DNA of 40,347 nucleotides, taken from the UHGV virus genome UHGV-0039399; one strand, given 5' to 3'. Position numbers and translations under genes: made by a program. Below the pieces are notes generated by a model. It was not told where the DNA came from and ran no database searches. It worked only from the letters and a program-made list of their open reading frames with translations. Of this stretch, positions 1 through 40,347 are shown one piece after another. Numbering within the stretch: the first letter of the stretch is position 1; each line of letters opens with the position of its first letter. This DNA comes from a virus.

Positions 1-64
1 GCACCACAGCACTTGCACCGCCTTTTTATTGGTTTTTTAGGGTTTTGCATAAAAATCACCCCGA

Positions 65-241
65 TTATTTTTGATTTTCTGTTTCGCTCCGCCTTTCGTC
101 GCGTCCGGCCTTTAGCCAATGATCTAAACACTCGTTGCACTCGTTACATTCTCCTTTCTTCGTGTCGCACATGTTGCACATCGCACGCATGACGCTTTCT
201 CTTTCATAGTCGTCATGCCATTGGTAATAATCGAAAGACAT
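65..241 (-). CDS. small Cys-rich protein (58 aa), possible zinc-ribbon
   Basis: Manually found ORF below the 60-aa track cutoff; ATG preceded by AAAGGAGGG RBS; six Cys in CxxC-like spacing (CNMCD...CNECNEC). Confidence 0.35.
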   Translation of the reverse strand: MSFDYYQWHDDYERESVMRAMCNMCDTKKGECNECNECLDHWLKAGRDERRSETENQK

Positions 242-362
242 AGCTCACCCTCCTTTCATGTGACTTTTACGCATTTCAGCGCCACCGGATTTTTAAAGAG
301 CGTTTTATTTTGTTTGCAGTATACAAAACGGATACGTGTAAACAAGAATAAAAGCGCCATTA

Positions 363-378
363 TGTGATATAAATCACA
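363..378. promoter_or_regulatory. perfect 16-bp palindrome TGTGATATAAATCACA (TGTGA-N6-TCACA, CRP-like or operator)
   Basis: Perfect inverted repeat in the intergenic region upstream of the Cys-rich gene; matches the CRP core half-sites with canonical 6-bp spacer. Confidence 0.35.
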
Positions 379-400
379 CAATGACGCCATTTTGTAAATT

Positions 401-1189
401 TCAGTCCGGCAAAACGCGATTGAGCGTATTACGATTGATGGCCCTGTCGTTAGCAAGGAATACAGCACGGGCAAATCCGCGCGGCGTTAGTGAGCGGATC
501 ATCTTAGTGCGTTTCGACTTTCCGCCTAACTTAGCGTGCTGTTTACTGTCTTCCCATTCGTCCGGCATTGGTACAGGACGAAACAGCGGCTGTTTAAATC
601 CGTTGCCGCACCAAATACAAGTTTTCTTCGTGTATGCGTCGCGGGCCGCTATGTATTCAGGGAAAGCAGGATGTTTGTCATCTTCCGGCAGGTAGCCACC
701 GTAAGCGCACGGGTTGAAGATAAAATCAGGTTTACGCCATAGCGTTGACAGTGCGCCCACCGGATTTTCCACCATCCACGGCACGTTGTGCATATCCGCC
801 AGTTTTTCTACCAGTTTTGCGCTATTCGCCGCCTTCACCTGGAAGTCAGGATCTTTTTTCCGTTTATCAGCGAACCAGCGAGCGCCAGACACGGCGAGAT
901 CGTCGCACGGCGGAAAACCCAGGATAATATCAGGCTCCGGGTAAACTGATAATTCAGGCGAGAACATCACCAGGAAATGACTGTCAATCCATACGTTAAC
1001 ATATTCAATATTCGGATGAATGATTTTAACGCCTTCATAATCGCCGTGATTTGCGCCGTCATAGTTGAAGCAATAGCACTTATATCCCGCTTCCGCCCAG
1101 TCTTTAACGGCGTACCCGCTGCCGTCGTACAGCGACCATACAACCCAACTTCTTAGCCAGTTATTTAACCAGTGTTTAGCCTTGCTCAT
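401..1189 (-). CDS. DNA cytosine-5 methyltransferase-like protein
   Basis: 262-aa ORF; motif I-like LYDGSGY, PC-like motif GFPPC and ENV-like motif MVENPVG at spacing resembling C5-MTases. Confidence 0.5.
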   Translation of the reverse strand: MSKAKHWLNNWLRSWVVWSLYDGSGYAVKDWAEAGYKCYCFNYDGANHGDYEGVKIIHPNIEYVNVWIDSHFLVMFSPELSVYPEPDIILGFPPCDDLAVSGARWFADKRKKDPDFQVKAANSAKLVEKLADMHNVPWMVENPVGALSTLWRKPDFIFNPCAYGGYLPEDDKHPAFPEYIAARDAYTKKTCIWCGNGFKQPLFRPVPMPDEWEDSKQHAKLGGKSKRTKMIRSLTPRGFARAVFLANDRAINRNTLNRVLPD

Positions 1190-1689
1190 TTTCTGCCCTC
1201 AAACGTGAAATAGCGGCGCATGATGATAGTGATCACCGTTACCGCCGCCATTTTTGAGATGAATTGCATCGCTGATATTTCCGGCATAAACGCCATAAAC
1301 GATAGCGTGGGGAAAATTAACGCATCCCCGATGGCTGAAGCTATATTTGCAGGCCAGCGCTTCGAATCGAAATCACCAGGCAAAACCCGGTAAACACCAC
1401 CAGAAATAAGCGCACCGGAAACAACCGCGACAAATGACGCTATAGCCACCATTCCGGCATCGTAATTTATCATTACCGTGATTGCGCCAGCGGCGGCGCA
1501 TGTTGTAGCCGACCATTTCAGGCCGCCGTCATATAACAGGAAGTCGCGGATCATCATATTGACACACACAGCGGCTACCGTAGTGATAGGAATTACCCAC
1601 GGGCCGCAATGGTTAACAATCAGGTTGATGATCACGAAAACGGCGACATAAACGCAGGCCAATAACCTGTCAATTGTCACCTTTTTCAT
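1186..1689 (-). CDS. integral membrane protein (multi-TM; function unknown)
   Basis: Highly hydrophobic ORF with several predicted TM helices; start refined to the ATG (MKKVTID) with GAGGT RBS at about -10. Confidence 0.5.
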   Translation of the reverse strand: MKKVTIDRLLACVYVAVFVIINLIVNHCGPWVIPITTVAAVCVNMMIRDFLLYDGGLKWSATTCAAAGAITVMINYDAGMVAIASFVAVVSGALISGGVYRVLPGDFDSKRWPANIASAIGDALIFPTLSFMAFMPEISAMQFISKMAAVTVITIIMRRYFTFEGRK

Positions 1690-2167
1690 TTGGGTCATAC
1701 CTCTTGTCGCGGATAGCTTCAGATCTGTCAAAACTCAAATCAAGCCGAGTTGAAATACAACCACATTGAGGATTAAGCATTGAAGGTGGCAACCCCTTAC
1801 AGCTTGTTATTGCTCCGTCATTTATTATTCCGTCATTAATATTGGCGGCAGTGAACTGATTTTTCTTCAACTCCTCTTCGCGATCATTCAATATTTGCTC
1901 AGCTTTAAGCGCGTTGTAGCTGATTAGGTCAACCAAAGTGTCTTCCGGATCGCTACCATTAGCCAAAATGGCTTCCAAACGCGCCTCCTTAAGACAAATC
2001 AACATATCCCATACATCAAGCGGGGTTAAATTTGCTCCCTTCTTAGCGTTGTATATAGTGGCTATTTTTGGCGCTGATTTTTCTTGTTTTCTGTCGTATC
2101 CGTTTTGTTTACCCCTTTGCTCGATTGTTTCCGCTGCAAGTCGTAGTAAATCTGCTGCATTAGTCAT
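1670..2167 (-). CDS. hypothetical phage early protein
   Basis: ORF with AAGAGGTG RBS before the internal ATG (MTNAADLL); sits in the leftward early operon. Confidence 0.5.
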   Translation of the reverse strand: MTNAADLLRLAAETIEQRGKQNGYDRKQEKSAPKIATIYNAKKGANLTPLDVWDMLICLKEARLEAILANGSDPEDTLVDLISYNALKAEQILNDREEELKKNQFTAANINDGIINDGAITSCKGLPPSMLNPQCGCISTRLDLSFDRSEAIRDKRYDPNEKGDN

Positions 2168-2699
2168 TATCTGCACCTCTTGCATATAGCTCTTTACGTG
2201 TTATGTGAGTAAAAATGCATTCATGTTTGCACCGTGGATGCCAGATCAAAAACAAGCTGCCTTTGTTGTTTCCGCTTACTGGCTTACCCGTCGCAGCATT
2301 GATAAACGCCAGCCGCCCGCGCGTGACCAATCGGCACTCATTTGCCGTCTCAACGCCGTTCATGAACCAGCTAACAGAAATGTCAGCGGGCAACAACATC
2401 ACGCAACCGATGTGATTCCGTTGATGTTCGAGCGCAGCTTTATCAACAAATGGACCAGGATTTGAGTATGGCGGATTCATCCATACATAATCACCAGGCA
2501 TAGCCACCGCTCCCCACGGATAATGCAACGTGTCCATTTCTTCGGTTATATATCGCGGAACTAGCGCGTTTTCCTTATTTGCCGCAACATCAGCGACGAA
2601 TTCGAACTCACGATCCATTCCCTTGAAAACTGGTTTAGGCGTCTGCCACAGGTCTTTAATTTCCTTCGGCGTGTTGCTGCCTCCGAAATCATTTTTCAT
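2160..2699 (-). CDS. phage Dam-type DNA N6-adenine methyltransferase
   Basis: Small MTase with NPPY catalytic motif (YVWMNPPYS); start refined to ATG with GGGGG RBS. Confidence 0.6.
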   Translation of the reverse strand: MKNDFGGSNTPKEIKDLWQTPKPVFKGMDREFEFVADVAANKENALVPRYITEEMDTLHYPWGAVAMPGDYVWMNPPYSNPGPFVDKAALEHQRNHIGCVMLLPADISVSWFMNGVETANECRLVTRGRLAFINAATGKPVSGNNKGSLFLIWHPRCKHECIFTHITRKELYARGADND

Positions 2700-2710
2700 T
2701 ATTGCCCCCA

Positions 2711-2944
2711 CTAAAAATAATCCTGGTCAGTTCCCCATCGGTTATTGAGATACCCCACCAACCATACAAAACGCTCAATGCTGATCAGCGGGGCGACCTT
2801 GCGATAATGCTTTTCTAATATCAGCCGCGTAGCTTTATCGCTGTAGCCGTTCCTTTCTACCTCTGCTTTGCAGGCAGAAAGCGCCGCACGCGCGGCAGTT
2901 TTTACGGCGTTGAATTGCGGCTCTGACAGGTTGAATAAAGCCAT
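2711..2944 (-). CDS. hypothetical protein
   Basis: ORF translationally coupled to the upstream gene (stop-A-ATG); alternative TTG start at 3001. Confidence 0.4.
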   Translation of the reverse strand: MALFNLSEPQFNAVKTAARAALSACKAEVERNGYSDKATRLILEKHYRKVAPLISIERFVWLVGYLNNRWGTDQDYF

Positions 2945-2945
2945 T

Positions 2946-3188
2946 TTATAAATCATCAGTAGAATCAGCGAAAAAGAACCCGATAAATACGCTGGCAGCA
3001 ATAATAATCCTTAACATATAAAGCGCATCATCAGATGATGGCATCTCTGGTAGTTCCCATGTAATAAAAGACACACCGCATAAAATTCCAATAAAAACAG
3101 TTGCTATACATGAAAATACGAAAAAAGAACAGAACAACAAGCCTACGATGAAGTCAACAAATGCACGCATCATTTTAAACGTCCTCAA
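2946..3188 (-). CDS. small membrane protein
   Basis: 80-aa ORF with two hydrophobic segments. Confidence 0.5.
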   Translation of the reverse strand: MRTFKMMRAFVDFIVGLLFCSFFVFSCIATVFIGILCGVSFITWELPEMPSSDDALYMLRIIIAASVFIGFFFADSTDDL

Positions 3189-3378
3189 TCACTCCGCCTT
3201 GCACGCGCTCCTTAATGTCCCACGTATGCGGTTTACATAACTCATGGTAATAATGATCCGGCCTGCTGCCGAAATACCATTTACCTTCCATATAAAAATA
3301 AACGCCCGAAAAAATTCCGGGCGCTGCCTTTGTTGCTGATTCTGGAATTTTCCAGTCTTTGTACTGTTTAAACTTCAT
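3175..3378 (-). CDS. hypothetical protein
   Basis: 67-aa ORF in a tightly packed same-strand array. Confidence 0.45.
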   Translation of the reverse strand: MKFKQYKDWKIPESATKAAPGIFSGVYFYMEGKWYFGSRPDHYYHELCKPHTWDIKERVQGGVIEDV

Positions 3379-3559
3379 ACATTAACACCGCCTTTTTAAG
3401 TGCGCTTAATTCAAAGTGCATAAGACGAAAATGTTGTACACCACCAACAATACTGACCTGATAAATATCACCTACGCAGTTATAGTAATAACAACCAAAT
3501 TGACCGATTCCGGCTAATTTAGCGTTATCCGGTATCATGTATTCGCCAACCTTTTTCAT
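3368..3559 (-). CDS. hypothetical protein
   Basis: 63-aa ORF, overlapping-stop coupling with neighbours. Confidence 0.45.
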   Translation of the reverse strand: MKKVGEYMIPDNAKLAGIGQFGCYYYNCVGDIYQVSIVGGVQHFRLMHFELSALKKAVLMYEV

Positions 3560-3562
3560 AGA

Positions 3563-3655
3563 TCACCTCATATGGTATTCAATAAACCACCTGACAAACA
3601 GGCATAAGGCAATAAAACCCCAGCAAATGCACATGAATAGCAATGAATCGTCCAT
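3563..3655 (-). CDS. small hydrophobic peptide (30 aa)
   Basis: Manually found ORF MDDSLLFMCICWGFIALCLFVRWFIEYHMR with GAGG RBS; its stop lies 3 nt before the next start. Confidence 0.25.
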   Translation of the reverse strand: MDDSLLFMCICWGFIALCLFVRWFIEYHMR

Positions 3656-3657
3656 AG

Positions 3658-3876
3658 TTAAGCCTCGAATAATGCGTAGTCGAATTTTCCCAAATATCTT
3701 TCAAGGCTGACTATCTCAACGCCATCAGCGCACCGCTTCCATACAGACACCTGTTGTTCATTTTCCCGGAAGTGCATATTAGAAAGCACTTCATCTGCTG
3801 GATAGCTTTTCCCGGCGACGTAGGAATCATGTCCCACGCCACCTTCTACGCAATAAAGCATCAATTCGCGTGCCAT
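3658..3876 (-). CDS. hypothetical protein
   Basis: 72-aa ORF; upstream intergenic region carries promoter-like elements and the CAAAACGGAT motif. Confidence 0.5.
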   Translation of the reverse strand: MARELMLYCVEGGVGHDSYVAGKSYPADEVLSNMHFRENEQQVSVWKRCADGVEIVSLERYLGKFDYALFEA

Positions 3877-3975
3877 CTTGTTTCCCTCCGTGCTGTAAAC
3901 CTTTCGATTTCAGTTTACAAAACGGATTTGCGATCACAACACAAAACGTATAGTTATGTAATCGCAATCACAATA

Positions 3976-4596
3976 TTAATGGAGTACGCGCTTTTCAGGT
4001 TCAGGCATTGGCTGTGCCATTTTACGCGCTTCATTAAGCACGCTTATTACCGCCTGCACGCCCAAATCATTCGCACGCATGTTAATATCAACCATTTCGC
4101 CATAAAACATCGGCATGATCGCCCTTACGTCTTCTTCGTTGTGCCCTTCATCAATGCACTTCTGTAGCGCTTTGGCCTCAAATATTTTCTTCATCACGCC
4201 GCGCACAGAATACAGTGCAGCGCTTCCCATATGGTTTTCGTCCAACGGGAAGATAACAGCACTTCCGAACGCCAGAGGATCAAGATCTTCCGGCACTGGC
4301 ACGCGACCATATTCCTCTTCCATGCGTTTCACGAAAGTTAGGCAGAAGACATAACGAGCTACAGCCGTTTTCTCTTCAGCATCCAGAGACACACAGTCGC
4401 GCATCGACGCTTCCATAACAATATCAGCAACCTGCAACGCCAGGTTCAAATCTGCGTCATACGCGCCAGCATCCATATCTTTAATGACTTCGTGATAATC
4501 CTTCGTTTCAACTTCATGATAACTTGCATCTTCAGCGTAACGAGTGATTAACATTCCGTCATTGCCGAGTGAATAAGCAGTTTTGATGTCTTTCAT
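3976..4596 (-). CDS. hypothetical protein (acidic, 206 aa)
   Basis: Long ORF with plausible protein composition; no recognisable motif. Confidence 0.6.
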   Translation of the reverse strand: MKDIKTAYSLGNDGMLITRYAEDASYHEVETKDYHEVIKDMDAGAYDADLNLALQVADIVMEASMRDCVSLDAEEKTAVARYVFCLTFVKRMEEEYGRVPVPEDLDPLAFGSAVIFPLDENHMGSAALYSVRGVMKKIFEAKALQKCIDEGHNEEDVRAIMPMFYGEMVDINMRANDLGVQAVISVLNEARKMAQPMPEPEKRVLH

Positions 4597-4608
4597 GATA
4601 TTTTCCTT

Positions 4609-4941
4609 TTATAGCGGATGATGCCATCTCATTTCAGTTTCTGGATTGAACGGGTGTCCTTCACTTGAAAGGAATAAATCACGCGCCCGGTTTAGCTCTT
4701 CCTGGCTTACTTCAATTTCATCAATCTGACCGAACGATCCAGGCATCATCCGTTTCAAATCAGATAGCGGGCGCATAAGGCCACAGCCACGCAACATCAT
4801 ATCTAACGCGAACTGCCGCCGCCCTGCCGCATCATTAAAGCGCCGCGCATAAGGAACAACCACGATCCGGCGCTCGAACTCAATAAATAGCGATAGCTTG
4901 TTAGTTTCAGCGTCATACGCTTTATGGAATTTAATTCTCAT
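4609..4941 (-). CDS. hypothetical protein
   Basis: 110-aa ORF in the operon array. Confidence 0.55.
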   Translation of the reverse strand: MRIKFHKAYDAETNKLSLFIEFERRIVVVPYARRFNDAAGRRQFALDMMLRGCGLMRPLSDLKRMMPGSFGQIDEIEVSQEELNRARDLFLSSEGHPFNPETEMRWHHPL

Positions 4942-5122
4942 CTAACACCTCGATATATTGCTCAAGATGCCATTGCCCAACCTCTTCGTAATCTTCATCA
5001 AAAATTGTTACCTGTCCCCCTGGCCCAAAATGAAAAGCGGCGGCGATAAATTCATACCCCCACCATGACATTAATTTTTCTCCGCCTTTCAGGTCTTTGA
5101 CCTTCACCAATTTTATAGCCAT
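4931..5122 (-). CDS. hypothetical protein
   Basis: 63-aa ORF overlapping neighbours at both ends. Confidence 0.45.
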   Translation of the reverse strand: MAIKLVKVKDLKGGEKLMSWWGYEFIAAAFHFGPGGQVTIFDEDYEEVGQWHLEQYIEVLDEN

Positions 5123-5415
5123 ACGCCGTACATCCCATTCAGTCCGGCGAACAATTTCCGCCAGTGGTCTTCAACATAAGCCCGGAACGGCTTAACGCGA
5201 ACATTGCGGGCCTTTAGTTCAATAGCATCAAAGTAGCGCGGCTCAATGATTGTTCCATCCAGGTATTTAACGATGATTGGGCGTTCAAGGAATTGGACCG
5301 GAATCGGGTGTTCAATGCTACTATATGCCTTGTTCAGCACAACCAGGCCAGGGTCATCGCGATATGCTGGCAAAACAACAAGATCACCAGCCTTTACATC
5401 CCATGTCATCATCAC
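5113..5415 (-). CDS. hypothetical protein
   Basis: 100-aa ORF. Confidence 0.55.
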   Translation of the reverse strand: MMMTWDVKAGDLVVLPAYRDDPGLVVLNKAYSSIEHPIPVQFLERPIIVKYLDGTIIEPRYFDAIELKARNVRVKPFRAYVEDHWRKLFAGLNGMYGVWL

Positions 5416-5531
5416 AATAGCCCCCTGAAAATAAGGTTAACCAGCGCGGCAAATCCGCCACAGAACACAACCACAAACAGGAAGCAGATAATGCAAAACG
5501 CGACAGTCACAATATCCTTACCGACTTTCAT
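5412..5531 (-). CDS. small hydrophobic membrane peptide (39 aa)
   Basis: Manually found ORF MKVGKDIVTVAFCIICFLFVVVFCGGFAALVNLIFRGLL with GAGG RBS. Confidence 0.35.
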   Translation of the reverse strand: MKVGKDIVTVAFCIICFLFVVVFCGGFAALVNLIFRGLL

Positions 5532-5540
5532 GATTTGGCC

Positions 5541-5654
5541 TCACATGTTAGTAATAAGTTTAATGATCGCTACCGTGATATAAAGAGATACGCTGAGATA
5601 CACAACAGCGACAGACAAGGCCGCAATCAGTGCGGCAATTTTTGCAAGGTTCAT
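5541..5654 (-). CDS. small hydrophobic membrane peptide (37 aa)
   Basis: Manually found ORF MNLAKIAALIAALSVAVVYLSVSLYITVAIIKLITNM; GGAGGGTGG RBS; ATGA overlap with the upstream gene. Confidence 0.35.
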   Translation of the reverse strand: MNLAKIAALIAALSVAVVYLSVSLYITVAIIKLITNM

Positions 5655-5890
5655 TTGCCACCCTCCGCAATAAACTTGTTAAGCCATTTGTTATTAGCAA
5701 GGCGTTCGGCATCTTCGCCGAATGATTTACGGTCGCTAAGTTCCTGGCGAGTAGGCTGAGGCCATTTATCATGCCACCCAGCCGACGTATCGAATTCATA
5801 CATGCCGCCATCAAAATAAATAAGCTCATCACGACCGTCAGGCATTTCCTTATCAACTTCTTTTTCTTCGATCATGGTCTTATACCTCAT
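5651..5890 (-). CDS. hypothetical protein
   Basis: 79-aa ORF. Confidence 0.5.
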   Translation of the reverse strand: MRYKTMIEEKEVDKEMPDGRDELIYFDGGMYEFDTSAGWHDKWPQPTRQELSDRKSFGEDAERLANNKWLNKFIAEGGK

Positions 5891-6168
5891 TAATCGTTAA
5901 TGATCTGGCCCATACGCCCGCGATATTTGCGCATACGCGGATCGACATATTCAGGCCAATGCATATCCGGTTTTCTTTGCAGTGGGTAAAAACTTGCCTG
6001 CCAGTTGTCGAACCATATTTGCTTTGCGTACAGGTCACTAAATCTTTTTGCCATCCGTTCCGCTGCCGTGCCGCATAAAAAAAGCCCGCGATCGATTTGA
6101 TCACGGGCTTCTTTGATAACTTGCTCTTTTGTTCGCGGTGGCGGTGGCGTTTTTAAATAATCAACCAT
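5890..6168 (-). CDS. hypothetical protein
   Basis: 92-aa ORF just downstream of ssb. Confidence 0.5.
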   Translation of the reverse strand: MVDYLKTPPPPRTKEQVIKEARDQIDRGLFLCGTAAERMAKRFSDLYAKQIWFDNWQASFYPLQRKPDMHWPEYVDPRMRKYRGRMGQIIND

Positions 6169-6183
6169 CGCTAACCTATTGAT

Positions 6184-6606
6184 TTAAAAAGGAATATCTT
6201 CGTCGAAATCCATTGGCGGTTCTTTATATCCGCCGCCATTATTCTGCTGTTTTGCAGGCACTTTCTGCTGCTGTCCTTGCTGCTGTCCTTGCTGGTTGCC
6301 AGTCATAAATTCGAACTCATTTACTGCAACTTCAACCGCAGTTCCTTTCGTGCCGTCGTTCCGGTCATATTGCCGGACATCAAGGCGACCGCTTACCACG
6401 ATTTTTCCACCCTTACGAATATGTGGCGCTAATTTTTCCGCACGCTCGCCAAATACCAGGCAAGTGATCCACATAGTCCTTTTATTATCACCGTAGCCAT
6501 TCGTTACAGCTAACGGAAAACTGCCAATCGCTTTACCGTTTTGCGTGTAGCGAACTTCCATATCGTTTCCGATATTACCGCCCAGCGTGATTAAGTTTAA
6601 ACTCAT
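6184..6606 (-). CDS. ssb: single-stranded DNA-binding protein
   Basis: OB-fold-like N-terminus, Gln/Gly-rich linker and acidic C-terminal tail DFDEDIPF typical of SSB. Confidence 0.9.
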   Translation of the reverse strand: MSLNLITLGGNIGNDMEVRYTQNGKAIGSFPLAVTNGYGDNKRTMWITCLVFGERAEKLAPHIRKGGKIVVSGRLDVRQYDRNDGTKGTAVEVAVNEFEFMTGNQQGQQQGQQQKVPAKQQNNGGGYKEPPMDFDEDIPF

Positions 6607-7247
6607 TGATTATTACCCCCGTTAAGCTCATTTAAGCGCAAGTCATAAACATCTTTTGCTTTCTGTTGATGTTCTGAATCTTTAGGCAGTAGCTTCCAGC
6701 ACTTCCCGAATATCTCGCGCAACTTGTTAGCGTCCGGCGCTTTCGCTGCCGCATCACAGAAACGCGCTAACACTTCATCAGGATTTGGCGGCGCTTTCTG
6801 CTGTCGCGGCTGTTGTTTTGGCGGCGCTTTCTGCTGTCGCGGCTGTTGATTTGTCTGTTTCGCATAAGCATCAGTATCAGGATCTTTTGCGTCATCAATA
6901 CAGAACAATCCGTTCAGCGCGTATTTACGAGCGTAACTTGATGTCGCGCCAGTTAACTGGCTTGCGTCCATGCCCTTCTTGCTTTCTTCTTCCCTGGCGT
7001 AAGCCGTCACAGCAATTTCATCTTCACCGTCGCTCAGTGTAGCAGTGGCTTTCACATAATAGCGATTGCCGATCAGGATGATCTCATCGCTAACAGTCAG
7101 CGTTATATTTTGAAGTAGTGGCTTAACCGCCTCCAAAATATCCTCAGCAGATCTGTAATTGTAACCACCGAAATTATTGCGCTGATTTTTCGGCGCGTTC
7201 AACGTTTGTTGAATCGTCCACAGCTTTTTGTGTAACTCTGTTTTCAC
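6603..7247 (-). CDS. erf: Erf-family single-strand annealing recombinase
   Basis: Close match to my recollection of P22 Erf (LNAPKNQ, YRSAEDILEAVKPLL, RYYVKATAT, GATSSYARKY, IDDAKD); start refined to GTG with GAAGGAG RBS. Confidence 0.9.
   Translation of the reverse strand: MKTELHKKLWTIQQTLNAPKNQRNNFGGYNYRSAEDILEAVKPLLQNITLTVSDEIILIGNRYYVKATATLSDGEDEIAVTAYAREEESKKGMDASQLTGATSSYARKYALNGLFCIDDAKDPDTDAYAKQTNQQPRQQKAPPKQQPRQQKAPPNPDEVLARFCDAAAKAPDANKLREIFGKCWKLLPKDSEHQQKAKDVYDLRLNELNGGNNQ
6785..6850. repeat. 33-bp tandem duplication (2 copies) inside erf
   Basis: ttggcggcgctttctgctgtcgcggctgttg repeated in tandem; in-frame, encodes the QQPRQQKAPPK repeat in the Erf linker. Confidence 0.7.
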
Positions 7248-7366
7248 CCTTTGATCTCCTTCGCTGTTAACACTATGTACAAGGCTTTGTTTGCGGCGCT
7301 CCACATTTCGGCATCGTGAAGCATTTCCGCTACCGCAAGTTTGAATTGAAGCGCCTTAATAACCAT
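7244..7366 (-). CDS. small protein (40 aa) upstream of erf
   Basis: Manually found ORF with GGAGGTG RBS; its stop overlaps the erf GTG start. Confidence 0.35.
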   Translation of the reverse strand: MVIKALQFKLAVAEMLHDAEMWSAANKALYIVLTAKEIKG

Positions 7367-7396
7367 AACGTCACCTCCGATTGTTTACGATATGTA

Positions 7397-7687
7397 TTAA
7401 TGATAACGGACTCTGTCTAGCGGAATTTCACCAAGATTGCGCGGTTGCGTTGCGTGGAAGTAGTTTCCGCTTTCATTTTCCGCATACCATTTTACCGCTC
7501 CTTTGCGGCGTTCTTTTTTGCCATCCTGCTTACATCTTTCGTCGCTTGCCATTCGAATGGCTTTTTCAACGTTGTCAGTTTTGTTGATTGCAGGCGATGA
7601 TTTTCTTTCGTTTTCTCTTCTTATTCTTCTGCGTTCCCTGGCATTCAGTTTGCTTTCACATTTGCCGTACATGATTGTAACTGTCAT
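7397..7687 (-). CDS. N-like transcription antiterminator (P22 gene-24-like)
   Basis: N-terminus MTVTIMYGK...NARERRRIRR resembles P22 gp24 as I recall it, with an arginine-rich motif; first gene downstream of the putative PL/nutL; AAGGAG RBS. Confidence 0.75.
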   Translation of the reverse strand: MTVTIMYGKCESKLNARERRRIRRENERKSSPAINKTDNVEKAIRMASDERCKQDGKKERRKGAVKWYAENESGNYFHATQPRNLGEIPLDRVRYH

Positions 7688-7741
7688 AATCTGATCTCCT
7701 TATATCCTTGATGATACTTAAAAAAATCATCTTCGTTAATT

Positions 7742-7779
7742 GCCGCACTTCCAGCGGCTGACCAGATTGTTAAAGAGCA
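7742..7779 (-). promoter_or_regulatory. candidate nutL (boxA TGCTCTTTAACAA plus boxB hairpin GCCGC-TGGAAGT-GCGGC)
   Basis: On the minus strand, an exact rrn-type boxA is followed 6 nt later by a 5-bp-stem hairpin, between the putative PL and the N-like gene. Confidence 0.55.
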
Positions 7780-7821
7780 AGTAAATCTCTTTTCCCTATC
7801 TTGCTTCCTCCTTTTGCTCGC

Positions 7822-7850
7822 AATATACGCCACGTAAAAACACCAGTCAA
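7822..7850 (-). promoter_or_regulatory. candidate PL promoter (-35 TTGACT, 17-bp spacer, -10 TATATT)
   Basis: Near-consensus sigma70 hexamers on the minus strand, upstream of nutL and the N-like gene. Confidence 0.5.
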
Positions 7851-7949
7851 CACATTTTGTATACTTTTTTGTAAAATTTATAAGCCATTGATATTTAAAC
7901 AATAAACATAGCTTTCTGTTTACGTTTTGGTGTTTTTATGGCAAAGAAA

Positions 7950-7967
7950 AGCCGCCACCAGGCGGCT
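7950..7967 (-). terminator. rho-independent terminator downstream of cI
   Basis: Hairpin AGCCGCC-loop-GGCGGCT followed by a U-rich tract on the minus strand, right after the cI stop. Confidence 0.5.
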
Positions 7968-7972
7968 AATGT

Positions 7973-8620
7973 TTATGGCAGGTTTACGATCTTCGCATCA
8001 ACAACCACGCCAATGATTTTTGATTCTGGATTCATAGGGATCGGCGGGTACAACGGATTAAGTGAACGCAAAAGTTTTCTGCCTCCATCAGTAATCAACT
8101 GTTTAAACGTCGGTGTCTGCCCTTCCTCCAGTTGGGCTATAACCAGTTTGCCATCAATAGCTGGCGCGTGCGGGTCAACAAGTATCATAGTACCCGCCGG
8201 GATGCTTAACCCCTGAGGCGCGTTCATTGATTCACCTTTGGCAACCAGCCAGTAACTATCATCTGAACAAATAACGCTAGTCGTAACGTGTGGTAATGTT
8301 GATCGGCGTGTGTCTTCCATATTGTTTGCTGCGTCCTTCCAGTCAACAACCGGGTAACTTCCTAAATCACGAGGTGGCGCTCCCGGCAACGTGTTAGAAA
8401 CAGAATCATCAATGACCATACCATCATGAGTAACAGTGAATTGCCGACGCCCAAGCGCCCGCATGATCCGCGCAATATCTTCAAGATTCGGCTCACGGCG
8501 ACCGTTCAGCCAGTGAGAAAGGCCACCTTTAGTTATCCCCATAAGATCAGCCAATGAATCCTGGCTCATGCCCTGCGCCCGCATGAGTTGTTTTGCTAAG
8601 TCATACCATTTTGTTTTCAT
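7973..8620 (-). CDS. cI: CI-type repressor (HTH plus LexA-like S24 peptidase domain)
   Basis: N-terminal XRE-type HTH (QDSLADLMGITKGGLSHWLNG) and C-terminal autocleavage domain with the GESM serine motif; divergent from the rightward operon. Confidence 0.9.
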   Translation of the reverse strand: MKTKWYDLAKQLMRAQGMSQDSLADLMGITKGGLSHWLNGRREPNLEDIARIMRALGRRQFTVTHDGMVIDDSVSNTLPGAPPRDLGSYPVVDWKDAANNMEDTRRSTLPHVTTSVICSDDSYWLVAKGESMNAPQGLSIPAGTMILVDPHAPAIDGKLVIAQLEEGQTPTFKQLITDGGRKLLRSLNPLYPPIPMNPESKIIGVVVDAKIVNLP

Positions 8621-8925
8621 ATCGCTACCCTATAACCTAAAAAATTTTGATGCAAGTCACAAAATGTATTTTTCAATCCTTGATCTATTAACAACATTCT
8701 GTAAACTTGCTGACAAGGTAAGGCCATAGTTGCAAGGATGCAAGGAAAAAGATAAGGGAAAGCACAAAAGGCAAAAGCCTTAAGCTCTTTAAAAATCCGG
8801 TGGCGCTGCAATGCGTAAAACAAATATCACGCAACGGCGGGATCTGTTAAGCGGTCAATCACTGCTATCTAATGCCAATGGGATGCCCGCCCGCGCGTTC
8901 ACTCTAACCATAGGAGAAAACACGA
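8621..8925. promoter_or_regulatory. immunity-region divergent promoter/operator region (PRM/PR-equivalent)
   Basis: 305-bp AT-rich intergenic region between cI and the first rightward gene; contains TGCAAGG direct repeats and an ACAAAATGT motif also present near PL. Confidence 0.5.
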
Positions 8926-9179
8926 TGAGTATGAACATGATTAGCAAAGCATGGAACGTAAAACTTAACAGCCCGATCCAAAAACTTGTCTTAATTGCGT
9001 TTGCAGAAAAGGCAGACAACAAGGGCCGCGCACACGCTTCACGCGAAGAGATTGCAAAAGTCTGCGAACTGCCACTGCATACTACTGTTGACGCATTAAA
9101 CTCATTAATCCGCAAAGGATTCATTAAACGCGCTGACGAATACGGCGAAATTTATGACATTGCTTTGCCTGAGGAATGA
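8926..9179 (+). CDS. winged-helix DNA-binding protein (first gene of the rightward operon, Cro position)
   Basis: AGGAG RBS 9 nt upstream; predicted wH/HTH segment; the longer 8811 start has a weaker RBS. Confidence 0.5.
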
Positions 9180-9182
9180 TCT

Positions 9183-10100
9183 ATGAAGTGGTTTAAACAT
9201 GATAGCGATGCGAACCGCGACGAAAAACTTCAAAACGTTTTGTTAGATTATGGCCTGGAAGGTTATGGGCTTTATTGGTATTGCCTCGAACTGATAACTT
9301 ATGACGTAGATCAGCACAACCTCAATTTTGACCTTCGACATGATGCCAGAATCATCGCGCGTAACGTCGGATCGACTGAGAAGCGCATTGAGGAAATGAT
9401 GAAATACTTTATCGAAATTGGTCTATTCGAATGTTCTCAGGGGCATATAACTTGTTTAAAGTTATTAAAAAGGCTGGACCAATCAATGACATCTAAAAGC
9501 GCATATAGGGCAGCCATAAACACAGCGAAGGAGCAATTAAAATTAGAAAAGCTAATCAATACAGCGCCAAAGGGTCATGATGAGGTCATGATTGGGTCAT
9601 GTCAGGGTCATGATAGGGTCATGACCGGGTCATGGCAGGGTCATGAATTAGAATTAGAAGAAGAAAGAGAAAAAGAAAAAGAAAAAAACATATTGATCAG
9701 CGATGCTGATCGAAACGCTTTCGAAGACATCTTCTGGCCTGCATACCCACGGAAGGTTAACAAGCAGGCAGCGTTTAAGTCATTCAAAACGAGAGCAAAG
9801 GAATGGGTGAAGGAAAACAAATCAACTGTCCAGGCTTTCGCGGAAATGCTGGTTAAAGATCTTGAGCGCAGGAAAGGTTGGTTCGGTAGCGACAAGTTGC
9901 ACCCAACAACATATCTGAACCAGAAACGCTGGCTTGATGAACCGGAAGGAGGTAACAACCAGGATAGCAATGTTGAAGGTAAGAAGCTGCGCCGCATCGT
10001 CGGGAAGAGTGGTCAGATTTACGAACGAATGTTAACGGATGATGAGTATAACGAATATCTCCGACGGTTCGCGGAGTGGCAGAAATCACAACACGCTTGA
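9183..10100 (+). CDS. replication initiator / replisome organizer (O-like)
   Basis: N-terminal MKWFKHDSDANRDEKL...YGLYWYC domain typical of phage replisome organizers; iteron array embedded in the coding sequence as in lambda O. Confidence 0.75.
   Translation: MKWFKHDSDANRDEKLQNVLLDYGLEGYGLYWYCLELITYDVDQHNLNFDLRHDARIIARNVGSTEKRIEEMMKYFIEIGLFECSQGHITCLKLLKRLDQSMTSKSAYRAAINTAKEQLKLEKLINTAPKGHDEVMIGSCQGHDRVMTGSWQGHELELEEEREKEKEKNILISDADRNAFEDIFWPAYPRKVNKQAAFKSFKTRAKEWVKENKSTVQAFAEMLVKDLERRKGWFGSDKLHPTTYLNQKRWLDEPEGGNNQDSNVEGKKLRRIVGKSGQIYERMLTDDEYNEYLRRFAEWQKSQHA
9573..9649 (+). repeat. seven direct GGTCATG iterons at exact 11-bp phasing
   Basis: GGTCATG starts at 9573, 9584, 9595, 9606, 9617, 9628 and 9639. 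Confidence 0.75.
9573..9713. promoter_or_regulatory. candidate origin of replication (iterons, purine/A-rich tract, GATC-containing palindrome)
   Basis: Iterons are followed by an A/G-rich stretch (9646-9690) and the inverted repeat GATCAGC-gat-GCTGATC with two Dam sites; this mirrors ori-lambda inside gene O. Confidence 0.65.
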
Positions 10101-10233
10101 GTATTCATTAGTGTCAGAAATCGAAAATAACCAACCAAACAAGCCCACCAGCGAGCTAAATTGCATTAGGCGCTACACTTGCATACCTTTAGCTGTTTAG
10201 CTCGTTAGAGAGCGTTTTAGAGAGGATCTAAAA

Positions 10234-10335
10234 ATGGACGGTAAACACGTTTTCGCCCTGTCTTTTGCCATCGCTGCGGCAATCGCCGTTAACGTTGCAT
10301 TGTTCGGCGGTTTGTTCCTTCTTGTCAATCCATAA
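10234..10335 (+). CDS. small hydrophobic peptide (33 aa)
   Basis: Manually found ORF MDGKHVFALSFAIAAAIAVNVALFGGLFLLVNP with AGAGAGGA RBS. Confidence 0.3.
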   Translation: MDGKHVFALSFAIAAAIAVNVALFGGLFLLVNP

Positions 10336-10467
10336 CCTTCATATCAGTCTGTAAATCAAAAATTAGCCACCTGAGAGAGTCTATAACGCAATAAGACACT
10401 GCAACCTGTGCAAACGGGTGTCGCGGTGGGATTTTTGCGTTGTAGCGCGTTTTACGGAGAAATTACA

Positions 10468-11238
10468 ATGTCTGAATTAATGGTGTTTGATAACGTAAAA
10501 ATGACAAGCGCTGAAATTGCTGAGTTGGTCGGAAGTCGCCACGCAGATATTAAACGAAGCATTGAGAGGCTTGTTAAAAATGGCGTTATCCGGCAACCGC
10601 CAACGGCGTTTCTCGAAAGAATCAATAACTTAGGGTTTAAGGTAAAAGATGACGTCTACGTCTTTGAAGGGGAGCAAGGCAAGAGAGATAGTATCATTGT
10701 TGTAGCTCAAAACTGCCCTGAATTTACGGCACGACTTGTTGATCGCTGGCAGGAACTTGAAAACACAGTCCGGCAAAATGCTGTTCCAAATTACGGTAAC
10801 ACGCAGATCGGTAATGTTCTTGCTTTCGCAGAAACAGCAAGTCGAATGCTGAATATGAGCAATTCGGGTAAGCTGGGGATGCTACAGAAAATCGAAAAGG
10901 AATATAATATTCCTCCTATCCTTCCACATTATGCTATCGACGCTCCTGTTGATGCGGTAGACGGATCAAGTCGTGTGACCAAATCACTGACAGCATTGTT
11001 GGAAGAAAATAACGTTGGCATGACTGCGCGGGAGGTTTACCCAATCCTTGAGCGCAAGGGCATTGTTGAACGCAAGTATCGTAAAGCACGATGCGGCGAA
11101 AAAAGATTCTGGAATGTAACTGTGCATGGCCTGCGATACGGCAAAAACATAACCAACCCGTCTAACCAGAGAGAAACGCAGCCACACTTCTATGAATCAA
11201 GATTTAAAGAGTTGTTGAATATTATTTTTTCTGAATGA
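10468..11238 (+). CDS. Rha-family phage regulatory protein
   Basis: N-terminus MTSAEIAELVGSRHADIKRSIERL matches the Rha N-terminal DNA-binding signature; GGAG RBS. Confidence 0.7.
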   Translation: MSELMVFDNVKMTSAEIAELVGSRHADIKRSIERLVKNGVIRQPPTAFLERINNLGFKVKDDVYVFEGEQGKRDSIIVVAQNCPEFTARLVDRWQELENTVRQNAVPNYGNTQIGNVLAFAETASRMLNMSNSGKLGMLQKIEKEYNIPPILPHYAIDAPVDAVDGSSRVTKSLTALLEENNVGMTAREVYPILERKGIVERKYRKARCGEKRFWNVTVHGLRYGKNITNPSNQRETQPHFYESRFKELLNIIFSE

Positions 11239-11271
11239 GTATACATTTTGTGAACCGGAGGAATTAACATT

Positions 11272-12390
11272 ATGTGTCAAAGAAAAATCTCGGATGAGGA
11301 ACTTATCACTGAATATAACAATGGTTTAACGTACAAACAGATCGCTGAAAAGTATGGCATGTCAAAACGCAATGTCGAACGCCTGGGCGCAAAACTGGCG
11401 AAGCGCGGTTTAATATCAACGCGTCGCGCTCCTGGTTTTGGTGTTAATGGCGAGTCGTTGCTAGTCGATAAAAACGGCAATGTTATCATGCGCTGGATTA
11501 AAACAGCCCGTGACCGCGAAGAAATGGAACAGCTAATGGAAGCGGCCCGCGACGCTTTAACGGATGAAATACCACGCGCGGAGGCTGTGCCAGTGCCGGA
11601 AATTGATTTTCAAAAAAGCCTGGCCCTTTATCCGGTGTTTGACCTGCACATCGGGGCGCTTGCTCACAAAGCGGAATGTGGCGAGAGCTACGACACTGGG
11701 ATCGCTGAACGCGTGTTAAATGACTTCTTTGACTACGCCGTTGGCGCTGCCCCTATGAGTGAAAAAGCGGTTCTGCTTCTCGGTGGCGACCTGCTTCACA
11801 CTGACGGATTGTTGCCAGTGACGCCATCAAGCAATCACGTTCTTGATTGCGATAGTCGCTATGCAAAACTTGTTTATGTGGCGATCCGGGCGGTACGTCG
11901 TGCGGTCGGGAAAATGTTGCTGAACCACAAGGATATTGAAATTCAGGTATTATCAGGCAACCACGACCAGTCTGGTATGATTTGGCTACGTGCTGCGCTG
12001 GCGGCTTTTTACGAAGATGAACCACGCGTGACTGTTGATGTGTCACCTACTATCGTACACCACACGCAGTACGGGAAAACATTCCTTGCTTACCACCACG
12101 GGCACACTATCAAAAAACCGGAAAACCTATTGGCTGCTTGCGTGGCTGACTGGCGCGAAGATTTCGGCAAGTCTGCGGCTGTTTACGCCCACTGCGGGCA
12201 CTGGCATCATCAAAGGATGATTGAATCATCGTTGGGCGTTGTTGAGTATCACGGCACGTTAGCTGGCAAGGATGCGTATTCGACTAATGGAGGATGGCGG
12301 TCGCGTCGCCTGGCAGCGGTTATTATTTACAGCCCGGATCATGGTGAAATCGGGCGCTTTGTTTATTACCCTGAATTTTCCATTTTGTAA
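11272..12390 (+). CDS. HTH domain fused to a calcineurin-like metallophosphoesterase
   Basis: N-terminal HTH (LTYKQIAEKYGMSKRNVERL), then phosphoesterase motifs in order: DLH, GGDLLH, SGNHD, HHGH, GHWHH; GGAGG RBS. Confidence 0.6.
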   Translation: MCQRKISDEELITEYNNGLTYKQIAEKYGMSKRNVERLGAKLAKRGLISTRRAPGFGVNGESLLVDKNGNVIMRWIKTARDREEMEQLMEAARDALTDEIPRAEAVPVPEIDFQKSLALYPVFDLHIGALAHKAECGESYDTGIAERVLNDFFDYAVGAAPMSEKAVLLLGGDLLHTDGLLPVTPSSNHVLDCDSRYAKLVYVAIRAVRRAVGKMLLNHKDIEIQVLSGNHDQSGMIWLRAALAAFYEDEPRVTVDVSPTIVHHTQYGKTFLAYHHGHTIKKPENLLAACVADWREDFGKSAAVYAHCGHWHHQRMIESSLGVVEYHGTLAGKDAYSTNGGWRSRRLAAVIIYSPDHGEIGRFVYYPEFSIL

Positions 12391-12428
12391 ACTAAATGCA
12401 ATGCCGTAATGGCTCTGGAGGTGAATAT

Positions 12429-14312
12429 ATGACACCGAAAGAATTGGATTCGTTATTGTGGCAGCAAGTTGAGAAGGTGGCCCGTCACCTCCTGCCTAAC
12501 GGCAAGAAGGATGGGCATGAATGGGTAGCCGGAAATACTAACGGCGACAGCGGTAAGAGTCTGAAGATCAACCTCAACGGGAAAAACAAATGGGCTGATT
12601 TCGCTGAGGGTGAATCGGGCGACCTGCTTGATTTATGGATGTTGTGCCGTGGTATTCCACTCCACATTGCAATGAAGGAAGCTAAAGCATTTTTAGGCAT
12701 CAAGGACGATGATCATCATTTTGTGTCAAAGCAGGATAAGAAGTTTAAAAAGCCTGATCGGGAACACATAAGAAAATACTTATCGAAAGGTGAGCGCCAC
12801 ATTGAGTACCTGGAAGGCCGGGGAATATCAAGGGAGATCATCAAAAAATACGAGGTAACACTGGGTAAGGTTTTTGATGGCAAATCTAATCTTGATGCCC
12901 TGGTTTTTCCTTACAAACGTGACGGTGAACTACTGCAAGTTAAACGAATCGGGATTGATCGCCCTAACGGTAAAAAAATAATAATGGCAGAGGCAGAATG
13001 CGAACCTTGCTTGTATGGATGGAACGGACTGGATGATGGTGTGAGGGCTGTCGTTCTTTGTGAGGGTGAAATTGACTGCCTGTCTTACGCTCAGTATGGG
13101 ATTTCAGCGCTATCAGTGCCGTTTGGTGGAGGTAAGGGAGCAAAACAACAATGGATCGAATTCGAATATCATAATCTCGACAGGTTCGAGGAAATTTATA
13201 TTTCAATGGATAACGATGACGTTGGCAGGGAAGCGACAAGGGAAATAGCTACAAGGCTGGGTGAGCACCGCTGCCGAATGGTTAAGCTACCACGCAAGGA
13301 TATTAACGAATGCCTTACTGATGGCATCCCTGAGGATGAAATATGGAATTGCATCGCTTCGGCTGAATACTTTGATCCTGATGAGTTGTATTCTGCAAGG
13401 GAGTTTTATCAGGACACGATAAACGCTTTCTACGGAAAAGAGCAATACCTTTTTACTTCTCCGTGGGCAAAACTTAATTACAACTTCAAGTTTCGCGGCT
13501 CTGAGTTAACAATACTGAGCGGCTACAACGGCAGCGGTAAGACTGAGATCGTGGGCCATATGGTATTGGAAGCAATAAAACAGGGAGTCAAAACTTGCGT
13601 CGCATCACTTGAGATAAAGCCTGGCATATTGCTTAAGCGCTTAACCAGGCAAGCGACATGCTGCAACCAACCGCCAATGATTGAGATTGATTCAGCATTT
13701 AAACTTTATGATGACCGATTATGGATATTCGGTCTGACAGGGACGGCAAAGGCTGAAAGGCTGCTTGAAATTTTCGAATATGCGAGCAGAAGATACGGCG
13801 TTAAGCTGTTTGTTATTGACAGCCTGATGAAATGCGGGATTGGCGAGGATGACTATAACGGGCAAAAGGCATTCATCGATGCCATTTGTGACTTCAAAAA
13901 CAAAACTGGCGTTCATGTAATTCTCGTGACCCACTCAAGGAAGGGTATCTCTGAAGATACGCCGTCGGGGAAAATGGATGTGAAGGGTAGCGGCTCTGTA
14001 ACCGACCTCACCGATAACCTGTTAATCATCTGGAGGAACAAGAAACGCGAAAGATTGATGGCTGAACTGGCTGACTCGATGATGCCTGCTGATGCAGATC
14101 AACAAAAAATATTGAATGAGGCTAGTTCTTACCTGATTATGGAAAAACAACGAAACGGAGAAGGCTGGGAGGGCAAAATACCTTTAAGCCTTGATCTTAA
14201 TTCGCATCAATTCCTTGAACCAGACACGCCGTCGCCATACAGCTACATAGCCAACATGACAAAAGCAGATTATGACGAAGTGTGGATCAATGAAAACGTA
14301 ACCCTATCGTAA
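12429..14312 (+). CDS. bifunctional DNA primase / replicative helicase (TOPRIM plus DnaB/RecA-like ATPase)
   Basis: TOPRIM motifs (VVLCEGEIDCLS, SMDNDDVGRE) followed by Walker A GYNGSGKTE and Walker B-like VIDSL; GGAGGTG RBS. Confidence 0.85.
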   Translation: MTPKELDSLLWQQVEKVARHLLPNGKKDGHEWVAGNTNGDSGKSLKINLNGKNKWADFAEGESGDLLDLWMLCRGIPLHIAMKEAKAFLGIKDDDHHFVSKQDKKFKKPDREHIRKYLSKGERHIEYLEGRGISREIIKKYEVTLGKVFDGKSNLDALVFPYKRDGELLQVKRIGIDRPNGKKIIMAEAECEPCLYGWNGLDDGVRAVVLCEGEIDCLSYAQYGISALSVPFGGGKGAKQQWIEFEYHNLDRFEEIYISMDNDDVGREATREIATRLGEHRCRMVKLPRKDINECLTDGIPEDEIWNCIASAEYFDPDELYSAREFYQDTINAFYGKEQYLFTSPWAKLNYNFKFRGSELTILSGYNGSGKTEIVGHMVLEAIKQGVKTCVASLEIKPGILLKRLTRQATCCNQPPMIEIDSAFKLYDDRLWIFGLTGTAKAERLLEIFEYASRRYGVKLFVIDSLMKCGIGEDDYNGQKAFIDAICDFKNKTGVHVILVTHSRKGISEDTPSGKMDVKGSGSVTDLTDNLLIIWRNKKRERLMAELADSMMPADADQQKILNEASSYLIMEKQRNGEGWEGKIPLSLDLNSHQFLEPDTPSPYSYIANMTKADYDEVWINENVTLS

Positions 14313-14408
14313 CCGCACAAGTAATTTTTAAATCAATATGAGCAAACGGCTTGCCAGAAAGTTTACCGCTTTCTGGTGGCTGTTATCGCGTTTTAAACGA
14401 GGCCAAAA

Positions 14409-14966
14409 ATGAACGCTGAAATTGAAACAAAAATTATTAATATCCTTGAACTTGACGGCATCGCAACAATGCACCAGTTACGCCAGAAAACAGGGTTATT
14501 GGCTGGGTATGATAAGGACGGAATCATGCCTGAGACAATTAAACACTTAATAAAAAACGGTATCGTCGAGCGCGTGTATACATGTTTTGGACGCCGTCGC
14601 AGACTACTGGGTTATCGTATTAAACAGTTATATGCTGAACGTCGCGAGCGCGTCGCTGCGTTATTTGGTGACTACAGCGTTAAAAAGCGTATGCGCGACA
14701 TTAGCGCGGAAACAGGTATTCCGTGGAATTATCTATCTCGTACTCTGCGTTTAATGGTTATTGATGAAACGCTTTGCGTTGACCCTAACCGACACGGGGT
14801 TAATTTTTACTCTCTGTTTAAACCTGGGCGATTCGGTCACGCTAATGATTTGGCTTTTGACTTTGACAGACGCCTGAACGAATACCGGAAAAATAACGGC
14901 CTGCTACCGGATAAACCAATATTTGAGATCGAAAAACTTAACGGCGAAACGGGGTTGGAATTATGA
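14409..14966 (+). CDS. hypothetical protein (possible winged-helix N-terminus)
   Basis: 185-aa ORF after the primase-helicase. Confidence 0.55.
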   Translation: MNAEIETKIINILELDGIATMHQLRQKTGLLAGYDKDGIMPETIKHLIKNGIVERVYTCFGRRRRLLGYRIKQLYAERRERVAALFGDYSVKKRMRDISAETGIPWNYLSRTLRLMVIDETLCVDPNRHGVNFYSLFKPGRFGHANDLAFDFDRRLNEYRKNNGLLPDKPIFEIEKLNGETGLEL

Positions 14967-15169
14967 GACGGGTAATTTTTTATTCAGTTGAAACGTTTAT
15001 TGACGAATCTCACTTTAAATTCCCATGCGATCCTTGCGGCGCGATGGTTTATACGCCTCCACTAATGCGCAAATACAGGCACGTAAAATTTAACCGGGCT
15101 TTTGTGCCGATTCGTTACGCTTTGCAGGCGTTGCGCGGTGAATTACGAAACACAATGCGGATTGTGTAA
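14963..15169 (+). CDS. hypothetical protein
   Basis: 68-aa ORF with ATGA overlap to the upstream gene. Confidence 0.4.
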   Translation: MRRVIFYSVETFIDESHFKFPCDPCGAMVYTPPLMRKYRHVKFNRAFVPIRYALQALRGELRNTMRIV

Positions 15170-15179
15170 GGTGGCGATC

Positions 15180-15377
15180 ATGAACAGGGAATTGGAATTG
15201 ACAGTTGAAGACTTAAGCACAATTGCGGAATACATGCGCTGCGGCGATCCTGATAAGCCTGTTGTTGTTGATATGAGGTACTTAAAAAGCGCTTTTATGA
15301 CAAGCTCGCGCCTAATTTCTTTGCGGGCGATCATGTATGCGCGGGCACAGTGGAAAAATAGCAACGGTGTATTATGA
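15180..15377 (+). CDS. hypothetical protein
   Basis: Start refined to ATG with AAGGTGG RBS (65 aa); stop overlaps the ninB start. Confidence 0.4.
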   Translation: MNRELELTVEDLSTIAEYMRCGDPDKPVVVDMRYLKSAFMTSSRLISLRAIMYARAQWKNSNGVL

Positions 15378-15805
15378 GGCAAATAAGGTTTGAAATAGTT
15401 AACGACGCCGTAAAAGAAAACGCTATCAGGCAGATAAAGGAGATCCAGCCTGATAGCAAAAGCCCGCTGGTAATTACCATCCAGGAGAAAACCCGGTCGC
15501 TGAGTCAAAATGCGTTGCTTTGGGCGCTGCTGACAGACGTTAGCGATCAGGTTAACTGGTACGGCAAAAAGCTGTCGCCTGAAGATTGGAAAGCGGTATT
15601 TACTGCAGGGCTTAAGAAATATGGCGTTGTCCCTAATCTGGATAAATCAGGGTTTGTTGTGCTGGGTACGTCAACCAGCCGGATGAGTAAAGCAGAATTT
15701 AGCGAATTAATCGAACTGATCTACTCGTTCGGCGCGGAACATGGTGTTCAGTGGTCTGGCGATACGAAGTTAAACGAGGAATTTATAAAACGCTGGGGGC
15801 AATAA
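15374..15805 (+). CDS. ninB: NinB recombination protein
   Basis: Strong similarity to my recollection of lambda NinB (VITIQEK.RSL.QN, VVPNL...GFVVLG.STSRM, AEHGV.WS). Confidence 0.85.
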   Translation: MRQIRFEIVNDAVKENAIRQIKEIQPDSKSPLVITIQEKTRSLSQNALLWALLTDVSDQVNWYGKKLSPEDWKAVFTAGLKKYGVVPNLDKSGFVVLGTSTSRMSKAEFSELIELIYSFGAEHGVQWSGDTKLNEEFIKRWGQ

Positions 15806-15981
15806 TGGTTCGTTACTACATGGCTAAACCTACAGGCATTTTATACAAGATTGATGGCGAATACGTTTATTACTTTCACAATCAGGCGCGTGATTGGCGA
15901 TTGTGTCACGCGCACTTTAAGCACGAAATAGAAAACCACCCTGAATATTTTATCAAAGTTGACAATGTAACGGTGGCGTAA
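15805..15981 (+). CDS. hypothetical nin-region protein
   Basis: 58-aa ORF, TAATG overlap with ninB; GGGGG RBS. Confidence 0.45.
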   Translation: MVRYYMAKPTGILYKIDGEYVYYFHNQARDWRLCHAHFKHEIENHPEYFIKVDNVTVA

Positions 15982-15982
15982 T

Positions 15983-16636
15983 ATGGCAAATAAAACACCT
16001 CGCGCAATAGGAACAATGATCCACAGATTCCGCGTTGATACTCCTCCTTTCGAAGTGACAACGTTTTCGAGTTATTACGATTTTGGTACGGAGTATTACG
16101 CAGGATCTAAGGTTGGCGGCGAATCTTATACGTTGATGGCTAATACGTGGCGCTTTGTGCGCTTCCCTGAAAAGGATGATGACGGTATGAACAAAGAAAG
16201 CGAAATTATTGATGAACTGATCGAAGATGAGCGCCATGATTGCGATATTCAACCAGAAAAAACGGAATGGTTGGCGGGAGAAAAACCTCCGGTTGGTGTG
16301 TGGCTTGATTGCGTGGGTCTTACGAGCGGAACGGTTCTCGATGTCGTTAAATTTAAGTATGTTGGTGATAAATGGGCTATATGTGAAAGCAAGGAAGAAC
16401 CATGTAGCGAGAGGCCGCTATCATGGACAACATGCGCATTCAGGATTCATGTTGGTCCGATAGAAAAGGCGCTTGCCGAAATAGCGTTCGCACTTGCCAC
16501 TAAGGTAATGGGTGAAGACGCGGCAAGCGAGATCGACTTTAGCCGTGACAGTGATTTTACGCGTGACTATCGCAATATGGCGCAAGCTATTATTGATGGA
16601 TGTATCGGACACGTTGAATACACGGGGAAAAGATAA
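15983..16636 (+). CDS. hypothetical protein
   Basis: 217-aa acidic ORF. Confidence 0.6.
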   Translation: MANKTPRAIGTMIHRFRVDTPPFEVTTFSSYYDFGTEYYAGSKVGGESYTLMANTWRFVRFPEKDDDGMNKESEIIDELIEDERHDCDIQPEKTEWLAGEKPPVGVWLDCVGLTSGTVLDVVKFKYVGDKWAICESKEEPCSERPLSWTTCAFRIHVGPIEKALAEIAFALATKVMGEDAASEIDFSRDSDFTRDYRNMAQAIIDGCIGHVEYTGKR

Positions 16637-16854
16637 TGGATAAGATCGGCGCAATACTCATTAATCGCGAGCAAGTGCAAAAAATGTTGGGCGGGCTTAG
16701 TAAGTCGGCGTTTTTTAAACTGGTTAAGAAGTGGAAGGATTCAGGTACTCCATTCCCTGAACCCGTTAAGGGGATGCCAGCATTAAAGCGCGGCGGTTAT
16801 CTTTACCGTTATCAGGATGTTATTTCATTTTGTAAATCAATGGGCTTCATGTAG
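16636..16854 (+). CDS. excisionase-like / AlpA-type small DNA-binding protein
   Basis: 72-aa protein with the excisionase-type HTH pattern (INREQVQKMLGGLSKSAFFKLVKK); adjacent to int, 3' ends overlap by 43 bp. Confidence 0.6.
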   Translation: MDKIGAILINREQVQKMLGGLSKSAFFKLVKKWKDSGTPFPEPVKGMPALKRGGYLYRYQDVISFCKSMGFM

Positions 16855-18011
16855 TAATCAGCCAGTTTATTCATCGCCTCGATTTGCTCCCTCACATAGT
16901 CATACTGATCGTATATAGCAAACATCCCCGCCAGCTTATGACCCAAAACCTTTTCCGCGACATGAGGCGCAACGCCAAGCGCTGAAAGGTTTGTCCTCAC
17001 GGTGCGGCGTAGATCGTGACACGACCACGGCTCGCCGCCCATCCTCATCATTAAATCCCTCGCTGCTGTTTTCGGCACGCTTCTGTCCACCGCAACATCC
17101 CTTCCAGAAAGCACAGGAACGAAGACAAAATCAAAGCTATGTAGATCCATAGCCTCACGCAATAAAGCCACGCTAACGTTCGATAAACCGCGTTTAAACT
17201 CATTCCTGTTCTTACTCAATGCACCAGGAACAGTCCACACGCAGCTATCAAGATCGAAATGCTCGCGCCTTGCGTTTGTCAGTTCGCTTGTCCTGCACCC
17301 GGTAAATATAATCAGCTTCATCAATATCTGGTTCAGTCGCGCCATTTTTGAACTATCTACAAGGCCGATTAGACGGTGGATCTCCTGTATTGACAAAACT
17401 CGCTTGCCTTGCGCTGGTTTTTTGCCTACGTCTTTAACGCACAGCAATGATATATCGTCACGATCCACGCGGCGGCGGCGAATGGCGTATTTTATTACGG
17501 CCTTCATTCTGTTGAGAACTATGCCTGCCTGAACTGGTGCGCCACCATTAGCTACCTTCCTAAAAACTCCCTCCCACATCATAGCGTCCATATCATCTAC
17601 AATATAGCTACCGTATGGTTTTATGACGTGCTTACCTAACATGGACTCAACCTGCTTATAGTTGACCATGTTCCTTGCCTGCGGCGATTCCATGTACTCC
17701 CTTACAATATCCTCAACCGTCGCCCGTGTCGTAACTCTGGAAAGGTGCATTCTTTTTGCTACCGATGGATCTCGTCCTGAGTTTAGTAATTCTTTATGCT
17801 CCGCCACCGCCGCCCGCGCTTCTTTGAGCGTTATTTCTCCGTATGTGCCAATCTTCATCCGTCGAGGCTTGCCGTTGAATCGGTAGCGATACTGGAAAGA
17901 TATAACGCCTCGTGGGCTTATCCTGGCAGACAATCCGCCAGCGTCCGGTAATTCCTCCGGGCCGTCGTACGGCTTGCCGTGAATGTTTCGTAATTTGGTA
18001 TCTGTAAGCAT
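16812..18011 (-). CDS. int: tyrosine site-specific integrase
   Basis: 399 aa; N-terminal arm-binding-type domain; C-terminal catalytic region with HDLRRT...LGH and conserved Tyr context. Confidence 0.95.
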   Translation of the reverse strand: MLTDTKLRNIHGKPYDGPEELPDAGGLSARISPRGVISFQYRYRFNGKPRRMKIGTYGEITLKEARAAVAEHKELLNSGRDPSVAKRMHLSRVTTRATVEDIVREYMESPQARNMVNYKQVESMLGKHVIKPYGSYIVDDMDAMMWEGVFRKVANGGAPVQAGIVLNRMKAVIKYAIRRRRVDRDDISLLCVKDVGKKPAQGKRVLSIQEIHRLIGLVDSSKMARLNQILMKLIIFTGCRTSELTNARREHFDLDSCVWTVPGALSKNRNEFKRGLSNVSVALLREAMDLHSFDFVFVPVLSGRDVAVDRSVPKTAARDLMMRMGGEPWSCHDLRRTVRTNLSALGVAPHVAEKVLGHKLAGMFAIYDQYDYVREQIEAMNKLADYYMKPIDLQNEITS

Positions 18012-18270
18012 GATTTTTGGTCACTATTTGGTACACACATTTTACGCATGGATAGTAACACGATGGGGAACGATATGACACGATAGAATAAATATTTCTT
18101 TTGAAATCAACACGAAACAGTGACGATGTGACACGATATGAAATGATAGAAATGGCGCTACCTACTTATCTTTTGAATGGGTAGCATGGAGAAAAACTAA
18201 TTTGTATTCAACATCTTATGCTTTGCTTTTGTTTTTGATTTATCAATTTGGTCACTATTTGGTACACAAA
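18012..18270. other. candidate attP / int regulatory region
   Basis: Immediately upstream of int: 22-bp perfect direct repeat TTTGGTCACTATTTGGTACACA (18016-18037 and 18247-18268) flanking reiterated TGACACGATA motifs (18074, 18128) and shorter ACGAT repeats. Confidence 0.4.
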
Positions 18271-18295
18271 AAGAAACGAGGCGTTAGCCTCGTTT
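18262..18295 (-). terminator. rho-independent terminator downstream of the tail fiber gene
   Basis: 9-bp stem AAACGAGGC-gtta-GCCTCGTTT followed on the minus strand by CUUUUUGUG. Confidence 0.55.
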
Positions 18296-18324
18296 CGCGC
18301 GGCGATGTTCTGCGCACATCACCT

Positions 18325-20883
18325 TTATTCTTCGCTTCCGGTTAACTGCAGGACAAGCTCTTCAAGTTTTGCGATCCGTTCATCCATGACGGCAATGTTG
18401 GCGCGTAGGCTTGCGTTTTCCTCTTCCAGTTCGGTTACGCGGTTATCTGTTTCGCGTGCCACCTGGACAAGTAAACCAGTCACCGCAGCATAGTCAACAT
18501 TGAGATAACGCGTTTCTTCGCGTAGCTCGTTGCCGTCAGTGGTCGGGCCTTGCAATGCTTCACCGTAATGAGTAAACGATCCTACCGCTTCCGGCAGCGC
18601 TTCCATGACTTCCTGAGCGATAACGCCAGCGTAAGGCAGGCCGTTTTCCTTAAGGGTGTATGTGTACCCGTTCATTTTACGGATTGCTTCGGTAGCGTCA
18701 CCTATAACCTGAATGTTGTCTTTCAGGTCGCGATCTGATGATTGATTGAGCGTAGTGCAATTTACTACGCCGTTAACCTGAAATTTAACCGTGTTATCTG
18801 TATTAAGCTGGCAGAAAAAACCGTAACCCAAGTTACTGCCACTATCTGGATCTATATAACTATATTCCAGAACAGATCCTCGAGTATCGCTACCCCAAAA
18901 CAACATTTCTAAGTTTTTTACTGCTGTTTTTTTTGTTTCGATACTAAAGCGTCTGACGAAATCAGAGTCGTAGATGGAAATTTTTTTTAATGTTGAATCC
19001 CCGTTAAGCACCTTAAGTTTAGGCACTTCTATTTCGTTATTGACAAAGTTGTAGCCAATGGCAGTCCCACCAACTGGCGTTTCCCAATGGTTTTTTTCTA
19101 TGCGCCAGTTGCCGCCGTCAAATATGAAAGCGTAGTCCGGCGCACCTTCAGGTCTGTCAGTCTCATCAAATTTAATTGTTGGGTGTGCGCTCGTCAAAGT
19201 TAATGGATTGCTTACGTTTGACATTAATTTTGCAGTTTTGCCTATAAAAGACCCTTGATTTAAAGCAAAGTCGCCGTCTTCGTTCAATCCTGCATATATG
19301 TTTATATCATTACGCTGTAGGTGAGTTGTTGCCCACGCCTTACCATCACCCCTAAACTCGGTGTAAATGCGCGTTCTTGCTCTTTGCGCTCCTGATGTAT
19401 TGCTGAGTATGCTTTGTAATATGCCTCCGTTAGTGGTTTCATTATCCGAAGAAATTACAAGATTGAGATTTTTAAATTGTGGGCTATCAGCAAAGTCTAG
19501 GGACTGAAATTTCTTCCACGCGCTCCACTCCCAGCCATTTGAAGACTGAATAATGTATTGGCGCATATAAAAAACGCCATTTATAGCATTGTAAGGGAAA
19601 TAAAGCTGAGTGCATCCTGATGCGGTATTCGCGCCGTTTTTTATAACAAGCAATGCACCAGCAGCTGCCAACGGATAGCCACGATCAGTCGTTGCAGCCG
19701 AATTCGTTGTCTGATAATAAAAACCAGAATACTCGCCGGTAAGTGTATTAATGTTGGTTTCACTTAAGGCTGATCTTTTCTCGTGCATAACTTCAAGGTT
19801 TGTGCGCGCTTGCCCTGCATTGCGTCCTGCTGTGCCGCCTTGTGCAATATCTAACGGTTTCCATTGACCGATCTCGCTATCATAAACACCCCATGCACAA
19901 TTATTGCCGATTTCAAAATAAATTTTTCCGTTGCCAGAGTAAAGGCGAGTCTGGCTATCTGCAATTTGCATTAGGCGACTAACCTCATCTTTTCTTGCGT
20001 GCCTTGTCCATTGCGGGCCTGTTGATTCGCTCCACTTATAAGTGTAAGCACTGCCGGTAATATGCCCTATAAAAAGACCAGAAAACGCCGGGACACTACC
20101 TAAAGTCGGGCAAATAAAGCCAGACAAATAGCGCTCACCTGAAGCAATAGAAGGCCACCCGGCAGCCCCTTCCATGATGCGCAGAAAGCCAAGATAGCCT
20201 GATGGGTTTCCTGAAATATCCGGGCAATCTCTTGGGTTTGAGGAAAGACCAATGCTACTCCCTACAATACCTTGCGCCTGGTTACGATAATTTAGCGCAT
20301 CGGCTGCTGATTTTGCTGCATTGGTTTCGCTGGTTGCTGCCGCTGTTTTGCTGTTGCTGGCTGCTGTTTCACTGGCTTTTGCTGCATCCTGTGACGCTTT
20401 TGCTGCGGTTGCTGAGTTCGCTGCTGCTGTTTTTGATGCCGCCGCCGCGTTTTTGTCTGATTCTGTTTTTTGGGCGTTGGCTGTTGATTTCGCTGTTTCT
20501 GCGCGAATGTCGGCAAGAAGTTGTTCCATCTGACCATCACCGCCGAACTCGTTCCACCATTCAACGGCTGTTGCAATCTCTGATTCCTTGCCCTGGTAGT
20601 AACGCAGAGTTTCGGCTACATCCTGGGCAAGCCCATCAACTGAGATCGAGTCAGAAAGCAGAATGCTAAATTTTGTCCCGGCAGCGATTGCAGGGTTAGC
20701 CGCTGGCGTTACTGACAGTTCTGTACCGCTCTTGATTTCGGTGACGGTAAAGATCTGGATAGGGTTGCTGATGGCAATAAGCGTGCAACCAACACGAATG
20801 AGAGAAAGCGGCTCGGAGAAGTTTGTCCCCGTGCCTTTAACAGTGTTGCCATTAACGGCAATTGTTCCAGTTGTGTAAATCAT
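18325..20883 (-). CDS. side tail fiber with C-terminal intramolecular chaperone (S74-type) domain
   Basis: 852 aa; Ala/Ser/Thr-rich fibrous repeats; C-terminus carries the SSDRDLKDNI motif and coiled coil typical of self-cleaving chaperone domains; GGAG RBS. Confidence 0.8.
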   Translation of the reverse strand: MIYTTGTIAVNGNTVKGTGTNFSEPLSLIRVGCTLIAISNPIQIFTVTEIKSGTELSVTPAANPAIAAGTKFSILLSDSISVDGLAQDVAETLRYYQGKESEIATAVEWWNEFGGDGQMEQLLADIRAETAKSTANAQKTESDKNAAAASKTAAANSATAAKASQDAAKASETAASNSKTAAATSETNAAKSAADALNYRNQAQGIVGSSIGLSSNPRDCPDISGNPSGYLGFLRIMEGAAGWPSIASGERYLSGFICPTLGSVPAFSGLFIGHITGSAYTYKWSESTGPQWTRHARKDEVSRLMQIADSQTRLYSGNGKIYFEIGNNCAWGVYDSEIGQWKPLDIAQGGTAGRNAGQARTNLEVMHEKRSALSETNINTLTGEYSGFYYQTTNSAATTDRGYPLAAAGALLVIKNGANTASGCTQLYFPYNAINGVFYMRQYIIQSSNGWEWSAWKKFQSLDFADSPQFKNLNLVISSDNETTNGGILQSILSNTSGAQRARTRIYTEFRGDGKAWATTHLQRNDINIYAGLNEDGDFALNQGSFIGKTAKLMSNVSNPLTLTSAHPTIKFDETDRPEGAPDYAFIFDGGNWRIEKNHWETPVGGTAIGYNFVNNEIEVPKLKVLNGDSTLKKISIYDSDFVRRFSIETKKTAVKNLEMLFWGSDTRGSVLEYSYIDPDSGSNLGYGFFCQLNTDNTVKFQVNGVVNCTTLNQSSDRDLKDNIQVIGDATEAIRKMNGYTYTLKENGLPYAGVIAQEVMEALPEAVGSFTHYGEALQGPTTDGNELREETRYLNVDYAAVTGLLVQVARETDNRVTELEEENASLRANIAVMDERIAKLEELVLQLTGSEE

Positions 20884-20916
20884 CGCAATGACTCCATTAT
20901 GTTAATTAACGGAATA

Positions 20917-20925
20917 ATTCTACCA
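20917..20925 (-). promoter_or_regulatory. candidate extended -10 (TGgTAGAAT) for the tail fiber gene
   Basis: Minus-strand TGGTAGAAT about 30 nt upstream of the start codon, in the divergent intergenic region. Confidence 0.3.
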
Positions 20926-21051
20926 TTTTGTGATCTATGTTGCATTTTCTGTTCACACAAAACGTATTTGTTGATTTATATCAATATACGAAATGTGGTT
21001 TTGTCGGATATTTAAGCCACCGGATGAGCAAGCAAGAATGAGGATTCAAAA

Positions 21052-21300
21052 ATGAAAAACGTGTTCAAAGTGGTTTTGTTCGCTGCGGCTGTAGCTCTTA
21101 CTGGCTGTGCTGTTGACAAAGAGGCTGCATTGCATAACCTGCCGAATAGCGGAGTGATTCCACAAGATGTTGTATATGATGGAAGCGGTCATCTTGTCTA
21201 TGACACTGAAAAACTGCCGTATACTGGGCAATGGTGTCATGAACTCGATCACAACATGCGCCGCATCGGTAGCCCTTCGAACTGTGTAGCTAACTACTAA
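21052..21300 (+). CDS. small lipoprotein, candidate Cor/Llp-like superinfection exclusion protein
   Basis: 82 aa; signal peptide with lipobox LTGC; GAGGA RBS; opposite strand between J and the tail fiber gene, ending in a strong terminator. Confidence 0.6.
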   Translation: MKNVFKVVLFAAAVALTGCAVDKEAALHNLPNSGVIPQDVVYDGSGHLVYDTEKLPYTGQWCHELDHNMRRIGSPSNCVANY

Positions 21301-21304
21301 AAGA

Positions 21305-21335
21305 AAACCCCGCGCGAAGCGGGGTTGTTTTTTTA
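21305..21335. terminator. bidirectional rho-independent terminator (lipoprotein gene / J)
   Basis: CCCCGC-gcgaa-GCGGGG hairpin followed by a T-run on the plus strand and an A-run/U-tract on the minus strand. Confidence 0.7.
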
Positions 21336-24300
21336 TCCTGAGAATGAACCGGAACCGCGCGACACAATGACTGTCGGCGATTGTATATAAGCCCCCTTGC
21401 TATTTTGAGCGGATACCTTAATGGTAACTGTAACGCTCTTGCTAGTTACTGCTGATGAATGCATAACAAGGCGCTCAGTGCCATCTACCATCGAGGCTTT
21501 TGATGAACCGCCGATCGTTATTGTGCAACCACCATAACCTTTAACGTTAGCCATAACACAAACATGTCTGCTATGTGCAGCGTCTGACGTGTCGGTGTAT
21601 GTGATTGTTTTTACTAGCTCACCATCCCTTGTTCTGCTAACGTCAGATCCCGTATACATGTTCGCAACGTCACCGATAAAGGTCTTCGCCTCAAGTGACC
21701 CTGAGAACTTACCGCTGCTGGCATACACGGCCCCCCTTACCGTTACGTTGTTAAGTTCCGCGCTACCGTTTTTGTTGATCATCCAGCCGGAAGACCCTGC
21801 TGCGTAGTTGGTTGACTGTATCTGCTGTGCAATTTTAGCAGTAGTAATGGCTGCATCTGCAATCTTAGCCGTTCCTATTGATGCGTTTTTAATAAACGCT
21901 TCTTTTACATACATTGCGCCGTTAGACACATAGAAAGGCGCTGTATATGTGCCGTTTGCTGCGGTCATTAACACGAAGCGGTCAACGAGGAAAATACACT
22001 GCGATTGAACGTTAGTACCGTTGCCAGTTAAACCAAGTGACATACCTGTTGCGTATTTCATGCCGTTGTTGTCGGTTGCCAGTTTGATGGAGTACGTCGC
22101 ATCGACATTACCCTTGAAGTCGGTTAACGCTTTCGACGTCGTTTGTATCGCTGTTGTGTTCCCGTTAACGGTCACTGTTAGCTGATCGATTTTGTTTGAT
22201 AATGCCTCGTCAGCCGTTGCCATAGCCTGTGACCATTCTGTAATGCTTGAGTTTACAGATTCGAAAGACGCTGAGATCTGGCCGAATTTTTCCGCGCTTG
22301 ATGCCTCATGCGTAGAAAGCGCCGTTGATACCTCAGACACTTTCGAGTTAATCGTACTGGTAAGCGATGAGTTAAGACTATTTATCGCGTCAGTGCGTGC
22401 CTTCGTTTCGTCTGCAATGGCCTTGTCAATACGAGTCACGTTGCTTGTAACCTTGCCATCAAGTGTTGAAATTGACGCATTCACGCCACTGATGGCTTGT
22501 GCTCTGGCACTGGCCTCGTCAGCAATTGCCTGGTCCAGTCTGCTAACTTCGGATTCAGTGTTGCTTTCAAGCGTGTTAATGCTTGCGTTCACGCCACTGA
22601 TTGCCTCGCTGCGTGCGTTTGTCTCGTCAGCGATAGCCTTGTCGAGACGGGAAACGCTGGCGTCGGTTTTCTTGTCTAGATCCGTGATCGATGCTTTTAC
22701 CACGCCAATTGCTTCGGCTGTAGCCTTTTTCTCTTCAGCGATAACACTGTCAATACGATCAATCTGCGCGTTTGTTTCCTTGCGACCTTTCTTGTACTGG
22801 GCCGTAAGGGTAACGCGCGTGTTGGTCTGAGCGATTGAGTTATTAATCAGCGCAATCGAAGCGTTTTGCAGGCTTGCTTTTGTCTGATTTATATCATCGC
22901 TGTTTTTGTCAACGCTATTTTCAATGCTGCCGATCTCCGCGTTAATGCCTGAGATTGCTTCAGCTCTGGCGCTTGATTCGTCTGCAATAGCCTGATCCAA
23001 ACGTTTAACGCTGGCGTTTGTGCTGTTTTCAAGCGTTGTCAAATCAGCATTAACGTCTGTTATTGCTGCGCTTCTTGCCTGCGTCTCGTCAGCGATAGCC
23101 TTGTCGAGACGGGAAACGCTGGCGTCAGTTTTGCTTTCAAGGTTGCTTATTGATGCTTTAACATCGCTCACAGCCTGGGCGCGGGCGCTGGCCTCGTCGG
23201 CAATCGACTGATCAAGGCGTTTAACTTCTGAATTGGTGTTACCTTCAAGTGTGTCAATACTTGCTTTGACTCCGCTGATTGCGTCAGTGCGTGCCTTCGT
23301 TTCGTCGGCGATAGCTTTATCTATGCGCGTTACATTGCTTGTTACCTTGCTATCAAGCGTTGAAATTGACGCATTCACGCCACTGATGGCTTCAGTTCTT
23401 GCGCTGGTTTCGTCTGCTATTGCTTGATCCAGGCGTTTCACGCTGGCGTCAGTTTTCTTGTCTAGCGATGAGACACTCGCGTTAACGTCACTAACTGCCT
23501 GTGTGCGGGCGTTCGTTTCGTCTGCGATGGCCTGATCAAGTCTGTTGACGCTGGCATCGGTTTTCTTGTCTAGATTGCTTATTGATGCGTTAACGCCGTT
23601 GATTGCTTCAGCGCGGGCGCTTGCCTCGTCAGCCACTGCGCGTTCCACGCTGGAAATCTGACCCTTAAGGTTAGAATCCATCGTGTTCATTTCTGCAGTG
23701 ATGGTTTCCAGTGATTCCGCTGTAGCCTTTTTCTCTTCAGCAATAACGTTGTCAATGCGGTCAATTTCAGCCTTCGTCTCTGTCCTGCCTTTCTTGTACT
23801 GAGCAGTGAGAGTAACCCGCGTGTTGGTCTGAGCAAGGGAGTTGTTGATAAGTGCCAACGACGCGTTTTGCAGGCTTGCTTTTGCTTGCGCCAGTTCACT
23901 GCCAACTTTTTCGCTAGATACCTCCAGAGAATCTATTCTTGCCTCATGATGTCCAATATCGTCGGCGTTTTCTCCAACCTTTTTGTAAAGATCTTCCGTC
24001 TCTTTTTTCAGTGTGTCCGTGTCAGCTTTTATGGCCCCTGTTTCTGTGATTAGGCCGTCCGTATCAGTCCTCAATTCGTCAGTGATGTTTATCAGGTTGT
24101 CAGTTTCAACCCTCAAATCGTCAGTGATGTTTGTCAGGTTGTCAGTTGCAGTTTTGAGGTTGTCAGTAGCGTTTTTAAGGTCATTTGTAGCGCTTTCGAT
24201 AAGGTCGGCACGGTCGCCAAGATCTTTAATGTCGCCGATCATGCCCTTGAACTGTTCTGACTCCATGACGTCCTTCATCACGTAGTCGCTGATTTCGTCG

Positions 24301-26711
24301 AAGTTTTCAGTCGGTTTTCCTGATGCCTCAACAAAGTCTGACACACCAAAGGCATTACGCGTGCGCACATAAACGTAATATTTATGGCCCGTGTTCATGC
24401 CGCCAAAAGTCCATTGGTAGCCGCGCCCGGTGAATTGCGCCAGCATGGTTACTTTTGATGGGTCTGTGATCTGGTTTTCACCTGAGTAATAAAACTCGTA
24501 TGCTGTATCAGTGGTCAGGGTTGTTTTGCTGATCGGATATACCGTTGCCTGGAAGACACCGGGAACCCAATTGACTCCAATCGGGGCTGCTGGCGCACCA
24601 ATAACCAGGTCAACAATACTTTCAGCACCCTTCATGCCAGTGTCATTACGCCCGCGAATACCAAGCGTGTAGCTGCCAGCATCCAGGCCATAAAAATCAT
24701 AGCGGTAATTCGTGGTTTCATAAGTTGCCACAATGCGGCCTTCGGTGTTATATACGCGTATTTCAAAGGTCAGGCGATGCGTTGTCGTCTGTGTTTCCCA
24801 TGTTGCGCGGCACTGGACTGTCTCAGAACCAACGTTTAACACCTTCAGATTTTCAATGTTCGGCACGCGGAAGTGATTAAGCGTGTCGTTGTTTACCTCG
24901 AAGATTGCGCCTTCATCAACTACAGCCTGTTTGTGCGGATCGTGCTGTGCAGCCTCAATGGTGTACACGCTGTTATTTTCGGTTTCCGCTACGCTGGTAA
25001 TTCGGCACAGAACAGGTTTTGCTGATTCAGTCGATACAGCAAACACGGTTCCGTTACGAATCCATGCTGGCGCTGACGCAAGGGTAATATTGTTTCCGTT
25101 AACCCCAGTGATCTGATGTTTTTTAAACTTGCCGTCGCTATCCAGTAAGCTGATAGTGTCGCCAGCCGCCACCAGATCAGAATCAACCTTGTCTACAGTT
25201 ATCACTTTCCCGTTATTCGCTACGATGCGACCGCCTAAACGAGCGGCTGCGCGGTTATTGTCGAGTATCTCGATAATATCCCCTGGGGTGAAGTGAATTG
25301 CGTCACGGGCCATTTTAAACGTGAATTTTGAGGGTTCGCGTTTTGCTGTTTCTATCAGCCATTTGCCAGCGCGGTACGCCTGCCCGCGTGACGTGCAACC
25401 GAAAGCCTCCAACGTGGTTTCGTTGTAACCATCGCGGGCGATCAGTTCGTCATCTGCCACGTATTCTTTTGATTGTTCCCAACCGTTTTCAGGGTCAGTC
25501 CATGACACGATAACGGCGTTGTAAGATTCTGCGCGAGCGATACTTGAACGAGTGAACGCGCCATCAACGACGTTTGCATTTGTGATAGTGGCAATTGGAT
25601 CTTGCGGTGCATCAATCATCACCGTAAGGCGCTGCCCGTCCCATAACGCGATACCACGGAACATGCCTGCAATGTTATCCAGCAAGTCGCGGGCGCTCAT
25701 TTGCTCCGTGATGTAAGCGTTAAGCGTCATGCGTGGTTCAAGGCCGCCGTAACCGTCGTTTACCAACTGGTCGCAGTATTGAGAAAGCGTATACAGTGCG
25801 CCGTCATCAACGTCGATGTAACCAGCGTGGCGGGCAAGCCCGAAGCGTTCATTTTTAACCAGATACCGGAAAAGCCACGCAGGGTTGTTGGTGTATGCCT
25901 TTTTGAAGCCACCAAGCCATAAGCCTGAATACGTGCGCGTTTCAGGGTCGTAGTTATCAGGCACATCAACAATCAGACCGCGCATGTGATAGGTGCGTGT
26001 CGGGGTATCAGTATACTGATCGTGGTCAATTACCGCGCCTGCTACAGCGGTGTGAGGATAAGATAAATTATCGTCGATTATCTCGCTGTAACTGCCCCAT
26101 CTGGTGTCATTGCGAAGTAGATCGCTTTTGCTGTCTGGCGTTACGCGACGAACGCGAATATCAAACGGTTTTTCATCCGGCGCCTGGATGATATGCGCTT
26201 CCATGTACTCGCCGCTTTGTTTACCAGGGCCAATTGTAATGCCTTTAACCAGTGACCACGATGTTGAGGATGAAGGCTTAACGTCAACCGCCAGCGTAAC
26301 CGATGTGTTGTATTGATTGCCCTTATCATCTGACTGAACCAAAGCATCAACGCCGAGATTCAGCCTTACGCGGTTAACGTTTGGATCTGAAACGGTTCGG
26401 ATTATTGGCGTATCGTGAGTTACTTTTGCGTTAACAATAACGGTTGATTCAATGGCGTTGAATCCGTTGATTGGTGACTGGTCAGCCGTACCATTACGCC
26501 ACGCCACGCTAACGCCAGGGACTGATGTACCTCCGTTGGCGTCAGTGATTGGGCTGTCATTAAGCATAACGCTGTTTAATGGCGCTTTCTGGTTTACAGG
26601 TCCGTAGATTGGGCCTTCGCTGAGAATGTCCAAAACGCGATAAAACTGTTTATGAAACAGGTTATCGTTTAATAATGTTGGTGTTTTGGCTTTGCCGCCG
26701 CCGCTACTCAT
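21333..26711 (-). CDS. J: central tail fiber / host specificity protein J with expanded coiled-coil stalk
   Basis: 1792 aa; N-terminal region and C-terminal domain align with my recollection of lambda gpJ; a roughly 660-aa repetitive coiled-coil insertion lies between them. Confidence 0.9.
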   Translation of the reverse strand: MSSGGGKAKTPTLLNDNLFHKQFYRVLDILSEGPIYGPVNQKAPLNSVMLNDSPITDANGGTSVPGVSVAWRNGTADQSPINGFNAIESTVIVNAKVTHDTPIIRTVSDPNVNRVRLNLGVDALVQSDDKGNQYNTSVTLAVDVKPSSSTSWSLVKGITIGPGKQSGEYMEAHIIQAPDEKPFDIRVRRVTPDSKSDLLRNDTRWGSYSEIIDDNLSYPHTAVAGAVIDHDQYTDTPTRTYHMRGLIVDVPDNYDPETRTYSGLWLGGFKKAYTNNPAWLFRYLVKNERFGLARHAGYIDVDDGALYTLSQYCDQLVNDGYGGLEPRMTLNAYITEQMSARDLLDNIAGMFRGIALWDGQRLTVMIDAPQDPIATITNANVVDGAFTRSSIARAESYNAVIVSWTDPENGWEQSKEYVADDELIARDGYNETTLEAFGCTSRGQAYRAGKWLIETAKREPSKFTFKMARDAIHFTPGDIIEILDNNRAAARLGGRIVANNGKVITVDKVDSDLVAAGDTISLLDSDGKFKKHQITGVNGNNITLASAPAWIRNGTVFAVSTESAKPVLCRITSVAETENNSVYTIEAAQHDPHKQAVVDEGAIFEVNNDTLNHFRVPNIENLKVLNVGSETVQCRATWETQTTTHRLTFEIRVYNTEGRIVATYETTNYRYDFYGLDAGSYTLGIRGRNDTGMKGAESIVDLVIGAPAAPIGVNWVPGVFQATVYPISKTTLTTDTAYEFYYSGENQITDPSKVTMLAQFTGRGYQWTFGGMNTGHKYYVYVRTRNAFGVSDFVEASGKPTENFDEISDYVMKDVMESEQFKGMIGDIKDLGDRADLIESATNDLKNATDNLKTATDNLTNITDDLRVETDNLINITDELRTDTDGLITETGAIKADTDTLKKETEDLYKKVGENADDIGHHEARIDSLEVSSEKVGSELAQAKASLQNASLALINNSLAQTNTRVTLTAQYKKGRTETKAEIDRIDNVIAEEKKATAESLETITAEMNTMDSNLKGQISSVERAVADEASARAEAINGVNASISNLDKKTDASVNRLDQAIADETNARTQAVSDVNASVSSLDKKTDASVKRLDQAIADETSARTEAISGVNASISTLDSKVTSNVTRIDKAIADETKARTDAISGVKASIDTLEGNTNSEVKRLDQSIADEASARAQAVSDVKASISNLESKTDASVSRLDKAIADETQARSAAITDVNADLTTLENSTNASVKRLDQAIADESSARAEAISGINAEIGSIENSVDKNSDDINQTKASLQNASIALINNSIAQTNTRVTLTAQYKKGRKETNAQIDRIDSVIAEEKKATAEAIGVVKASITDLDKKTDASVSRLDKAIADETNARSEAISGVNASINTLESNTESEVSRLDQAIADEASARAQAISGVNASISTLDGKVTSNVTRIDKAIADETKARTDAINSLNSSLTSTINSKVSEVSTALSTHEASSAEKFGQISASFESVNSSITEWSQAMATADEALSNKIDQLTVTVNGNTTAIQTTSKALTDFKGNVDATYSIKLATDNNGMKYATGMSLGLTGNGTNVQSQCIFLVDRFVLMTAANGTYTAPFYVSNGAMYVKEAFIKNASIGTAKIADAAITTAKIAQQIQSTNYAAGSSGWMINKNGSAELNNVTVRGAVYASSGKFSGSLEAKTFIGDVANMYTGSDVSRTRDGELVKTITYTDTSDAAHSRHVCVMANVKGYGGCTITIGGSSKASMVDGTERLVMHSSAVTSKSVTVTIKVSAQNSKGAYIQSPTVIVSRGSGSFSG
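22190..24200. repeat. in-frame tandem repeats within J (84-bp/28-aa units, acidic heptads, and a duplicated block about 1 kb apart)
   Basis: Repeated protein unit RLDQAIADETxARxEAISGVNASISxLDxKTDASV about 12 times; the anchor KASLQNAS(L/I)ALINNS(L/I)AQTNTRVTLTAQYKKGR occurs twice (DNA near 22880 and 23880). Confidence 0.8.
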
Positions 26712-26725
26712 GGTTTTTTCTCCTG

Positions 26726-27256
26726 TTAACTTACAACGTCCAGGGCGTCTCTGTTGTTGCTTGTGTCTATGCCTAACGACCCGACATTTGAACCTATTTT
26801 CATTTCACCCAACAGGATCGGCACTGGTCTACCCTGGCCTACCTTGTTTTCAACGCTGGTGTATGTGTTGTTAGATATGGTGTTATCTTGTGCGCTTTCT
26901 GCTGATGTTTTTATCTTCATGTTGCGTGACATAAAGATCGAGAATGCAACGCTAACAACCGAAACACCGATCAAAATCCAACCTACAACGCCAATCCCAG
27001 CAATACCACCTTCCACCACTGGCGCAACAATGACTGTGGTTCCGTCCTGGTATTTACTGTTAACCGCTGCGGGCGCGGTATTTTCGTCATAATCTTTCCC
27101 GGCAATTCGTAAGCGCAATGGGGTACTTAAAAACGCCTTTTTGAACTCATGATTCTGCGCAACCAGCAAGCCAAGCCCCTGCGCTGGCGTGTCAACGTTT
27201 AAACACACTTTGCCGTAATATCTTCGAAGATTGCCCGTAAATCTAAACTTGAGCAT
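26726..27256 (-). CDS. I: tail assembly protein I
   Basis: Matches my recollection of lambda gpI (ubiquitin-like N-terminus, hydrophobic Gly-rich middle, PVPILLGEMKIGSNVGS vs lambda LPVLYGEMRVGSRVVS). Confidence 0.85.
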   Translation of the reverse strand: MLKFRFTGNLRRYYGKVCLNVDTPAQGLGLLVAQNHEFKKAFLSTPLRLRIAGKDYDENTAPAAVNSKYQDGTTVIVAPVVEGGIAGIGVVGWILIGVSVVSVAFSIFMSRNMKIKTSAESAQDNTISNNTYTSVENKVGQGRPVPILLGEMKIGSNVGSLGIDTSNNRDALDVVS

Positions 27257-27930
27257 TTGTCAGATCTCCATATTGAATTGGTCTGTCGAACATACGCGGG
27301 CCGCATTTGCTCGCGGCGGCTTAACAGTCCGGCATTGTCATGATGCAAAACAGTGTTATCGCCCAGGTAAATCATCGCGTGGCATGGGTCAGCGCCTTTA
27401 AACGGCTGGCGAATAATCACGTCACCTGGCTGAATGCTTTGCGCGTCAACCATGAAAAACCCGTGCAATGGCAGGTTCTTTATGTACAGGTTTTCCCCAC
27501 GCAGCCACCACCCATCGTGGCGCTCAAAATCAGGTAGATCCACGCCGCAAAGATGGTAGGCGTCACGGAAAAGCGAGTAACAATCTGCTTTCCCATGTTC
27601 AAATTTACGGCCCAACAGGTGCGCCACCGGGCGGAATTTTCTTACCCTGCCGCCGGAACACAAATACCACGGCAGACCGGAAATGACCTGCTGTTGCCGA
27701 TCCCGTGCTGACAATATCAACGAATTGTCAGTATGGGAGTGAAAAACGGCGGTTATAACGCCTAATTCGTCAGCATTGATATAATCGTCAGGCGAGATTT
27801 TAAAACTGTTGTGCGGCGCTTCAGACACGTTAGCGCACGGGTAAAAATAATCATCATCTATCACCAGCCCGCACACTTCCTCGCGAGGGTGGGCTGCGGC
27901 GTAGCGAATCATTTTATTTTCAAGTGCCAT
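27199..27930 (-). CDS. K: tail tip assembly protein K (JAMM/MPN plus NlpC/P60 domains)
   Basis: Strong similarity to lambda gpK as I recall it (HSH metal site, RKFRPVAHLLGRKFEHG, DCYSLFRDAYHL); start refined to ATG 2 nt after the L stop. Confidence 0.9.
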   Translation of the reverse strand: MALENKMIRYAAAHPREEVCGLVIDDDYFYPCANVSEAPHNSFKISPDDYINADELGVITAVFHSHTDNSLILSARDRQQQVISGLPWYLCSGGRVRKFRPVAHLLGRKFEHGKADCYSLFRDAYHLCGVDLPDFERHDGWWLRGENLYIKNLPLHGFFMVDAQSIQPGDVIIRQPFKGADPCHAMIYLGDNTVLHHDNAGLLSRREQMRPAYVRQTNSIWRSDKCSSLDLRAIFEDITAKCV

Positions 27931-27932
27931 AA

Positions 27933-28637
27933 TTAACCCACCTTGCTGGACCCAGGGAAGCACGAAATCGGTAACGAATTAGGGCGTGGGAAACGCAAAC
28001 GGCAACCGCTCAGGCGGTGGCTGCACCTATCCAGCTTCGGATCGCTGGTCGATTCGTCTTTTTCGGTAGCTACAGGGCCGCCGCTGTATCCGCAACCGTC
28101 GCCCCGGTATTGCCACTGGCAAACGTCGGCGAGGATTGTGCGCCCAGGGATAACAGCCTTGTCAGCATCAATTGGCGTTGACAGTTCGTATTGCACATGA
28201 TCTGCCGTTTCTTCGCTCATCGCCTCAATGACGTAAAAAGATACCGCCTCGATAGACGGATCTGCATCCGGGTTGCCATTGGGGAAGTTGACGGCGTCCA
28301 GGTATTTTACTTCCACCTGGCGGCGCGTAACCTTCATCCCTCGCAGGTCGTTAAAGTCGTTGTTCATCCCGGTAATTAGCCCACCAATGTTAGCCACTGC
28401 CATCTGCGGGCGTGAGTAAACGCCTTCATTTTTCATTTCGAAGCCAGTGGCCTCGATTGGGTAGCTGTTGTAAGCCAATCCCTTCCAGATAACAGGGCCG
28501 TAATAGCCATTCGCGCCGGAATGGAAGCGGATAACCTCGCCACCCAGGGGCGTGAGGTCTAATTCAAACAAGTCAATTACCGCGCCGACTCCGGCATCGA
28601 CGGAATCAATAATCATCTCTGTAGGTATGTTGCGCAT
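27933..28637 (-). CDS. L: minor tail protein L
   Basis: Strong similarity to lambda gpL as I recall it (LDAVNF.NGN..ADP, GR..LA..C.W.YRGD.CGYSG, C-terminal Cys cluster). Confidence 0.9.
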   Translation of the reverse strand: MRNIPTEMIIDSVDAGVGAVIDLFELDLTPLGGEVIRFHSGANGYYGPVIWKGLAYNSYPIEATGFEMKNEGVYSRPQMAVANIGGLITGMNNDFNDLRGMKVTRRQVEVKYLDAVNFPNGNPDADPSIEAVSFYVIEAMSEETADHVQYELSTPIDADKAVIPGRTILADVCQWQYRGDGCGYSGGPVATEKDESTSDPKLDRCSHRLSGCRLRFPRPNSLPISCFPGSSKVG

Positions 28638-28690
28638 TTTATCACCTTGTCATTTTGTGATCGCCATCACGCTAAATCATACCAAAACGG

Positions 28691-28718
28691 TTGATAGCGT
28701 TTTTACAATATGTATATT
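28691..28718 (+). promoter_or_regulatory. candidate sigma70 promoter for the L-M cassette (-35 TTGATA, 16-bp spacer, -10 TATATT)
   Basis: Near-consensus hexamers about 20 nt upstream of the first cassette ORF; the CAAAACGGTT motif sits just upstream. Confidence 0.45.
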
Positions 28719-28734
28719 GTACTCAAAAGGAAGC

Positions 28735-28920
28735 ATGGTTAACAAAATGGCGCGGAGGTGTGAGGTGGATGATAAGGTGTGGAGGTTGACGGTATTCCTT
28801 AGTGATGGCAGGGAAATGACTGTGGCCCTGTATAAAGATGAAGGCGAGGCACTTACTGACGCGCTCTTACTCGCTGAAGATGAACGAGTTTTTGGATACA
28901 GGATCGAACCTGTCAAATGA
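28735..28920 (+). CDS. small acidic protein (61 aa), L-M cassette gene 1
   Basis: ORF with AAAGGAAG RBS on the strand opposite the tail operon. Confidence 0.5.
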   Translation: MVNKMARRCEVDDKVWRLTVFLSDGREMTVALYKDEGEALTDALLLAEDERVFGYRIEPVK

Positions 28921-28933
28921 GAGGTTAACAAAA

Positions 28934-29284
28934 ATGCAAAAATACAGTTTAGAGGTCTGGACTGATAAATGTGAATGGGAGCGCATGGGCCTGTTTGATA
29001 CATACGCCGCAGCGCGTGATGAAGGTCGTGAGTTACTTCGCTGTTGGTCTGGCGCTCGTGATTTTGATATTACTCCGGTCCAGGTGCCGGATATGGTGGA
29101 AGAGATGAACCCGAAAGATATTAACTTCAACGTCAATGTTGAATTTTCAGACTCTATGGATCAGGCTTGCCCTGGTGAAATTCACGCAAAAGGTTTTCCG
29201 GCAGACGATCCAGAAGCAAAACGCGAATACGAAAAAGCTGCGAAAGACTTCTGCATTGATAACCTGGGCGCATTCGATAAATAA
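28934..29284 (+). CDS. acidic protein (116 aa), L-M cassette gene 2
   Basis: GAGAGG RBS; start refined from the track ORF 28838-29284; strongly acidic C-terminal half. Confidence 0.55.
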   Translation: MQKYSLEVWTDKCEWERMGLFDTYAAARDEGRELLRCWSGARDFDITPVQVPDMVEEMNPKDINFNVNVEFSDSMDQACPGEIHAKGFPADDPEAKREYEKAAKDFCIDNLGAFDK

Positions 29285-29293
29285 GGGGGACAC

Positions 29294-29542
29294 ATGGGTC
29301 GGCGCAACCACGGCGATTATGTGTACACGCTGAAACAGGCCGCCCGCCTCGTCGGGTATCATGAGCACGAATTTATTGATTTGCTGATTGAGCGCGGGAT
29401 ACTTTACCAGGTCTGTCTGACGCTGTACCCAAAAGCGAAATACCTACAGGAAAAGTTATTTATCATCATGACGGACGAAAACCAGGTAAATCACTCATTC
29501 GTCACTGATAAAGGTGTCAACTATCTGCGTGATAACTTATAG
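29294..29542 (+). CDS. small HTH DNA-binding protein (82 aa), L-M cassette gene 3
   Basis: GGGGG RBS; N-terminal excisionase/MerR-like HTH (YTLKQAARLVGYHEHEFIDLLIERGIL). Confidence 0.55.
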   Translation: MGRRNHGDYVYTLKQAARLVGYHEHEFIDLLIERGILYQVCLTLYPKAKYLQEKLFIIMTDENQVNHSFVTDKGVNYLRDNL

Positions 29543-29551
29543 GCGGCAATT

Positions 29552-29623
29552 ATGGATGAGGTTATCGAGAATGTTTTGGTAGTGGCTGGCGCAATTGCCA
29601 TAGTTTATGCCTTTCTGAGCTAA
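29552..29623 (+). CDS. 23-aa hydrophobic peptide, L-M cassette gene 4
   Basis: Manually found ORF MDEVIENVLVVAGAIAIVYAFLS; very short, tentative. Confidence 0.25.
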   Translation: MDEVIENVLVVAGAIAIVYAFLS

Positions 29624-29634
29624 TGGGGTGGATT

Positions 29635-29772
29635 ATGAAAATCGAAGTTTTAGCATTAATCGCAATGGGCTTGATCGTCTTCGGTGTTCACGCTGCTGGT
29701 TGGGACTGGGCTGCAATAGCAAACAACATGGCGCACGCTCACCCAATGAGCTTGCTGTATATTCACTACTGA
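29635..29772 (+). CDS. 45-aa membrane peptide, L-M cassette gene 5
   Basis: Manually found ORF MKIEVLALIAMGLIVFGVHAAGWDW...; followed immediately by a strong terminator. Confidence 0.35.
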   Translation: MKIEVLALIAMGLIVFGVHAAGWDWAAIANNMAHAHPMSLLYIHY

Positions 29773-29777
29773 CAAGA

Positions 29778-29808
29778 AAAACCCCGCTTCGCGCGGGGTT
29801 GTTTTTAT
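29778..29808 (+). terminator. rho-independent terminator ending the L-M cassette
   Basis: CCCCGC-ttcgc-GCGGGG hairpin plus T-run; same stem and flanks as the terminator at 21305-21335 but with a reverse-complemented loop. Confidence 0.7.
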
Positions 29809-29990
29809 ACGCCATCAACCAAAAATAAAACCTCCTTGCCCTCCCTGGATCTGCACCCGACATACCCGTCACCCATATCATGCAAATACCATATATCGCC
29901 ATTGTCAGCTTTTACAGCAAGGTCGTTGATCTCATAGTCGGCAAATAATGTAAAAGATTCAGTCTTATCAACCACACAAAAACCGTACAT
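29805..29990 (-). CDS. small protein (61 aa) downstream of M
   Basis: ORF with GGTGGGGGG RBS, starting 15 nt after the M stop. Confidence 0.4.
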   Translation of the reverse strand: MYGFCVVDKTESFTLFADYEINDLAVKADNGDIWYLHDMGDGYVGCRSREGKEVLFLVDGV

Positions 29991-30005
29991 AACAACCCCC
30001 CACCG

Positions 30006-30359
30006 TTAGCCAACAACTTGTTCAAACGTTGCGTTTAGCGTGCAAACAGGCCCGTCTTTGGTCATATTCCAGCTACGACAAACGAAAAGCCTTTGCACCC
30101 CGTCGGTCGATGGAGTCCAGTAAAACGCCTCGACCGCGCCGCGCGCCCTTAAAAATGCGTCAACCTGTAGCGCGACATTTCCTGCTGCACCGCATCCTGC
30201 ACTACTTCCTTTGAAAACCAGGGTATAAGTATCAAGTAACGTGTTGATCCCTTTCGCCTGGCGCTGCTCATAACCGTCACCAAGTTTAACGACGGACACG
30301 TTTGGTTCAGTGTTTACGCTGTAGCTTCTTTGCGGCGTCCATTTGAAAACTTCAGGCAT
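30006..30359 (-). CDS. M: minor tail protein M
   Basis: Similar to lambda gpM as I recall it (GDGYEQR vs GDGYSQR; C-terminal FEQVVG vs FEQVVN); start refined to the ATG preceded by a G8 tract. Confidence 0.85.
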   Translation of the reverse strand: MPEVFKWTPQRSYSVNTEPNVSVVKLGDGYEQRQAKGINTLLDTYTLVFKGSSAGCGAAGNVALQVDAFLRARGAVEAFYWTPSTDGVQRLFVCRSWNMTKDGPVCTLNATFEQVVG

Positions 30360-30533
30360 GATCCCCCCCCTCTCATAAGTTACATATTGCATACATCTTT
30401 ACGCGCTTCTACGCGAAAAATGATAACTTCGTCACAAGAATTATACCAAGTTTACGAAATGGCTTCACACAGGACGCAACAAGATGTATACAGAAAGCAA
30501 GAAGAGAAAGCAGTACCAACAAAGGGGGCCAAT

Positions 30534-30689
30534 ATGGAACGCTATGTAGTGGTAATGCTAAACAAAGCATTCGAACAGGTGGAAGTTGCGATTGTGAAGG
30601 GTTTTGATGATGCATTCAAATACGGTCAATTCATGATGAATGCAAAAGAAGATGAATACCGTGATTTCTTCCTGAAAGTGGTCAACTGA
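30534..30689 (+). CDS. small protein (51 aa), M-tape-measure cassette gene 1
   Basis: AAGGGGG RBS; opposite strand to the tail operon; the track's longer ORF 30330-30689 has weaker start context. Confidence 0.45.
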   Translation: MERYVVVMLNKAFEQVEVAIVKGFDDAFKYGQFMMNAKEDEYRDFFLKVVN

Positions 30690-30709
30690 TTGATTGCGCG
30701 GGGTGAGTT

Positions 30710-30964
30710 ATGAAATTGGTGGCGATTGGCAAAAACCTGAAAGCACAGAAAAACGCACAGGAACGGATCATCAAAAAAGGCAAGGCTTTATTAAATTCTT
30801 TCCTGAAAAAAGAGGCCAACCCCAAAAAATTACGCGATGGCTACGGCTATAAATTTGACATCAACCCCGATTGGCGGTTATTCAGCGAAGATTTAAAGAT
30901 GTGGTTAATTATTGACCATCTGGAATACAACCGCCACTGTGGCGTAAAAGGGGCGCATAAATGA
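30710..30964 (+). CDS. basic Lys-rich protein (84 aa), cassette gene 2
   Basis: ORF with GGGGTGAG RBS-like context. Confidence 0.5.
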   Translation: MKLVAIGKNLKAQKNAQERIIKKGKALLNSFLKKEANPKKLRDGYGYKFDINPDWRLFSEDLKMWLIIDHLEYNRHCGVKGAHK

Positions 30965-30972
30965 GGTGAAAT

Positions 30973-31065
30973 ATGGATGACGATAAATTCACCTGGCGGG
31001 AGATCTGGAACATCTGGCAGGTGATGTTTGCTCGCAGCTACATAGCAAGAAACGGCAGGTTGTGA
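30973..31065 (+). CDS. 30-aa peptide, cassette gene 3
   Basis: Manually found ORF with GAGGTGA RBS; tentative. Confidence 0.25.
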   Translation: MDDDKFTWREIWNIWQVMFARSYIARNGRL

Positions 31066-31083
31066 TTTGCGGAGGAAAATAAA

Positions 31084-31254
31084 ATGAAAAACCCGGCAAA
31101 TAAAAGCAATGTAAAACGTATGGCATGGGTGCTAAAATATATGGATAGCAAAGGGGATACATATACATGTCCATTTTTCAGGTATACTGACGCGGTATTT
31201 GCCAGAAGTGTACACGGAGGGAAAATTGAAAGAGGGTATACAAGATTTGAGTAA
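31084..31254 (+). CDS. small protein (56 aa), cassette gene 4
   Basis: Manually found ORF MKNPANKSNVKRMAWVLKYMDSKGDTYTCPFF...; GGAGG RBS. Confidence 0.4.
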   Translation: MKNPANKSNVKRMAWVLKYMDSKGDTYTCPFFRYTDAVFARSVHGGKIERGYTRFE

Positions 31255-31289
31255 ATTTATTCAGTAAATTAATAACATAATGAAGGTTT

Positions 31290-31472
31290 ATGATGATTAT
31301 TCACGAGACTGAAGAATGCAGAAGGATTGATCTTAGTGTTGAAGATGATGGAAGATTATGGATCGTTAGCGACTGCGAGATGATTGTAATAAACAAAAAG
31401 CAAGCTGACGAACTGATAAGAGCATTACAGCTTTATGCAAGCGGCGAATTTAAGAATGATGAAATTGAATAA
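31290..31472 (+). CDS. small acidic protein (60 aa), cassette gene 5
   Basis: ORF with GAAGG RBS, followed by a terminator. Confidence 0.5.
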   Translation: MMIIHETEECRRIDLSVEDDGRLWIVSDCEMIVINKKQADELIRALQLYASGEFKNDEIE

Positions 31473-31475
31473 AGA

Positions 31476-31506
31476 TAACCCCGGCATTGTACCGGGGTTT
31501 TGTTTA
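31476..31506. terminator. rho-independent terminator between the convergent cassette and tape measure gene
   Basis: CCCCGG-cattgta-CCGGGG hairpin followed by TTTTGTTTATTT. Confidence 0.65.
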
Positions 31507-33852
31507 TTTCCTGCGAGGTTGCAACATACCGCCAGGTCGTTGTGATTCCCTTGCCATCATTTTCATTGCTACGCGCTCCATCGTCTGTTCAAGTCTGCGA
31601 CCGTCTTCGTCGCTAAACCCGTTCGTGGTATGGACGTTTATGTTAACGGGCATATTTATGCCGCCACCATTGAAGAGATCACGGCCAGGAATCACCCTAC
31701 CATTCTCGCCAGGAATCATATACTGACGCCCGTTGCTCGTCTGGAATAGCTCAGGAATCCCGTGTTCACCTACGCGATACAGACTACCACCATTAACAGA
31801 ACCACCATTATAACGCCCGCCGCCAAAAATTGACGTTGCCAGCGACATGATCGCAGAAAGCGCCGCAGCACCAGCCGCCGCCCAGCTACCGCCAGTCGAT
31901 GCAGCAGTAGCCGCCGCAGCAGGGGCCGCCGCAGCCGCGATCTCACCCTGGGCAGCAACAGCGCCAGCCGTTGTACTTGCCTGGGTAGCTTTGCTTTGCG
32001 TTTCCATCATCAACTGATCTGCTATCCAGTTAGCGGCAATTTCTGATAGTTTATTGCCAACAGTATTGAGTATGCTGCTTCCCAGGTTGGCGAAAACCTC
32101 ACTTAGCGATTGAGTACCGTTTAGCAGTCCGGTAAGGGCATTACCCATGCCACCTTTCAGGCCGCTGACGCACGCACCAATCAGGCCGTTTGTGTCGCTT
32201 TGCGCCTGCCATTGTTCCCATTTCAGATCTCTGATCTGTTGTTCATATTCCAATAGAGCCTGTTTCTGTTGCGCCTCTGTAGCGCCCAGGTCTATTAGCA
32301 TTTGTTTTCGAACTGCCCATTCATTTTGCGCCTGCTTGATTGGGTCAATTTCTCCCTTAAGCTGGTCCATCGGGCTAACTATGTGGTCCCATTTATCGCG
32401 TAGCTCATCAACCGGGATCTGAGCTAATTCGTCCTTCAGTTCCTTGCCTATCCCTTTCTGCGCGGCCTTGTACTCAAGGAGGGTTATTTTGCCCTGGGCG
32501 AACGCAGCATCAATGGCCTTGCCGTTCTCCAGCGCCTTACGCATGGCTGCGGCGTCCTTGTTGTACTGGTCGGACACTTTTATACCTTCATCACCAAGCC
32601 GATCAGCTTCTGATTTCTTGTCCTTTTTGCCCTTTTTCCCTTTCTTCGGCTTACCAACTGGCTGATCGAATCCCGTGATCTTGCCATCGTCAGCCTCACC
32701 CTGTTTCTGCATAAACTCATCATAGGCGGCTGTGGCTTTTTCTATGTCATTCTTAAATGTCATGAATTTGCCAATGGTAGGGCCAAATTTCTTCTCGTTG
32801 TTGCTGTTTAGCTCTTCCTTGCGTTTGTCAATGATTTCCTTCATCCATTTGTAGCCATCCATTAGCGCCTTGATTGGCGTCACCATTCTGATGATTTCTT
32901 CCGCCACCTCTCCCGCTTTAACAGCAACATCGTCAAACATGTCGATGAACTCGCTACCAGCGGTTTTAAGTGTATTGAAGCAGGTTGCGGCGAATTTTGC
33001 GCCTTTACCTAATCCCTCAACGCCACCAGTGATTAAGTCTATTGCTGACACAACGCCATCTGATATGCCGAAAAGATCGTCTAGCTGTTCGACAAGCCCC
33101 ATTACCTCAACTTTAAGCTCGTTGAAGGCCATGCCGGACGTGCGCGGCAACTGTGCGAACTTCTCGTTCGTTTCCTGCGTGGATGCCTGGATCGCGTTGA
33201 GCATCCTTTCAGCCGTGATCTTACCGTCCAGCATTTCGGCGCGGAATTGACCCATTGATAACCCCATTTGGCGGGCCATTTCCTGTATGATTGTTGGTGT
33301 GTTGTCACGTATTGAGTTAAATTCTTCAGCCTGCAACACGCCAGCATCAATAGCCTGGCGGAACTGGCGCATGGAGTTAGATAGCTGTTCCGCAGACACG
33401 CCGCCCAGGTTGCCTAGTTTTTGCAGCGTGCTGACCAGGTTTAAGACCTGGCCTTCCGTAGCGGATGTATTTTTTAGCGATATAGCAAGCCCTTGCCACA
33501 GGTCGCCAGTGTCCTTGAGGCTTTGGCCTGTCTCTTTTGATATATCTTTCAGTCTGTTGAAAACGCGTTCCGTGGCCTCTGCTTCACCTGTAAGCAGTTT
33601 GATTTTCACGCGAAGCATTTTTGCTTGCTCCGCCATGTCAATAAACTGGCGCACAGCCTCCGCAGCAAGTAACAGATGGATGACCCTGGATAGTGCTTTG
33701 ATTGAAGTCTTAAGCGTATTCACCTGGCGGTCAGCGCGTTTTGCGCCACGCTCGATACTGTCAAAAGCCTGGTCTGCCTGTCGTTGAGCAACGAGAAGTT
33801 GACCAGTTTTTGCATCAACTTCGTAATAGATTGTACCTAAACTACCCGACAT
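31504..33852 (-). CDS. tail tape measure protein
   Basis: 782-aa, largely alpha-helical, Ala/Gln-rich ORF with a Gly-rich C-terminal region, positioned between tail chaperone and M. Confidence 0.9.
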   Translation of the reverse strand: MSGSLGTIYYEVDAKTGQLLVAQRQADQAFDSIERGAKRADRQVNTLKTSIKALSRVIHLLLAAEAVRQFIDMAEQAKMLRVKIKLLTGEAEATERVFNRLKDISKETGQSLKDTGDLWQGLAISLKNTSATEGQVLNLVSTLQKLGNLGGVSAEQLSNSMRQFRQAIDAGVLQAEEFNSIRDNTPTIIQEMARQMGLSMGQFRAEMLDGKITAERMLNAIQASTQETNEKFAQLPRTSGMAFNELKVEVMGLVEQLDDLFGISDGVVSAIDLITGGVEGLGKGAKFAATCFNTLKTAGSEFIDMFDDVAVKAGEVAEEIIRMVTPIKALMDGYKWMKEIIDKRKEELNSNNEKKFGPTIGKFMTFKNDIEKATAAYDEFMQKQGEADDGKITGFDQPVGKPKKGKKGKKDKKSEADRLGDEGIKVSDQYNKDAAAMRKALENGKAIDAAFAQGKITLLEYKAAQKGIGKELKDELAQIPVDELRDKWDHIVSPMDQLKGEIDPIKQAQNEWAVRKQMLIDLGATEAQQKQALLEYEQQIRDLKWEQWQAQSDTNGLIGACVSGLKGGMGNALTGLLNGTQSLSEVFANLGSSILNTVGNKLSEIAANWIADQLMMETQSKATQASTTAGAVAAQGEIAAAAAPAAAATAASTGGSWAAAGAAALSAIMSLATSIFGGGRYNGGSVNGGSLYRVGEHGIPELFQTSNGRQYMIPGENGRVIPGRDLFNGGGINMPVNINVHTTNGFSDEDGRRLEQTMERVAMKMMARESQRPGGMLQPRRK

Positions 33853-33890
33853 GATTTTACCTCACTAAAAAGTGTGATCCAGATCCATAT

Positions 33891-33934
33891 TTTATACAAA
33901 ATGTCTTCACTTCAACGTATACATTTTGTATAAA
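33891..33934. promoter_or_regulatory. perfect 14-bp inverted repeat TTTATACAAAATGT-N16-ACATTTTGTATAAA (candidate operator)
   Basis: Exact inverted repeat in the intergenic region between the tape measure start and the third opposite-strand cassette. Confidence 0.5.
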
Positions 33935-34101
33935 GAAGTCAAAGGAAGAGAGAGAAAAGAAGGTCGAAGGAATAAGGGATTAAGACTTGAGGCACAGCCA
34001 ACCGAAGGAACGAGGGAGGCGAAAACCACTAAAACTAACAGGAAACAGAAAAAGGATTTAAAAGACCGGATGAACCGGAGGAAGCAAAAGAGGATAAGAA
34101 A

Positions 34102-34188
34102 ATGAAAGGCTACTACCGACCCAACGAGCATGAGCATTATGCCGACTTTATCGAAGAAATGCTGAAAGCACTTAAAAACAAGAAATAA
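34102..34188 (+). CDS. 28-aa peptide, tape-measure-chaperone cassette gene 1
   Basis: Manually found ORF MKGYYRPNEHEHYADFIEEMLKALKNKK after a purine-rich leader. Confidence 0.3.
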   Translation: MKGYYRPNEHEHYADFIEEMLKALKNKK

Positions 34189-34201
34189 GCGGGGCGGGTG
34201 A

Positions 34202-34309
34202 ATGGACACAATCAAAACGGTTATAGATGTATATATTACAGCATGGTTAGCATTTAATGTGATGGCTGTGCTGGTGCTGGCAATGACAACCGAAGATAAA
34301 CGCAATTGA
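34202..34309 (+). CDS. 35-aa membrane peptide, cassette gene 2
   Basis: Manually found ORF MDTIKTVIDVYITAWLAFNVMAVLVLAMTTEDKRN. Confidence 0.35.
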   Translation: MDTIKTVIDVYITAWLAFNVMAVLVLAMTTEDKRN

Positions 34310-34319
34310 GAGGTGTATC

Positions 34320-34622
34320 ATGGAACTGGTAATTTGCTTCGTCGGATTCATCGCAACTATGGTTGTAGCTCAGAAAAAACACCTGAATATGCTCCCGGCA
34401 TTCTTTGGTGCGCTGATTTGTTGGCCTGCCGTATTGATTTACGCGCTGTGCGTTAACAAAAAGATGTTCAAACACTACGTTGATGCAGTGACTTTCGTAA
34501 GCATGGAGTTCCCGAACGCAACTGACGTACAGAAAGCACAGGTAGCAACTTACATTTACGATAACGTGTACGATATTCATGACCTGGATGAAGCAAGATG
34601 CCGATTCGCAGCATACAAATAA
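34320..34622 (+). CDS. membrane protein (100 aa; two TM segments plus soluble C-terminus), cassette gene 3
   Basis: GAGAGGTG RBS; hydrophobic N-terminal half; followed by a strong terminator. Confidence 0.6.
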   Translation: MELVICFVGFIATMVVAQKKHLNMLPAFFGALICWPAVLIYALCVNKKMFKHYVDAVTFVSMEFPNATDVQKAQVATYIYDNVYDIHDLDEARCRFAAYK

Positions 34623-34626
34623 AGAT

Positions 34627-34654
34627 AAAGGCCCGGTTAATTCCGGGCTTTTTC
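34627..34654 (+). terminator. rho-independent terminator ending the third cassette
   Basis: GCCCGG-ttaatt-CCGGGC hairpin followed by TTTTTCTTGTTT. Confidence 0.65.
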
Positions 34655-35317
34655 TTGTTTGCGTTTTTTCATCAATTCCAGCACCCTTTTAGCCGCTCCC
34701 ATTTGCTCATCATAATCACGTTTATTTATCTGAACGTTTGGCTTACGTTTCTCGTTTCTTTCGTCTGGCGGCGTTTTAGCGCGTACAGCGGCACGATACC
34801 CGGTCATGGTCATACCCCACGCCTCAGACTCAGACAATCCCAGGTGAGCAACGGCAGAGTAAACATACTCAAGGATGTCGAATGTCTGTTTATAATCGCC
34901 TTCCTGCTCATCGCTAACGTCTTCCTCCGGTCCGTCACCAATTAAACCGTGGAACATGCAGTGTTGCGCCAGTGTGATAACGTCGCTGGTGGGCATTAAT
35001 CCGGGTTTTAGTCTCAACTTACCCGAAGGAGTGAAGCTACATTCGCCCAATAACTGGCCTATTTCGCATTCTGAGCAACATTTCAATATGTGGATGGACG
35101 TTTGCACCAGTTCACCATAACAACGCGCCAGAATGCGATTGCGGAGGTCTGGATCAACTGGCATACGCCGTGGGTATTTGCCACCGTGAACCGTTGCGAA
35201 GTATTCGACCAGTTCCCTGTCACCGCCGATCTTAGCCATTGCAGCAAAGCAGGGATTAAATTCGTAACGTCTGCCATCAACCACAACCGCAAACTGTCCT
35301 GTTCGAACGTGAATCAT
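34637..35317 (-). CDS. putative tail assembly chaperone (G/GT position)
   Basis: 226-aa ORF between the tail tube gene and tape measure; AAGGTG RBS at the refined ATG; assignment by position only. Confidence 0.45.
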   Translation of the reverse strand: MIHVRTGQFAVVVDGRRYEFNPCFAAMAKIGGDRELVEYFATVHGGKYPRRMPVDPDLRNRILARCYGELVQTSIHILKCCSECEIGQLLGECSFTPSGKLRLKPGLMPTSDVITLAQHCMFHGLIGDGPEEDVSDEQEGDYKQTFDILEYVYSAVAHLGLSESEAWGMTMTGYRAAVRAKTPPDERNEKRKPNVQINKRDYDEQMGAAKRVLELMKKRKQEKARN

Positions 35318-35327
35318 AGTTGTCACC

Positions 35328-35356
35328 TTAAAAAATAAAGGGGCCAAGCGGCCCCG
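35328..35356 (-). terminator. rho-independent terminator after the major tail gene (attenuator)
   Basis: GGGGCC-loop-GGCCCC hairpin followed by CUUUAUUUUUU on the minus strand, 17 nt after the tail tube gene stop. Confidence 0.6.
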
Positions 35357-35372
35357 ATGTCAATATTTACTG

Positions 35373-35849
35373 TTACAATACAGGAACGTCACCTACTGTG
35401 ACCTTGCCAGCGCTTTCGCACTCAATTGACCAGGTGGACACATCGTCGTGCGGATCTTCTTCCTTAAAGGAAGTGCAAAGGAACGGACCCTCTGTTACAT
35501 CAAGCGGTGAAACGAGTTTCAACCAGACGTAAGGCTGCGCACCAGTTGTTTCGCCAGGGTTAATAACGTGGCGTTTAAGTGCTTTCTGGTTGTGGATCTC
35601 TTCGGTGCGGGATACGCCGTCGCCGGAGAAGGCAACAGATTTGTAAGTTACCAGTGATTCTTTTGTGTAGTCTGCTGATTTATCAGCGGTGGCGTCTGCG
35701 GTTTCCCATTCTACGGAAAGAGATTTGCCACGCATCATGCCTAACGCTTTATAGTCTTCTTCGTTTGGTTTCGTTTTAGGGCAGGCGATAGCGTAGAATA
35801 CGGCAACGTCACGGCCTAAGAACGAACCTTTTTCACAAGTCTGAGACAT
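35373..35849 (-). CDS. major tail (tube) protein
   Basis: 158-aa ORF in the V position, followed by an attenuator terminator; assignment by position and size. Confidence 0.55.
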   Translation of the reverse strand: MSQTCEKGSFLGRDVAVFYAIACPKTKPNEEDYKALGMMRGKSLSVEWETADATADKSADYTKESLVTYKSVAFSGDGVSRTEEIHNQKALKRHVINPGETTGAQPYVWLKLVSPLDVTEGPFLCTSFKEEDPHDDVSTWSIECESAGKVTVGDVPVL

Positions 35850-35861
35850 GTTAGTTACCTC

Positions 35862-36248
35862 TTATCTAGATATGATGGTTTGGAAAGCTACGGTGAAAAT
35901 AAAGCGCCCTTCTCTCGTCTGCATTGCAGGAATGGCGCCAATTGGTTTCATGTGTGTAATTTTATCAGTTTTGTATTCGGTTATCATACTCTGGCGTATT
36001 GCGTCGGCGAGGTCTTCCACTTCACTGATATTTGCGTCATTGCGTGCTGAAATTACCAGGATGCGGAAATAGTCACGGGTTACTGCTTCTTCACCAGCCG
36101 CGCCGCCGTTTTGCTGTATGACAATGTACCTGTCGTTATTCGAATTGGATCGCTCATTCCAGAAACGGGCCTGCAAAATATAACCTTCGTCGTACCCGTG
36201 GGACTTAATCCAATCCCTTATTTCGTCATATACTTCGCTGCGTTTCAT
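35862..36248 (-). CDS. tail terminator protein (U position)
   Basis: 128-aa ORF immediately upstream of the tail tube gene; positional assignment. Confidence 0.45.
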   Translation of the reverse strand: MKRSEVYDEIRDWIKSHGYDEGYILQARFWNERSNSNNDRYIVIQQNGGAAGEEAVTRDYFRILVISARNDANISEVEDLADAIRQSMITEYKTDKITHMKPIGAIPAMQTREGRFIFTVAFQTIISR

Positions 36249-36718
36249 GATTGTTTCGTCCAGTACCCAAGTTTTATCGTATTCCAGATTTCATTGAAAT
36301 TGTCTGGTTCCTCGAACGCCTTGCGCAAAAATTCTGGTTCCGCGTTTGGGTCCCAATAATAACCCTTCCCAGTACCGCCACCGAACGCAACTACCTGTTT
36401 CGGTCCGAAATCAGAAAGGTTGTTGGTTTTACCAAAATGCTCGCGAGGCTGTCCCATTAATGTCCCCGGCATGTCATGCACCCATTCAGCATAGCGGGCG
36501 GTATATCCAACCCTTAGGCAAAGGCCGTTGCCGCTTTTCTCGACAGTCTGGTACATGCTGTTAATCAAAAAACCCGTATCAACTGGCGTCATTCCAGATG
36601 CAAGGCCGGACGCAACGTTTCCAACAATCCATAGCACTTCATAAGTCTTTTTGTCTGCTATGTTCCTGATTTCTTCCGTCATTTTAATACGGACGCGTCT
36701 GACGCCTTTCAGTGGCAT
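36245..36718 (-). CDS. tail completion / neck protein (Z position)
   Basis: 157-aa ORF; positional assignment in the head-tail joining module. Confidence 0.45.
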   Translation of the reverse strand: MPLKGVRRVRIKMTEEIRNIADKKTYEVLWIVGNVASGLASGMTPVDTGFLINSMYQTVEKSGNGLCLRVGYTARYAEWVHDMPGTLMGQPREHFGKTNNLSDFGPKQVVAFGGGTGKGYYWDPNAEPEFLRKAFEEPDNFNEIWNTIKLGYWTKQS

Positions 36719-36720
36719 AA

Positions 36721-37089
36721 TTAACCTCCTGTGACGATCTTATAATCCGGCGTGTCGTTAAACATGCTCATGTCCCATTCAACGATCCCGGTTATAAAAT
36801 TGGCCCCAGCCGCCAGCGGGTCAGCAATAGCAGTGGTGTCACCAGTGGCAAGCATCCACCCTTTTTCCGGTCGCTGTACTGACTGCATCTTGTAAAGCAG
36901 TTCGGTATATACGGTTATCGTGTTGCTAACCTCATTCCCGTTTGCATCTGTTGCGGTTCCGTCAGTACGCTCCCATGCACAATCAATCAGATATGGAGTT
37001 CCGTATACATCGGAGTTCGTCCAATCGTCACGCGTCACTGGGTAAATGGTGGCTAATGCCTTGTAAGTGAATCGTGATAGCTTACTCAT
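36721..37089 (-). CDS. head-tail joining protein (FII position)
   Basis: 122-aa ORF; positional assignment. Confidence 0.45.
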   Translation of the reverse strand: MSKLSRFTYKALATIYPVTRDDWTNSDVYGTPYLIDCAWERTDGTATDANGNEVSNTITVYTELLYKMQSVQRPEKGWMLATGDTTAIADPLAAGANFITGIVEWDMSMFNDTPDYKIVTGG

Positions 37090-37267
37090 ATCCGTTGCTC
37101 CATTTGATGATTCTCGGATGGGTTTCCGCCACGCGCGGGCAGAGAATTACCCATTCGCCAGCGTCATTGAGATATGCCGCCACCTGTCGCCCGGTGTCAG
37201 TCTTCACCCACACGCGGGTGAACGGCTTCGGCAATAGCGGTTTAGGTAACGTAAGGTCATTCCACAT
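37082..37267 (-). CDS. small hypothetical protein (61 aa)
   Basis: ORF overlapping neighbours within the head-tail joining module. Confidence 0.4.
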   Translation of the reverse strand: MWNDLTLPKPLLPKPFTRVWVKTDTGRQVAAYLNDAGEWVILCPRVAETHPRIIKWSNGYE

Positions 37268-37269
37268 TG

Positions 37270-37656
37270 TTACATCCTCCCGCTTTTACCTATCCACAGC
37301 CCAGCGTGTGCGGTGTTCTGTGGATCTGCCGGAACCAATTCGGCGGTGCAGTGATTCTTGTCTAGGGAGTAAAGCAACGAGTGTGCTGCTTTCCATTTTT
37401 GGTTGAAATCGACATATCGGTATGACTGGCTTGCGCCGTTCGTACCAGTATGCGAGGAAACGTATTTGTTAGCCTGGGTAAGTCCTAACAGGCCAATCAG
37501 GTAAAGTTGAATTAATGTTGCAGTGGAGGTCGGATAGTTGGCATCAAGGCATTCGTTAACGCTGTTTGCCTGCTCCACCAGCAAGGATAAGATAACGTCT
37601 GGCAGGTCAATACCCTGGCTTTCAAGATATTCCCGCGCCTGTTCTGTAGTGACCAT
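37270..37656 (-). CDS. head completion / head-tail connector-type protein
   Basis: Start refined to ATG (MVTTEQ) with GGAG RBS, downstream of the capsid-gene terminator; positional assignment. Confidence 0.45.
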   Translation of the reverse strand: MVTTEQAREYLESQGIDLPDVILSLLVEQANSVNECLDANYPTSTATLIQLYLIGLLGLTQANKYVSSHTGTNGASQSYRYVDFNQKWKAAHSLLYSLDKNHCTAELVPADPQNTAHAGLWIGKSGRM

Positions 37657-37671
37657 TTTGTTTGCTCCACA

Positions 37672-37702
37672 TACAAAAAAAATCCCCGGCATCGCGCCGG
37701 GG
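37672..37702 (-). terminator. rho-independent terminator after the major capsid gene (attenuator)
   Basis: CCCCGGC-atcgc-GCCGGGG hairpin followed on the minus strand by a U8 tract. Confidence 0.7.
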
Positions 37703-37722
37703 AGTTACAGGAAATGCAAGAA

Positions 37723-38772
37723 TTATTGATGACCGTAAACGACGCCGGAACGGCCCAGCATGTCGCAGGTGATTTGTAAACCTTCGGCAGACATGATTTT
37801 GAAATTGTAGTTATCGGTAGGCATGGTGCGAGGAACAGGCACTACGCCAGTAGTCATACCGATCAGCGGGCTGATAACATCACGACGGCGCTGATAAGCA
37901 ATGATTTCGTTGCCAGTCAGTGCGAAGGACTGACGGATTTCACCAACCGGGGCGAACGGCATAACAGTATTGAGCACGCTACCAACGACAGCACCGTTAA
38001 CGATGTGCGGGCGGGCCAGGTTAGCCATGACGTCCGGTGATACCCACATAACATCGTATTTAGCAACGAAGTTATTGCGGGCCAGTACGCCGAACTCGCC
38101 AATGGTGAAGAAGTCGATCAGTTGGTCGAATGTTGCTGTTTTCAGGTCAGTGGTCAACACAAGCTGTTGGGTGTTTTTGTGGTTTTTAATACCCATTGCT
38201 TTATGACCATCAACAACCATGTTTTCATTCCCTTCGAGGTAGAATTTAACACGGCGTTTGTTGAATTTTTTCAGTTTCAGGCGCTGGCTGTCCAGAGCAA
38301 GGTCAATGCCAACAGTGTTTAAGCCATGAGCTAAACGCCAGTTGACACCGTAACCAGCGGTAAACATCGGAATCGGGTCGCCATCGCTGCCGTATTCGGT
38401 GTGGTCATAGCCGTGCGGCGCCTGGCCATCCATAGACATCACGACTTCATCGTTGATGTCACCGGATACGTTGTACATTTTCAGCGTTTTACCGATAGGC
38501 AGTACGGTTTGAACGCCCATAAGGTCGTTGACGATCTCAATACCGATTTCCTCGGTGTTCAGTTCGATGATCTGGTTATCAATTTCTTTCCAGAACTCTT
38601 TCGCGAAGCCACCAACAGCGTTGCAGGCCAACATTTCAGCAGTCATGTTTGCTTTGTTTGCTGCAATCATGGCGTCATGTTGAGCGTTGAAGATATTACG
38701 TTGCGCCCACAGTTCGTTCCAATGGCCCTGCATACGGGCGTTGGTAGCAAGGTTTTCTTTGGTAAAGTACAT
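37723..38772 (-). CDS. major capsid protein
   Basis: 349-aa ORF with AAAAGGGGA RBS, preceded by the decoration and scaffold genes and followed by a strong terminator. Confidence 0.75.
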   Translation of the reverse strand: MYFTKENLATNARMQGHWNELWAQRNIFNAQHDAMIAANKANMTAEMLACNAVGGFAKEFWKEIDNQIIELNTEEIGIEIVNDLMGVQTVLPIGKTLKMYNVSGDINDEVVMSMDGQAPHGYDHTEYGSDGDPIPMFTAGYGVNWRLAHGLNTVGIDLALDSQRLKLKKFNKRRVKFYLEGNENMVVDGHKAMGIKNHKNTQQLVLTTDLKTATFDQLIDFFTIGEFGVLARNNFVAKYDVMWVSPDVMANLARPHIVNGAVVGSVLNTVMPFAPVGEIRQSFALTGNEIIAYQRRRDVISPLIGMTTGVVPVPRTMPTDNYNFKIMSAEGLQITCDMLGRSGVVYGHQ

Positions 38773-38789
38773 GTTTTTCCCCTTTTAAA

Positions 38790-39212
38790 TTAAGCGACGC
38801 GAACGCGGATAAAGTCTTCCGCTTCCAGGGTTACGTCTTCCTGGCAGAATGCAATGATTGGTGCTGAACCGCCGTCCACAGCAGAGGACAATTTAGCGCC
38901 CTCTGCCGCAAGGGCAATGGCTGCGCCTTTGGCATAGGTGGCATTAGGAACACGGAGAGCGAACTCACGCCCCTGTTCCACATAATCGGCTACAACTGTT
39001 GCATTTGCAGCGATTGCATCAGCAATGGTTTTACCTTCATGGAATGCCGGGTTAACAATATATAATTGTTCCTTGCCGACATCGGCAGGCGCTGCTTTAA
39101 CGAATTTACCGCCTTCCAGTTTAACCAGTTCACCCGGTTTTAATTCAGCACCAGCGAGGCGGGTTTCGGTGATGGATTTGCCATCAATATTTACACGACG
39201 AAAACGAAACAT
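38790..39212 (-). CDS. head decoration / stabilisation protein (D position)
   Basis: 140-aa Ala-rich ORF between the scaffold/protease and capsid genes; AAAAGGGGA RBS. Confidence 0.5.
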   Translation of the reverse strand: MFRFRRVNIDGKSITETRLAGAELKPGELVKLEGGKFVKAAPADVGKEQLYIVNPAFHEGKTIADAIAANATVVADYVEQGREFALRVPNATYAKGAAIALAAEGAKLSSAVDGGSAPIIAFCQEDVTLEAEDFIRVRVA

Positions 39213-39228
39213 TGTGATCCCCTTTTAA

Positions 39229-40347
39229 TTAGAAATAAGTGTTAAAGTCTGGTACTTCGCCTTTTTTACCTTCGCTTGCTGCGTTGGTTGCCATCGGCGC
39301 GGCTTTGCCCAGGGATTTAAACATTGCTTCTAGCGCTTCACCACTTAATGCGTTAGCAACAATTTCGCCGTGCACTTTTGCTACTGCGGCGCGTTTTTCT
39401 GCTACTTCCTTATCTGCGTTTGCTGCGATCTCTTCTTTAATCGCTTTCTGATTGGTCTGTAACTCTTCTACGCTTGCCTGTACTGGTTTAAGCGCTTCAG
39501 CGATTGCATTAGCCATATTTGCGGTGATGCTTTCGTTAATTTCTTTCACCAGTTCGGCGCGTTCTTCTTTGGTCAAAGGCATGGGTTCACCCTCCGATTT
39601 ATTGGCCTTAATTTTTTCATTCAGGGAGAAAAGATTAGATAGGTGTTCAGCAAACTGCGTAAACCAGGATTTACTTTCCTCATTGGTTGCAAGCTCGCCA
39701 TTATTGAGAATTATTTTATCAGCCTGTTTTTCATACGTGCAAACTTGAGCACTTTCTTCGTTAGTAGCAATGGTCACTTCTTTGTCTGTGAAGTCCACGA
39801 CGTAGACATAATCTGCATCCTTGAACAGTTCACGCGCCGCTTCTTCCAATTGTTTTTCAAGCGTGCGATAGCTGTTTTCTTTCATTGCCACCGCCATTAA
39901 AGGCTTCGCCTGGTCAGTGTTAACCATCAGGCCAACGCCCTGTTCAGGTGATGCGGCTGGCGGTTCATGCAGTAAGATAGCGTCATGGTCAATCGACATG
40001 ATTTTAACCACGCTGTCAGCGCCCTGTGCCTTCATCTCTTCGGTGGCTGGCATACGCTGGCGATATACGGCAACAGATGACCAGATCGGATCTTTGCTTT
40101 CGCCTTTTTCCAGTGCTTCAAGTCGGCTTAATAATTCGCGGCCTTGTTCTGAATGGCTGGCTGTTTCAACATCCACCCATTTTTCCACATAGACACGATT
40201 GCCGCGTAATTCAACATTTCTGTTCCATGCTCCACAAAAGCCAATATTCAGACCTTCCGGGCTAAATGCTGAAACGAATTCACCGTTAACCGTAGGATGG
40301 CCCAGCGGTGCGAGCGTGCCTTCCAGAGATTGATAATTAGCAATGAT
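39229..40347 (-). CDS. head scaffold / maturation protease-type protein, 5'-truncated at the window edge
   Basis: Reading frame stays open to position 40347 beyond the track's GTG start at 40188; C-terminal region is coiled-coil, acidic and Ala/Glu/Lys-rich like scaffolds. Confidence 0.55.
   Translation of the reverse strand: MIANYQSLEGTLAPLGHPTVNGEFVSAFSPEGLNIGFCGAWNRNVELRGNRVYVEKWVDVETASHSEQGRELLSRLEALEKGESKDPIWSSVAVYRQRMPATEEMKAQGADSVVKIMSIDHDAILLHEPPAASPEQGVGLMVNTDQAKPLMAVAMKENSYRTLEKQLEEAARELFKDADYVYVVDFTDKEVTIATNEESAQVCTYEKQADKIILNNGELATNEESKSWFTQFAEHLSNLFSLNEKIKANKSEGEPMPLTKEERAELVKEINESITANMANAIAEALKPVQASVEELQTNQKAIKEEIAANADKEVAEKRAAVAKVHGEIVANALSGEALEAMFKSLGKAAPMATNAASEGKKGEVPDFNTYF

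Follow-up and report, generated by a model that had tools for sequence, protein, structure and literature searches.

A type-C Lpp lipoprotein gene beside the J tail-tip gene of an mEpimmI-group coliphage, a likely LamB-directed superinfection-exclusion gene

The closest described systems are the small lipoproteins of the mEpimmI coliphages. These phages carry lipoproteins of four sequence types, with type C found in mEp010, mEp013, mEp044, and mEp554, and none of these four type C carriers can infect cells in which lamB is knocked out (Negrete-Mendez et al. 2025, PMC11893012). When Lpp010 was expressed from Ptac (plasmid pLpp010) in W3110, mEp010, mEp044, mEp554, and, unexpectedly, lambda were excluded, but mEp013 was not; the type A protein Lpp021 excludes the OmpA-dependent phages mEp021 and mEp515 (PMC11893012). 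The published readout was plaque formation in spot assays (PMC11893012). Maffei et al. 2021 and van den Berg et al. 2022 also drew attention to putative exclusion lipoproteins encoded downstream of gpJ in LamB-targeting phages; of Bas23 and other phages that target LamB, the latter wrote that they "likely do have SE lipoproteins" (PMC9586334). How a lipoprotein could block LamB was left open by van den Berg et al., LamB having no plug and no known allostery (PMC9586334).

We analyzed a window of 40,347 nucleotides, i.e., the whole stretch of viral DNA at its full length, in which one such lipoprotein gene lies between the genes for J and for a tail fiber. The three genes are as follows.

21052 to 21300, plus strand: lpp gene (type-C Lpp), ATG start, 82 codons, identified from the ORF list, tblastn, and PHROG 12984
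21333 to 26711, minus strand: J tail-tip/host-specificity gene, 1792 aa, with Pfam FNIII-A_GpJ, Phage-tail_3, Ig_J, and Phage_Tail_Tip
18325 to 20883, minus strand: side tail-fiber gene, 852 aa, with Pfam Peptidase_S74 (E = 2.5e-14)

The lpp product was 100% identical over 82 residues to gp116 (Lpp010, WWQ70279.1) of mEp010 (PP180001, tblastn) and 93 to 99% identical to its counterparts in mEp013, mEp044, mEp554, and MagusPhagus; its mature part was identical to that of the mEp013 protein. The function of lpp as a lipoprotein that excludes LamB phages is thus already known, since the exclusion of mEp010, mEp044, mEp554, and lambda was published for the identical protein, and an expression test of the kind that an initial annotation had proposed for this ORF is likewise already on record (PMC11893012). 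Our overall reading, which we hold with high confidence, is that lpp encodes a type-C Lpp superinfection-exclusion lipoprotein and that, in an mEpimmI phage, the gene is a "moron" matched to the receptor and accompanied by a J tip specific for LamB.

Over most of its length, the window matched the mEpimmI phages at 86 to 94% nucleotide identity, and the matched segments included J, the tail assembly genes, the integrase, the replication genes, and the cI region. On these matches, the window is an mEpimmI-group phage, i.e., a Nus-dependent, non-lambdoid, temperate coliphage. It is circularly permuted with respect to the GenBank records, and its tail-fiber gene, attP region, and integrase gene are contiguous, which indicates a phage genome in circular or vegetative form and not a prophage end. 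On this junction, and because the searched 16-27 kb stretch was absent from every complete E. coli genome, a prophage integrated between host sequences was set aside. The integrase is a tyrosine integrase (16812 to 18011, minus strand) with Arm-DNA-bind_3 and Phage_integrase domains, and 313 bp separate it from the end of the tail-fiber gene. The fiber itself was closest to that of mEp013 (80% identical) and carries an S74 intramolecular chaperone at its C-terminus; its gene adjoins the slot occupied by lpp.

The lpp gene encodes an 82-aa prolipoprotein with a predicted mature form of 64 aa. Its N-terminus, read directly from the sequence, is MKNVFKVVLFAAAVALTG followed by CAVDK..., and the parts of the protein are encoded as follows.

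21052 to 21105, plus strand: lpp signal peptide, residues 1 to 18, read from the sequence
21097 to 21108, plus strand: lipobox L16-T17-G18-C19, read from the sequence, fitting the pattern [LVI][ASTVI][GAS]C
21142 to 21297, plus strand: conserved mature core, residues 31 to 82 (52 residues), from invariant and near-invariant alignment columns
21235 to 21237, plus strand: Cys62, conserved in nearly all homologues
21283 to 21285, plus strand: Cys78, conserved in nearly all homologues

The signal peptide consists of an n-region with K2 and K6, an h-region (VVLFAAAVA), and then the lipobox; when all six frames were scanned by regex, lpp was the sole ORF with a signal peptide plus lipobox in the 40-kb window. 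Cys19 is predicted to be the lipidated N-terminus of mature Lpp. Lipoproteins must carry Asp at position +2 to avoid the Lol system; position +2 of Lpp is Ala20, with no Asp inner-membrane retention signal, and sorting of Lpp to the outer membrane is predicted. In an alignment of 23 homologues, C19 was invariant and position +2 was A, G, or S in all 23.

Residues 20 to 30 form a variable tether of about 11 residues, and the signal peptide varies among homologues too. The core motifs of the alignment (PNSGVIP...DTEKLPxTGQWC62...RIGSPSNC78xxxY) are all present here, and Cys62 and Cys78 probably form a disulfide in the core. AlphaFold2 returned mean pLDDT values of 54.9 for full-length Lpp (with 23 homologues) and 52.0 for mature Lpp (with 24 homologues); at these values the models are unreliable and too poor to reveal a disulfide or to inform the mechanism proposed below. 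An antisense ORF of 68 aa (21046 to 21252, minus strand) was rejected as a gene, as it is without homology and overlaps the conserved, experimentally functional lpp.

The Lpp family is small and well delimited. Lpp matched PHROG 12984 "lipoprotein" (E = 1e-26, residues 7 to 82), tblastn located lpp in 44 phage records, and the family made up 25 clusters when 5.8 billion proteins were grouped at 90% identity; the 82-aa ORF with signal peptide and LTGC lipobox that the initial annotation described is accordingly real. A profile search of 1.84 billion representatives (50% identity) yielded three genuine clusters, and two giant repetitive proteins that appeared in the same search were regarded as spurious members. 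Lpp had no match in Pfam at E ≤ 10, none in PADLOC, and signal-peptide noise only in NCBIfam. The three genuine clusters and these null results together indicate a family without visible distant relatives. Among complete E. coli genomes, 10 of 5426 carried lpp; prophage copies in RefSeq E. coli genomes are labeled "hypothetical protein".

The carriers have unrelated siphovirus backbones: the mEpimmI temperate phages, Seuratvirus (CAjan, Seurat, and Bas21-24), Nonagvirus (9g), the Dhillonvirus-like phages EP23 and PNS1, and three metagenome contigs (two phage-like, of ~44 kb, and a third of ~10 kb). A contig from the assembly of a Salmonella sample also carries a homologue, adjacent to a gpJ-type gene. 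In the core, identity was 73% with CAjan and 67% with 9g; the tether did not align. EP23 (NC_016566, 21711 to 21869) and PNS1 (NC_073063, 9759 to 9917) encode core homologues at 68 to 70% identity where no gene is annotated. In every locus that we examined (six mEpimmI-group phages, CAjan, 9g, the three metagenome contigs, and the Salmonella contig), lpp was convergent with J and lay 27 to 34 bp past the J stop, and a tail-fiber gene followed lpp wherever the contig reached beyond it. The same convergent post-J layout was seen in 10 loci besides that of the window, and these represent at least four phage groups.

In the window, lpp is flanked by the following elements.

21040 to 21044, plus strand: Shine-Dalgarno sequence GAGGA, 7 nt before the lpp ATG, invariant in five mEpimmI phages
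20884 to 21051, no strand assigned: lpp/tail-fiber intergenic region of 168 bp between the divergent genes, presumed lpp promoter region
21298 to 21335, no strand assigned: bidirectional intrinsic terminator of the convergent lpp and J genes, with its stem-loop at 21306 to 21326

The gap between lpp and J is 32 bp (stops at 21300 and 21333) and contains the terminator common to both. Its stem-loop has 8 bp, 6 of them G-C, with T-runs on both strands, and the extended hairpin has a folding energy of -19.6 kcal/mol (z = -4.2 against shuffles); a matching terminator is annotated in mEp010, mEp013, mEp044, and mEp554. Both neighbors of lpp are on the minus strand, and the placement of the ORF between J and the tail-fiber gene on the opposite strand, behind a strong bidirectional terminator, was therefore correctly described at the outset. 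The promoter attributed to it was not recovered: neither a standard scan nor a relaxed hexamer scan of the plus strand of 20884 to 21051 gave a sigma-70 consensus match. Across five mEpimmI phages, conservation of this region is 97%, but these are close relatives. Near 21019, the lpp leader is without a 9-bp stretch present in the other four mEpimmI phages; the missing 9 bp match a single unit of a short, directly repeated sequence, ACCGGAT(A/G)A (alignment columns 150 to 158). The sole promoter-like site in the intergenic region is on the minus strand (20945 to 20917: ATGCAA and TAGAAT spaced by 17 nt, with a TG extended -10) and is oriented toward the tail-fiber gene, which may thus be transcribed from a promoter of its own beyond the J terminator.

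The receptor-binding tip of J comprises its last ~110 aa (encoded at 21336 to 21665, minus strand). Over these 110 aa, the window tip was 95.5% identical to that of mEp013, with 5 positions differing. Identity was 66 to 78% to the three excluded mEp phages (mEp010, 66%), 61 to 64% to HK97, 9g, and KurtStettler (HK97 and KurtStettler, both 61%), 28% to CAjan, and about 19% to lambda. From its likeness to the LamB-dependent mEp013 and KurtStettler, the window tip appears to be of the LamB type, and the tip and lpp together predict that the window phage uses LamB. J is a mosaic: residues 1 to 1500 are 98 to 100% identical to mEp554, and over the last ~290 residues the nearest match is mEp013. Judged by these identities, J is a recombinant with a breakpoint near codon ~1500, at about position 22200 of the window. 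Residues ~820 to 1500 (~22200 to 24300) are coiled-coil-like, with degenerate repeats of the form RLDQAIADE..AR..A.S.VNASIS.L, and the length of this stretch varies among the mEpimmI phages; in mEp010 and mEp013, the gaps reach ~85 residues in a 100-residue block. In the DNA of J, TRF found only a short 42-bp repeat (24069 to 24150).

The initial annotation had named the lipoprotein a candidate Cor/Llp-type exclusion factor, with FhuA as the speculative receptor. The size class, the lipobox, the Cys near the C-terminus, and a convergent post-J position like that of T1 cor all fit such a reading. Beyond the signal peptide, however, Lpp had no homology to Cor: PHROG 1119 (Cor) matched at E = 0.25 over residues 1 to 22 only, which are signal peptide, and hhalign of the Lpp family alignment against T1 Cor aligned 21 signal-peptide columns and nothing more. 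A comparison of Lpp with all PDB chains (phmmer and profile hmmsearch, in a 2026 copy that should include the FhuA-Llp entry) gave only chance matches (E > 0.5). Moreover, the closest characterized relatives are LamB dependent, and FhuA has no part in the published data: the mEp relatives need LamB, lambda is excluded, and LamB is the terminal receptor listed for Bas21-24 in the BASEL table, with KurtStettler also LamB dependent (PMC8594841). Bas21-24 all carry an Lpp homologue (tblastn), and the LptD-dependent Bas25 was not among the 40 matches listed. The receptor class for Lpp is LamB and not FhuA, and we regard membership in the Cor/Llp family with blocking of FhuA as extremely improbable. 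What stands of the original proposal is exclusion of the Cor kind, without sequence kinship to Cor or Llp, and a cor-type slot convergent to J with a common terminator, as in T1; the phage in which that slot lies is a non-lambdoid mEpimmI phage and not a lambdoid one.

We propose the following mechanism for LamB-directed exclusion. The precursor would be exported, lipidated at Cys19, and cleaved by Lsp; with Ala at +2, the sorting rule would hand it to Lol for delivery to the outer membrane. There, the 52-residue core would sit on its ~11-residue tether, probably stabilized by the Cys62-Cys78 disulfide. For the identical protein, others have shown that the expressing cells resist mEp010, mEp044, mEp554, and lambda but not mEp013. 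The target of Lpp would probably be LamB itself and not a phage protein. Action at the receptor is supported by the exclusion of lambda, although its tip is only ~19% identical to that of the window phage, and the conservation of the core relative to the J tip (73% versus 28% identity to CAjan) fits a conserved host target. The constant convergent placement of lpp just past J, the LamB dependence of Bas21-24, and the unrelated lipoprotein in the same slot of the OmpA-dependent mEp021 point the same way. In the last step, to which we would give about even chances, Lpp would bind the periplasmic side of LamB, as Llp does on FhuA, and the surface recognized by J would be partly altered or masked, blocking adsorption or triggering for most LamB-specific tips. 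Our preference for the periplasmic face comes from the signal for Lol sorting, the shortness of the tether, and the precedent of Llp, although with neither plug nor known allostery in LamB, an Llp-like mechanism there would be without precedent.

mEp013 needs LamB yet escapes Lpp010, so LamB must stay present and at least partly accessible on Lpp-expressing cells, which favors partial masking or a conformational change over depletion or full occlusion. The same escape would also be accounted for if Lpp were flipped to the cell surface and sterically covered part of the LamB loops, since the masking would again be partial. Surface exposure was raised by van den Berg et al. for receptors that are not TonB dependent, with LamB and LptD having no known allostery (PMC9586334). 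We consider it unlikely, given that no surface-export signal is known or visible, that the tether is short (~11 residues), and that Llp, the only solved analogue, is periplasmic (PMC9586334).

A second alternative places the block after adsorption, at tail-tip penetration or DNA transit across the periplasm or inner membrane, with mEp013 escaping through another entry route. Lambda and HK97 need inner-membrane factors such as ManYZ, and this dependence would suit a late block. ManYZ is mentioned in PMC11990801; interference with DNA ejection is among the possible modes of Lpp action named in PMC11893012, where plaque formation alone was measured. A late block is nevertheless improbable in our judgment. 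The position of lpp is tied to the 3' end of J, and the gene covaries with receptor type, not with the tape-measure genes; the residue at +2 is not Asp, and an outer-membrane rather than inner-membrane location is predicted; and mEp021, which uses OmpA, has an unrelated lipoprotein in the same slot. We therefore retain action of Lpp at LamB as the preferred reading.

The pairing of lpp with the J tip bears on which phages are kept out. Both the window phage and mEp013 pair an Lpp010-type mature protein with an mEp013-type tip, and because the window tip is nearly that of mEp013, Lpp may exclude competitors and not the phage's own kind. We tentatively suggest, as a possibility that we do not favor, that the escape determinant lies in the tip and that the locus combines a shield against rival LamB phages, including lambda, with the key to the shielded LamB; this suggestion is based on one published negative result (mEp013 against Lpp010). 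If it is true, Lpp would be an anti-competitor weapon and not a self-exclusion device, and it would remodel only part of the LamB surface, a form of receptor jamming distinct from that of Llp on FhuA. A strict one-to-one pairing of lpp and J tip was rejected, as members of the family occur with two or more tip subtypes (HK97/9g/mEp and CAjan/MagusPhagus). In HK97 (NC_002167, 19032 to 19238), J leads straight to stf, with no lipoprotein gene or remnant detectable between them. HK97 thus has the tip type without lpp, which indicates that the pairing is not obligatory and that the exclusion gene is an optional add-on.

These results allow lpp to be named with confidence as the gene of a LamB-directed superinfection-exclusion lipoprotein, where several phage records and RefSeq call it a hypothetical protein or miss the gene. 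The remaining interest lies in how a lipoprotein of ~64 residues disables a porin that has no plug and in why the mEp013-type tip escapes. Being small and well conserved, and accompanied in nature by both sensitive and escaper tips, the family lends itself to work on the mechanism of LamB blockade.

Compared with known systems, the locus is closest to that of mEp010, with which it shares the identical protein, the convergent post-J position, the terminator, and the conserved upstream region. It differs from mEp010 in its J tip, which is of the mEp013 type (95.5% identity) and not of the mEp010 type (66%), in its tail fiber, and in having one 9-bp repeat fewer. The putative exclusion lipoproteins of CAjan (gp19), 9g (gp69), and Bas21-24 are homologous (67 to 73% core identity, PHROG 12984). 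Seuratvirus, Nonagvirus, and Dhillonvirus have the same order of J, convergent lipoprotein gene, and tail fiber, as well as the LamB receptor, but they are virulent phages with a different signal peptide and tether and with J tips 28 to 64% identical to that of the window.

Lpp021 (mEp021 gp81, type A) occupies the same locus in the same orientation, and its exclusion has been shown experimentally; its mature sequence, by contrast, is unrelated, with no similarity beyond the signal peptide, and it is paired with an OmpA-dependent J. In mEp021, the slot (MH706966, 51741 to 52894) holds the 72-aa gp81 and then the convergent gp80, annotated as "virion structural protein / FlgL-like". On this comparison, the post-J slot behaves as an exchangeable, receptor-matched cassette. 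The lom gene of lambda has an analogous position but is codirectional with J and encodes 206 aa, and no Pfam Ail_Lom domain was among the Pfam results for Lpp at E ≤ 10.

Among lipoproteins without sequence kinship, Cor (T1/phi80/N15, PHROG 1119) is likewise a small outer-membrane lipoprotein that excludes phages using the carrier's receptor, and T1 cor likewise lies convergent after the J/receptor-binding-protein locus, behind a terminator; its target is FhuA, and its mature domain has no detectable homology to that of Lpp. T5 Llp is similar as a mature lipoprotein of ~60 residues that is encoded beside the receptor-binding gene and disables the carrier's receptor (PMC9586334); it has an intramolecular disulfide, and AlphaFold models are poor for Llp (PMC9586334), as they are for Lpp. 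The receptor on which Llp acts, however, is a TonB-dependent transporter whose plug it jams, and LamB is without a plug (PMC9586334). Lpp is a functional analogue of Cor and Llp, not a member of either family.

Follow-up and report, generated by a model that had tools for sequence, protein, structure and literature searches.

A viral genome of 40,347 nucleotides (UHGV-0039399; hereafter the window) carries a gene for a tip attachment protein, or central tail fiber, J (positions 21333..26711, minus strand) that encodes 1792 aa and a stop codon, compared with 1132 aa for lambda J. What do the additional ~660 aa, to which an earlier note on this DNA had drawn attention, consist of, how did they arise, and what would they do at the tail tip? 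We consider it highly probable that the gene encodes a gpJ of the mEpimmI type in which the shaft known from lambda has grown into a long, repeat-built helical spacer whose length is changed by in-register recombination. Size-variable, repeat-containing J proteins have already been published for the mEpimmI group, in one sentence that describes J proteins of differing size with "repeats of different length (positions 950-1,475)" (PMC11893012); what is gained here is their quantitative anatomy.

Identity and setting of the J gene

The window's J is a member of phrog_31, "central tail fiber J" (E=0), and its top PDB sequence match is lambda J (8iyk_J; phmmer E 3.3e-181, aa 1-851). The reading frame is unbroken along the whole gene, and more than 40 relatives have an intact, collinear ORF as well. 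Two antisense ORFs within the repeats (22192-22830 and 24013-24285, plus strand) are without family matches and were taken as spurious. The hub of the protein occupies aa 1-608 (24888..26711, minus strand, as for all domains of J below) and contains Pfam domains FNIII-A_GpJ at aa 88-214 and Phage-tail_3 at aa 335-492 (hub matches PF24801, E 3.9e-36, and PF13550, E 1.8e-28). It is followed by two FNIII/Ig domains (24279..24887), namely Ig_J (PF24421; aa 609-707, E 6.5e-16) and Ig_J_second (PF24489; aa 709-811, E 1.3e-31). Beyond the stalk, a beta-prism at aa 1521-1668 (21708..22151) corresponds to the Phage_Tail_Tip/DUF1983 domain, the "central straight fibre" of lambda (PF09327, E 1.2e-37; 8jvm_F, E 0.003), and the protein ends in a receptor-binding domain at aa 1669-1792 (21336..21707) that is predicted to be a beta-sandwich (AF2 pLDDT 80-90 over aa ~1680-1785). 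Upstream of J lie phrog_32 (I; 26726-27256), NlpC/P60+JAB (K; 27199-27963) and Phage_tail_L (L; 27933-28637), with the tape measure gene at 31504-33852, such that the order tape measure ... L-K-I-J is kept as in the lambda type. The assignment to the J type made in the earlier note is thus borne out by Pfam and PHROG domains, by the L-K-I-J order and by lambda J structures as the top PDB sequence matches.

The only Megablast matches were mEp phages and MagusPhagus, with DNA identities of 84-94% to seven mEp-type phages. The closest J is that of mEp554 (93-95% protein identity); over alignable parts, protein identity is 89-95% to mEp554, mEp044 and mEp021, and lower to mEp010, mEp013, mEp515 and MagusPhagus. 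The mEpimmI phages share with the window both the gene and its context (L-K-I-J, a convergent lipoprotein gene and a side fiber), although no record in the phage and E. coli collections was more than 95% identical across the whole J gene. We assign the window's J to the gpJ type of tip attachment proteins, and its phage to the temperate siphophages of the mEpimmI group, which are mEp021-like coliphages. By analogy with lambda structures, and with Keio knockout data of mEp phages, J would form homotrimers in the virion and bind a protein of the outer membrane (PMC11101478, PMC11893012).

Over its last 125 aa, J shares 94% identity with mEp013 and 77-82% with mEp554 and mEp044, all three of which are LamB-dependent in Keio knockout assays (PMC11893012); judging from this resemblance, the receptor of the window's phage is probably LamB. 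The earlier note had called the C-terminal domain lambda-like but divergent. This is true of the beta-prism, which is homologous (aa 1518-1741 align with lambda 841-1056, 21% identical), but not of the last 125 aa, for which the similarity to lambda J is not significant (20%). When a model of aa 1461-1792 was searched with Foldseek, lambda gpJ713 (8xcj_F) was the first PDB match (E 1e-11), with a low TM-score of 0.24. Since such TM-scores are too low, a lambda-like receptor-binding domain is not claimed, and any resemblance would be at the level of the fold at best.

Convergent with J, and separate from it, is a lipoprotein gene (21052..21300, plus strand; 82 aa, lipobox LTGC, phrog_12984) whose product is 100% identical to Lpp010 of mEp010, an exclusion lipoprotein (PMC11893012). 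A type-C Lpp exclusion lipoprotein adjoining J is a trait of the LamB-using mEpimmI members, and it is present in the window. Its identity to Lpp010 points to a functional partner of the receptor-binding domain, acting in superinfection exclusion. A bidirectional intrinsic terminator (21306..21326), common to J and the lipoprotein gene, occupies the spacer between them.

Anatomy of the predicted helical stalk

In blastp, the alignment of the window's J to lambda J extends to aa 850 (lambda 857), with 37.7% identity between aa 1-850 and lambda 1-857, and therefore takes in the start of the alpha-helical shaft at aa 812-840 (24192..24278). The alpha-helical shaft of lambda comprises residues 809-861, or ~53 aa (PMC11101478). 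From FNIII-2 to the beta-prism motif there are 758 aa in the window's J and 74 aa in lambda; the insert falls inside the element equivalent to the lambda shaft, which is about ten-fold longer in the window's J.

The shaft start leads into approximately ten acidic heptads with the consensus xTDNLxx (aa 841-912; 23976..24191), which are encoded by 42-nt DNA repeats, three copies of which lie at 24049-24174. A helical linker (aa 913-942; 23886..23975), predicted by AF2 with low confidence, connects the heptads to anchor 1 (aa 943-982; 23766..23885; KASLQNASLALINNSLAQTNTRVTLTAQYKKGRTETKAE), a direct repeat with an AF2 helix break at aa 970-975. Repeat block A (22902..23765) then consists of a degenerate lead unit (aa 983-1018) and seven 36-aa units (aa 1019-1270), at an exact spacing of 36 aa in the unit HMM and a period of 108 nt in the DNA. 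Anchor 2 (aa 1271-1316; 22764..22901) is a copy of anchor 1 at an offset of 334 aa, or 1002 nt, and has its own AF2 helix break at aa 1306-1312. In the DNA, the anchor duplicate covers 173 nt (22710-22882 and 23712-23884) that are 81% identical and 1002 nt apart. Repeat block B (22332..22763), likewise delimited with the unit HMM, contributes a lead unit (aa 1317-1352) and three 36-aa units (aa 1353-1460), and a distal segment predicted to be helical by AF2 (aa 1461-1520; 22152..22331) runs into the beta-prism.

There are accordingly 12 in-register units (8+4), ten of them strong (HMM i-E 1e-18 to 1e-23) and two of them the degenerate lead units. Within the 36-aa unit, A9, D10, E11, A14, R15 and A18 are invariant. 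The 108-nt array was recovered by direct-repeat search and with the unit HMM; Tandem Repeats Finder reported only the 42-nt heptad pairs and missed the array because its copies are only ~60% identical. The earlier note had described an internally duplicated coiled-coil stalk with acidic heptads, an anchor duplicated about 1 kb apart and about 12 copies of a 28-aa unit. All of this agrees with the ~660 aa of predicted all-helical sequence described above except for the unit itself: twelve in-register copies are present, but both the direct repeats and the unit HMM give a unit of 36 aa (108 nt).

Hydrophobic residues recur with a period of 3.52 along the heptads and of 3.60 in each of the two unit blocks, values that lie within the helical-seam range of 3.5-3.67. 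A unit seam period of 3.6 residues corresponds to ten helical turns per 36-aa unit, so that the bundle would be almost free of supercoiling. AF2 (single sequence, monomer; mean pLDDT 62) predicts helix over aa 802-1529 save for the two breaks, and for 98% of aa 800-1530; the breaks divide the stalk into segments of ~168, 330 and 217 aa. The anchors, with pLDDT of only 43-50, could be non-helical in the trimer. As the AF2 models (single-sequence for the stalk, shallow alignment for the C-terminus) are of low or moderate confidence, they were used for secondary structure and for the fold of the receptor-binding domain only. We infer a trimeric coiled-coil state of the stalk, its extended length and a hinge role of the breaks.

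Length variation among related alleles

A full-length comparison was made from an IMG/VR locus scan; a search with the stalk protein by itself returned mostly fragmentary "partial" J entries, with little information on full lengths. Comparison across related phages, as the earlier note had proposed, yielded 33 lengths among 49 complete J alleles (1318-1828 aa), in which the stalk measures 265-794 aa against 74 in lambda. Lengths change in register, by 36 aa, by multiples of 7 aa or by 334 aa: most pairwise stalk gaps measure 36, 72 or 108 aa, or else 7, 14, 21 or 35 aa, and gaps of 82 and 154 aa are cases that involve an anchor. The 36-aa unit, the heptad zone and the anchors are common to the window's J and the mEpimmI J proteins. 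The heptad zone spans 38, 52, 59 or 73 aa in relatives, and the unit blocks occur as 7+4, 4+4, 4+2 or 5+0. Single-anchor alleles occur, and at least one anchor was found in nearly every relative analyzed, including short-stalk alleles in which a stricter motif had missed it. Against the 12 units of the window stand 13 in mEp554, mEp044 and mEp021, 10 in mEp010, and 5 in mEp515, mEp013 and MagusPhagus; block B of the window is one unit short of the first three (a single 36-aa gap relative to mEp554).

Two sets of alleles are identical apart from their length. The J genes of mEp021 (stalk of 794 aa) and mEp515 (460 aa) differ by one 1002-nt indel with 0 other mismatches, its junction lying within homologous copies, and their flanks are 99-99.8% identical in the regions compared. 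Three IMG/VR alleles (L019, L018 and L022) are 100% identical save for 36 or 72 aa, that is, one or two units, and adjacent units in this series are identical at 98 of 108 nt. In the window itself, units are ~60% identical in DNA with a third-codon identity of 36%, and the longest exact repeat inside J is 44 nt. Most of its units are old duplicates with saturated synonymous sites, which, together with the 44-nt maximum, makes the window's array a poor substrate for frequent slippage. Recombinational length variation of the J stalk is therefore supported by the indels among relatives, while the earlier note's portrayal of the repeats as its substrate holds for those alleles and less well for the window.

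The same figures bear on whether the repeat region was collapsed or expanded during assembly, the alternative that the earlier note had itself raised. Many database entries for J of this family are "partial", with the break falling within the stalk, and short-read collapse is conceivable in the L019/L018/L022 series with its nearly identical adjacent units. In the window, however, a longest exact repeat of 44 nt and units that are only ~60% identical mean that reads of at least 100 nt place uniquely. The 1792-aa layout recurs in an independent contig (L012) at only 90.7% DNA identity, the arrays in mEp554, mEp044 and mEp021 are exactly one unit longer, and the reading frame is intact throughout. 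An artefact is ruled against by the short exact repeats and the L012 layout, and we regard it as extremely improbable.

Every C-terminal class was found with several stalk lengths, and the window's allele joins an mEp554-like stalk to an mEp013-like receptor-binding domain. Stalk length and receptor-binding domain type are separate, exchangeable modules. J length did not correlate with the length of the downstream side fiber among distinct true fiber pairs (rho 0.13, p 0.51); a first-pass co-variation (rho 0.47) had included non-fiber ORFs and duplicate pairs and was lost on restriction.

Proposed function of the stalk and comparison with known systems

In the mechanism that we propose, the N-terminal 840 aa would form the tail-tip hub and two FNIII domains, as in lambda, and the C-terminal ~270 aa a trimeric beta-prism and receptor-binding domain. 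Between them, a lambda-type three-helix shaft of ~53 residues would have become ~700 residues of predicted continuous alpha-helix, in which ten canonical heptads precede the 12 copies of the 36-residue unit and the array is interrupted by two ~40-aa anchors, both predicted to contain a helix break (QYKKGR). The array probably originated by tandem unit duplication and one 334-aa segmental duplication of an anchor with units, and its length probably changes by in-register unequal homologous recombination. The stalk would act as a passive, rod-like spacer, ~100 nm long if fully extended, that holds the receptor-binding domain up to this distance in front of the tail tip. Once bound, the fiber would need to move out of the way by bending or folding, with the two breaks as plausible sites, so that the tip can reach the outer membrane; the lambda fiber, although much shorter, likewise moves aside. 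J was detected in the mEp021 virion by mass spectrometry (PMC11893012). The published TEM text speaks of "~130 nm tails" only and does not mention a long terminal fiber.

Other readings of the stalk were weighed against this spacer. If the stalk were folded back at the two anchor breaks, it would form a shorter, thicker antiparallel bundle in which units alter stiffness or packing and not reach. The three segments set off by the AF2 breaks, the silence of the TEM text on a long fiber and the 180-degree turn of the lambda helical shaft onto the prism after receptor binding (PMC11101478) are in keeping with such a bundle. The segments are nevertheless of very unequal length and change independently between alleles, which a fixed antiparallel packing would hardly tolerate, and alleles with a single anchor exist; we think folding back distinctly unlikely. 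Stalk length could instead be an adaptive ruler, with selection fitting the number of units to the depth of the host's O-antigen or capsule layer so that the receptor-binding domain reaches LamB or OmpA. Many distinct lengths in in-register steps, allele series whose members are otherwise identical and thus imply recent change, and the uncoupling of length from receptor-binding domain type would all fit selection of this kind. Unlike K-12, the E. coli that serve as natural hosts have a smooth or encapsulated surface. Saturated synonymous sites in most of the window's units, on the other hand, suggest long-term stability over rapid tuning, and length variation could be neutral. Both lengths also work on K-12, which mEp021 with its long J and mEp515 with its short J infect through OmpA (PMC11893012), so that stalk length is not critical under laboratory conditions. 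We hold selection for host surface thickness to be rather doubtful. In the corresponding modular form, the projection of the receptor-binding domain through O-antigen or capsule would be tuned as the stalk gains or loses, in register, 36-aa units of 5.4 nm each and a 334-aa block of ~50 nm; in our estimate this is unlikely.

Were stalk length to serve as a ruler, binding ~100 nm off the tip would have to open the tail in a different way from the local shaft-to-FNIII rearrangement of lambda, for example through a collapse of the stalk in which the two anchor breaks act as hinges. After lambda has bound LamB, its short helical shaft flips and in doing so loosens the FNIII domains to open the tail; infectious phages with a shaft of 265-794 residues test how far this triggering model generalizes. 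The J proteins of mEp021 and mEp515, identical save for stalk length, offer a ready system for relating central-fiber length to adsorption through O-antigen or capsule. That fiber length and receptor-binding domain type are separable is also relevant to the engineering of phage host range.

Lambda gpJ (8iyk, 8xcg, 8xcj; PMC11101478) has the same domain order as the window's J: hub, FNIII-1, FNIII-2, alpha-helical shaft, beta-prism and C-terminal receptor-binding domain. A long helical region in front of a Phage_Tail_Tip/DUF1983 domain, as in the window's J, is found in P0036 (1922 aa, 27% identical), which has a recurring motif AIAxExxAR, and in P0024. P0024, P0025 and P0028 are long J-type proteins of Sphingomonas/Rhizorhabdus with helical stalks. 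The DUF1983 assignment is based on Pfam for P0036 and on the source name for P0024, whereas P0025 and P0028 have no such domain on record. These other long J-type proteins are only distantly related and have irregular repeats (31-41 aa spacing), in contrast to the strict 36 aa of the window. A unit of strictly 36 aa is rare, with 52 clusters in a set of 1.84 billion representatives. By analogy only, between unrelated proteins and across bacterial and viral contexts, the stalk of the window's J resembles those of trimeric autotransporter adhesins such as YadA and BadA, whose coiled-coil stalks vary in length and in which repeat number and non-heptad periodicities set the distance from anchor to head.

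Identity and repeat anatomy of the J gene

A single long uninterrupted ORF at 21333-26711 (-) encodes a 1792-aa protein with the complete lambda-J domain set in Pfam: FNIII-A_GpJ (aa 88-214), Phage-tail_3 (aa 335-492), Ig_J (aa 609-707), Ig_J_second (aa 709-811) and Phage_Tail_Tip (aa 1521-1668). PHROGs places it in phrog_31 ('central tail fiber J'), lambda gpJ (8iyk_J) is its top sequence match among solved structures (E 3e-181), and the same-strand genes upstream are I, K (NlpC/P60 + JAB), L and the tape measure. These matches and this gene order make it secure that the protein is a J-type central tail fibre, as an earlier note had it, and the ~660-aa excess that the note gave over lambda J (1132 aa) is exact. 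I (26726-27256) abuts J with no HNH gene between them; in the related phages mEp021 (L005 1937-2503) and mEp515 (L007 1937-2503), an HNH endonuclease gene lies between I and J and overlaps the J start, the mEp515 copy being annotated as 'hypothetical protein'. The side tail fibre (18325-20883 (-), 852 aa) contains a helical region rich in alanine and, at the C-terminal end, a Peptidase_S74 domain of the intramolecular chaperone type (aa 716-767). A tyrosine integrase gene (16812-18011 (-)) lies directly beyond it. Since the side fibre is the right end of the linear mEp genome maps, the window runs across the point where the ends of the map meet; this suggests either a prophage or a circularly permuted assembly.

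In DNA self-comparison the repeat period was 108 nt, seen in eight cores of 72 nt at 22471-23652 and in 300-nt copies stepping by 108 nt. There was also a 173-nt pair (22710-22882 / 23712-23884) of 81% identity spaced 1002 nt apart, and a 42-nt sequence was present three times at 24049-24174. The duplicated anchor and the acidic heptads of the earlier note were thereby recovered. Its ~12 copies of a 28-aa unit held for the number and failed for the size. A 36-residue register aligns the protein repeats perfectly, and a unit HMM built from ten units found 12 copies in the window J at a spacing of exactly 36 aa; the unit is therefore 36 aa. Ten of the 12 are strong (i-E 1e-18 to 1e-23), and two are degenerate 'lead' units, each directly after an anchor. 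The consensus is VxRLDQAIADETSARxxAISGVNASISTLExKTxSx, with A9, D10, E11, A14, R15 and A18 invariant.

From the N-terminus, the protein comprises a hub and two FNIII domains (aa 1-811), a lambda-alignable shaft start (aa 812-840), ten heptads (aa 841-912), a linker (aa 913-942), anchor 1 (aa 943-982), block A of 1 + 7 units (aa 983-1270), anchor 2 (aa 1271-1316), block B of 1 + 3 units (aa 1317-1460), a distal helix (aa 1461-1520), a beta-prism (aa 1521-1668) and a C-terminal domain (aa 1669-1792). Two antisense ORFs in the repeat region, at 22192-22830 (+) (212 aa) and 24013-24285 (+) (90 aa), had no PHROG matches and are probably by-products of repetitive codon composition.

Length variation and age of the array

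J alleles were collected from the 48 IMG/VR loci returned by a scan, seven phages and the window, giving 49 complete alleles. These have 33 distinct lengths between 1318 and 1828 aa, with stalks of 265-794 aa and 0-12 significant units; the window stalk (758 aa) belongs to the second-longest class. One indel of 334 aa (1002 nt) is the sole difference between J of mEp021 and J of mEp515, which otherwise match at 100% in protein and without a mismatch in DNA. The junction of the indel lies within homologous copies, and its length is the exact spacing of the window's anchor duplication. Three IMG/VR alleles (L019, 1620 aa; L018, 1656 aa; L022, 1692 aa) differ by one or two 36-aa units at a single site (J aa ~1195-1300) and are otherwise 100% identical. 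Adjacent units at this site are identical at 98/108 nt; the number of copies has either changed very recently or, with lower probability, been reduced by the collapse of short reads during assembly. J of mEp554 is 95.3% identical to that of the window, with one 36-aa gap in block B. Most of the remaining pairwise stalk gaps measure 36, 72 or 108 aa or, within the heptad zone, 7, 14, 21 or 35 aa; those that involve an anchor measure 82 and 154 aa. Length variation in J is thus real, modular and in register, and the repeat-mediated recombination proposed earlier is borne out. Every C-terminal (receptor-binding) class was found with several stalk lengths, so stalk and receptor-binding modules assort independently. 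J length did not correlate with side-fibre length (rho 0.13, p 0.51), which ranges from 587 to 1161 aa in relatives. Some short-stalk alleles (L052, L036, L050, L034) are without the 36-aa unit; in the first three, the same anchor is followed by another helical repeat, of ~33 aa (e.g. LESKVNDEISANLTEMQQTIATLEESTSQSIEK), which suggests independent shaft expansions, and in L034 such a repeat is not evident.

The possibility that the repeat region is an assembly artefact was ruled out. The window units are only 60% identical in DNA (56% in protein), the longest exact match within the gene is 44 nt, and a contig with 90.7% DNA identity to the window (L012) shows the same 1792-aa layout. Identity at third-codon positions of the units is down to 36%, close to random, and from phage to phage the conservation of units follows their position in the array. 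This low identity, short longest match and positional conservation mark the window array as old and for the most part stable; it undergoes unequal crossovers only now and then and is not very recombinogenic. Many J-family database entries (P0003-P0016) are 'partial' and end or start within the stalk, which is thus a frequent breakpoint of assemblies from short reads; some of these entries carry a precomputed Pfam hit, PF28217.1.

Predicted stalk structure, likely receptor and proposed mechanism

By blastp, lambda J 1-857 aligns with window J aa 1-850 (37.7% identity) and lambda J 841-1056 with aa 1518-1741 (21% identity). From the end of FNIII-2 to the conserved prism motif, lambda J has 74 aa and the window J 758 aa. 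Given these alignments and the position of the lambda shaft, the expansion maps inside the helical shaft. When lambda binds LamB, the shaft swings through ~180 degrees and in part adopts beta-structure, loosening the FNIII domains (PMC11101478). By Fourier analysis, hydrophobicity repeats every 3.52 residues in the heptad zone and every 3.60 in each of the two unit blocks, the latter equalling ten helical turns to a unit of 36 residues. Peaks of a 36-residue repeat can lie only at 36/k, so 3.60 is what one continuous helix would give and is consistent with such a helix rather than independent proof of it. Core positions of the unit (1, 4, 8, 11/12, 15, 18/19, 22, 26, 29, 33) allow a reading as three heptads with a single 15-residue element, and the periodicity implies an almost unsupercoiled bundle. 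AF2 predicted aa 800-1530 to be all helix except aa 970-975 and 1306-1312, to be used cautiously as a single-sequence model with a mean pLDDT of 62; both breaks coincide with a QYKKGR motif, one per anchor. At full extension, ~720 helical residues would measure ~100 nm; the published TEM text gives only ~130-nm tails.

Over its last 125 aa, the window J shares 94% identity with mEp013, 77-82% with mEp554/mEp044 and 70% with mEp010, and is unrelated in sequence to mEp021 J and lambda J. In an AF2 model of aa 1461-1792, only the terminal beta-sandwich was confident (pLDDT 80-90), and the best PDB matches were the lambda and A8 gpJ713 fibres, at low TM-scores. The earlier description of this end as lambda-like but divergent thus fits the prism, while the receptor-binding domain resembles lambda at most at the level of fold. 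LamB is required by mEp010, mEp013, mEp044 and mEp554, and OmpA by mEp021 and mEp515 (PMC11893012); C-terminal homology to the four LamB-typed phages makes LamB the likely receptor. An 82-aa lipoprotein gene (21052-21300 (+)), convergent with J across a terminator (21306-21326), shares 100% identity with mEp010 Lpp010. Lipoproteins adjoining J give superinfection exclusion, and Lpp010 excludes lambda and the LamB-using mEp phages, not mEp013 (PMC11893012). As its receptor-binding domain is mEp013-like, the window phage may carry an exclusion protein that does not act on its own fibre type.

From the insert position, stalk prediction, relatives, C-terminus and lambda literature, we propose a mechanism. 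A trimeric, largely straight helical rod would project the prism and receptor-binding domain far ahead of the tip, LamB binding would tether the virion, and the fibre would then have to bend or collapse to bring the tip complex to the outer membrane, with the two anchor breaks as candidate hinges. Bending of the lambda fibre has been seen by cryo-ET (PMC12617516), and K-12 is infected alike by phages with 794-aa and 460-aa stalks (PMC11893012).

Comparison with known J fibres

Megablast against phage genomes matched only seven records: six mEpimmI phages, a published group of temperate E. coli phages (mEp554, mEp044, mEp021, mEp010, mEp013, mEp515), and MagusPhagus. Annotated J lengths in the seven records are 1828, 1828, 1727, 1707, 1504, 1393 and 1478 aa. 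A related gene occurs in 33 of 5426 complete E. coli genomes, none more than 91% identical. The mEp021 virion contains J by mass spectrometry (PMC11893012), and a repeat-bearing, size-variable J is already published in outline there, without unit size, periodicity, position within the shaft or mechanism of length change. The window J is a new allele of this family; added here are its precise anatomy and clear natural evidence of in-register recombinational length change. Of 1.84 billion representative clusters, the unit profile has matches in only 52, among them a 1922-aa J-type protein, 27% identical to the window J, whose ~950-aa helical stalk has the AIAxExxAR motif of the window unit; distant Sphingomonadaceae DUF1983 proteins also match. 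Long helical stalks therefore recur among J-type fibres, and the strict 36-aa unit is limited to a narrow group.

What the first reader, a model, noticed from the sequence alone, without database searches (positions are those of the whole stretch)
28638..29810. Opposite-strand five-gene cassette between tail genes L and M with an anti-defense-like layout
In lambda, L and M are adjacent. Here a 1.2 kb insert on the opposite strand carries a promoter-like element (TTGATA-16-TATATT), two small acidic proteins (61 and 116 aa), a small HTH protein (82 aa), two tiny membrane peptides and a strong terminator. Small acidic proteins followed by an HTH regulator is the architecture of anti-CRISPR/Aca and other anti-defense loci. 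It could equally be a lysogenic-conversion moron; the sequence alone cannot decide.
Basis: partly seen in the sequence, partly recalled or inferred. Interest (0 to 1): 0.75.

Follow-up and report, generated by a model that had tools for sequence, protein, structure and literature searches.

The report
Antisense accessory operon inside tail genes
A temperate E. coli phage of the mEp021 group carries, between tail genes L and M and on the opposite strand, a real five-gene mini-operon with its own promoter and terminator; it is an accessory "moron", not virion parts, and most likely works in phage-host or phage-phage conflict, but its function is untested and it matches no known anti-CRISPR family.

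Summary
Window 28638-29810 has a conserved sigma-70-type promoter, five tightly packed + strand genes and a bidirectional terminator, set antisense between tail genes L and M of an mEp021-group (mEpimmI) coliphage.

Corrections:
- ORF1 is 51 aa (GTG 28765), not 61.
- The "HTH protein" is a stand-alone KilAC/ANT domain. In tested systems that domain acts on the host (division arrest, SOS inhibition), not as an Aca-type repressor.

All genes are under purifying selection. About 54 related loci carry the cassette, two have deleted it, and more distant relatives have L and M adjacent or hold other small cargo there. So it is a moron in an insertion hotspot.

New findings:
- ORF1 and the ORF2 N-domain are paralogous beta-beta-alpha-beta domains, with a DUF7336-like fold common in phages.
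- The ORF2 N-domain recombines independently of all its neighbours.
- The conserved ORF2 C-module plus both tiny membrane peptides recurs as a self-contained early-type unit in virulent rV5-like phages.
- The promoter has a conserved CRP-type site and a palindrome over the -10.
- lpp, an experimentally shown exclusion gene in the same tail operon, shares upstream motifs and the terminator hairpin.

Best reading (about 0.4): a prophage-expressed exclusion or abortive conflict module. Anti-defence remains possible (about 0.25).

The parts
28656..28671 (+). CRP-type site TGTGA-N6-TCACG. Its centre lies about 61.5 bp upstream of the predicted transcription start (62.5-63.5 in most relatives).
   Evidence: There are only two such sites in the 40-kb window, against 0.35 expected. 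The half-sites are the same in 39 of 43 distinct related promoters, while the 6-bp spacer takes 13 forms. Binding by CRP is inferred, not shown.
28691..28718 (+). Sigma-70-type promoter TTGATA-16-TATATT (TTGATC-17-TATATT in most relatives).
   Evidence: 10/12 match to consensus. The -10 hexamer is invariant in 43 distinct promoters. The promoter is retained even in the two deletion derivatives.
28704..28721 (.). Perfect 8-2-8 palindrome TACAATAT-GT-ATATTGTA overlapping the -10; a candidate operator.
   Evidence: unique in the window, 0.02 expected. It is perfect in 13 of 43 related promoters and one mismatch off in 29. A related core, ACAAnATGTATA, sits at the predicted -10 region of the cassette-2 promoter (the lpp upstream region shows looser similarity). 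The binding protein is unknown.
28765..28920 (+). ORF1: 51 aa, acidic (pI 4.4), a free-standing copy of a beta-beta-alpha-beta domain ('D').
   Evidence: AlphaFold2 pLDDT 91, with strands 6-12, 17-23 and 42-49 and a helix at 26-37. dN/dS 0.21. hhalign against the ORF2 N-domain gives Prob 88%, E 3.2e-6 over 47 columns. The family is found only in E. coli phages and prophages.
28934..29083 (+). ORF2 N-domain (aa 1-50): a second, highly variable copy of domain D.
   Evidence: pLDDT above 90, beta-beta-alpha-beta. Foldseek against BFVD matches small phage proteins including DUF7336 proteins, with prob 1.0, best E 2.5e-3 and target TM 0.6-0.83. Its pairwise distances do not correlate with any neighbouring gene (rho 0.03-0.21).
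29105..29284 (+). ORF2 C-module (aa 58-116): conserved, acidic, with invariant C79 and C107 and nearly invariant H84.
   Evidence: Alignment A1. dN/dS 0.08 for aa 73 onward. AlphaFold2 confidence is low apart from a helix at 93-108. It occurs as a stand-alone 56-66 aa protein in other phages.
29294..29542 (+). ORF3: 82 aa, a stand-alone KilAC/ANT domain, and the most conserved cassette gene.
   Evidence: Pfam PF03374, E 1.3e-6, 29.1 bits against a 25.3 cut-off. Identity across loci is 89-100% in all but one (74%), and dN/dS is 0.10. It contains TDKG, matching the 'TxKG' motif reported for KilAC proteins (bioRxiv 10.1101/2024.01.05.574328; read by eye).
29552..29623 (+). ORF4: 23-aa membrane peptide MDEVIENVLVVAGAIAIVYAFLS.
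   Evidence: GRAVY 1.63. It is 19/23 identical in an rV5-like phage contig, with pN/pS 0.12 at pS 0.80. It is present in only some mEpimmI loci.
29635..29772 (+). ORF5: 45-aa peptide with a signal-peptide-like or transmembrane N-terminus (…FGVHA|A) and a Met/His-rich tail.
   Evidence: It is present in 32 of 46 distinct cassettes, in 45-aa and 38-aa forms; others carry a different 24-aa hydrophobic peptide instead. An rV5-like homologue is 55% identical with pN/pS 0.34. Export and cleavage are inferred from the sequence only.
29780..29806 (.). Bidirectional intrinsic terminator: stem AACCCCGC/GCGGGGTT plus a T-run.
   Evidence: -16.6 kcal/mol, z = -3.1. The same stem, with the loop inverted, ends the lpp gene at 21306-21326.
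29805..29990 (-). m61: 61-aa acidic ORF on the tail-gene strand, directly after M. It is part of the inserted block.
   Evidence: phrog_3249. dN/dS 0.10. It is present in every locus that has the cassette and is lost together with it in L009 and L048. Homologues of 44-52% identity lie among small non-structural genes of T1-like virulent phages such as Rtp rtp57.

Best explanation
SHOWN (about 0.9): this is an autonomous accessory operon (a moron), not virion components. It lies antisense inside the Q-type, antitermination-dependent tail operon of an mEpimmI phage. It has its own host-type promoter and a bidirectional terminator, and sits at a junction (M-L) that is a recurrent insertion hotspot. 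It is one of three antisense units in this tail operon: lpp, this cassette, and a second cassette between M and the tape-measure gene.

INFERRED function (about 0.4): a conflict module that is expressed from the prophage and before late transcription starts. It would protect the lysogen or the phage by superinfection exclusion or abortive growth arrest.

Proposed working:
1. Host RNA polymerase fires the promoter independently of the phage repressor. No repressor-type operator is present.
2. A CRP-type site modulates the promoter, and a palindrome over the -10 throttles it. The protein that binds the palindrome is unknown.
3. The conserved ORF2 C-module acts together with the two tiny membrane peptides at the inner membrane. 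These three genes travel together between unrelated phages.
4. The two paralogous D domains (ORF1 and the ORF2 N-domain) supply specificity. The ORF2 copy is an independently recombining allele, as expected for a part that recognises a variable outside partner.
5. ORF3, a stand-alone KilAC domain, is the candidate growth-arrest or SOS-blocking effector.
6. After induction, convergent read-through from the late promoter is expected to silence the cassette. This is the 'noncontiguous operon' logic shown for phi80 taiEcA/atiEcA.
For: Autonomy and accessory status:
- Promoter, terminator and composition shift.
- About 54 related loci carry the cassette. Two have lost positions 28749-29988 between TAACAA repeats while keeping the promoter.
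- Relatives whose M is 58-68% identical have M-L gaps of 5-45 bp. Others have 302-610 bp holding unrelated small ORFs, including pairs of one same-strand and one opposite-strand ORF.
- All genes are under purifying selection.

Not under repressor control: the immunity region (repressor at 7973-8620) is inside the window, and nothing resembling the palindrome occurs there.

Regulatory footprint: TGTGA-N6-TCACG half-sites are conserved over a hypervariable spacer.

Precedent in the same genome: lpp (21052-21300, lipobox LTGC) is also antisense in this tail operon.
- It shares the exact 11-mer ATTTTGTGATC upstream (12 nt, CATTTTGTGATC, by alignment), an ACAATAT-like core, and the same terminator stem.
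- Lpp proteins of this phage group exclude superinfecting phages when expressed (PMC11893012).

Membrane link: in about 120-140-kb rV5-like contigs the C-module, ORF4 and ORF5 form a unit bounded by its own promoter and terminator.

Specificity domain: ORF1 and the ORF2 N-domain are homologous. A natural fusion D-D-C exists (P0049). ORF2-N distances are uncorrelated with flanking genes.

KilAC as an effector: AriS (PMC9043618), CreP (bioRxiv 10.1101/2024.01.05.574328) and phi11 Gp07 (PMC5944126).

Architecture precedent: phi80 tai/ati (PMC11364771).

The neighbouring antisense cassette carries a ParE-like toxin gene (PF24732, E 1.6e-11).
Against: - There are no expression data. Promoter use, CRP dependence and silencing by late transcription are all inferred.
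- No cassette protein matches any PADLOC defence model. PADLOC dates from 2023.
- The C-module/ORF4/ORF5 trio and the m61 homologues occur in strictly virulent phages (rV5-like, T1-like), in early-type regions. A lysogen-protecting role cannot apply there. This fits an infection-phase function (takeover, anti-defence or early exclusion) at least as well.
- m61 shows no specific covariation with any cassette gene, so nothing supports it as a dedicated antidote.
- ORF3 is nearly invariant while ORF1 and ORF2-N vary widely. That argues against a simple co-evolving toxin-antitoxin pair.
- The KilAC match is modest (29 bits), and effector activity is extrapolated from distant homologues.
Confidence: 0.4

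Rival explanations
1. Anti-defence operon with Acr/Aca-like logic. The promoter gives an early burst on infection. ORF1 and ORF2 (small, acidic, fast-diversifying) bind and neutralise a host immune component. ORF3 then represses the promoter at the palindrome, so that antisense transcription does not collide with the tail operon.
For: - Variable acidic proteins sit upstream of a conserved third gene, with a palindrome over the -10.
- Extra small genes are inserted before or after ORF3 in some loci, so the cargo is variable.
- The ORF2 N-domain behaves as an independently recombining allele.
- Cassette parts and m61 are shared with virulent phages in early-type regions.
- A dedicated shut-off makes sense for a strong antisense promoter inside a late operon (inference).
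Against: - No similarity to any annotated anti-defence family in Pfam or PHROGs, and no significant fold match in the PDB. The phi29 p56 UDG inhibitor appears only at E 0.27, prob 0.3.
- ORF3 is KilAC, not a known Aca type. Tested KilAC domains are effectors, not repressors (PMC9043618; bioRxiv 10.1101/2024.01.05.574328).
- The palindrome variant does not track the ORF3 variant.
- Membrane peptides and a CRP-type site are atypical.
- No dedicated Acr or anti-defence database was available, so this is not a full test.
Confidence: 0.25
2. Host-takeover or life-cycle control module serving the phage's own development. ORF3 (KilAC) would block cell division or RecA/SOS. Alternatively it would act as an antirepressor that triggers induction in response to cAMP-CRP, in a phage group whose repressor is not RecA-cleavable. 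The other products would tune membrane physiology or lysis timing.
For: - KilAC domains inhibit SOS, probably through RecA (PMC9043618), and cause filamentation (bioRxiv 10.1101/2024.01.05.574328; PMC5944126). The domain is also named for antirepressors.
- mEpimmI repressors lack the cleavage site and their lysogens are not UV-inducible (PMC11893012). Some other induction route must therefore exist.
- CRP-type site at the promoter.
- The C-module/ORF4/ORF5 unit has early-type promoters in rV5-like phages.
Against: - The cassette has been deleted in two otherwise intact-looking prophage tail regions, so it is dispensable there. Whether those prophages are viable is unknown.
- A division inhibitor not under repressor control would burden lysogens unless neutralised.
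- This model does not explain the diversity of ORF1 and ORF2-N.
- There is no evidence that ORF3 contacts the phage repressor.
Confidence: 0.15
3. Selfish toxin-antitoxin or addiction module. Acidic ORF1 and ORF2 would be antitoxins, and KilAC and/or the membrane peptides would be toxins. The complex would autoregulate at the palindrome and stabilise the prophage without a defence role.
For: - Gene order is acidic small proteins first, candidate toxin after, with a palindrome over the -10.
- The stand-alone KilAC protein CreP is bacteriostatic (bioRxiv 10.1101/2024.01.05.574328).
- The adjacent cassette has a 51-aa gene followed by a ParE-like toxin gene.
Against: - There is no co-variation between ORF1 or ORF2-N and ORF3 (rho 0.26 and 0.08).
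- The partners of the C-module elsewhere are the peptides, not KilAC.
- The module also sits in virulent phages, where addiction has no meaning.
- ORF1 shows no detectable relation to the cassette-2 51-aa protein (hhalign E 0.24).
Confidence: 0.08
4. Structural or assembly proteins of the tail, that is, conserved virion-related components.
For: - The position between tail genes.
- Presence in nearly all members of the phage group.
Against: - Opposite strand, with its own promoter and terminator.
- Deleted in two relatives and absent from the next-related tail modules.
- No match to any structural family.
- Parts recur in non-structural regions of rV5-like phages.
- The mEp021 virion proteomics paper does not list these genes among the structural proteins it discusses (PMC11893012, main text only; supplements not checked).
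Confidence: 0.02

Closest known systems
Morons of lambdoid phages (Juhala/Hendrix sense; e.g. lambda bor, HK97 gp15; review PMC3594210)
   Same: - An independent promoter-gene(s)-terminator unit sits between two genes that are adjacent in relatives.
- Its composition differs from the flanks.
- It is dispensable in some relatives.
   Different: - It has five genes rather than one.
- It carries a dedicated regulatory architecture (CRP-type site plus palindrome).
- Its gene families are ORFans restricted to this phage group and a few virulent phages.
phi80 taiEcA/atiEcA 'noncontiguous operon' (PMC11364771)
   Same: - An opposite-strand unit interrupts the Q-dependent late operon.
- A small same-strand gene (m61) lies next to it and is lost together with it.
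- Silencing by convergent late transcription is expected.
   Different: - No homology could be tested, and the sizes differ (TaiEcA 26 kDa against 51-116 aa here).
- The position differs: between tail genes here, upstream of the packaging genes in phi80.
- m61 has homologues in T1-like phages without the cassette, and it does not covary with the cassette.
Lpp/Cor-type exclusion lipoprotein moron of the same phage (window 21052-21300; PMC11893012)
   Same: - It sits in the same tail operon in the same antisense orientation.
- It shares the upstream 12-mer CATTTTGTGATC (by alignment; an exact 11-mer by pattern search) and the same terminator stem.
- Its product is targeted to the membrane or periplasm.
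   Different: - lpp is a single lipoprotein gene with a lipobox, and it has been tested experimentally.
- The cassette has no lipobox, and it also encodes soluble acidic proteins and a KilAC protein.
acr-aca operons (Pseudomonas JBD30-type)
   Same: - Small acidic variable proteins sit upstream of a conserved small gene.
- An inverted repeat lies in the promoter.
- The unit is embedded among structural genes.
   Different: - The third gene is KilAC, not a known Aca family.
- The orientation is antisense.
- The cassette includes membrane peptides and a CRP-type site.
- There is no homology to known Acr proteins.
Stand-alone KilAC proteins (CreP of Acinetobacter, bioRxiv 10.1101/2024.01.05.574328) and KilAC domains of AriS / phi11 Gp07 / P1 KilA
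   Same: - ORF3 is a single KilAC domain scoring above the Pfam threshold.
- It contains the TxKG motif.
   Different: - ORF3 is 82 aa, against 103 aa for CreP.
- It is distantly related, and its activity is untested.
- The genomic setting is different.

Membership tests
Moron (autonomous accessory transcription unit in a phage late region) | Own promoter and own terminator flanking the gene(s) | tested here: met
   TTGATA-16-TATATT with an invariant -10 in 43 related promoters, and a terminator of -16.6 kcal/mol. These are consensus and conservation evidence, not transcript mapping.
Moron (autonomous accessory transcription unit in a phage late region) | Lies between two genes that are adjacent in related phages, and is absent from some relatives | tested here: met
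   The L-M gap is 127-128 bp in L009 and L048, and 5-45 bp in several more distant relatives.
Moron (autonomous accessory transcription unit in a phage late region) | Composition distinct from the flanking genes | tested here: met
   GC is 0.43-0.50 against 0.54-0.56 in L, and the GC skew sign reverses.
acr-aca (anti-CRISPR) operon | At least one product homologous to a known Acr family | tested here: inconclusive
   There are no hits in Pfam, PHROGs or NCBIfam, nor by fold in the PDB. No dedicated Acr or anti-defence library was available.
acr-aca (anti-CRISPR) operon | Downstream conserved gene is an Aca-type HTH autorepressor | tested here: not met
   The only family match of ORF3 above threshold is KilAC/ANT, PF03374. 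No XRE- or DUF1870-type HTH match was found. Tested KilAC domains act as effectors (PMC9043618; bioRxiv 10.1101/2024.01.05.574328).
acr-aca (anti-CRISPR) operon | Inverted repeat operator in the acr promoter | tested here: met
   An 8-2-8 palindrome overlaps the -10. Who binds it cannot be tested here.
acr-aca (anti-CRISPR) operon | Inhibits a CRISPR-Cas system | not testable with these tools
   This needs plaque or transformation assays.
KilAC/ANT domain family (ORF3) | Pfam PF03374 score above the gathering threshold over most of the domain | tested here: met
   29.1 bits against 25.3, covering profile positions 23-105 of 108. NCBI annotators give homologues the same name.
Type II toxin-antitoxin module | Antitoxin and toxin co-evolve as a cognate pair | tested here: not met
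   Distance-matrix correlations with ORF3 are 0.26 for ORF1 and 0.08 for ORF2-N, no higher than the background between unlinked neighbours.
Type II toxin-antitoxin module | A product with a recognised toxin fold or activity | tested here: inconclusive
   KilAC is toxic in other systems (literature), but ORF3 is untested. The ParE-like domain is in the neighbouring cassette, not this one.
Noncontiguous-operon defence/counter-defence pair (Tai/Ati type) | Opposite-strand unit interrupting the antitermination-dependent late operon | tested here: met
   Gene order and strands. Q-like antitermination in this phage group is reported in PMC11893012.
Noncontiguous-operon defence/counter-defence pair (Tai/Ati type) | Adjacent late-strand gene that neutralises the antisense-encoded product | tested here: inconclusive
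   m61 is always present with the cassette and is deleted together with it. However, it shows no specific covariation, and homologues exist in T1-like phages without the cassette.
Noncontiguous-operon defence/counter-defence pair (Tai/Ati type) | Sequence homology to Tai or Ati proteins | not tested
DUF7336-like small phage domain (ORF1, ORF2 N-domain) | Same fold and family profile | tested here: inconclusive
   Foldseek against BFVD gives prob 1.0 and target TM up to 0.83, but the best E-value is only 2.5e-3. The Pfam HMM scan gives no DUF7336 hit at E <= 1.

The most novel reading that the evidence does not exclude
The conserved ORF2 C-module together with the 23-aa and 45-aa membrane peptides would be a previously unrecognised three-gene phage conflict unit. 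It is shared by temperate mEpimmI siphophages and virulent rV5-like myophages. In mEpimmI it has been fused to a recombining DUF7336-like specificity domain and coupled to a KilAC effector. There its expression would be gated by cAMP-CRP and by antisense read-through from the tail operon. This would be a new family of exclusion or anti-defence systems with a built-in switch between lysogeny and lysis.
Probability: 0.3. Interest if true: 0.7.

Novelty: new variant of a known kind. Interest (0 to 1): 0.5.

Why it matters
mEpimmI phages are reported to be as common in the human gut as lambdoid coliphages (PMC11893012), yet this conserved cassette is annotated only as hypothetical proteins.

If the model holds, four things follow:
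- It adds a multi-gene example to the emerging rule that antisense units inside late operons encode immunity-related functions switched by late transcription.
- It assigns a first biological context to a very widespread small phage fold (DUF7336-like).
- It defines a portable membrane-associated trio shared by temperate and virulent phages.
- It links prophage accessory-gene expression to host carbon status through CRP.

The cassette is small, the phages are in hand (mEp010, mEp021) and the host is E. coli K-12, so every step can be tested directly.

Tried and rejected
1. The 61-aa reading of ORF1 was rejected in favour of 51 aa, on ribosome-binding-site position, start codons in relatives and leader length.
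2. The PGAP name 'transporter' for ORF1 has no support: no family hit, and the model is a soluble 51-aa alpha/beta fold.
3. LexA control was rejected by eye. The palindrome reads ACAA-N8-TTGT, not CTGT-N8-ACAG.
4. Control by the phage repressor was rejected. No similar site exists in the immunity region within the window.
5. Remote homology for ORF2 was sought in three ways. The word-indexed search found 57 clusters, all from E. coli phages. Exhaustive HMMER against 1.84 billion representatives found 13 hits, all the same family or its fragments. A PDB profile search found nothing significant.
6. The HepS resemblance (FCI[DS]NLGAF, E 0.37) was judged not significant and is kept only as a lead.
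8. m61 as a cognate antidote was tested by Mantel tests and found no specific signal.
9. ORF1 is not detectably related to the cassette-2 51-aa protein.
10. No covariation of the palindrome variant with the ORF3 variant was seen, apart from the single most divergent locus, L010.
11. Scanning viral contigs for the palindrome returned only chance AT-rich matches and was uninformative.
12. Rfam found no RNA family in 28300-31700.
13. Neighbours of the rV5-like unit gave no informative family hits.
14. Overall positive selection was not seen. All dN/dS values are well below 1, though saturated pairs had to be dropped.


Full report
WHAT THE WINDOW IS

The window is most of a temperate coliphage genome of the mEp021 / 'mEpimmI' group. 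The cassette region is 89-93% identical to phages mEp010, mEp044, mEp554, mEp515, mEp013 and mEp021, and to prophages in 35 of 5,426 complete E. coli genomes.

The tail genes lie on the - strand:
- J: 21333-26711
- I: 26726-27256
- K: 27199-27963
- L: 27933-28637
- M: 30006-30392
- tape-measure gene: 31504-33852

The immunity repressor (7973-8620, HTH plus S24 peptidase) and the integrase (16812-18011) are also inside the window. The paper that describes this phage group does not discuss the L-M insert (PMC11893012).

Between L and M, on the + strand, are the following features:
- A promoter-like site, TTGATA-16-TATATT, at 28691-28718.
- Five tightly spaced ORFs.
- A bidirectional terminator at 29780-29800 (-16.6 kcal/mol, z = -3.1).

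GC content falls and GC skew changes sign across the insert.

The ORFs are real genes.
- Across 35-44 distinct alleles, dN/dS is 0.21 (ORF1), 0.21 (ORF2; 0.23 in the N-domain, 0.08 from residue 73 onward) and 0.10 (ORF3). Tail gene L gives 0.04.
- For the two tiny peptides, comparison with a distant homologue gives pN/pS 0.12 and 0.34 at near-saturated synonymous divergence.

Two corrections apply.
- ORF1 starts at GTG 28765 (51 aa), 6 nt after a GGAGG. Relatives have ATG at that position, and all other annotations nt.
- The 82-aa 'HTH' protein is a stand-alone KilAC/ANT domain (PF03374, above threshold).

A sixth gene belongs to the insert. This is a 61-aa acidic ORF on the tail-gene strand, directly after M (29805-29990, 'm61').

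IT IS AN ACCESSORY INSERT IN A HOTSPOT

I collected 66 loci through the M protein, plus annotated records, and typed them by tblastn.
- Every close relative (M at least 79% identical, about 54 loci) has ORF1, ORF2, ORF3 and m61.
- The two exceptions are E. coli MS 21-1 (L009) and L048. There L and M are 127-128 bp apart.
- Those two retain the promoter and have lost exactly 28749-29988, between short TAACAA repeats. They are deletion derivatives.
- In the next-related tail modules (M 58-68% identical) the M-L gap is 5-45 bp, or 302-610 bp filled with unrelated small ORFs. Several of those pair one same-strand ORF with one opposite-strand ORF.

Within the group the cassette has a fixed core and variable extras:
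- The core is ORF1-ORF2-ORF3.
- An extra 77-81-aa gene may precede ORF3.
- An extra 58-87-aa gene may follow ORF3.
- ORF4 is present or absent.
- ORF5 occurs in a 45-aa or a 38-aa form, or is replaced by a different 24-aa hydrophobic peptide.

PROMOTER ANATOMY

In 43 distinct related promoters the -10 TATATT is invariant, and the -35 is TTGATC or TTGATA.

An 18-bp perfect palindrome, TACAATAT-GT-ATATTGTA (28704-28721), overlaps the -10.
- It is unique in the window.
- In relatives it is perfect or one mismatch off.

Upstream lies TGTGA-N6-TCACG (28656-28671).
- The half-sites are conserved in 39 of 43 promoters, while the 6-bp spacer takes 13 forms. That pattern is the footprint of a dimeric DNA-binding protein.
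- The motif occurs only twice in 40 kb, against 0.35 expected.
- It matches the CRP core consensus at 9 of 10 positions (my knowledge of the consensus).
- If transcription starts about 7 nt after the -10, its centre lies at -61.5 (-62.5 to -63.5 in most relatives). That is near the class I position.
- CRP binding is an inference.

Nothing like the palindrome exists in the immunity region. It is also not a LexA box. The cassette is therefore probably not under repressor or SOS control.

THE PROTEINS

ORF1 and the ORF2 N-domain
- ORF1 folds confidently (pLDDT 91) as beta-beta-alpha-beta.
- The first 50 residues of ORF2 have the same topology at pLDDT above 90.
- Profile-profile comparison with diverse alleles gives Prob 88%, E 3.2e-6 over 47 colinear columns. 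Control pairs score E of 0.009 or worse over 10 or fewer columns.
- The cassette therefore holds two paralogous copies of one small domain.
- A natural variant fuses both copies and the C-module in a single 172-aa protein (P0049).
- Against predicted viral structures this domain matches over a thousand 50-70-aa phage proteins at E <= 10, including DUF7336 proteins (prob 1.0, target TM up to 0.83, best E 2.5e-3).
- Nothing in the PDB matches significantly.

ORF2 C-module
- Residues 58-116 are highly conserved, with invariant C79 and C107 and nearly invariant H84, but are modelled poorly.
- Exhaustive HMMER against 1.84 billion representatives finds only this family and a few stand-alone C-modules.

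Diversity pattern
- ORF2-N is the most diverse part of the cassette.
- Its pairwise distances are uncorrelated with every neighbour, including ORF1 and its own C-module (rho 0.03-0.21).
- It therefore behaves as an independently recombining allele.

ORF3 (KilAC)
- It is the most conserved cassette gene (89-100% identity in all but one locus, which has 74%).
- The literature on this domain points to effector activity, not operator binding:
  - The AriS KilAC domain blocks the SOS response, probably through RecA (PMC9043618).
  - The stand-alone KilAC protein CreP is bacteriostatic and causes filamentation (bioRxiv 10.1101/2024.01.05.574328).
  - The KilA-C domain of phi11 Gp07 inhibits growth (PMC5944126).
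- ORF3 carries the TxKG motif noted for these proteins.

A PORTABLE TRIO

In about 120-140-kb contigs related to rV5-like virulent myophages, I found a compact unit. A neighbouring protein on these contigs is 62% identical to those of rV5-type phages. The unit reads, in order:
- a near-consensus sigma-70 promoter;
- a stand-alone C-module (64-66 aa);
- an ORF4 homologue (19/23 identical);
- an ORF5 homologue (55% identical);
- a terminator.

Three conclusions follow. ORF4 and ORF5 are real genes. They are functionally tied to the C-module. The trio works during lytic infection in at least one lineage.

ORF5 has a signal-peptide-like N-terminus (…GVHA|A) and a Met/His-rich tail. ORF4 is a single hydrophobic helix. 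Both readings come from the sequence alone.

CONTEXT IN THE SAME TAIL OPERON

Two other antisense units exist in this tail operon.

lpp (21052-21300, lipobox LTGC)
- It is the exclusion lipoprotein that the mEpimmI paper tested experimentally (PMC11893012).
- Its upstream region shares the exact 11-mer ATTTTGTGATC (12 nt, CATTTTGTGATC, by alignment) and an ACAATAT-like core with the cassette promoter.
- Its terminator uses the same stem with the loop inverted.

The second cassette, between M and the tape-measure gene (about 30465-31499)
- It starts with a 51-aa protein followed by a ParE-like toxin-domain protein (PF24732, E 1.6e-11).
- It then holds variable small ORFs and a similar terminator.

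The late operon therefore has to read through three bidirectional terminators. Q-like antitermination is reported for this phage group (PMC11893012).

This arrangement is the 'noncontiguous operon' described for phi80. There the antisense taiEcA gene is expressed in the lysogen, a neighbouring late-strand gene (atiEcA) neutralises it during lytic growth, and Q-driven transcription lowers its expression (PMC11364771).

m61 occupies the Ati-like position and is lost together with the cassette. Two results fail to support it as a dedicated antidote:
- It does not covary specifically with any cassette gene.
- It has 44-52% identical homologues among small non-structural genes of T1-like phages such as Rtp.

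INTERPRETATION

Firmly supported: this is an autonomous, non-structural accessory operon (moron) in an insertion hotspot.

Function is inferred. I favour, at about 0.4, a conflict module expressed from the prophage and early in infection that excludes or aborts competitors. The reasons are:
- It has the same design, and shares regulatory and terminator sequences, with the proven exclusion gene lpp.
- It is independent of the repressor.
- It carries a host-physiology (CRP-type) input.
- Its products are directed to the membrane.
- It has a KilAC candidate growth-arrest effector.
- It has a conserved core with a recombining specificity domain.
- A toxin-domain cassette lies next door.
- The noncontiguous-operon precedent exists.

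The main counter-argument is that the trio and m61 are shared with strictly virulent phages. That fits an infection-phase role equally well.

The rival readings are:
- Anti-defence with Acr/Aca-like logic (about 0.25). This keeps the layout argument, but it has lost its Aca and has no homology support.
- Host takeover or induction control through KilAC (about 0.15).
- A purely selfish toxin-antitoxin module (about 0.08).
- A structural role (about 0.02).

NOVELTY AND VERDICT

- Kind: known (moron; antisense unit in a late operon).
- Content: new. It consists of ORFan families, a domain duplication and fusion, a portable C-module/peptide trio, and a distinctive promoter.
- Classification: a new variant of a known kind.
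- Interest: moderate (0.5). No function is demonstrated, but the system is compact, widespread in gut coliphages and directly testable in E. coli K-12.

Noticed in passing
window 30465-31499 (+ strand, between M and the tape-measure gene): A second antisense cassette. It has a putative promoter TTCACA-17-TATACA (30465-30493). Its genes are a conserved 51-aa protein (30534-30689, dN/dS 0.06), an 84-aa ParE-like toxin-domain protein (30710-30964, PF24732, E 1.6e-11, dN/dS 0.07), then variable small ORFs (30973-31065, 31084-31254, 31290-31472). A bidirectional terminator lies at 31477-31499. The first two genes look like an antitoxin-toxin pair. The 51-aa + ParE-like pair is present in most related loci (the ParE-like gene in all; the 51-aa gene was not detected in three), including those that lack cassette 1.
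   Followed up: partly
window 20925-21326: lpp (21052-21300, + strand, lipobox LTGC) is a third antisense moron, between the side tail fibre gene and J. It corresponds to the exclusion lipoprotein tested in PMC11893012. Its upstream region shares the exact 11-mer ATTTTGTGATC (12 nt, CATTTTGTGATC, by alignment) with the cassette-1 promoter region. That 11-mer occurs nowhere else in the window. Its terminator (21306-21326) is the cassette-1 hairpin with the loop inverted.
   Followed up: partly
window 29805-29990 (- strand): The 61-aa acidic ORF after M (phrog_3249) has 44-52% identical homologues in T1-like virulent phages (Rtp rtp57, 2725-N35, Rogue1 and others). There they lie among small genes between the replication and lysis genes. 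One is annotated 'putative minor capsid protein', which looks unsupported.
   Followed up: partly
window 363-378: A perfect CRP-consensus palindrome, TGTGATATAAATCACA. It is the only other TGTGA-N6-TCAC site in the window. It lies just before a + strand ORF starting at 381 and after the end of a - strand ORF at 401.
   Followed up: no
ORF2 residues ~88-115 (window ~29195-29278): The conserved C-terminal stretch GFPADDPEAKREYEKAAKDFCIDNLGAF resembles HepS residues ~160-188 (…[24 protein letters not shown]). HepS is a Gifsy-1 HEPN abortive-infection protein that senses tail-tip protein J. The PDB-wide E-value is only 0.37, so this may be chance. ORF2 has no Rx4-6H motif.
   Followed up: partly
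L059, L063, L075 (about 4330-4880), L061, L062 (about 4345-4640): In tail modules whose M is about 65% identical, the M-L junction carries other cargo. One form is an 85-95-aa same-strand ORF with a CCRY…W motif. Another is a same-strand 51-82-aa coiled-coil-like ORF plus an opposite-strand 65-72-aa ORF with its own upstream region. The second form has the same 'one late-strand gene plus one antisense gene' design as here.
   Followed up: no
L010 4001-4519 (protein P0049): A natural 172-aa fusion of an ORF1-like domain, the ORF2 N-domain and the C-module replaces the separate ORF1 and ORF2. It is paired with the most divergent ORF3 (74% identity) and the most divergent palindrome (CACATTACGTATATTTTA).
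   Followed up: partly
window 29294-29542: ORF3 has an unusually low synonymous divergence among relatives (mean dS 0.41, against 0.63-1.05 for its neighbours). This could reflect recent recombinational sweeps or an extra constraint at the nucleotide level, such as an antisense or regulatory element.
   Followed up: no
window 28765-28920 and homologues: NCBI PGAP names ORF1 homologues 'transporter'. Nothing supports that name. No family matches, and the protein is a soluble 51-aa alpha/beta fold.
   Followed up: yes
L002 1648-2214 (mEp021): mEp021 carries an HNH endonuclease gene inserted between J and I. The window and the other relatives examined lack it.
   Followed up: no

Follow-up and report, generated by a model that had tools for sequence, protein, structure and literature searches.

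Why should five small genes run against the direction of a phage tail operon, in the junction between two of its genes? This is the question raised by virus genome UHGV-0039399, where the window of 40 347 nucleotides that was analysed carries five plus-strand ORFs between the minor tail gene M and the tape measure gene, both of which lie on the minus strand (Table 1). The preliminary description had placed these ORFs ahead of a terminator facing the end of the tape measure gene, and both elements of that layout are confirmed. The ORFs are separated by 8–35 nt. The left boundary at 30393 has to be moved; M starts at 30359 and not at 30392, and the spacer to the left of the cassette runs from 30360 to 30533. 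M is annotated as a gene of 354 nt in mEp010, mEp021 and other relatives. To the right lies a minus-strand ORF of 782 aa; in MagusPhagus, mEp021 and E. coli prophages its annotation is tape measure protein. The terminator is a G+C-rich hairpin at 31477–31499 (AACCCCGG..CCGGGGTT, –19.4 kcal/mol, z –3.9) followed by TTGTTTATTT. It can be read as a terminator on both strands, and 4 nt separate it from the stop codon of the tape measure gene (31504–31506, minus strand). ARNold terminators are annotated at the same position in mEp010, mEp554 and mEp515, and the hairpin is retained even in minimal loci that have ORF1 and ORF2 only. The cassette has a G+C content of 0.38–0.42, compared with 0.48–0.56 in its flanks, and the GC skew changes sign relative to them.

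Table 1. Features of the cassette and its boundaries in UHGV-0039399 (positions in the window)
Feature	Position	Strand	Basis
Minor tail protein M, 117 aa, left boundary gene	30006–30359	–	PF05939 Phage_min_tail, E 1.1e-29
M–ORF1 spacer, 174 nt, presumed control region of cassette and/or M leader	30360–30533	.	Near-invariance
Candidate back-to-back minus-strand promoter	30440–30468	–	GTGAAG, 17-nt spacer, perfect TATAAT
Candidate sigma-70 cassette promoter	30464–30492	+	TTCACA, 17-nt spacer, TATACA
ORF1, 51 aa, acidic, pI 4.85	30534–30689	+	pN/pS 0.07; phrog_29810
ORF2, 84 aa, basic, pI 9.9	30710–30964	+	PF24732 ParE_like; predicted RelE/ParE-superfamily fold
ORF3, 30 aa, Trp-rich, variable-slot gene	30973–31065	+	pN/pS 0.10, pS 0.68
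ORF4, 56 aa, basic, pI 9.8, variable-slot gene	31084–31254	+	pN/pS 0.18
ORF5, 60 aa (probably 59 aa from 31293), acidic, pI 4.4, variable-slot gene	31290–31472	+	pN/pS 0.23; phrog_13627
Bidirectional intrinsic-terminator-like hairpin and T tract, right cassette boundary	31477–31509	.	Fold, conservation
Tape measure protein, 782 aa, right boundary gene	31504–33852	–	Annotation in relatives

Are these small ORFs genes at all? Selection was analyzed over 53 related junctions by calculating pN/pS in all six frames, with M as the control. The ratio is 0.07–0.23 for all five ORFs against 0.11 for M, and for every one of the five the annotated frame has the lowest value of the six. As judged by this comparison of sequences, all five are confirmed as real genes under purifying selection, and the outcome that the preliminary description had named as fatal, that the region be non-coding spacer in all relatives, is excluded by the same ratios. 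Its remark that most of the ORFs have good ribosome binding sites is also borne out; indeed all five are preceded by a Shine–Dalgarno-like motif conserved in relatives. From ORF1 to ORF5 these are AAGGGGG/AAGGAGG, GGGGTGAG, GAGGTGA, GGAGGAAAA and GAAGG/GGAGG, of which the third and fourth are each conserved; the start of ORF3 is ATG in 34 of 34 full-length homologues. ORF5 probably starts at its second ATG, because the first codon is ATA in seven of 12 full-length homologues. An ORF1 of 89 aa, as annotated in mEp010, is unsupported; the PHROG profile spans the 51-aa part only and indels break the upstream extension in relatives.

Comparison of the junctions reveals a fixed frame and a variable slot. 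The frame consists of the near-invariant 174-nt control region, ORF1, ORF2 and the terminator, and the smallest junction, of 681 nt, contains exactly these elements. All the group members examined have ORF2, and a single lineage has lost ORF1 (present at 51 of 53 junctions). The slot lies between ORF2 and the terminator, and is occupied by ORF3–5 in UHGV-0039399. These occur at 32, 27 and 22 of the 53 junctions, respectively, ORF5 being confined among GenBank phages to mEp010, mEp044 and mEp515. Other occupants of the slot in relatives are a gene of 49 aa and genes encoding a membrane protein (95 aa), an HNH_3 endonuclease or a zinc-finger/CapR/T5orf172 protein (436 aa). The cargo differs between phages that have near-identical tail genes. 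ORF3–5 are real but exchangeable cargo. When loci were selected through M instead (31 loci, M at least 82% identical), ORF2 was found in all 31 and ORF1 in 29. In an outgroup, with M ~67% identical, the tape measure–M junction is empty at 14 loci, while other outgroup junctions carry a same-strand gene of 70 aa or an opposite-strand gene of 132 aa. The alignment of junctions that the preliminary description had proposed therefore divides its conclusions. That this is an accessory cassette on the opposite strand within the tail operon, at a junction that is a hotspot, is supported by the variation behind ORF2, by the empty or different outgroup junctions and by a sister cassette of the same design at the L–M junction; a recent independent insertion of the whole cassette is not, given a core of ORF1 and ORF2 that is fixed in the group.

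Classical phage morons, such as lambda lom and bor and HK97 gp15, are autonomous insertions between essential late genes, each with its promoter, gene(s) and terminator. The cassette shares with them its own terminator, a deviating base composition and the presence/absence polymorphism of its distal genes, but differs in that the ORF1–ORF2 core is fixed across the phage group and not sporadic. Could the ORFs instead be accessory factors or chaperones of tail assembly, or meaningless reading frames in the spacer of two tail genes? Their position between the tape measure gene and M would suit the former, and most of their products cannot be assigned to a family. Yet they lie on the opposite strand with a terminator of their own, and their content varies where the tail genes hardly do. 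Moreover, the homologous M and tape measure genes of outgroup phages abut each other and these phages are functional, and the strong frame-specific purifying selection excludes non-coding spacer. This explanation is largely refuted, and we consider it very improbable.

What, then, do the genes encode? The statement in the preliminary description that no motifs are recognisable is wrong for ORF2, which matches Pfam PF24732 ParE_like over residues 19–75 (44.5 bits against a gathering cut-off of 24.4, E = 1.6e-11). The family is matched by 19 of 19 aligned ORF2 relatives (best E 6e-19), and PGAP names the product ‘ParE family toxin-like protein’. Structure prediction, which had been suggested along with remote homology for the 84-aa protein, gave a fold of the RelE/ParE type. 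A first AF2 model based on 12 close homologues was poor (pLDDT 55), and was redone with 19 diverse homologues. The predicted structure can be superposed on solved members of the superfamily; its best matches are the ribosome-dependent mRNA endonucleases HigB, YafQ, RelE and YoeB, with the ParE gyrase poisons slightly behind. The predicted structures of ORF2 and its PF24732 relatives can also be superposed (TM 0.76–0.89). The modelling thus shows a RelE/ParE toxin fold for ORF2, and the protein may have the activity of a toxin.

The similarity does not extend to sequence. No Pfam match to ParE_toxin, YoeB, YafQ, HigB or RelE was obtained at E up to 10 with any of 19 members, comparison with verified RelE and YoeB by hhalign gave a probability of <1%, the pairwise scores with these two relative to shuffled sequences have z of about 0, and searches of the PDB with ORF2 profiles returned no similar solved chain. 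In the absence of such a link to RelE, YoeB, ParE or any solved structure the catalytic residues are not assignable. Alignment by eye of ORF2 to RelE/YoeB (KKLR.., YK and W/Y-R-L) was rejected because neither hhalign nor the shuffled scores support it, and no catalytic equivalence is claimed. Within the PF24732 family K40, L41, R56, H70 and N74 are invariant, and K40, R56, H70 and N74 together with a mostly aromatic residue 73 would be compatible with an RNase site. Besides the lack of sequence similarity, ORF2 is distinguished from the type II toxins RelE, YoeB, YafQ, HigB and ParE by having one N-terminal helix rather than two. When 1.84 billion representatives were searched exhaustively, starting from a narrow profile, only nine proteins were found at E up to 0.001.

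The other four products are less informative. ORF1 matches a PHROG of unknown function (phrog_29810, E = 7e-35) and has homologues only in this mEp021 phage group, at 76% identity or more. Searches of Pfam, NCBIfam and the PDB with ORF1 gave nothing significant, antitoxin and DNA-binding families included. ORF5 matches phrog_13627 (E = 2.3e-7). Family searches with ORF3 and ORF4, Pfam searches with ORF3, ORF4 and ORF5, and PDB sequence searches with ORF4 and ORF5 produced no match; an NCBIfam scan of all five proteins found nothing significant, and none matched the defence models of PADLOC-DB v2 at E up to 1.

A toxin fold directly behind a small acidic protein suggests a classical type II toxin–antitoxin pair, in which a labile ORF1 would neutralise ORF2 and autoregulate the operon, so stabilising the prophage by addiction or killing infected cells by abortive infection, with ORF3–5 as passengers. 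The order, size and charge of the two proteins fit, with 51 aa of pI 4.85 encoded in the same orientation 20 nt upstream of 84 aa of pI 9.9. They are found together at 51 of the 53 junctions and at 29 of the 31 M-selected loci, the predicted fold and the PGAP name of ORF2 are appropriate, and truncated ORF2 variants occur, as expected of decaying toxins. However, ORF1 has been cleanly deleted at two loci (L020 and L022) and in the cultured strain E. coli UMNK88, for which there is a complete genome. The deletion joins the ORF1 ribosome binding site and ATGAAAC to ORF2, which remains full-length with all the invariant residues of the family; between L020 and L022 it differs by seven synonymous and two non-synonymous codons. 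The gene is intact there and still constrained. Nor do the two proteins covary. Their pairwise identities are weakly correlated (r = 0.24), identical ORF1 is found with ORF2 variants that are just 60% identical to each other, and it is ORF1 (pN/pS 0.07) and not the supposed toxin (0.18) that is under the tighter constraint. ORF1 also lacks a match to any antitoxin or DNA-binding family, and distant ORF2 homologues have no ORF1-like or conserved partner. Since ORF2 persists intact without ORF1, ORF1 would not be an obligatory antitoxin; it may rather be a group-specific partner, perhaps a modulator, and its dispensability further separates ORF2 from the type II toxins. There is a caveat, in that all loci lacking ORF1 keep ORF3, so that a substitute neutraliser is possible. 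On these sequence comparisons the toxin–antitoxin reading is weakened, and we regard it as doubtful.

If ORF2 can be solitary, might it act in the lytic cycle? The PF24732 family comprises small phage-borne proteins, for example in Klebsiella phages RaK2 and Muenster and Yersinia phage fHe-Yen9-04. In jumbo phages like Rak2, phAPEC6 and K64-1 homologues lie within the terminal repeats, in arrays of small genes of early type, and homologues also occur in virulent siphophages of ~42 kb such as Sortsne; in these virulent and jumbo phages no conserved partner or ORF1-like gene was found beside them. The other family members examined belong to co-directional early-gene arrays, whereas ORF2 lies antisense in the tail operon of a temperate phage with a dedicated partner upstream. 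A plasmid origin of one distant homologue, close to a ParA gene, is unsupported, there being no PLSDB match, and our literature search found no paper citing PF24732. A precedent exists in T4 RegB, a solitary phage-encoded RNase with the RelE/YoeB fold that works with no antitoxin known, and which differs from ORF2 by an extra N-terminal helix (PMC3014915). It provides a functional model for a solitary ORF2, although it was absent from the matches of the fold search. RegB is about twice as long as ORF2. ORF2 could then be an antitoxin-independent RNase-like factor that inactivates host or early mRNA or counters defence, in a cassette acting as an early or middle lytic unit and not expressed in the lysogen; that ORF2 is tolerated without ORF1 agrees with this. 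But placement antisense in a late operon with a terminator is a design typical of morons expressed in the lysogen (PMC11364771, PMC11087260), and a solitary factor leaves unexplained the near-universal and strongly constrained ORF1 beside it. We consider such a lytic role unlikely.

How might the cassette be transcribed? In the spacer between M and ORF1 most positions are at least 90% conserved among 46 unique sequences, which exceeds the conservation of the third codon positions of ORF1. The hexamers TTCACA-N17-TATA(C/T)A are invariant on the plus strand, with a spacer of the same length that has diverged in L020 and L022; the –10 element is TATACA here and TATATA in most relatives. This makes 30464–30492 a candidate sigma-70 promoter for the cassette. 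It was missed by a consensus scan because the –10 hexamer does not end in T, and that scan found four promoter-like sites compared with 4.4 in shuffled sequences. On the minus strand TATAAT (the reverse complement of 30440–30445) and GTGAAGCC do not vary among 22 aligned sequences, whereas their flanks do, suggesting a candidate promoter at 30440–30468 that is back-to-back with the first. Alternatively, these invariant bases might be needed for a structured leader of M or for a minus-strand promoter. The minus strand of the spacer folds better than shuffled sequences (z –3.2); RNAalifold gives only two covarying pairs, because the region hardly varies, and no known RNA family of the Rfam type was matched in spacer or cassette. 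Two other candidates in the spacer were discarded. The minus-strand promoter flagged by the scan (TTGGTA-N18-TATCAT, 30449–30420) depends on bases specific to the window, and the small minus-strand ORF annotated in mEp515 and MagusPhagus was rejected because its frames are inconsistent among relatives.

The explanation that we favor, with about even confidence, is that a temperate coliphage of the mEp021 group carries the cassette as an accessory module, antisense and self-transcribed, a moron in the form of a noncontiguous operon, with a conditionally acting toxin-fold effector. The cassette would be transcribed from its own promoter in the M–ORF1 spacer during lysogeny or early in infection, when the late operon is silent, and convergent late transcription from the tape measure gene into M would then damp it. 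The toxin-fold protein would thereby be available in the lysogen, where it might for example arrest translation on superinfection or stress, and be off during virion production. The conserved bidirectional terminator, the invariant hexamers, the lower G+C content and the inverted GC skew give the cassette boundaries of its own. Against the antisense module, the promoter is suggested only by conservation and the consensus scan did not rise above shuffled sequences; no PADLOC defence model is matched; and a lysogen-protective role is impossible for the ORF2 relatives in virulent phages.

A plus-strand cassette nested between minus-strand genes of one operon is the arrangement of a noncontiguous operon, and regulation by such antisense nesting is known for TaiEcA/AtiEcA in phi80 (PMC11364771) and Tha/Ith in S. 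aureus 80alpha (PMC11087260). There too antisense gene(s) are nested within a phage operon with their own promoter, which is only a candidate here, and the nesting couples an immune or toxic function to the switch between lysogeny and lysis. The present cassette differs in having five antisense genes, no homology to Tai, Ati, Tha or Ith and no PADLOC match. More speculatively, and in our view improbably, PF24732 proteins could form, within the RelE/ParE fold, a branch that is specific to phages and independent of antitoxins, possibly one of RegB-like mRNA endonucleases, common to temperate, virulent and jumbo enterobacterial phages, one copy of which has been wired antisense with the new partner ORF1 into the mEp021-group tail operon, to be on in the lysogen and silenced by late transcription. 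If true, this would be a toxin-fold module coupled to the life cycle, for defence or host control, outside toxin–antitoxin logic.

No new principle is involved, for morons, prophage toxin-like genes and noncontiguous operons are already known. The cassette is a fairly ordinary accessory unit with one unusual point, that its toxin-like gene can seemingly do without an antitoxin. What is added here is that the small ORFs are genuine genes under selection, one of which has a predicted toxin fold; that a fixed two-gene core is combined with an exchangeable cargo slot; and that the toxin-fold gene of the core survives naturally without its presumed antitoxin. The cassette is therefore a clean, testable system for the role of solitary RelE/ParE-fold proteins in phages. 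It bears also on the possibility that nesting antisense in late operons serves enterobacterial phages generally as a switch for functions expressed by the prophage. In the passages covered here, a genome study of the mEp021 (mEpimmI) group contains no discussion of tail-operon cassettes; it reports that, in a collection obtained from human faeces, these phages matched lambdoid phages in prevalence (PMC11893012).

Between the minor tail gene M and the tape measure gene lies an autonomous-looking, antisense, terminator-bounded unit, built from a fixed core of two genes (ORF1 and ORF2), the second with a toxin fold, plus a slot for exchangeable cargo. The five plus-strand ORFs of the preliminary description are present at the positions and lengths that it gave, and the good ribosome-binding sites that it gave for most of them are borne out by start codons and Shine-Dalgarno motifs conserved among the homologues compared. 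In the annotated frames pN/pS is 0.07 to 0.23, in every case below the values of the other five frames. Thus all five are protein-coding, the 30-aa ORF3 included. A reading of these small ORFs as non-coding spacer or as tail-assembly genes is essentially excluded. ORF5 probably starts at its second ATG, and M starts at 30359. The 89-aa ORF1 annotated in phage mEp010 was rejected in favour of the 51-aa version. The genes are already in GenBank as hypothetical proteins, and the ORF2 family already has a Pfam entry. The terminator said to face the end of the tape measure gene is a hairpin 4 nt from its stop codon, with the character of an intrinsic terminator in either direction. The G+C content is 0.38-0.42 within the cassette against 0.48-0.56 outside, and the GC skew changes sign.

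Features of the cassette and its flanks. pN/pS was calculated by the Nei-Gojobori method from all unique full-length homologues of each gene, with M as control.
Feature	Position	Strand	Product or property	pN/pS
M, left neighbour	30006-30359	-	PF05939, E 1.1e-29	0.11
ORF1	30534-30689	+	51 aa	0.07
ORF2	30710-30964	+	84 aa	0.18
ORF3	30973-31065	+	30 aa	0.10 (pS 0.68)
ORF4	31084-31254	+	56 aa	0.18
ORF5	31290-31472	+	60 aa	0.23
Terminator hairpin	31477-31499, then TTGTTTATTT	both	-19.4 kcal/mol, z -3.9	
Tape measure gene, right neighbour	31504-33852	-	782 aa	

How general is the cassette? Over bases 29900-31900 the window shares 98% identity with Escherichia phage mEp010 and 81-97% with mEp044, mEp554, mEp515, mEp013, mEp021 and MagusPhagus, with prophage matches in 35 of 5,426 complete E. 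coli genomes. The phage belongs to the mEp021 or 'mEpimmI' group, temperate coliphages described as Nus-dependent and non-lambdoid (PMC11893012); in the passages searched for morons, toxins, the tape measure gene, accessory genes and variable regions, the paper does not mention tail-operon cassettes. We compared the tape-measure-to-M junctions of 46 loci from IMG/VR, fetched through ORF2, and seven annotated GenBank/RefSeq loci. Across these 53 junctions, in which the presence of ORF2 is a consequence of how the loci were chosen, ORF1 is found in 51, ORF3 in 32, ORF4 in 27 and ORF5 in 22. The shortest junction (681 nt, at least 10 loci) holds nothing but the M-ORF1 spacer, the two core genes and the same hairpin terminator. 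In other relatives the slot between ORF2 and the terminator carries a 49-aa gene or a 95-aa membrane protein. In mEp515 (locus L006, 2242-2748) it holds an HNH_3 homing-type endonuclease, and in mEp013 (L007, 2922-4232) a 436-aa protein with five DUF4379 treble-clef zinc fingers, CapR domains and a GIY-YIG-like T5orf172 domain, apparently split into two ORFs in mEp021 (L003, 2642-3976). The slot genes of these three phages are likely to be selfish or mobile.

A second, independent set of loci was fetched through M instead of ORF2. Where M is at least 82% identical, ORF2 is present in 31/31 loci and ORF1 in 29/31. In the outgroup (M ~67% identical) the tape measure gene and M abut in 14 loci, and in the remainder are separated by 165-491 nt, mostly ~310 nt. 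Two outgroup siphophages have unrelated cargo at the junction: a same-strand 70-aa acidic protein (L092, 3232-3444, plus) and an opposite-strand protein of 132 aa whose N-terminus is hydrophobic (L096, 3010-3408, minus). The junction is therefore a recurrent accessory site, in line with the earlier idea of accessory-gene hotspots, but within the phage group ORF1 and ORF2 form an old core that is fixed, and fluidity is limited to the distal slot. Two related loci contain extra sequence with no convincing ORF: in L015 (3169-3826) ~490 nt separate M from the conserved spacer, and in L043 (about 4256-5056) ~700 nt follow ORF2.

The cassette had been described as lacking recognisable motifs, yet ORF2 matches Pfam PF24732 'ParE_like' (E 1.6e-11), and its copies in prophages are labelled 'ParE family toxin-like protein' by PGAP. 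Close homologues occur only in the mEp021 group. More distant relatives, at 23-52% identity, were reached by searching first with a profile and then with a word index. They lie within long arrays of small co-directional genes; tblastn places them in virulent ~42-kb siphophages such as Sortsne and in jumbo phages like Rak2, phAPEC6, K64-1 and GAP32, where they are in the early region of the terminal repeat. K40, L41, R56, H70 and N74 are invariant in the family. ORF2 belongs to PF24732 and, by its fold, to the RelE/ParE superfamily. Since no sequence-level similarity was found to classical families or verified RelE/YoeB sequences, the fold is established at modest strength and no mechanism is assigned; structural neighbours slightly favour ribosome-dependent mRNA cleavage over gyrase poisoning. 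One of two main rival readings, in which ORF2 works alone as an RNase of the lytic cycle, like T4 RegB (PMC3014915), seems to us rather improbable. The jumbo-phage homologues (L054-L056, L059, L060, L142) sit among dozens of small terminal-repeat genes without Pfam matches. In the Rak2/phAPEC6/K64-1-like phages a conserved protein of 116-118 aa is encoded ahead of each, and in Klebsiella phage Muenster (L142, 16393-16641) the genes that follow the homologue encode a putative membrane protein and, next, a putative protein kinase.

Is ORF1 the antitoxin of ORF2? It looks like one: it is acidic (pI 4.85), ends 20 nt before the basic ORF2 and is seldom missing. Four lines of evidence speak against an obligatory antitoxin. 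First, ORF1 is precisely deleted in related loci L020 (3834-4007), L022 (3834-4007) and L143 (1555-1728), the last from the porcine strain E. coli UMNK88, whose genome is finished (NC_017641.1). There the ORF1 ribosome-binding site and ATGAAAC are joined to the ATGAAAC of ORF2, so that ORF2 sits behind the signal of ORF1; it is full length with every family invariant kept, and the ORF2 genes of L020 and L022 differ by seven synonymous and two non-synonymous codons. Second, the two genes do not covary (r = 0.24), and one identical ORF1 sequence is paired with ORF2 variants just 60% identical. Third, ORF1 is under tighter constraint than ORF2, with no homologue outside the phage group and no known domain. 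Fourth, the neighbours of distant ORF2 homologues are neither ORF1-like nor otherwise conserved. Obligatory pairing and covariation are two defining features of type II toxin-antitoxin systems, and ORF1 and ORF2 show neither; we consider a canonical pair, the other main rival, unlikely. PADLOC defence models gave no match for the cassette. ORF3 is retained in all ORF1-less loci, and may provide a substitute neutralizer there. What is unusual is that a gene with a toxin fold is viable in nature when its neighbour is absent, and that virulent phages share it.

The 174-nt spacer between M and ORF1 (30360-30533) is conserved more strongly than the adjoining coding DNA. TTCACA (30464-30469) and TATACA/TATATA (30487-30492), 17 nt apart, are invariant even where the intervening sequence has diverged, and are a candidate cassette promoter. 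The opposite strand has a perfect TATAAT (30440-30445, reverse complement) and, 17 nt away, GTGAAG; both are invariant, which suggests back-to-back promoters with a common -35 zone. A generic promoter scan was not above chance. Alternatively, the spacer could serve M as a structured leader: its minus-strand RNA has a folding energy of -52.5 kcal/mol, where shuffles give -40.9 ± 3.6 (z -3.2), and folding of the plus strand is not unusual (z -0.6). Only two pairs covary, the spacer having too little variation for a covariation test, and Rfam gave no match within it. Both the promoter and the leader assignments are putative. The spacer also contains an invariant direct repeat, TACGCG-N4-TACGCG (30401-30416), inside a small invariant hairpin, and in the minus-strand RNA the poly-G ribosome-binding site of M is able to pair with the poly-C antisense of that of ORF1.

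We propose that the cassette would be transcribed from its own promoter while the late operon is silent, and that late transcription, which has to cross it in antisense to reach M if M lacks a promoter of its own, would damp it. In this proposal ORF2 acts as a conditional effector, and ORF1 as a modulator rather than an addiction antidote. The proposal follows the 'noncontiguous operon' logic demonstrated in phi80 with TaiEcA/AtiEcA (PMC11364771) and in the staphylococcal phage 80alpha with Tha/Ith (PMC11087260). In structure the cassette conforms to the definitions of both a moron and a noncontiguous operon. A phage-specific, antitoxin-free RelE-fold effector, tied to the life cycle by antisense nesting, is a distinctly tentative reading.

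Other small-gene blocks lie nearby. A sister cassette of the same design, with several small plus-strand genes, occupies the L-M junction (28552-29800); one gene (29294-29542) encodes an 82-aa KilAC/ANT antirepressor-domain protein (PF03374, E 1.3e-6), and the block ends in a bidirectional hairpin (29780-29800, AACCCCGC..GCGGGGTT) very similar to that at 31477-31499. A third plus-strand block (33926-34622; ORFs of 59, 28, 35 and 100 aa) separates the tape measure gene from a DUF6246 gene on the minus strand (34637-35347); its 59- and 100-aa ORFs gave no Pfam matches. Directly downstream of M is a 61-aa minus-strand ORF (29805-29990), with no Pfam match, annotated in mEp010, mEp021, mEp554, mEp515, mEp013 and MagusPhagus. 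M and this ORF make up an island of two minus-strand genes flanked by the two antisense cassettes.

Follow-up and report, generated by a model that had tools for sequence, protein, structure and literature searches.

The Imm protein of phage T4 and the SieA protein of phage P22 block phage DNA entry. Both are small phage-encoded inner-membrane proteins, and a further inner-membrane superinfection-exclusion protein, HK97 gp15, is encoded by a gene located between the chaperone and tape measure genes and has been described as a moron with its own promoter and terminator (PMC3594210). The locus analyzed here, positions 33853-34654 of a viral genome of 40,347 nucleotides (UHGV-0039399, referred to in its whole length as the window), resembles that of HK97 in that a small membrane protein, in HK97 one of the inner membrane, is encoded in the same chaperone/tape measure slot. 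On the other hand, gp15 is a single YebO-like protein of 62 aa encoded on the same strand as the tail genes, whereas the cassette of the window is antisense and comprises three ORFs, and HK97 lacks the upstream micro-ORF, the purine-rich leader, and the inverted repeat, all of which the slot cassette has. A blastp comparison of gp15 with all slot cargo proteins gave zero matches at E <= 10, and the relationship of the slot proteins to T4 Imm and P22 SieA is one of functional analogy only, the BFVD fold search being empty at E <= 0.001. In the Pc/attI platform of integrons, a fixed promoter and a short translated leader ORF (ORF-11) precede exchangeable cassettes. By this comparison, the slot too would have a fixed, predicted promoter and a short leader ORF in front of exchangeable cargo but, unlike an integron, has neither an integrase nor attC sites.

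The phage that hosts the cassette is an mEpimmI-type (mEp021-like) temperate coliphage, and mEpimmI phages reportedly equal lambdoid phages in frequency among collected E. coli phages of the human gut (PMC11893012). Another cassette of the same phage (20884-21330) is likewise antisense within the tail gene cluster and has an envelope product, a putative Cor-like lipoprotein (Lpp). In their 5' regions the Lpp cassette and the slot cassette are homologous (z = 9), with TGTGATCTATGT, CCGGAT, GCAAGCAA, GAGGA, and AAAATGAAAAACGT in common, but the Lpp cassette carries other cargo and has neither the inverted repeat nor a separate micro-ORF; the start codon homologous to that of the micro-ORF opens the lipoprotein itself, and a perfect FNR box is present. 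Lpp-class lipoproteins of mEpimmI phages exclude phages when expressed from a plasmid (PMC11893012), and the Lpp gene of the window, from its lipobox and gene position, looks like a member of this class of exclusion lipoproteins.

Position and coding strand of the cassette

The slot is flanked by two genes on the minus strand, a tape measure gene (31504-33852; an ORF of 782 aa whose start codon abuts the cassette) on one side and a DUF6246 gene (34637-35317; Pfam PF19759, E = 3e-55; 226 aa in RefSeq homologues) on the other, the latter likely starting at the ATG at 35317 rather than at the TTG at 35347. The preliminary description had placed an inverted repeat, a purine-rich leader, three plus-strand ORFs, and a strong terminator between a tape measure gene and a tail chaperone gene. 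All these cassette elements lie where it had put them, and the tape measure gene is identified as such by the RefSeq annotation of homologues and by a Pfam TMP_3 match, but its neighbor encodes a DUF6246 protein, called a chaperone only because of the place of its gene between the tube and tape measure genes; this protein showed no similarity to any solved structure. In one distantly related locus (L193), whose DUF6246 protein is 31% identical, the DUF6246 stop codon overlaps the tape measure start codon (CTGATGG; TGATG) with zero insert, the tape measure N-terminus being MAQDLGTIYYEVDAK as compared with MSGSLGTIYYEVDAK in the window. Because the two genes abut in L193, the cassette fits the definition of a moron. 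Of the features listed by Juhala and Hendrix for such elements, insertion between otherwise adjacent genes, an own terminator, and a deviant base composition are found here; the slot has a GC content of 41.8%, whereas the flanking tape measure and DUF6246 genes have 50.6% and 48.2%, respectively. The earlier proposal of a moron is carried by the insertion seen against L193, the GC content, the terminator, the membrane products, and the preference of the slot for envelope cargo, whereas the promoter of its own is predicted only.

The terminator itself is an intrinsic hairpin (34627-34665; core GCCCGG-N6-CCGGGC) that overlaps the DUF6246 stop codon and is flanked by a U-rich tail whichever strand is read. 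As plus-strand RNA, the stem (34627-34652) is followed by a T-run and reaches -19.5 kcal/mol (z = -4.6). Read from the minus strand, the hairpin with its U-rich tail comes to -15.1 kcal/mol, and the terminator is thus probably bidirectional; it is annotated on one or both strands in mEp021, mEp010, mEp554, and mEp515.

The first ORF of the cassette (34102-34188, plus strand) encodes a hydrophilic 28-aa micro-protein, MKGYYRPNEHEHYADFIEEMLKALKNKK, and forms a conserved part of the 5' module; its variable alignment columns are distributed 6/3/16 over the three codon positions. The second (34202-34309, plus strand) encodes a 35-aa single-pass membrane peptide, MDTIKTVIDVYITAWLAFNVMAVLVLAMTTEDKRN, with 10/4/18 variable columns, and the third (34320-34622, plus strand) a 100-aa protein in which two membrane helices at the N-terminus precede a helical domain of about 50 aa, for which gene dN/dS in the plus frame is 0.09-0.26. 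Judged by these substitution patterns, all three ORFs are protein-coding on the plus strand, and the third-position bias together with the low dN/dS of the 100-aa gene bears out the ORFs of the preliminary description. The membrane segments proposed there were also recovered by hydropathy analysis, run for both families on the mEp554 homologues, with one segment in the 35-aa peptide (residues 6-30) and two in the 100-aa family, which in the window protein correspond approximately to residues 1-19 and 21-46. The AlphaFold2 model of the 100-aa protein (pLDDT 73) has helices at residues 2-19, 24-63, 69-82, and 86-95. Positive charges are found on both sides of helix 2, which leaves the membrane topology ambiguous, and the end of this helix carries a conserved motif, WP.VLIYALC.NK, invariant as WP.VLIYALCVNK in nine close homologues. 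Homology searching, which the preliminary description had proposed for the 100-aa protein, did find relatives, with homologues of 95-100 aa in eight clusters and, in a profile search of 1.84 billion representative proteins, three further significant matches of which two are convincing relatives, but it led to no family match in Pfam, PHROGs, PADLOC, or PDB. For the three ORF products together, nothing significant was obtained from Pfam, PHROGs, PADLOC, PDB sequences, or the BFVD fold search.

Several GenBank records annotate minus-strand ORFs in the slot, and the preliminary description had itself raised the prospect that the real coding sequence lies on that strand, which could take the form of the PHANOTATE ORFs of mEp554 and related records or of a -1 frameshift extension of DUF6246 like lambda G/GT. 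A 108-aa ORF (34254-34580, minus strand) is indeed present in the -1 frame of DUF6246, and this frame becomes open some 19 codons ahead of the DUF6246 stop, near an A-run (ATGAAAAAACGC). However, the antisense ORF of the 100-aa gene has a dN/dS of 0.4-2.0 and contains 3-4 stop codons in each of L003, L004, and L007, its translation is rich in Cys and His as is typical of antisense reading and gave no family matches, and relatives with other cargo would carry unrelated extensions. Coding on the minus strand is rejected by the dN/dS values and the stop codons, and a G/GT-type extension, although its frame is open in the window, is ruled out by the stops and high dN/dS in relatives; we consider any such reading extremely improbable. 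The plus-strand assignment corrects wrong-strand annotations in several GenBank phage records. The analysis also draws attention to two elements mostly overlooked by standard gene callers, the conserved 28-aa micro-protein and the GGA-rich leader.

Repeat, predicted promoter, and leader of the 5' module

The upstream part of the cassette opens with a perfect, operator-like inverted repeat (33891-33934), whose 14-bp arms, TTTATACAAAATGT (33891-33904) and ACATTTTGTATAAA (33921-33934), are 14/14 complementary and separated by a 16-nt spacer. No other perfect inverted repeat with arms of 12 bp or more and a 3-30-nt loop occurs in the 40-kb window, for which first-order Markov simulations put the chance expectation at 0.13, and the claim of a perfect repeat holds as originally made. 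A predicted sigma-70 promoter (33906-33934, plus strand) is set into it, with a -35 element TTCACT (33906-33911) abutted by the left arm, a 17-nt spacer, and a -10 element TATAAA (33929-33934) covered by the right arm; the predicted transcription start is near 33941. This promoter was read by eye from the sequence, and a stricter consensus scanner found none because it demanded a T at position 6 of the -10 element. Among relatives, the -10 element is almost invariant and the -35 element varies, and the 11-nt cores of the arms are identical in 11/11 BLAST-derived relatives, around a spacer that varies. The promoter-repeat module also adjoins tape measure proteins that are only 32-43% identical and occurs in a second slot. 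The repeat may provide transcriptional control through some DNA-binding protein.

Farther upstream, the hexamer TGTGAT (33873-33878, plus strand) is invariant in an alignment of 25 distinct upstream regions and resembles the left half-site of CRP, with a center at about -60.5 from the predicted transcription start; the cassettes at 20927 and 28654 bear the same TTTGTGATC on their 5' edge. The full-site match to CRP in the slot is only 7/10, outside the 2-mismatch list, and the window shows no enrichment of CRP-like matches. The CRP site upstream of the promoter is thus a candidate and a weak lead.

If the repeat is an operator, the protein that binds it could be a CI-like repressor or a Cro-like protein, in which case the unit would be silent in lysogens, fire early after infection or induction, act like T4 Imm in lytic growth, and later be silenced by converging late transcription. 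The 9-mer ACAAAATGT of the repeat arms has five exact copies in the window against 0.8 expected, two of which lie at promoter regions on both sides of a LexA-family repressor gene and are placed relative to -35 and -10 as in the slot, and the arms are kept in sequence while the spacer drifts. Should the prophage repressor bind ACAAAATGT, the cassette would be off in lysogens. However, ACAAAATGT is short and AT-rich and is not enriched when one mismatch is allowed, the operators of the repressor have not been defined (PMC11893012), and imperfect variants of the repeat occur in L092 and L168; an early, lysogen-silent unit therefore seems to us rather doubtful. The repeat might also act as an RNA hairpin in the late minus-strand transcript, stabilizing or processing the tape measure mRNA, rather than as a DNA operator. 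The minus-strand fold (-14.8 kcal/mol, z = -4.4) lies 40-80 nt upstream of the tape measure start codon, and in both repeat-bearing slots the repeat is directly upstream of the ribosome-binding site of the next tail gene. Such a role is unlikely in view of the pattern of change, in which no compensatory substitutions are seen, the arms are kept in sequence, and the variants break pairing on one side only; in addition, three other antisense cassettes of the window are followed by a tail gene but have no repeat, and the right arm coincides with the best -10 hexamer.

Between the repeat and the first ORF runs a 167-nt leader (33935-34101, plus strand) that is pyrimidine-poor (48.5% A, 29.9% G, and 8.4% T), almost structure-free, and contains 11 GGA motifs. 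The purine richness pointed out earlier is the maximum of the window, with 79% purine in the 160-nt segment from 33941 (window mean 48%, sd 7%), and the minimum free energy of -17.5 kcal/mol over 161 nt makes the leader less structured than 99.5% of random window segments. It is a long form, with a 92-nt purine-rich insertion with respect to most relatives. No other part of the window, on either strand, is as dense in GGA, although relative to what the leader's own composition predicts the enrichment is modest (P = 0.03 to 0.17). Across five long leaders, GGA columns are 98.8% identical versus 91.9% for the other columns, 10 GGA motifs are kept in all five, and at least nine of the positions shared by all five fall on GGA motifs of the window. 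The best-conserved upstream stretch (34066-34094, plus strand) consists of a hairpin, CCGG-ATGAA-CCGG (34066-34078; -5.5 kcal/mol), followed by GGAGGAAGC and the Shine-Dalgarno sequence GAGGA (34090-34094).

The leader is reminiscent of RNAs of the Csr system, since the CsrA-controlled leaders of glgC and pgaA and the sponge RNAs CsrB and CsrC likewise carry many GGA motifs in single-stranded RNA. One GGA of the slot leader overlaps the Shine-Dalgarno sequence (GAGGAT), and another lies about 15 nt upstream, beside the small hairpin, a spacing within the range of 10-63 nt over which CsrA can bridge two sites (PMC7652899). Unlike in Csr RNAs, the GGA motifs of the slot leader do not lie in hairpin loops, and few fit the ACARGGAUG core; an Rfam search of the region gave no CsrB or CsrC match and, at E <= 1, only two chance-level matches near the terminator. 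The GGA-rich leader might exert post-transcriptional control, possibly by CsrA. Other readings of the leader were rejected. A nut site is ruled out, as boxA is T-rich in contrast to the 8% T of the leader and published nut sites occur only in the early region. A 59-aa ORF with a TTG start (33926-34105) spans the leader and overlaps the 28-aa ORF at its ATG (ATGA), but it begins ahead of the predicted transcription start, a leader ORF of at least 25 aa is missing from most relatives with a short leader, and a sequence this poor in T is open in every frame by composition.

Cargo exchange in the tail gene slot

Our survey covered about 60 related loci, with 49 slots fully delimited, and in all 49 plus-strand cargo lies behind the same upstream region. 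This comparison identifies the DUF6246/tape measure slot as an exchange hot spot in which the upstream module is kept and the cargo swapped. Most cargo families are targeted to the envelope as secreted proteins, lipoproteins, or membrane proteins; they include proteins with a signal peptide (138 and 116-119 aa), a VasI/TagO-like, type VI secretion-associated lipoprotein, and a BamE-like lipoprotein. On the same comparison, the membrane pair of 35 and 100 aa is one of these exchangeable cargoes. Each of the two families was found in 15 loci, and in the tape measure slot the 35-aa gene is always beside the 100-aa gene, with a tandem duplicate of the 35-aa gene in L093. In the tube/DUF6246 slot, the same promoter-repeat module lies in front of genes for remote homologues of the 100-aa protein, with 122 aa in L096 and about 100 aa in L120, and in both loci the family occurs without its 35-aa partner, so that the pair is not obligatory.

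The 28-aa ORF, on the other hand, was found by a sequence-pattern search in 31/49 slots, with any cargo, and by conservation the core of the cassette is the leader with this ORF, common to different cargo, a point absent from the preliminary description. L096 also has a minimal, cargo-less cassette made up of promoter, leader, and terminator, with a 29-aa ORF of the 28-aa type as its sole ORF. A different weighting of the parts, in which the 5' module would be the real invention and the cargo would be passengers, is compatible with this cassette and with the recurrence of the promoter-repeat module in a second slot. An approximately 300-nt prophage RNA comprising the leader and the 28-aa micro-protein would then act as a dual-function regulator, which may titrate or be gated by CsrA (perhaps CRP) and so tie accessory expression to host carbon status, and the module may be a portable expression platform capturing downstream envelope-protein genes. 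We regard this as speculative and unlikely.

The spread of the module was also followed outside the surveyed loci. The 28-aa micro-ORF pattern had 0 matches in a set of one genome per species, and in the same set the repeat pattern gave chance-like matches in unrelated phyla and one site in Rosenbergiella, in a different context. In metagenomes, every repeat copy with a TGTGAT flank adjoins mEpimmI-type tail genes. Cargo seems to be exchanged by homologous recombination, both within the conserved 5' module and within the tail genes on either side.

Possible function of the membrane pair

The reading we prefer, with a probability of about 60%, is that of an antisense moron in the tail operon whose membrane pair protects the lysogen, most likely against phage genome entry. 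In such a model, the cassette would be an autonomous transcription unit inserted antisense between the DUF6246 and tape measure genes and built of two parts, a portable 5' module with the putative promoter in its operator-like repeat, the GGA-rich unstructured leader, and the 28-aa micro-ORF with its strong Shine-Dalgarno sequence, and an exchangeable cargo of 35-aa and 100-aa membrane proteins followed by the presumably bidirectional terminator. Host RNA polymerase would transcribe the unit while the late operon is silent, i.e. in the lysogen, and converging late transcription would shut it off during lytic growth. The two proteins would insert into the inner membrane and protect the cell, most probably by blocking the genome entry of incoming phages, as does HK97 gp15 from the same slot. 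A link to exclusion is also suggested by the homology between the 5' module and that of the putative exclusion lipoprotein cassette. Because the proteins have no family match and no similarity to gp15, the exclusion role is argued from position, membrane location, and analogy only; by that analogy, it is the most likely role of the pair.

The same architecture could also serve another envelope function in the lysogen, such as stress tolerance, resistance to colicins or type VI effectors, or modulation of transport, and this we hold to be a tentative but genuine possibility. The VasI/TagO-like and BamE-like lipoproteins of the slot point to functions broader than exclusion, the phage already has a dedicated exclusion-type lipoprotein cassette elsewhere, and there were zero matches to PADLOC defense models. 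However, nothing indicates any particular alternative function, and HK97 gp15, the sole occupant of this slot to have been characterized in another phage, acts in exclusion. Another option would be an addiction or abortive-infection module in which the 35-aa peptide is a toxin that damages the membrane, with either the 100-aa protein or an RNA as antidote. In size and single hydrophobic helix the peptide resembles type I toxins, and the constant adjacency of the two genes in the slot and the duplicate in L093 agree with such a pairing, but neither an antisense RNA promoter or terminator nor the long structured 5' UTR typical of type I systems was seen, and the 100-aa family, which has no family match, stands alone in L096 and L120; we therefore judge a toxin-antidote pair to be quite improbable.

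Together, our analyses describe the slot as a place where mEpimmI phages trade envelope-acting genes. The catalogue of cargo, combined with a defined control module, makes these genes directly testable for effects on exclusion or fitness. From the point of view of phage exclusion, if the membrane pair blocks DNA entry, as the preferred reading holds, the short list of known inner-membrane exclusion systems would gain a new protein family.

The opposite-strand cassette and its coding strand

The window belongs to a temperate coliphage or prophage of the mEpimmI (mEp021-like) type, a group described in PMC11893012, and its tail region is 84-93% identical to that of mEp554, mEp044, mEp010, mEp021, MagusPhagus, and ~33 E. 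coli prophages. The tail genes, all on the minus strand, include the tube gene (35373-35849), a DUF6246 protein gene (34637-35317; Pfam E = 3e-55), and the tape measure protein gene (31504-33852). The DUF6246 ORF as listed begins with TTG at 35347 and spans 236 aa, whereas its homologues have 226 aa, placing the start at the ATG at 35317; the protein shows no similarity to any solved structure and, unlike most siphophage chaperones, no -1 frameshift partner was found for it. The 784 bp separating the DUF6246 and tape measure genes are filled by a plus-strand cassette, in which all of the elements named in the preliminary description are present, namely an inverted repeat, a purine-rich leader, three plus-strand ORFs of 28 aa (34102-34188), 35 aa (34202-34309), and 100 aa (34320-34622), and a terminator. 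The repeat (33891-33904/33921-33934) is perfect (14/14) and is the sole perfect repeat of at least 12 bp with a short loop across the whole 40 kb (0.13 expected). A and G make up 48.5% and 29.9% of the leader and T just 8.4%, and its peak 160-nt segment, at 79% purine, is the extreme of the window. The terminator hairpin following the ORFs has a predicted energy of -19.5 kcal/mol, compared with -15.1 kcal/mol on the minus strand, where a U-rich tail is also found.

In related phages, GenBank annotates minus-strand hypothetical genes in this slot (mEp554_92/93, mEp044_93, mEp010_98, mEp515_85, and MagusPhagus CDS0038), at positions 3239-3424 and 3515-3790 of related locus L001, 1738-1917 of L004, 1738-1839 of L005, 1454-1573 of L010, and 1370-1474 of L011. 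Because a 108-aa minus-strand ORF shares the -1 frame of DUF6246, and this frame opens just before the DUF6246 stop near an A-run, a product of a frameshift like that of lambda G/GT was a serious rival. Across six homologous loci, however, the plus frame of the 100-aa gene has a dN/dS of 0.09-0.26 with variable columns distributed 21/11/44 by codon position, whereas the antisense frame has a dN/dS of 0.4-2.0 and carries 3-4 stop codons in three relatives, which rules out minus-strand or G/GT-type frameshift coding opposite this gene. The possibility, raised in the preliminary description, that the true coding sequence lies on the minus strand was thus checked, and here the antisense fails where the plus frame passes. 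The 28-aa and 35-aa ORFs show the same third-position signature (6/3/16 and 10/4/18, respectively), and by these substitution patterns the three plus-strand ORFs are real genes. The mEp554 minus-strand ORF opposite the 100-aa gene failed the coding test and the remaining GenBank calls sit over the promoter/leader region; judged by this test, which covered the mEp554 ORF, the minus-strand annotations are evidently artefacts. The 28-aa micro-ORF is mostly unannotated in the records or, in related locus L008, is called by PGAP with a 46-aa extension; in two other relatives (L092 and L093) it is present in the DNA, missed by the gene caller, and followed by a 60-aa cytoplasmic ORF.

Predicted promoter, inverted repeat, and leader

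The best promoter predicted from the sequence comprises a -35 TTCACT (33906-33911), a 17-nt spacer, and a -10 TATAAA (33929-33934). The -10 lies within the right repeat arm and the -35 next to the left one, an arrangement with the geometry expected of an operator. The arms keep their sequence while the spacer drifts, and rare variants unpair on one side only, which speaks for a protein that recognises the DNA rather than for an RNA hairpin. The arm 9-mer ACAAAATGT has five exact copies in the window (0.8 expected), with no enrichment there when one mismatch is allowed; copies at 7852-7860 and 8659-8667 lie in the promoter regions on either side of a LexA-family repressor gene (7973-8620), and another (11243-11251) in the intergenic region before 11272. 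As a lead, a phage regulator may bind these copies as operator half-sites. Another Enterobacterales genome, that of Rosenbergiella australiborealis, has an extended form of the repeat palindrome, ATATACAAAATGTATTCA...AATACATTTTGTATA, at an unrelated chromosomal site (L081, 5786-5825), and the sequence might be recognised by a host factor.

In the leader, structure is lower than in 99.5% of segments of the window, and GGA motifs, 11 of them within 167 nt, are denser than anywhere else in it; one GGA is the Shine-Dalgarno sequence. Among five long leaders, identity is 98.8% in GGA columns versus 91.9% in the other leader columns. These features fit CsrA-type control by the criteria of PMC7652899, a lead to be read together with the modest GGA enrichment above the leader's own composition and the finding of none of these motifs in hairpin loops. 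The rightward early leader by the repressor gene (8700-8790) is also purine-rich; within it, CAAGGATG matches the CsrA core CARGGAUG perfectly and is closely followed by a boxA-like GCTCTTTAA.

A portable 5' module with exchangeable cargo

Related loci were sampled by BLAST (11), by repeat pattern (44 viral contigs and further metagenome contigs), and via DUF6246 (42), and 49 fully delimited slots were compared. The first 40 nt past the tape measure start, the repeat, the -10, the leader end, and the micro-ORF start are nearly invariant, whereas the contents downstream of the micro-ORF start vary by locus. The 35- and 100-aa genes were each found at 15 loci and are invariably neighbours in this slot; a gene for a 138-aa protein with a signal peptide likewise occurs at 15. 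VasI/TagO-like and BamE-like lipoproteins are the cargo at 14 and 10 loci, respectively, and secreted proteins of 116-119 aa at 7, alongside several rarer kinds. Most families are envelope-targeted, and the 28-aa ORF is found in 31 of the 49 slots irrespective of cargo. By this comparison, the slot is a hot spot where cargo is exchanged behind a constant 5' module. In the metagenomic relative L093 (407-633), the 35-aa membrane-peptide gene has an exact tandem duplicate ahead of the 100-aa gene. Because the DUF6246 and tape measure genes overlap without an insert in a distant relative (L193), and the slot has a GC content of 42% versus 48-51% in the flanking genes, the cassette qualifies as a moron; the moron interpretation proposed earlier thus holds for architecture, whereas its functional part is inferential.

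The module also adjoins tape measure proteins just 32-43% identical to that of the window. In L096, a more distantly related contig, nothing but the promoter-repeat, a long purine leader, a micro-ORF of 29 aa, and a terminator occupies this slot. A second copy of the TGTGAT and repeat module lies in the adjacent tube/DUF6246 slot of L096, where the gene behind it encodes a 122-aa protein that is distantly homologous to the 100-aa protein and has no 35-aa partner; the arrangement in L120, another related locus, is as in L096. The module therefore appears portable and able to stand alone.

Within the window, the Lpp lipoprotein cassette (20884-21330) has a 5' region homologous to that of the slot (z = 9). 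Its Lpp/Cor-like moron gene (21052-21300, plus strand, lipobox LTGC) seems to belong with lipoproteins for which plasmid-borne expression was shown to exclude phages (PMC11893012), as judged from lipobox and gene position, not alignment. In this cassette, a perfect FNR consensus, TTGATTTATATCAA (20971-20984), precedes a -10-like hexamer, TATTTA, by ~30 nt, which suggests anaerobic induction of the exclusion lipoprotein. Downstream of the tape measure gene, the cassette at 30360 resembles the slot in carrying AAATGGCTTCAC and a purine-rich leader; within 30363-30540, a promoter-like AAATGGCTTCACA-17-TATACA precedes this leader and has 12 nt in common with the promoter that relatives have in the slot, so several morons of the phage seem to reuse related 5' modules. 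The antisense cassette at 28638-29542, whose 5' region has the strongest G-over-C skew in the window, carries a 9/10 CRP-like site, TGTGATCGCCATCACG (28656-28671), centred at ~-61.5 relative to a TTGATA-16-TATATT promoter (28691-28718). Close to the left end of the window, TGTGATATAAATCACA (363-378) is a palindrome that matches the CRP consensus perfectly.

The encoded proteins and their possible role

In the predicted structure of the 100-aa protein (pLDDT 73), two hydrophobic helices at the N-terminus are followed by a C-terminal half that is also helical; the topology of the protein is ambiguous under the positive-inside rule, and the motif WP.VLIYALCVNK is invariant among its close homologues. 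The family is tiny: a database of 5.8 billion proteins contains 8 clusters of it, and 1.84 billion representatives yielded just three more significant matches, of which two are convincing relatives. None of the 28-, 35-, and 100-aa proteins has a match in Pfam, PHROGs, PADLOC, PDB, or BFVD. The cassette products would most likely block incoming phage DNA. This reading draws on the placement of the products in the envelope, on the similar targeting of most alternative cargo, on the 5' module in common with the exclusion-type lipoprotein cassette, and on HK97 as a precedent, in which gp15, a small exclusion protein of the inner membrane, is likewise encoded between the chaperone and tape measure genes. 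Sequence similarity between the slot proteins and gp15 was not found. Other envelope functions, an early-lytic expression programme, and a toxin/antidote pair are less likely readings of the cassette. The parts that merit follow-up are the conserved micro-ORF, the GGA-rich leader, and the portable repeat-promoter.

Follow-up and report, generated by a model that had tools for sequence, protein, structure and literature searches.

This locus raises the question of what a perfect inverted repeat is doing in the tail gene cluster of a phage, next to the start of the tape-measure gene, and whether it ties this region to the immunity switch. The window, i.e., the whole stretch of 40,347 nucleotides of the viral genome UHGV-0039399 that was analysed here, comes from a phage of the mEpimmI group (members mEp021, mEp554, mEp044, mEp010, mEp013, and mEp515) and is a relative of mEp021. 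An exact 14-bp inverted repeat with a 16-nt spacer had been reported by the first-pass annotation, and we confirmed it: all 14 positions are complementary (14/14) and 16 nt separate the two arms. No perfect inverted repeat of the window is longer than the one at 33891-33934, which is also, when the whole window is scanned, the sole one of at least 12 nt within 80 nt. Roughly estimated, perfect 14-mer arms separated by a short spacer are expected by chance well below 0.05 times in 40 kb. The elements that can be distinguished in the repeat and at its borders are as follows.

33891-33904, + strand: left arm of the repeat (TTTATACAAAATGT), containing the operator-like site T1.
33921-33934, - strand (reads ACATTTTGTATAAA at 33921-33934): right arm of the repeat, containing the operator-like site T2.
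33893-33907, + strand: T1 (TATACAAAATGTCTT), a 15-bp operator-like site with its centre at 33900.
33918-33932, TATACAAAATGTATA on the - strand: T2, a 15-bp operator-like site with its centre at 33925.
33906-33911, + strand: -35-like hexamer TTCACT, in the same register as TTGACT of the early promoter PL and TTCACA of a second cassette (both described below).
33929-33934, + strand: -10-like hexamer TATAAA, 17 nt past the -35-like hexamer and without the final T.
33873-33878, + strand: TGTGAT, invariant in all relatives and ~61 nt ahead of the putative start of transcription.

T1 is made of one consensus half and one degenerate half, and its last two bases overlap the -35-like hexamer TTCACT. 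T2 is a perfect 6-3-6 palindrome (TATACA-AAA-TGTATA) that overlaps the -10-like hexamer, and the distance between the two sites is 25 bp from centre to centre. The combination TTCACT-17-TATAAA agrees with the sigma-70 consensus at 9 of 12 positions. The final T of the -10 is missing and a consensus promoter scan of positions 33600-34800 called no promoter; this promoter, weak on paper, is the weak point of the model that we favour below. The upstream TGTGAT may represent a CRP half-site, what is left of a third operator, or a part of the 5' region of the tape-measure gene. Compared with a class I CRP arrangement (TGTGA-N6-TCACA near -61.5), its centre precedes the putative start by about 60-61 nt and its partner half-site is poor (TCCAT; TCTCT in relatives).

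The repeat is located in a 250-bp gap, with the start of the tape-measure gene on one side and + strand ORFs on the other.

31504-33852, - strand: tape measure protein gene, with its start codon 39 nt from the left arm.
33935-34101, + strand: leader, 78% purine, with 11 GGA.
34102-34188, + strand: 28-aa ORF (MKGYYRPNEHEHYADFIEEMLKALKNKK) that heads the cassette, conserved in relatives and without a PHROG match.
34202-34309, + strand: 35-aa hydrophobic ORF, variable cargo.
34320-34622, + strand: 100-aa membrane-like ORF, variable cargo.
34627-34652, + strand: Rho-independent terminator that closes the cassette, terminator-like on the - strand too.
34637-35347, - strand: DUF6246 tail gene, the other flank of the cassette.

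The ORFs of this cassette are read on the + strand and come with a ribosome-binding site and a terminator of the same orientation; Pfam and PHROG assigned no function to the three of them (34102-34622). Inside the leader, a small hairpin (CCGG-ATGAA-CCGG) is found at 34066-34078; an Rfam search returned no family for the leader (33935-34101). The repeat, the purine-rich leader, and the 28-aa ORF are kept in the window, mEp021, UMNK88, strain 127, and STEC308, and the downstream cargo differs among them: mEp021 has a secreted protein at the site, STEC308 a TagO-like lipoprotein, and other relatives other genes. Since a variable cargo is combined here with conserved flanks and a conserved repeat, leader, and 28-aa ORF, we consider this unit as a reverse-strand accessory cassette inserted in the late operon at a "moron" position. 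Indeed, the segment 34102-34652 has its own terminator and variable cargo between conserved flanks, which are two of the features of a moron.

The conservation of the repeat was examined in 38 related loci, which correspond to 24 distinct sequences. The 12-nt core TATACAAAAYGK of both arms and the spacing between the arms are invariant in all of them (24/24), as is TTTTGTATA in the right arm. The inner 16 nt and the two hexamers vary among relatives (TTCACT, TTTACT, TTTATT, or TTTGCT for the -35-like; TATAAA, TATAAG, or TATAGA for the -10-like), the conserved final T of the -10 being missing in every relative. Core position 12 is G or T independently in each arm, all four combinations are found, and 19 of the 24 sequences are mismatched at this position. 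The supposed co-variation of ATGT (window) versus ATGG (relatives) at PL and T1 turned out to be this same free G/T variation and was discarded. Ten of the 14 arm-to-arm pairs never vary, and covariation between the arms did not rise above shuffled controls, 498 of 500 shuffles scoring at least as high. Arms fixed in sequence and in distance that do not covary carry the signature of a protein-binding site and not that of a hairpin.

The first-pass annotation had claimed that the half-site recurs in other promoter regions, with related copies around 7850, 8660, and 20925. All three copies are present. The recurrence holds for the 12-15 nt core (TATACAAAAYGK(NNN)) and not for the whole 14-nt half-site including the outer TT, which is hardly enriched (12 matches versus 7.4 when up to 3 mismatches are allowed). 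The enrichment of the core is well above the AT-rich background. With up to 3 mismatches, the 15-mer TATACAAAATGTATA is observed 11 times in the window for 1.41 expected, and none of 100 shuffles reaches 11. The degenerate 12-mer TATACAAAAYGK has four exact matches for 0 expected, and 10 for 0.93 with up to one mismatch, and the five exact copies of the 9-mer ACAAAATGT in the window are all non-coding (5/5). Finally, the pattern WATACR-N3-YGK, which was derived from other lineages and then applied to the window, matches 17 times for 4.9 expected, with 14 of the 17 matches in non-coding DNA (11.6% of the window; binomial p = 4e-11).

These operator-like sites are dispersed over at least 8 loci of the window. 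They use both strands, form inverted or tandem pairs, and are partly palindromic. Besides the promoter modules treated below, they include the following groups.

320-334 (+) and 384-398 (-): convergent pair on either side of a CRP-like palindrome, just upstream of an element that resembles nutR2.
3914-3952, + strand: tandem pair, 24 bp apart (3914/3938), between genes of the early leftward operon; conserved in mEp021 (16542/16566).
8656-8705: site pair between cI and the rightward operon, with GTCACAAAATGTATT at 8656-8670 (+) and TTTACAGAATGTTGT at 8691-8705 (-).
11240-11278, + strand: pair 24 bp apart (11240/11264), in the 33-bp gap from a Rha/Ant-like gene to a 372-aa gene.
20920-20934 (-), 20954-20968 (+), and 20985-20999 (+): three sites in the gap from the start of the tail-fibre gene to the lipoprotein (exclusion) gene, upstream of the latter, which is on the + strand.

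The motif is mostly conserved in position in mEp021, i.e., at PL, in the gap between cI and the rightward operon, at 3914/3938, 320/384, 11240/11264, and 12377-12391, and upstream of all reverse-strand cassettes of the tail region. The operator-like sites of the early promoter and of the cI/rightward gap are invariant in 43 relatives, and the 320/384 pair is kept both in mEp021 (20076/20143) and in lineage L104 (19320/19388). The - strand site at 20920-20934 reads ATCACAAAATGGTAG; at the place equivalent to 20920-20999, mEp021 carries a perfect TATACAAAATGTATA fused to TATAAT. The presence of similar operator-like sites at a lipoprotein exclusion gene was counted against repression in the lysogen.

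Three of these loci, namely PL, the tail repeat, and a second cassette, are built on an identical 42-nt layout that is shared position for position: an operator, a -35, 17 nt, and a -10 together with an inverted operator.

7822-7863, - strand: PL module, which drives the N-like gene.
30451-30492, + strand: promoter module of the second reverse-strand cassette, conserved in mEp021 at 42049.

The layout reads TATACAAAATGTG-TTGACT-17 nt-TATATT for PL, TATACAAAATGTC-TTCACT-17 nt-TATAAA for the tail repeat, and TTTACGAAATGGC-TTCACA-17 nt-TATACA for the second cassette. At PL, the operator TATACAAAATGTGTT (7849-7863, - strand) is followed by the -35 TTGACT (7845-7850), 17 nt, and the -10 TATATT (7822-7827), which is overlapped by the inverted operator TATACGCCACGTAAA (7824-7838, + strand). 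At the second cassette, the operator TTTACGAAATGGCTT (30451-30465), the -35 TTCACA (30464-30469), 17 nt, and the -10 TATACA (30487-30492) succeed one another in the same way, the inverted operator TATACATCTTGTTGC (30476-30490, - strand) overlapping the -10. The operator centres are exactly 25 bp apart in all three modules, with the conserved halves outward. The perfect 14-bp symmetry of the tail repeat results from this arrangement, since two near-consensus copies are placed there with their conserved halves outward. The same PL layout, with its inverted 25-bp pair, is found in L104, whose CI is 57% identical to that of the window. In addition, the register of the -10-like TATAAA is the one of TATATT at PL of the window, of TATAAT/TATGAT at the cI promoters of lineages L101/L108, and of TATATT at PL of L108.

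The presence of the motif on the early promoter beside cI designates the repressor as a candidate ligand.

7973-8620, - strand: cI-like repressor gene (HTH_3 and Peptidase_S24), the proposed binder.

The closest solved relative of this CI is the lambda repressor (3BDN, E = 1.3e-19), and CI is 92-99% identical in every IMG/VR relative that has the same tail module; a look among them for a genome pairing this module with a different repressor thus found none. No Cro-like gene adjoining cI is evident in the window. The CI orthologue of mEp021 gives immunity against all tested members of the group, and the study that reports it does not name repressor operators for the mEp021 group (PMC11893012). 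CI homologues for a comparison across lineages were collected with the full-length CI as a query; a contig profile search with the CI alignment gave no match, and a protein search with the N-terminal 72 residues of CI gave fragments only. The DNA around the homologues was then inspected (38-57% identity, same or similar recognition helix). Within ~120 bp upstream of cI, lineages L101, L104, L106, L108, and L111, together with the Shewanella homologue L110 (GTACA variant), carry one to four copies of WATACR-N3-YGK, for a chance expectation of ~0.015 copies per region. L104 has the same recognition helix as the CI of the window. In four independent lineages (L101, L106, L108, and L111), three copies of (T/A)ATACR-N3-YGK, spaced by ~33 and ~26 bp, occupy the ~120-bp gap between cI and cro. 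The copy nearest to cI overlaps the -10 in the register of T2 (CGTATAAT and CGTATGAT there versus TGTATAAA in the window), and a pair with a 25-bp distance is also present on the PL of L108 and on that of L106. As a control, L109 combines a homologous C-terminal domain with a P22-C2-type helix-turn-helix; the motif is absent there and P22-like operators are found instead. The presence of the motif in lineages with a similar helix and its absence from L109 indicate that it follows the N-terminal DNA-binding domain of the repressor.

From this co-occurrence across lineages, we infer that CI is the ligand of the motif. The sites show several features of CI-type operators, i.e., a 15-bp partial symmetry, a location on early promoters, a co-variation with the DNA-binding domain, and a spacing of 24-25 bp, and TATACA-N3-YGK(NNN) is our predicted operator consensus for this repressor. 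The first-pass annotation had proposed an operator shared by the immunity region and the tail-region cassette and bound by a phage or host regulator. The first part agrees well with a motif that is placed on the early promoter beside cI, is repeated in the same layout at the tail, and follows the helix-turn-helix of the repressor. As for the regulator, the comparative evidence narrows the choice to the phage side, and more precisely to the phage's own CI-like repressor as the probable binder.

Five observations form the basis of our model, namely the existence of the repeat, its conservation, the enrichment of its core, a geometry that PL also has, and the association of the motif with this family of repressors. 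We favour with moderate confidence the view that both arms are operators, in opposite orientations, of the lambda-CI-like repressor of this phage, and that they sit on a weak rightward promoter of the cassette (34102-34622) that would be repressed in the lysogen. The immunity switch probably controls the tail cassette as well. In the lysogen, two repressor dimers would bind T1 and T2 cooperatively, the 25-bp spacing of which resembles that of adjacent lambda operators. T2 would occlude the -10, T1 would overlap the upstream edge of the -35, and the cassette would be silent. When the repressor is absent or cleaved, i.e., upon infection or SOS induction, the cassette promoter would fire alongside the early promoters, including PL, and the cassette, inserted antisense between the DUF6246 and tape-measure genes, would be transcribed rightward up to its own terminator. 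Binding of the repressor, activity of the promoter, and direction of the regulation at the tail repeat are all predictions of the model. Late-region moron cassettes are normally expressed from the prophage, and a repression in the lysogen would be unusual. Here, the operator layout argues against expression of the cassette from a repressed prophage.

A wider version of this scheme can be formulated more tentatively, as a possible yet doubtful extension. CI operator pairs would equip all early promoters (PL, rightward, and a third one ahead of nutR2) and all reverse-strand cassettes of the tail region, and they would form a genome-wide repressor network in which accessory genes are timed or tuned, either as hidden "early" genes or as conversion genes activated in the manner of the lambda promoter PRM. 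Long-range loops of tetramers or octamers might bridge the distant pairs.

Among the alternatives to repression by CI, the one that survives best, albeit as an unlikely one, keeps the same protein and reverses its effect. Lambda CI bound at OR2 activates PRM, and T1 (~-41.5) has the position of OR2. The repressor at T1 could activate the weak cassette promoter through RNA polymerase, T2 would trim this expression when the repressor is abundant, and the cassette would be a lysogenic-conversion unit under a lambda-PRM-like dual control. The cassette promoter is weak, as PRM is, and the cI promoters of L101 and L108 share the layout of operator, -35, 17 nt, and operator over the -10. Given this same -42/-16 geometry at the cI promoters of L101 and L108, geometry alone does not separate repression from a PRM-like activation. 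Exclusion lipoproteins and similar late-region cassettes also usually act in lysogens (PMC11893012). However, T2, the site over the -10, is a perfect consensus palindrome with a 12-nt core conserved in all relatives, whereas the cI promoters of other lineages have a weaker AATACA there, and the layout is identical to that of PL, which must be repressed. Cooperative filling would occlude the -10 whenever the repressor is present. Since a full-consensus T2 would be occupied under these conditions, we rank the dual control below repression by CI.

An improbable alternative to CI is that the motif is bound by a different regulator, be it a transcription factor of the host or some other protein of the phage (e.g., a Cro-like or an early DNA-binding one). 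Cro is expected to share the CI operators in the lineages that have it, the invariant TGTGAT and a perfect CRP-like palindrome adjoin some of the sites, and the binding of CI in our model is itself a prediction. Yet, the motif tracks the N-terminal domain of CI and is absent where this domain is of the P22 type, and no Cro-like gene adjoins cI in the window. The Rha-like protein was also considered as a binder and is unlikely, because mEp021 keeps the motif and has a different gene at the position of the Rha-like one. To our knowledge, and on an informal comparison, the 6-3-6 unit fits no E. coli consensus (CRP, IHF, Fis, LexA, TyrR, Fur, NsrR, and others). A text search of the literature for the motif returned unrelated matches only.

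The resemblance between the modules could also be intrinsic to promoters, which we regard as quite implausible. The A/T-rich TATACAAAATG upstream of the -35 would then be a UP-like element, the TATA of the right arm would be a -10 only, and the modules would have arisen by promoter duplication, the tail copy not being bound by the repressor. Proximal UP subsites lie at about -43 to -40, where an A-tract is indeed found, and, in all three modules, the motif keeps one register relative to the promoter hexamers. However, the operator core is conserved and the hexamers drift, the conservation of the right arm extends well past TATA, and pairs are also found where no promoter can sit, such as at 11240-11278, where the pair straddles a start codon; furthermore, other lineages have arrays of three sites between cI and cro.

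The last alternative is a nucleic-acid hairpin, which would act as a DNA cruciform or as a stem-loop that precedes the tape-measure start in the late mRNA of the - strand (for processing, stability, translation control, or termination). It deserves hardly any credence: folding of the - strand RNA does predict a stem of 14 bp, but this stem is AU-rich (2 of its 14 pairs are G-C), its loop is 16 nt long, no T-run follows, its fold is no better than that of shuffles (z = -1.23; 23 of 200 as good), the terminator scan called none at the repeat, an Rfam search of the repeat returned no family, the loop has a fixed length that a hairpin does not need, the single variable inner position, as seen above, is mostly unpaired, and covariation between the arms does not exceed that of controls. 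The hairpin and terminator readings, for RNA as for DNA, thus failed on folding, terminator scan, covariation, and Rfam.

Operators of the CI-like repressor, and their probable control over the tail cassette, are thus the reading that we retain. With TATACA-N3-YGK, the repressor of a group of gut coliphages that is prevalent and little studied would receive its first concrete operator consensus, along with a predicted regulon of ~8 loci. The model predicts that accessory cassettes of the tail region answer to the immunity repressor, in which case "morons" would not automatically be expressed in lysogens. Besides, the 320/384 pair suggests the presence of a promoter ahead of the third nut site of these phages. 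Reagents suited to these predictions are already at hand, namely the pRep021 plasmid and the mEp phages.

The system closest to our model is the OR/OL set of lambda. Both phages have a two-domain repressor (helix-turn-helix and S24 self-cleaving domain) and partly symmetric operators with one conserved and one variable half, and in both, adjacent sites are ~24-25 bp apart, one on the edge of the -35 and one on the -10. In contrast, the window operator has 15 bp (TATACA-N3-YGKNNN), with a sequence unrelated to the 17-bp sites of lambda, the tail pair lies ~25 kb away from cI in the tail cluster, and its two sites point in opposite directions, conserved halves outward. Operator pairs are also far more numerous in the window (at least 8 loci), and no Cro gene is evident there.

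The dispersion of the sites recalls the stoperators of cluster A mycobacteriophages (gp71 sites of L5), since many repressor-type sites are also scattered there, mostly in short intergenic gaps and beyond the main early promoter. However, stoperators are single asymmetric sites of 13-14 bp that are bound by a monomer, are oriented with transcription, and block elongation, and their repressor belongs to an unrelated family. The sites of the window follow neither the asymmetry nor the orientation rule: they are partly palindromic, occur on both strands, often form pairs 24-25 bp apart, and in several cases cover promoter-like hexamers. Extra sites away from the switch are also known from distal looping systems (the OL-OR octamer of lambda and FL/FR of coliphage 186), and an adjacent pair, which is the unit of a lambda-type tetramer, could be bridged by repressor oligomers in the window as well. 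Nevertheless, distances of 22-26 kb are far greater than the 0.3-2.4 kb of these cases, and the tail pair also looks like an element of local promoter control.

Finally, the cassette resembles the morons of lambdoid phages (bor/lom of lambda, the HK97 morons, and exclusion genes of the cor/llp type), which are independent units with their own terminator and a variable cargo, placed between conserved late genes and read antisense to the tail genes. Classical morons are regarded as constitutively expressed from the prophage and as not wired to the repressor, whereas the putative promoter of the cassette is bracketed by repressor-type operators in the layout of PL.

The tail cassette (reverse-strand accessory genes, 34102-34622, +) and the region upstream of it retain small elements in related phages. 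The hexamer TGTGAT at 33873-33878 is constant across 24 distinct relatives while adjacent positions vary; it precedes the putative cassette start by ∼61 nt and, on the opposite strand, the start codon of the tape-measure gene by ∼25 nt. In some relatives, it belongs to a third operator-like site (CATACAAAATGTGAT), i.e. the 15-bp motif proposed as target of the lambda-CI-like repressor. At the cassette head, a 28-aa ORF (34102-34188; MKGYYRPNEHEHYADFIEEMLKALKNKK) and, just 5' of it, a small CCGG-ATGAA-CCGG hairpin (34066-34078) are both kept even when the downstream cargo is swapped. Purine-rich leaders are found here and downstream of other promoters:

33935-34101, + strand: purine-rich, GGA-rich leader 3' of the putative tail-cassette promoter (78% purine, 11 GGA)
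7700-7821, − strand: purine-rich, GGA-rich leader 3' of PL, the early leftward promoter
8709-8810, + strand: purine-rich, GGA-rich leader 3' of the rightward promoter
30493-30564, + strand: purine-rich, GGA-rich leader 3' of the second cassette promoter

These leaders have words in common, such as GGAAGCAA and GATA(A)GGGAAA, and matched no Rfam family. Anti-Rho activity, CsrA binding and translation enhancement are all possible roles.

Operator-like sites also occur near the beginning of the window, around a palindrome:

363-378: perfect CRP-consensus palindrome, TGTGA-TATAAA-TCACA
320-334 (+) and 384-398 (−): convergent operator-like sites on either side of this palindrome
345-318, − strand: candidate promoter, TTGTTT (345-340), 16 nt, TATACT (323-318)

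The −10 box of the candidate promoter is covered by an operator-like site, and the promoter stands directly upstream of a nutR2-like boxA/boxB element (about 260-300), which could explain the third nut site of mEpimmI-type phages. In the relative mEp021, the equivalent palindrome is annotated as a terminator. Within an 852-aa tail-fibre ORF, the arms of a perfect 11-nt inverted repeat (TATAAAAAACG at 19566-19576, CGTTTTTTATA at 19635-19645; 58 nt apart) resemble a degenerate version of the convergent operator pair at 320/384. Another operator-like site (11240-11254) is conserved in position in mEp021 (7724-7735), at a gene-module junction where the gene is Rha/Ant-like in the window versus zinc-ribbon in mEp021. 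The A-tract at the centre of this site has opposite orientations in the two phages (TATACATTTTGTGAA versus TATACAAAACGTAAA), consistent with both half-sites, and not the centre, being what is recognized.

Between the cI and replication genes (8621-8925), the window contains no Cro-like gene; its first rightward ORF encodes an 84-aa protein resembling replication initiators in their N-terminal domain. The related locus L104, whose CI is 57% identical to that of the window and shares its recognition helix, does have a Cro-like gene (9649-9876; 75 aa, HTH_3). Eight GGGTCATGA-type iterons in tandem or inverted orientation (9573-9646), all within the replication gene (9183-10100), probably constitute the origin of replication.

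Other reverse-strand cassettes are located in the tail region:

21052-21300, + strand: lipoprotein gene (PHROG lipoprotein), of the Lpp exclusion type reported in mEp phages
28640-29772 and 30451-31472: two further reverse-strand cassettes among the tail genes

The lipoprotein gene (region 20884-21333) is preceded by three operator-like sites, has its own terminator and is flanked by two − strand tail-fibre genes. The mEp021 counterpart of cassette 28640-29772 includes a gene annotated as antirepressor. Upstream of this cassette, the 8-2-8 palindrome TACAATATGTATATTGTA (28704-28721) resembles 434-type operators.
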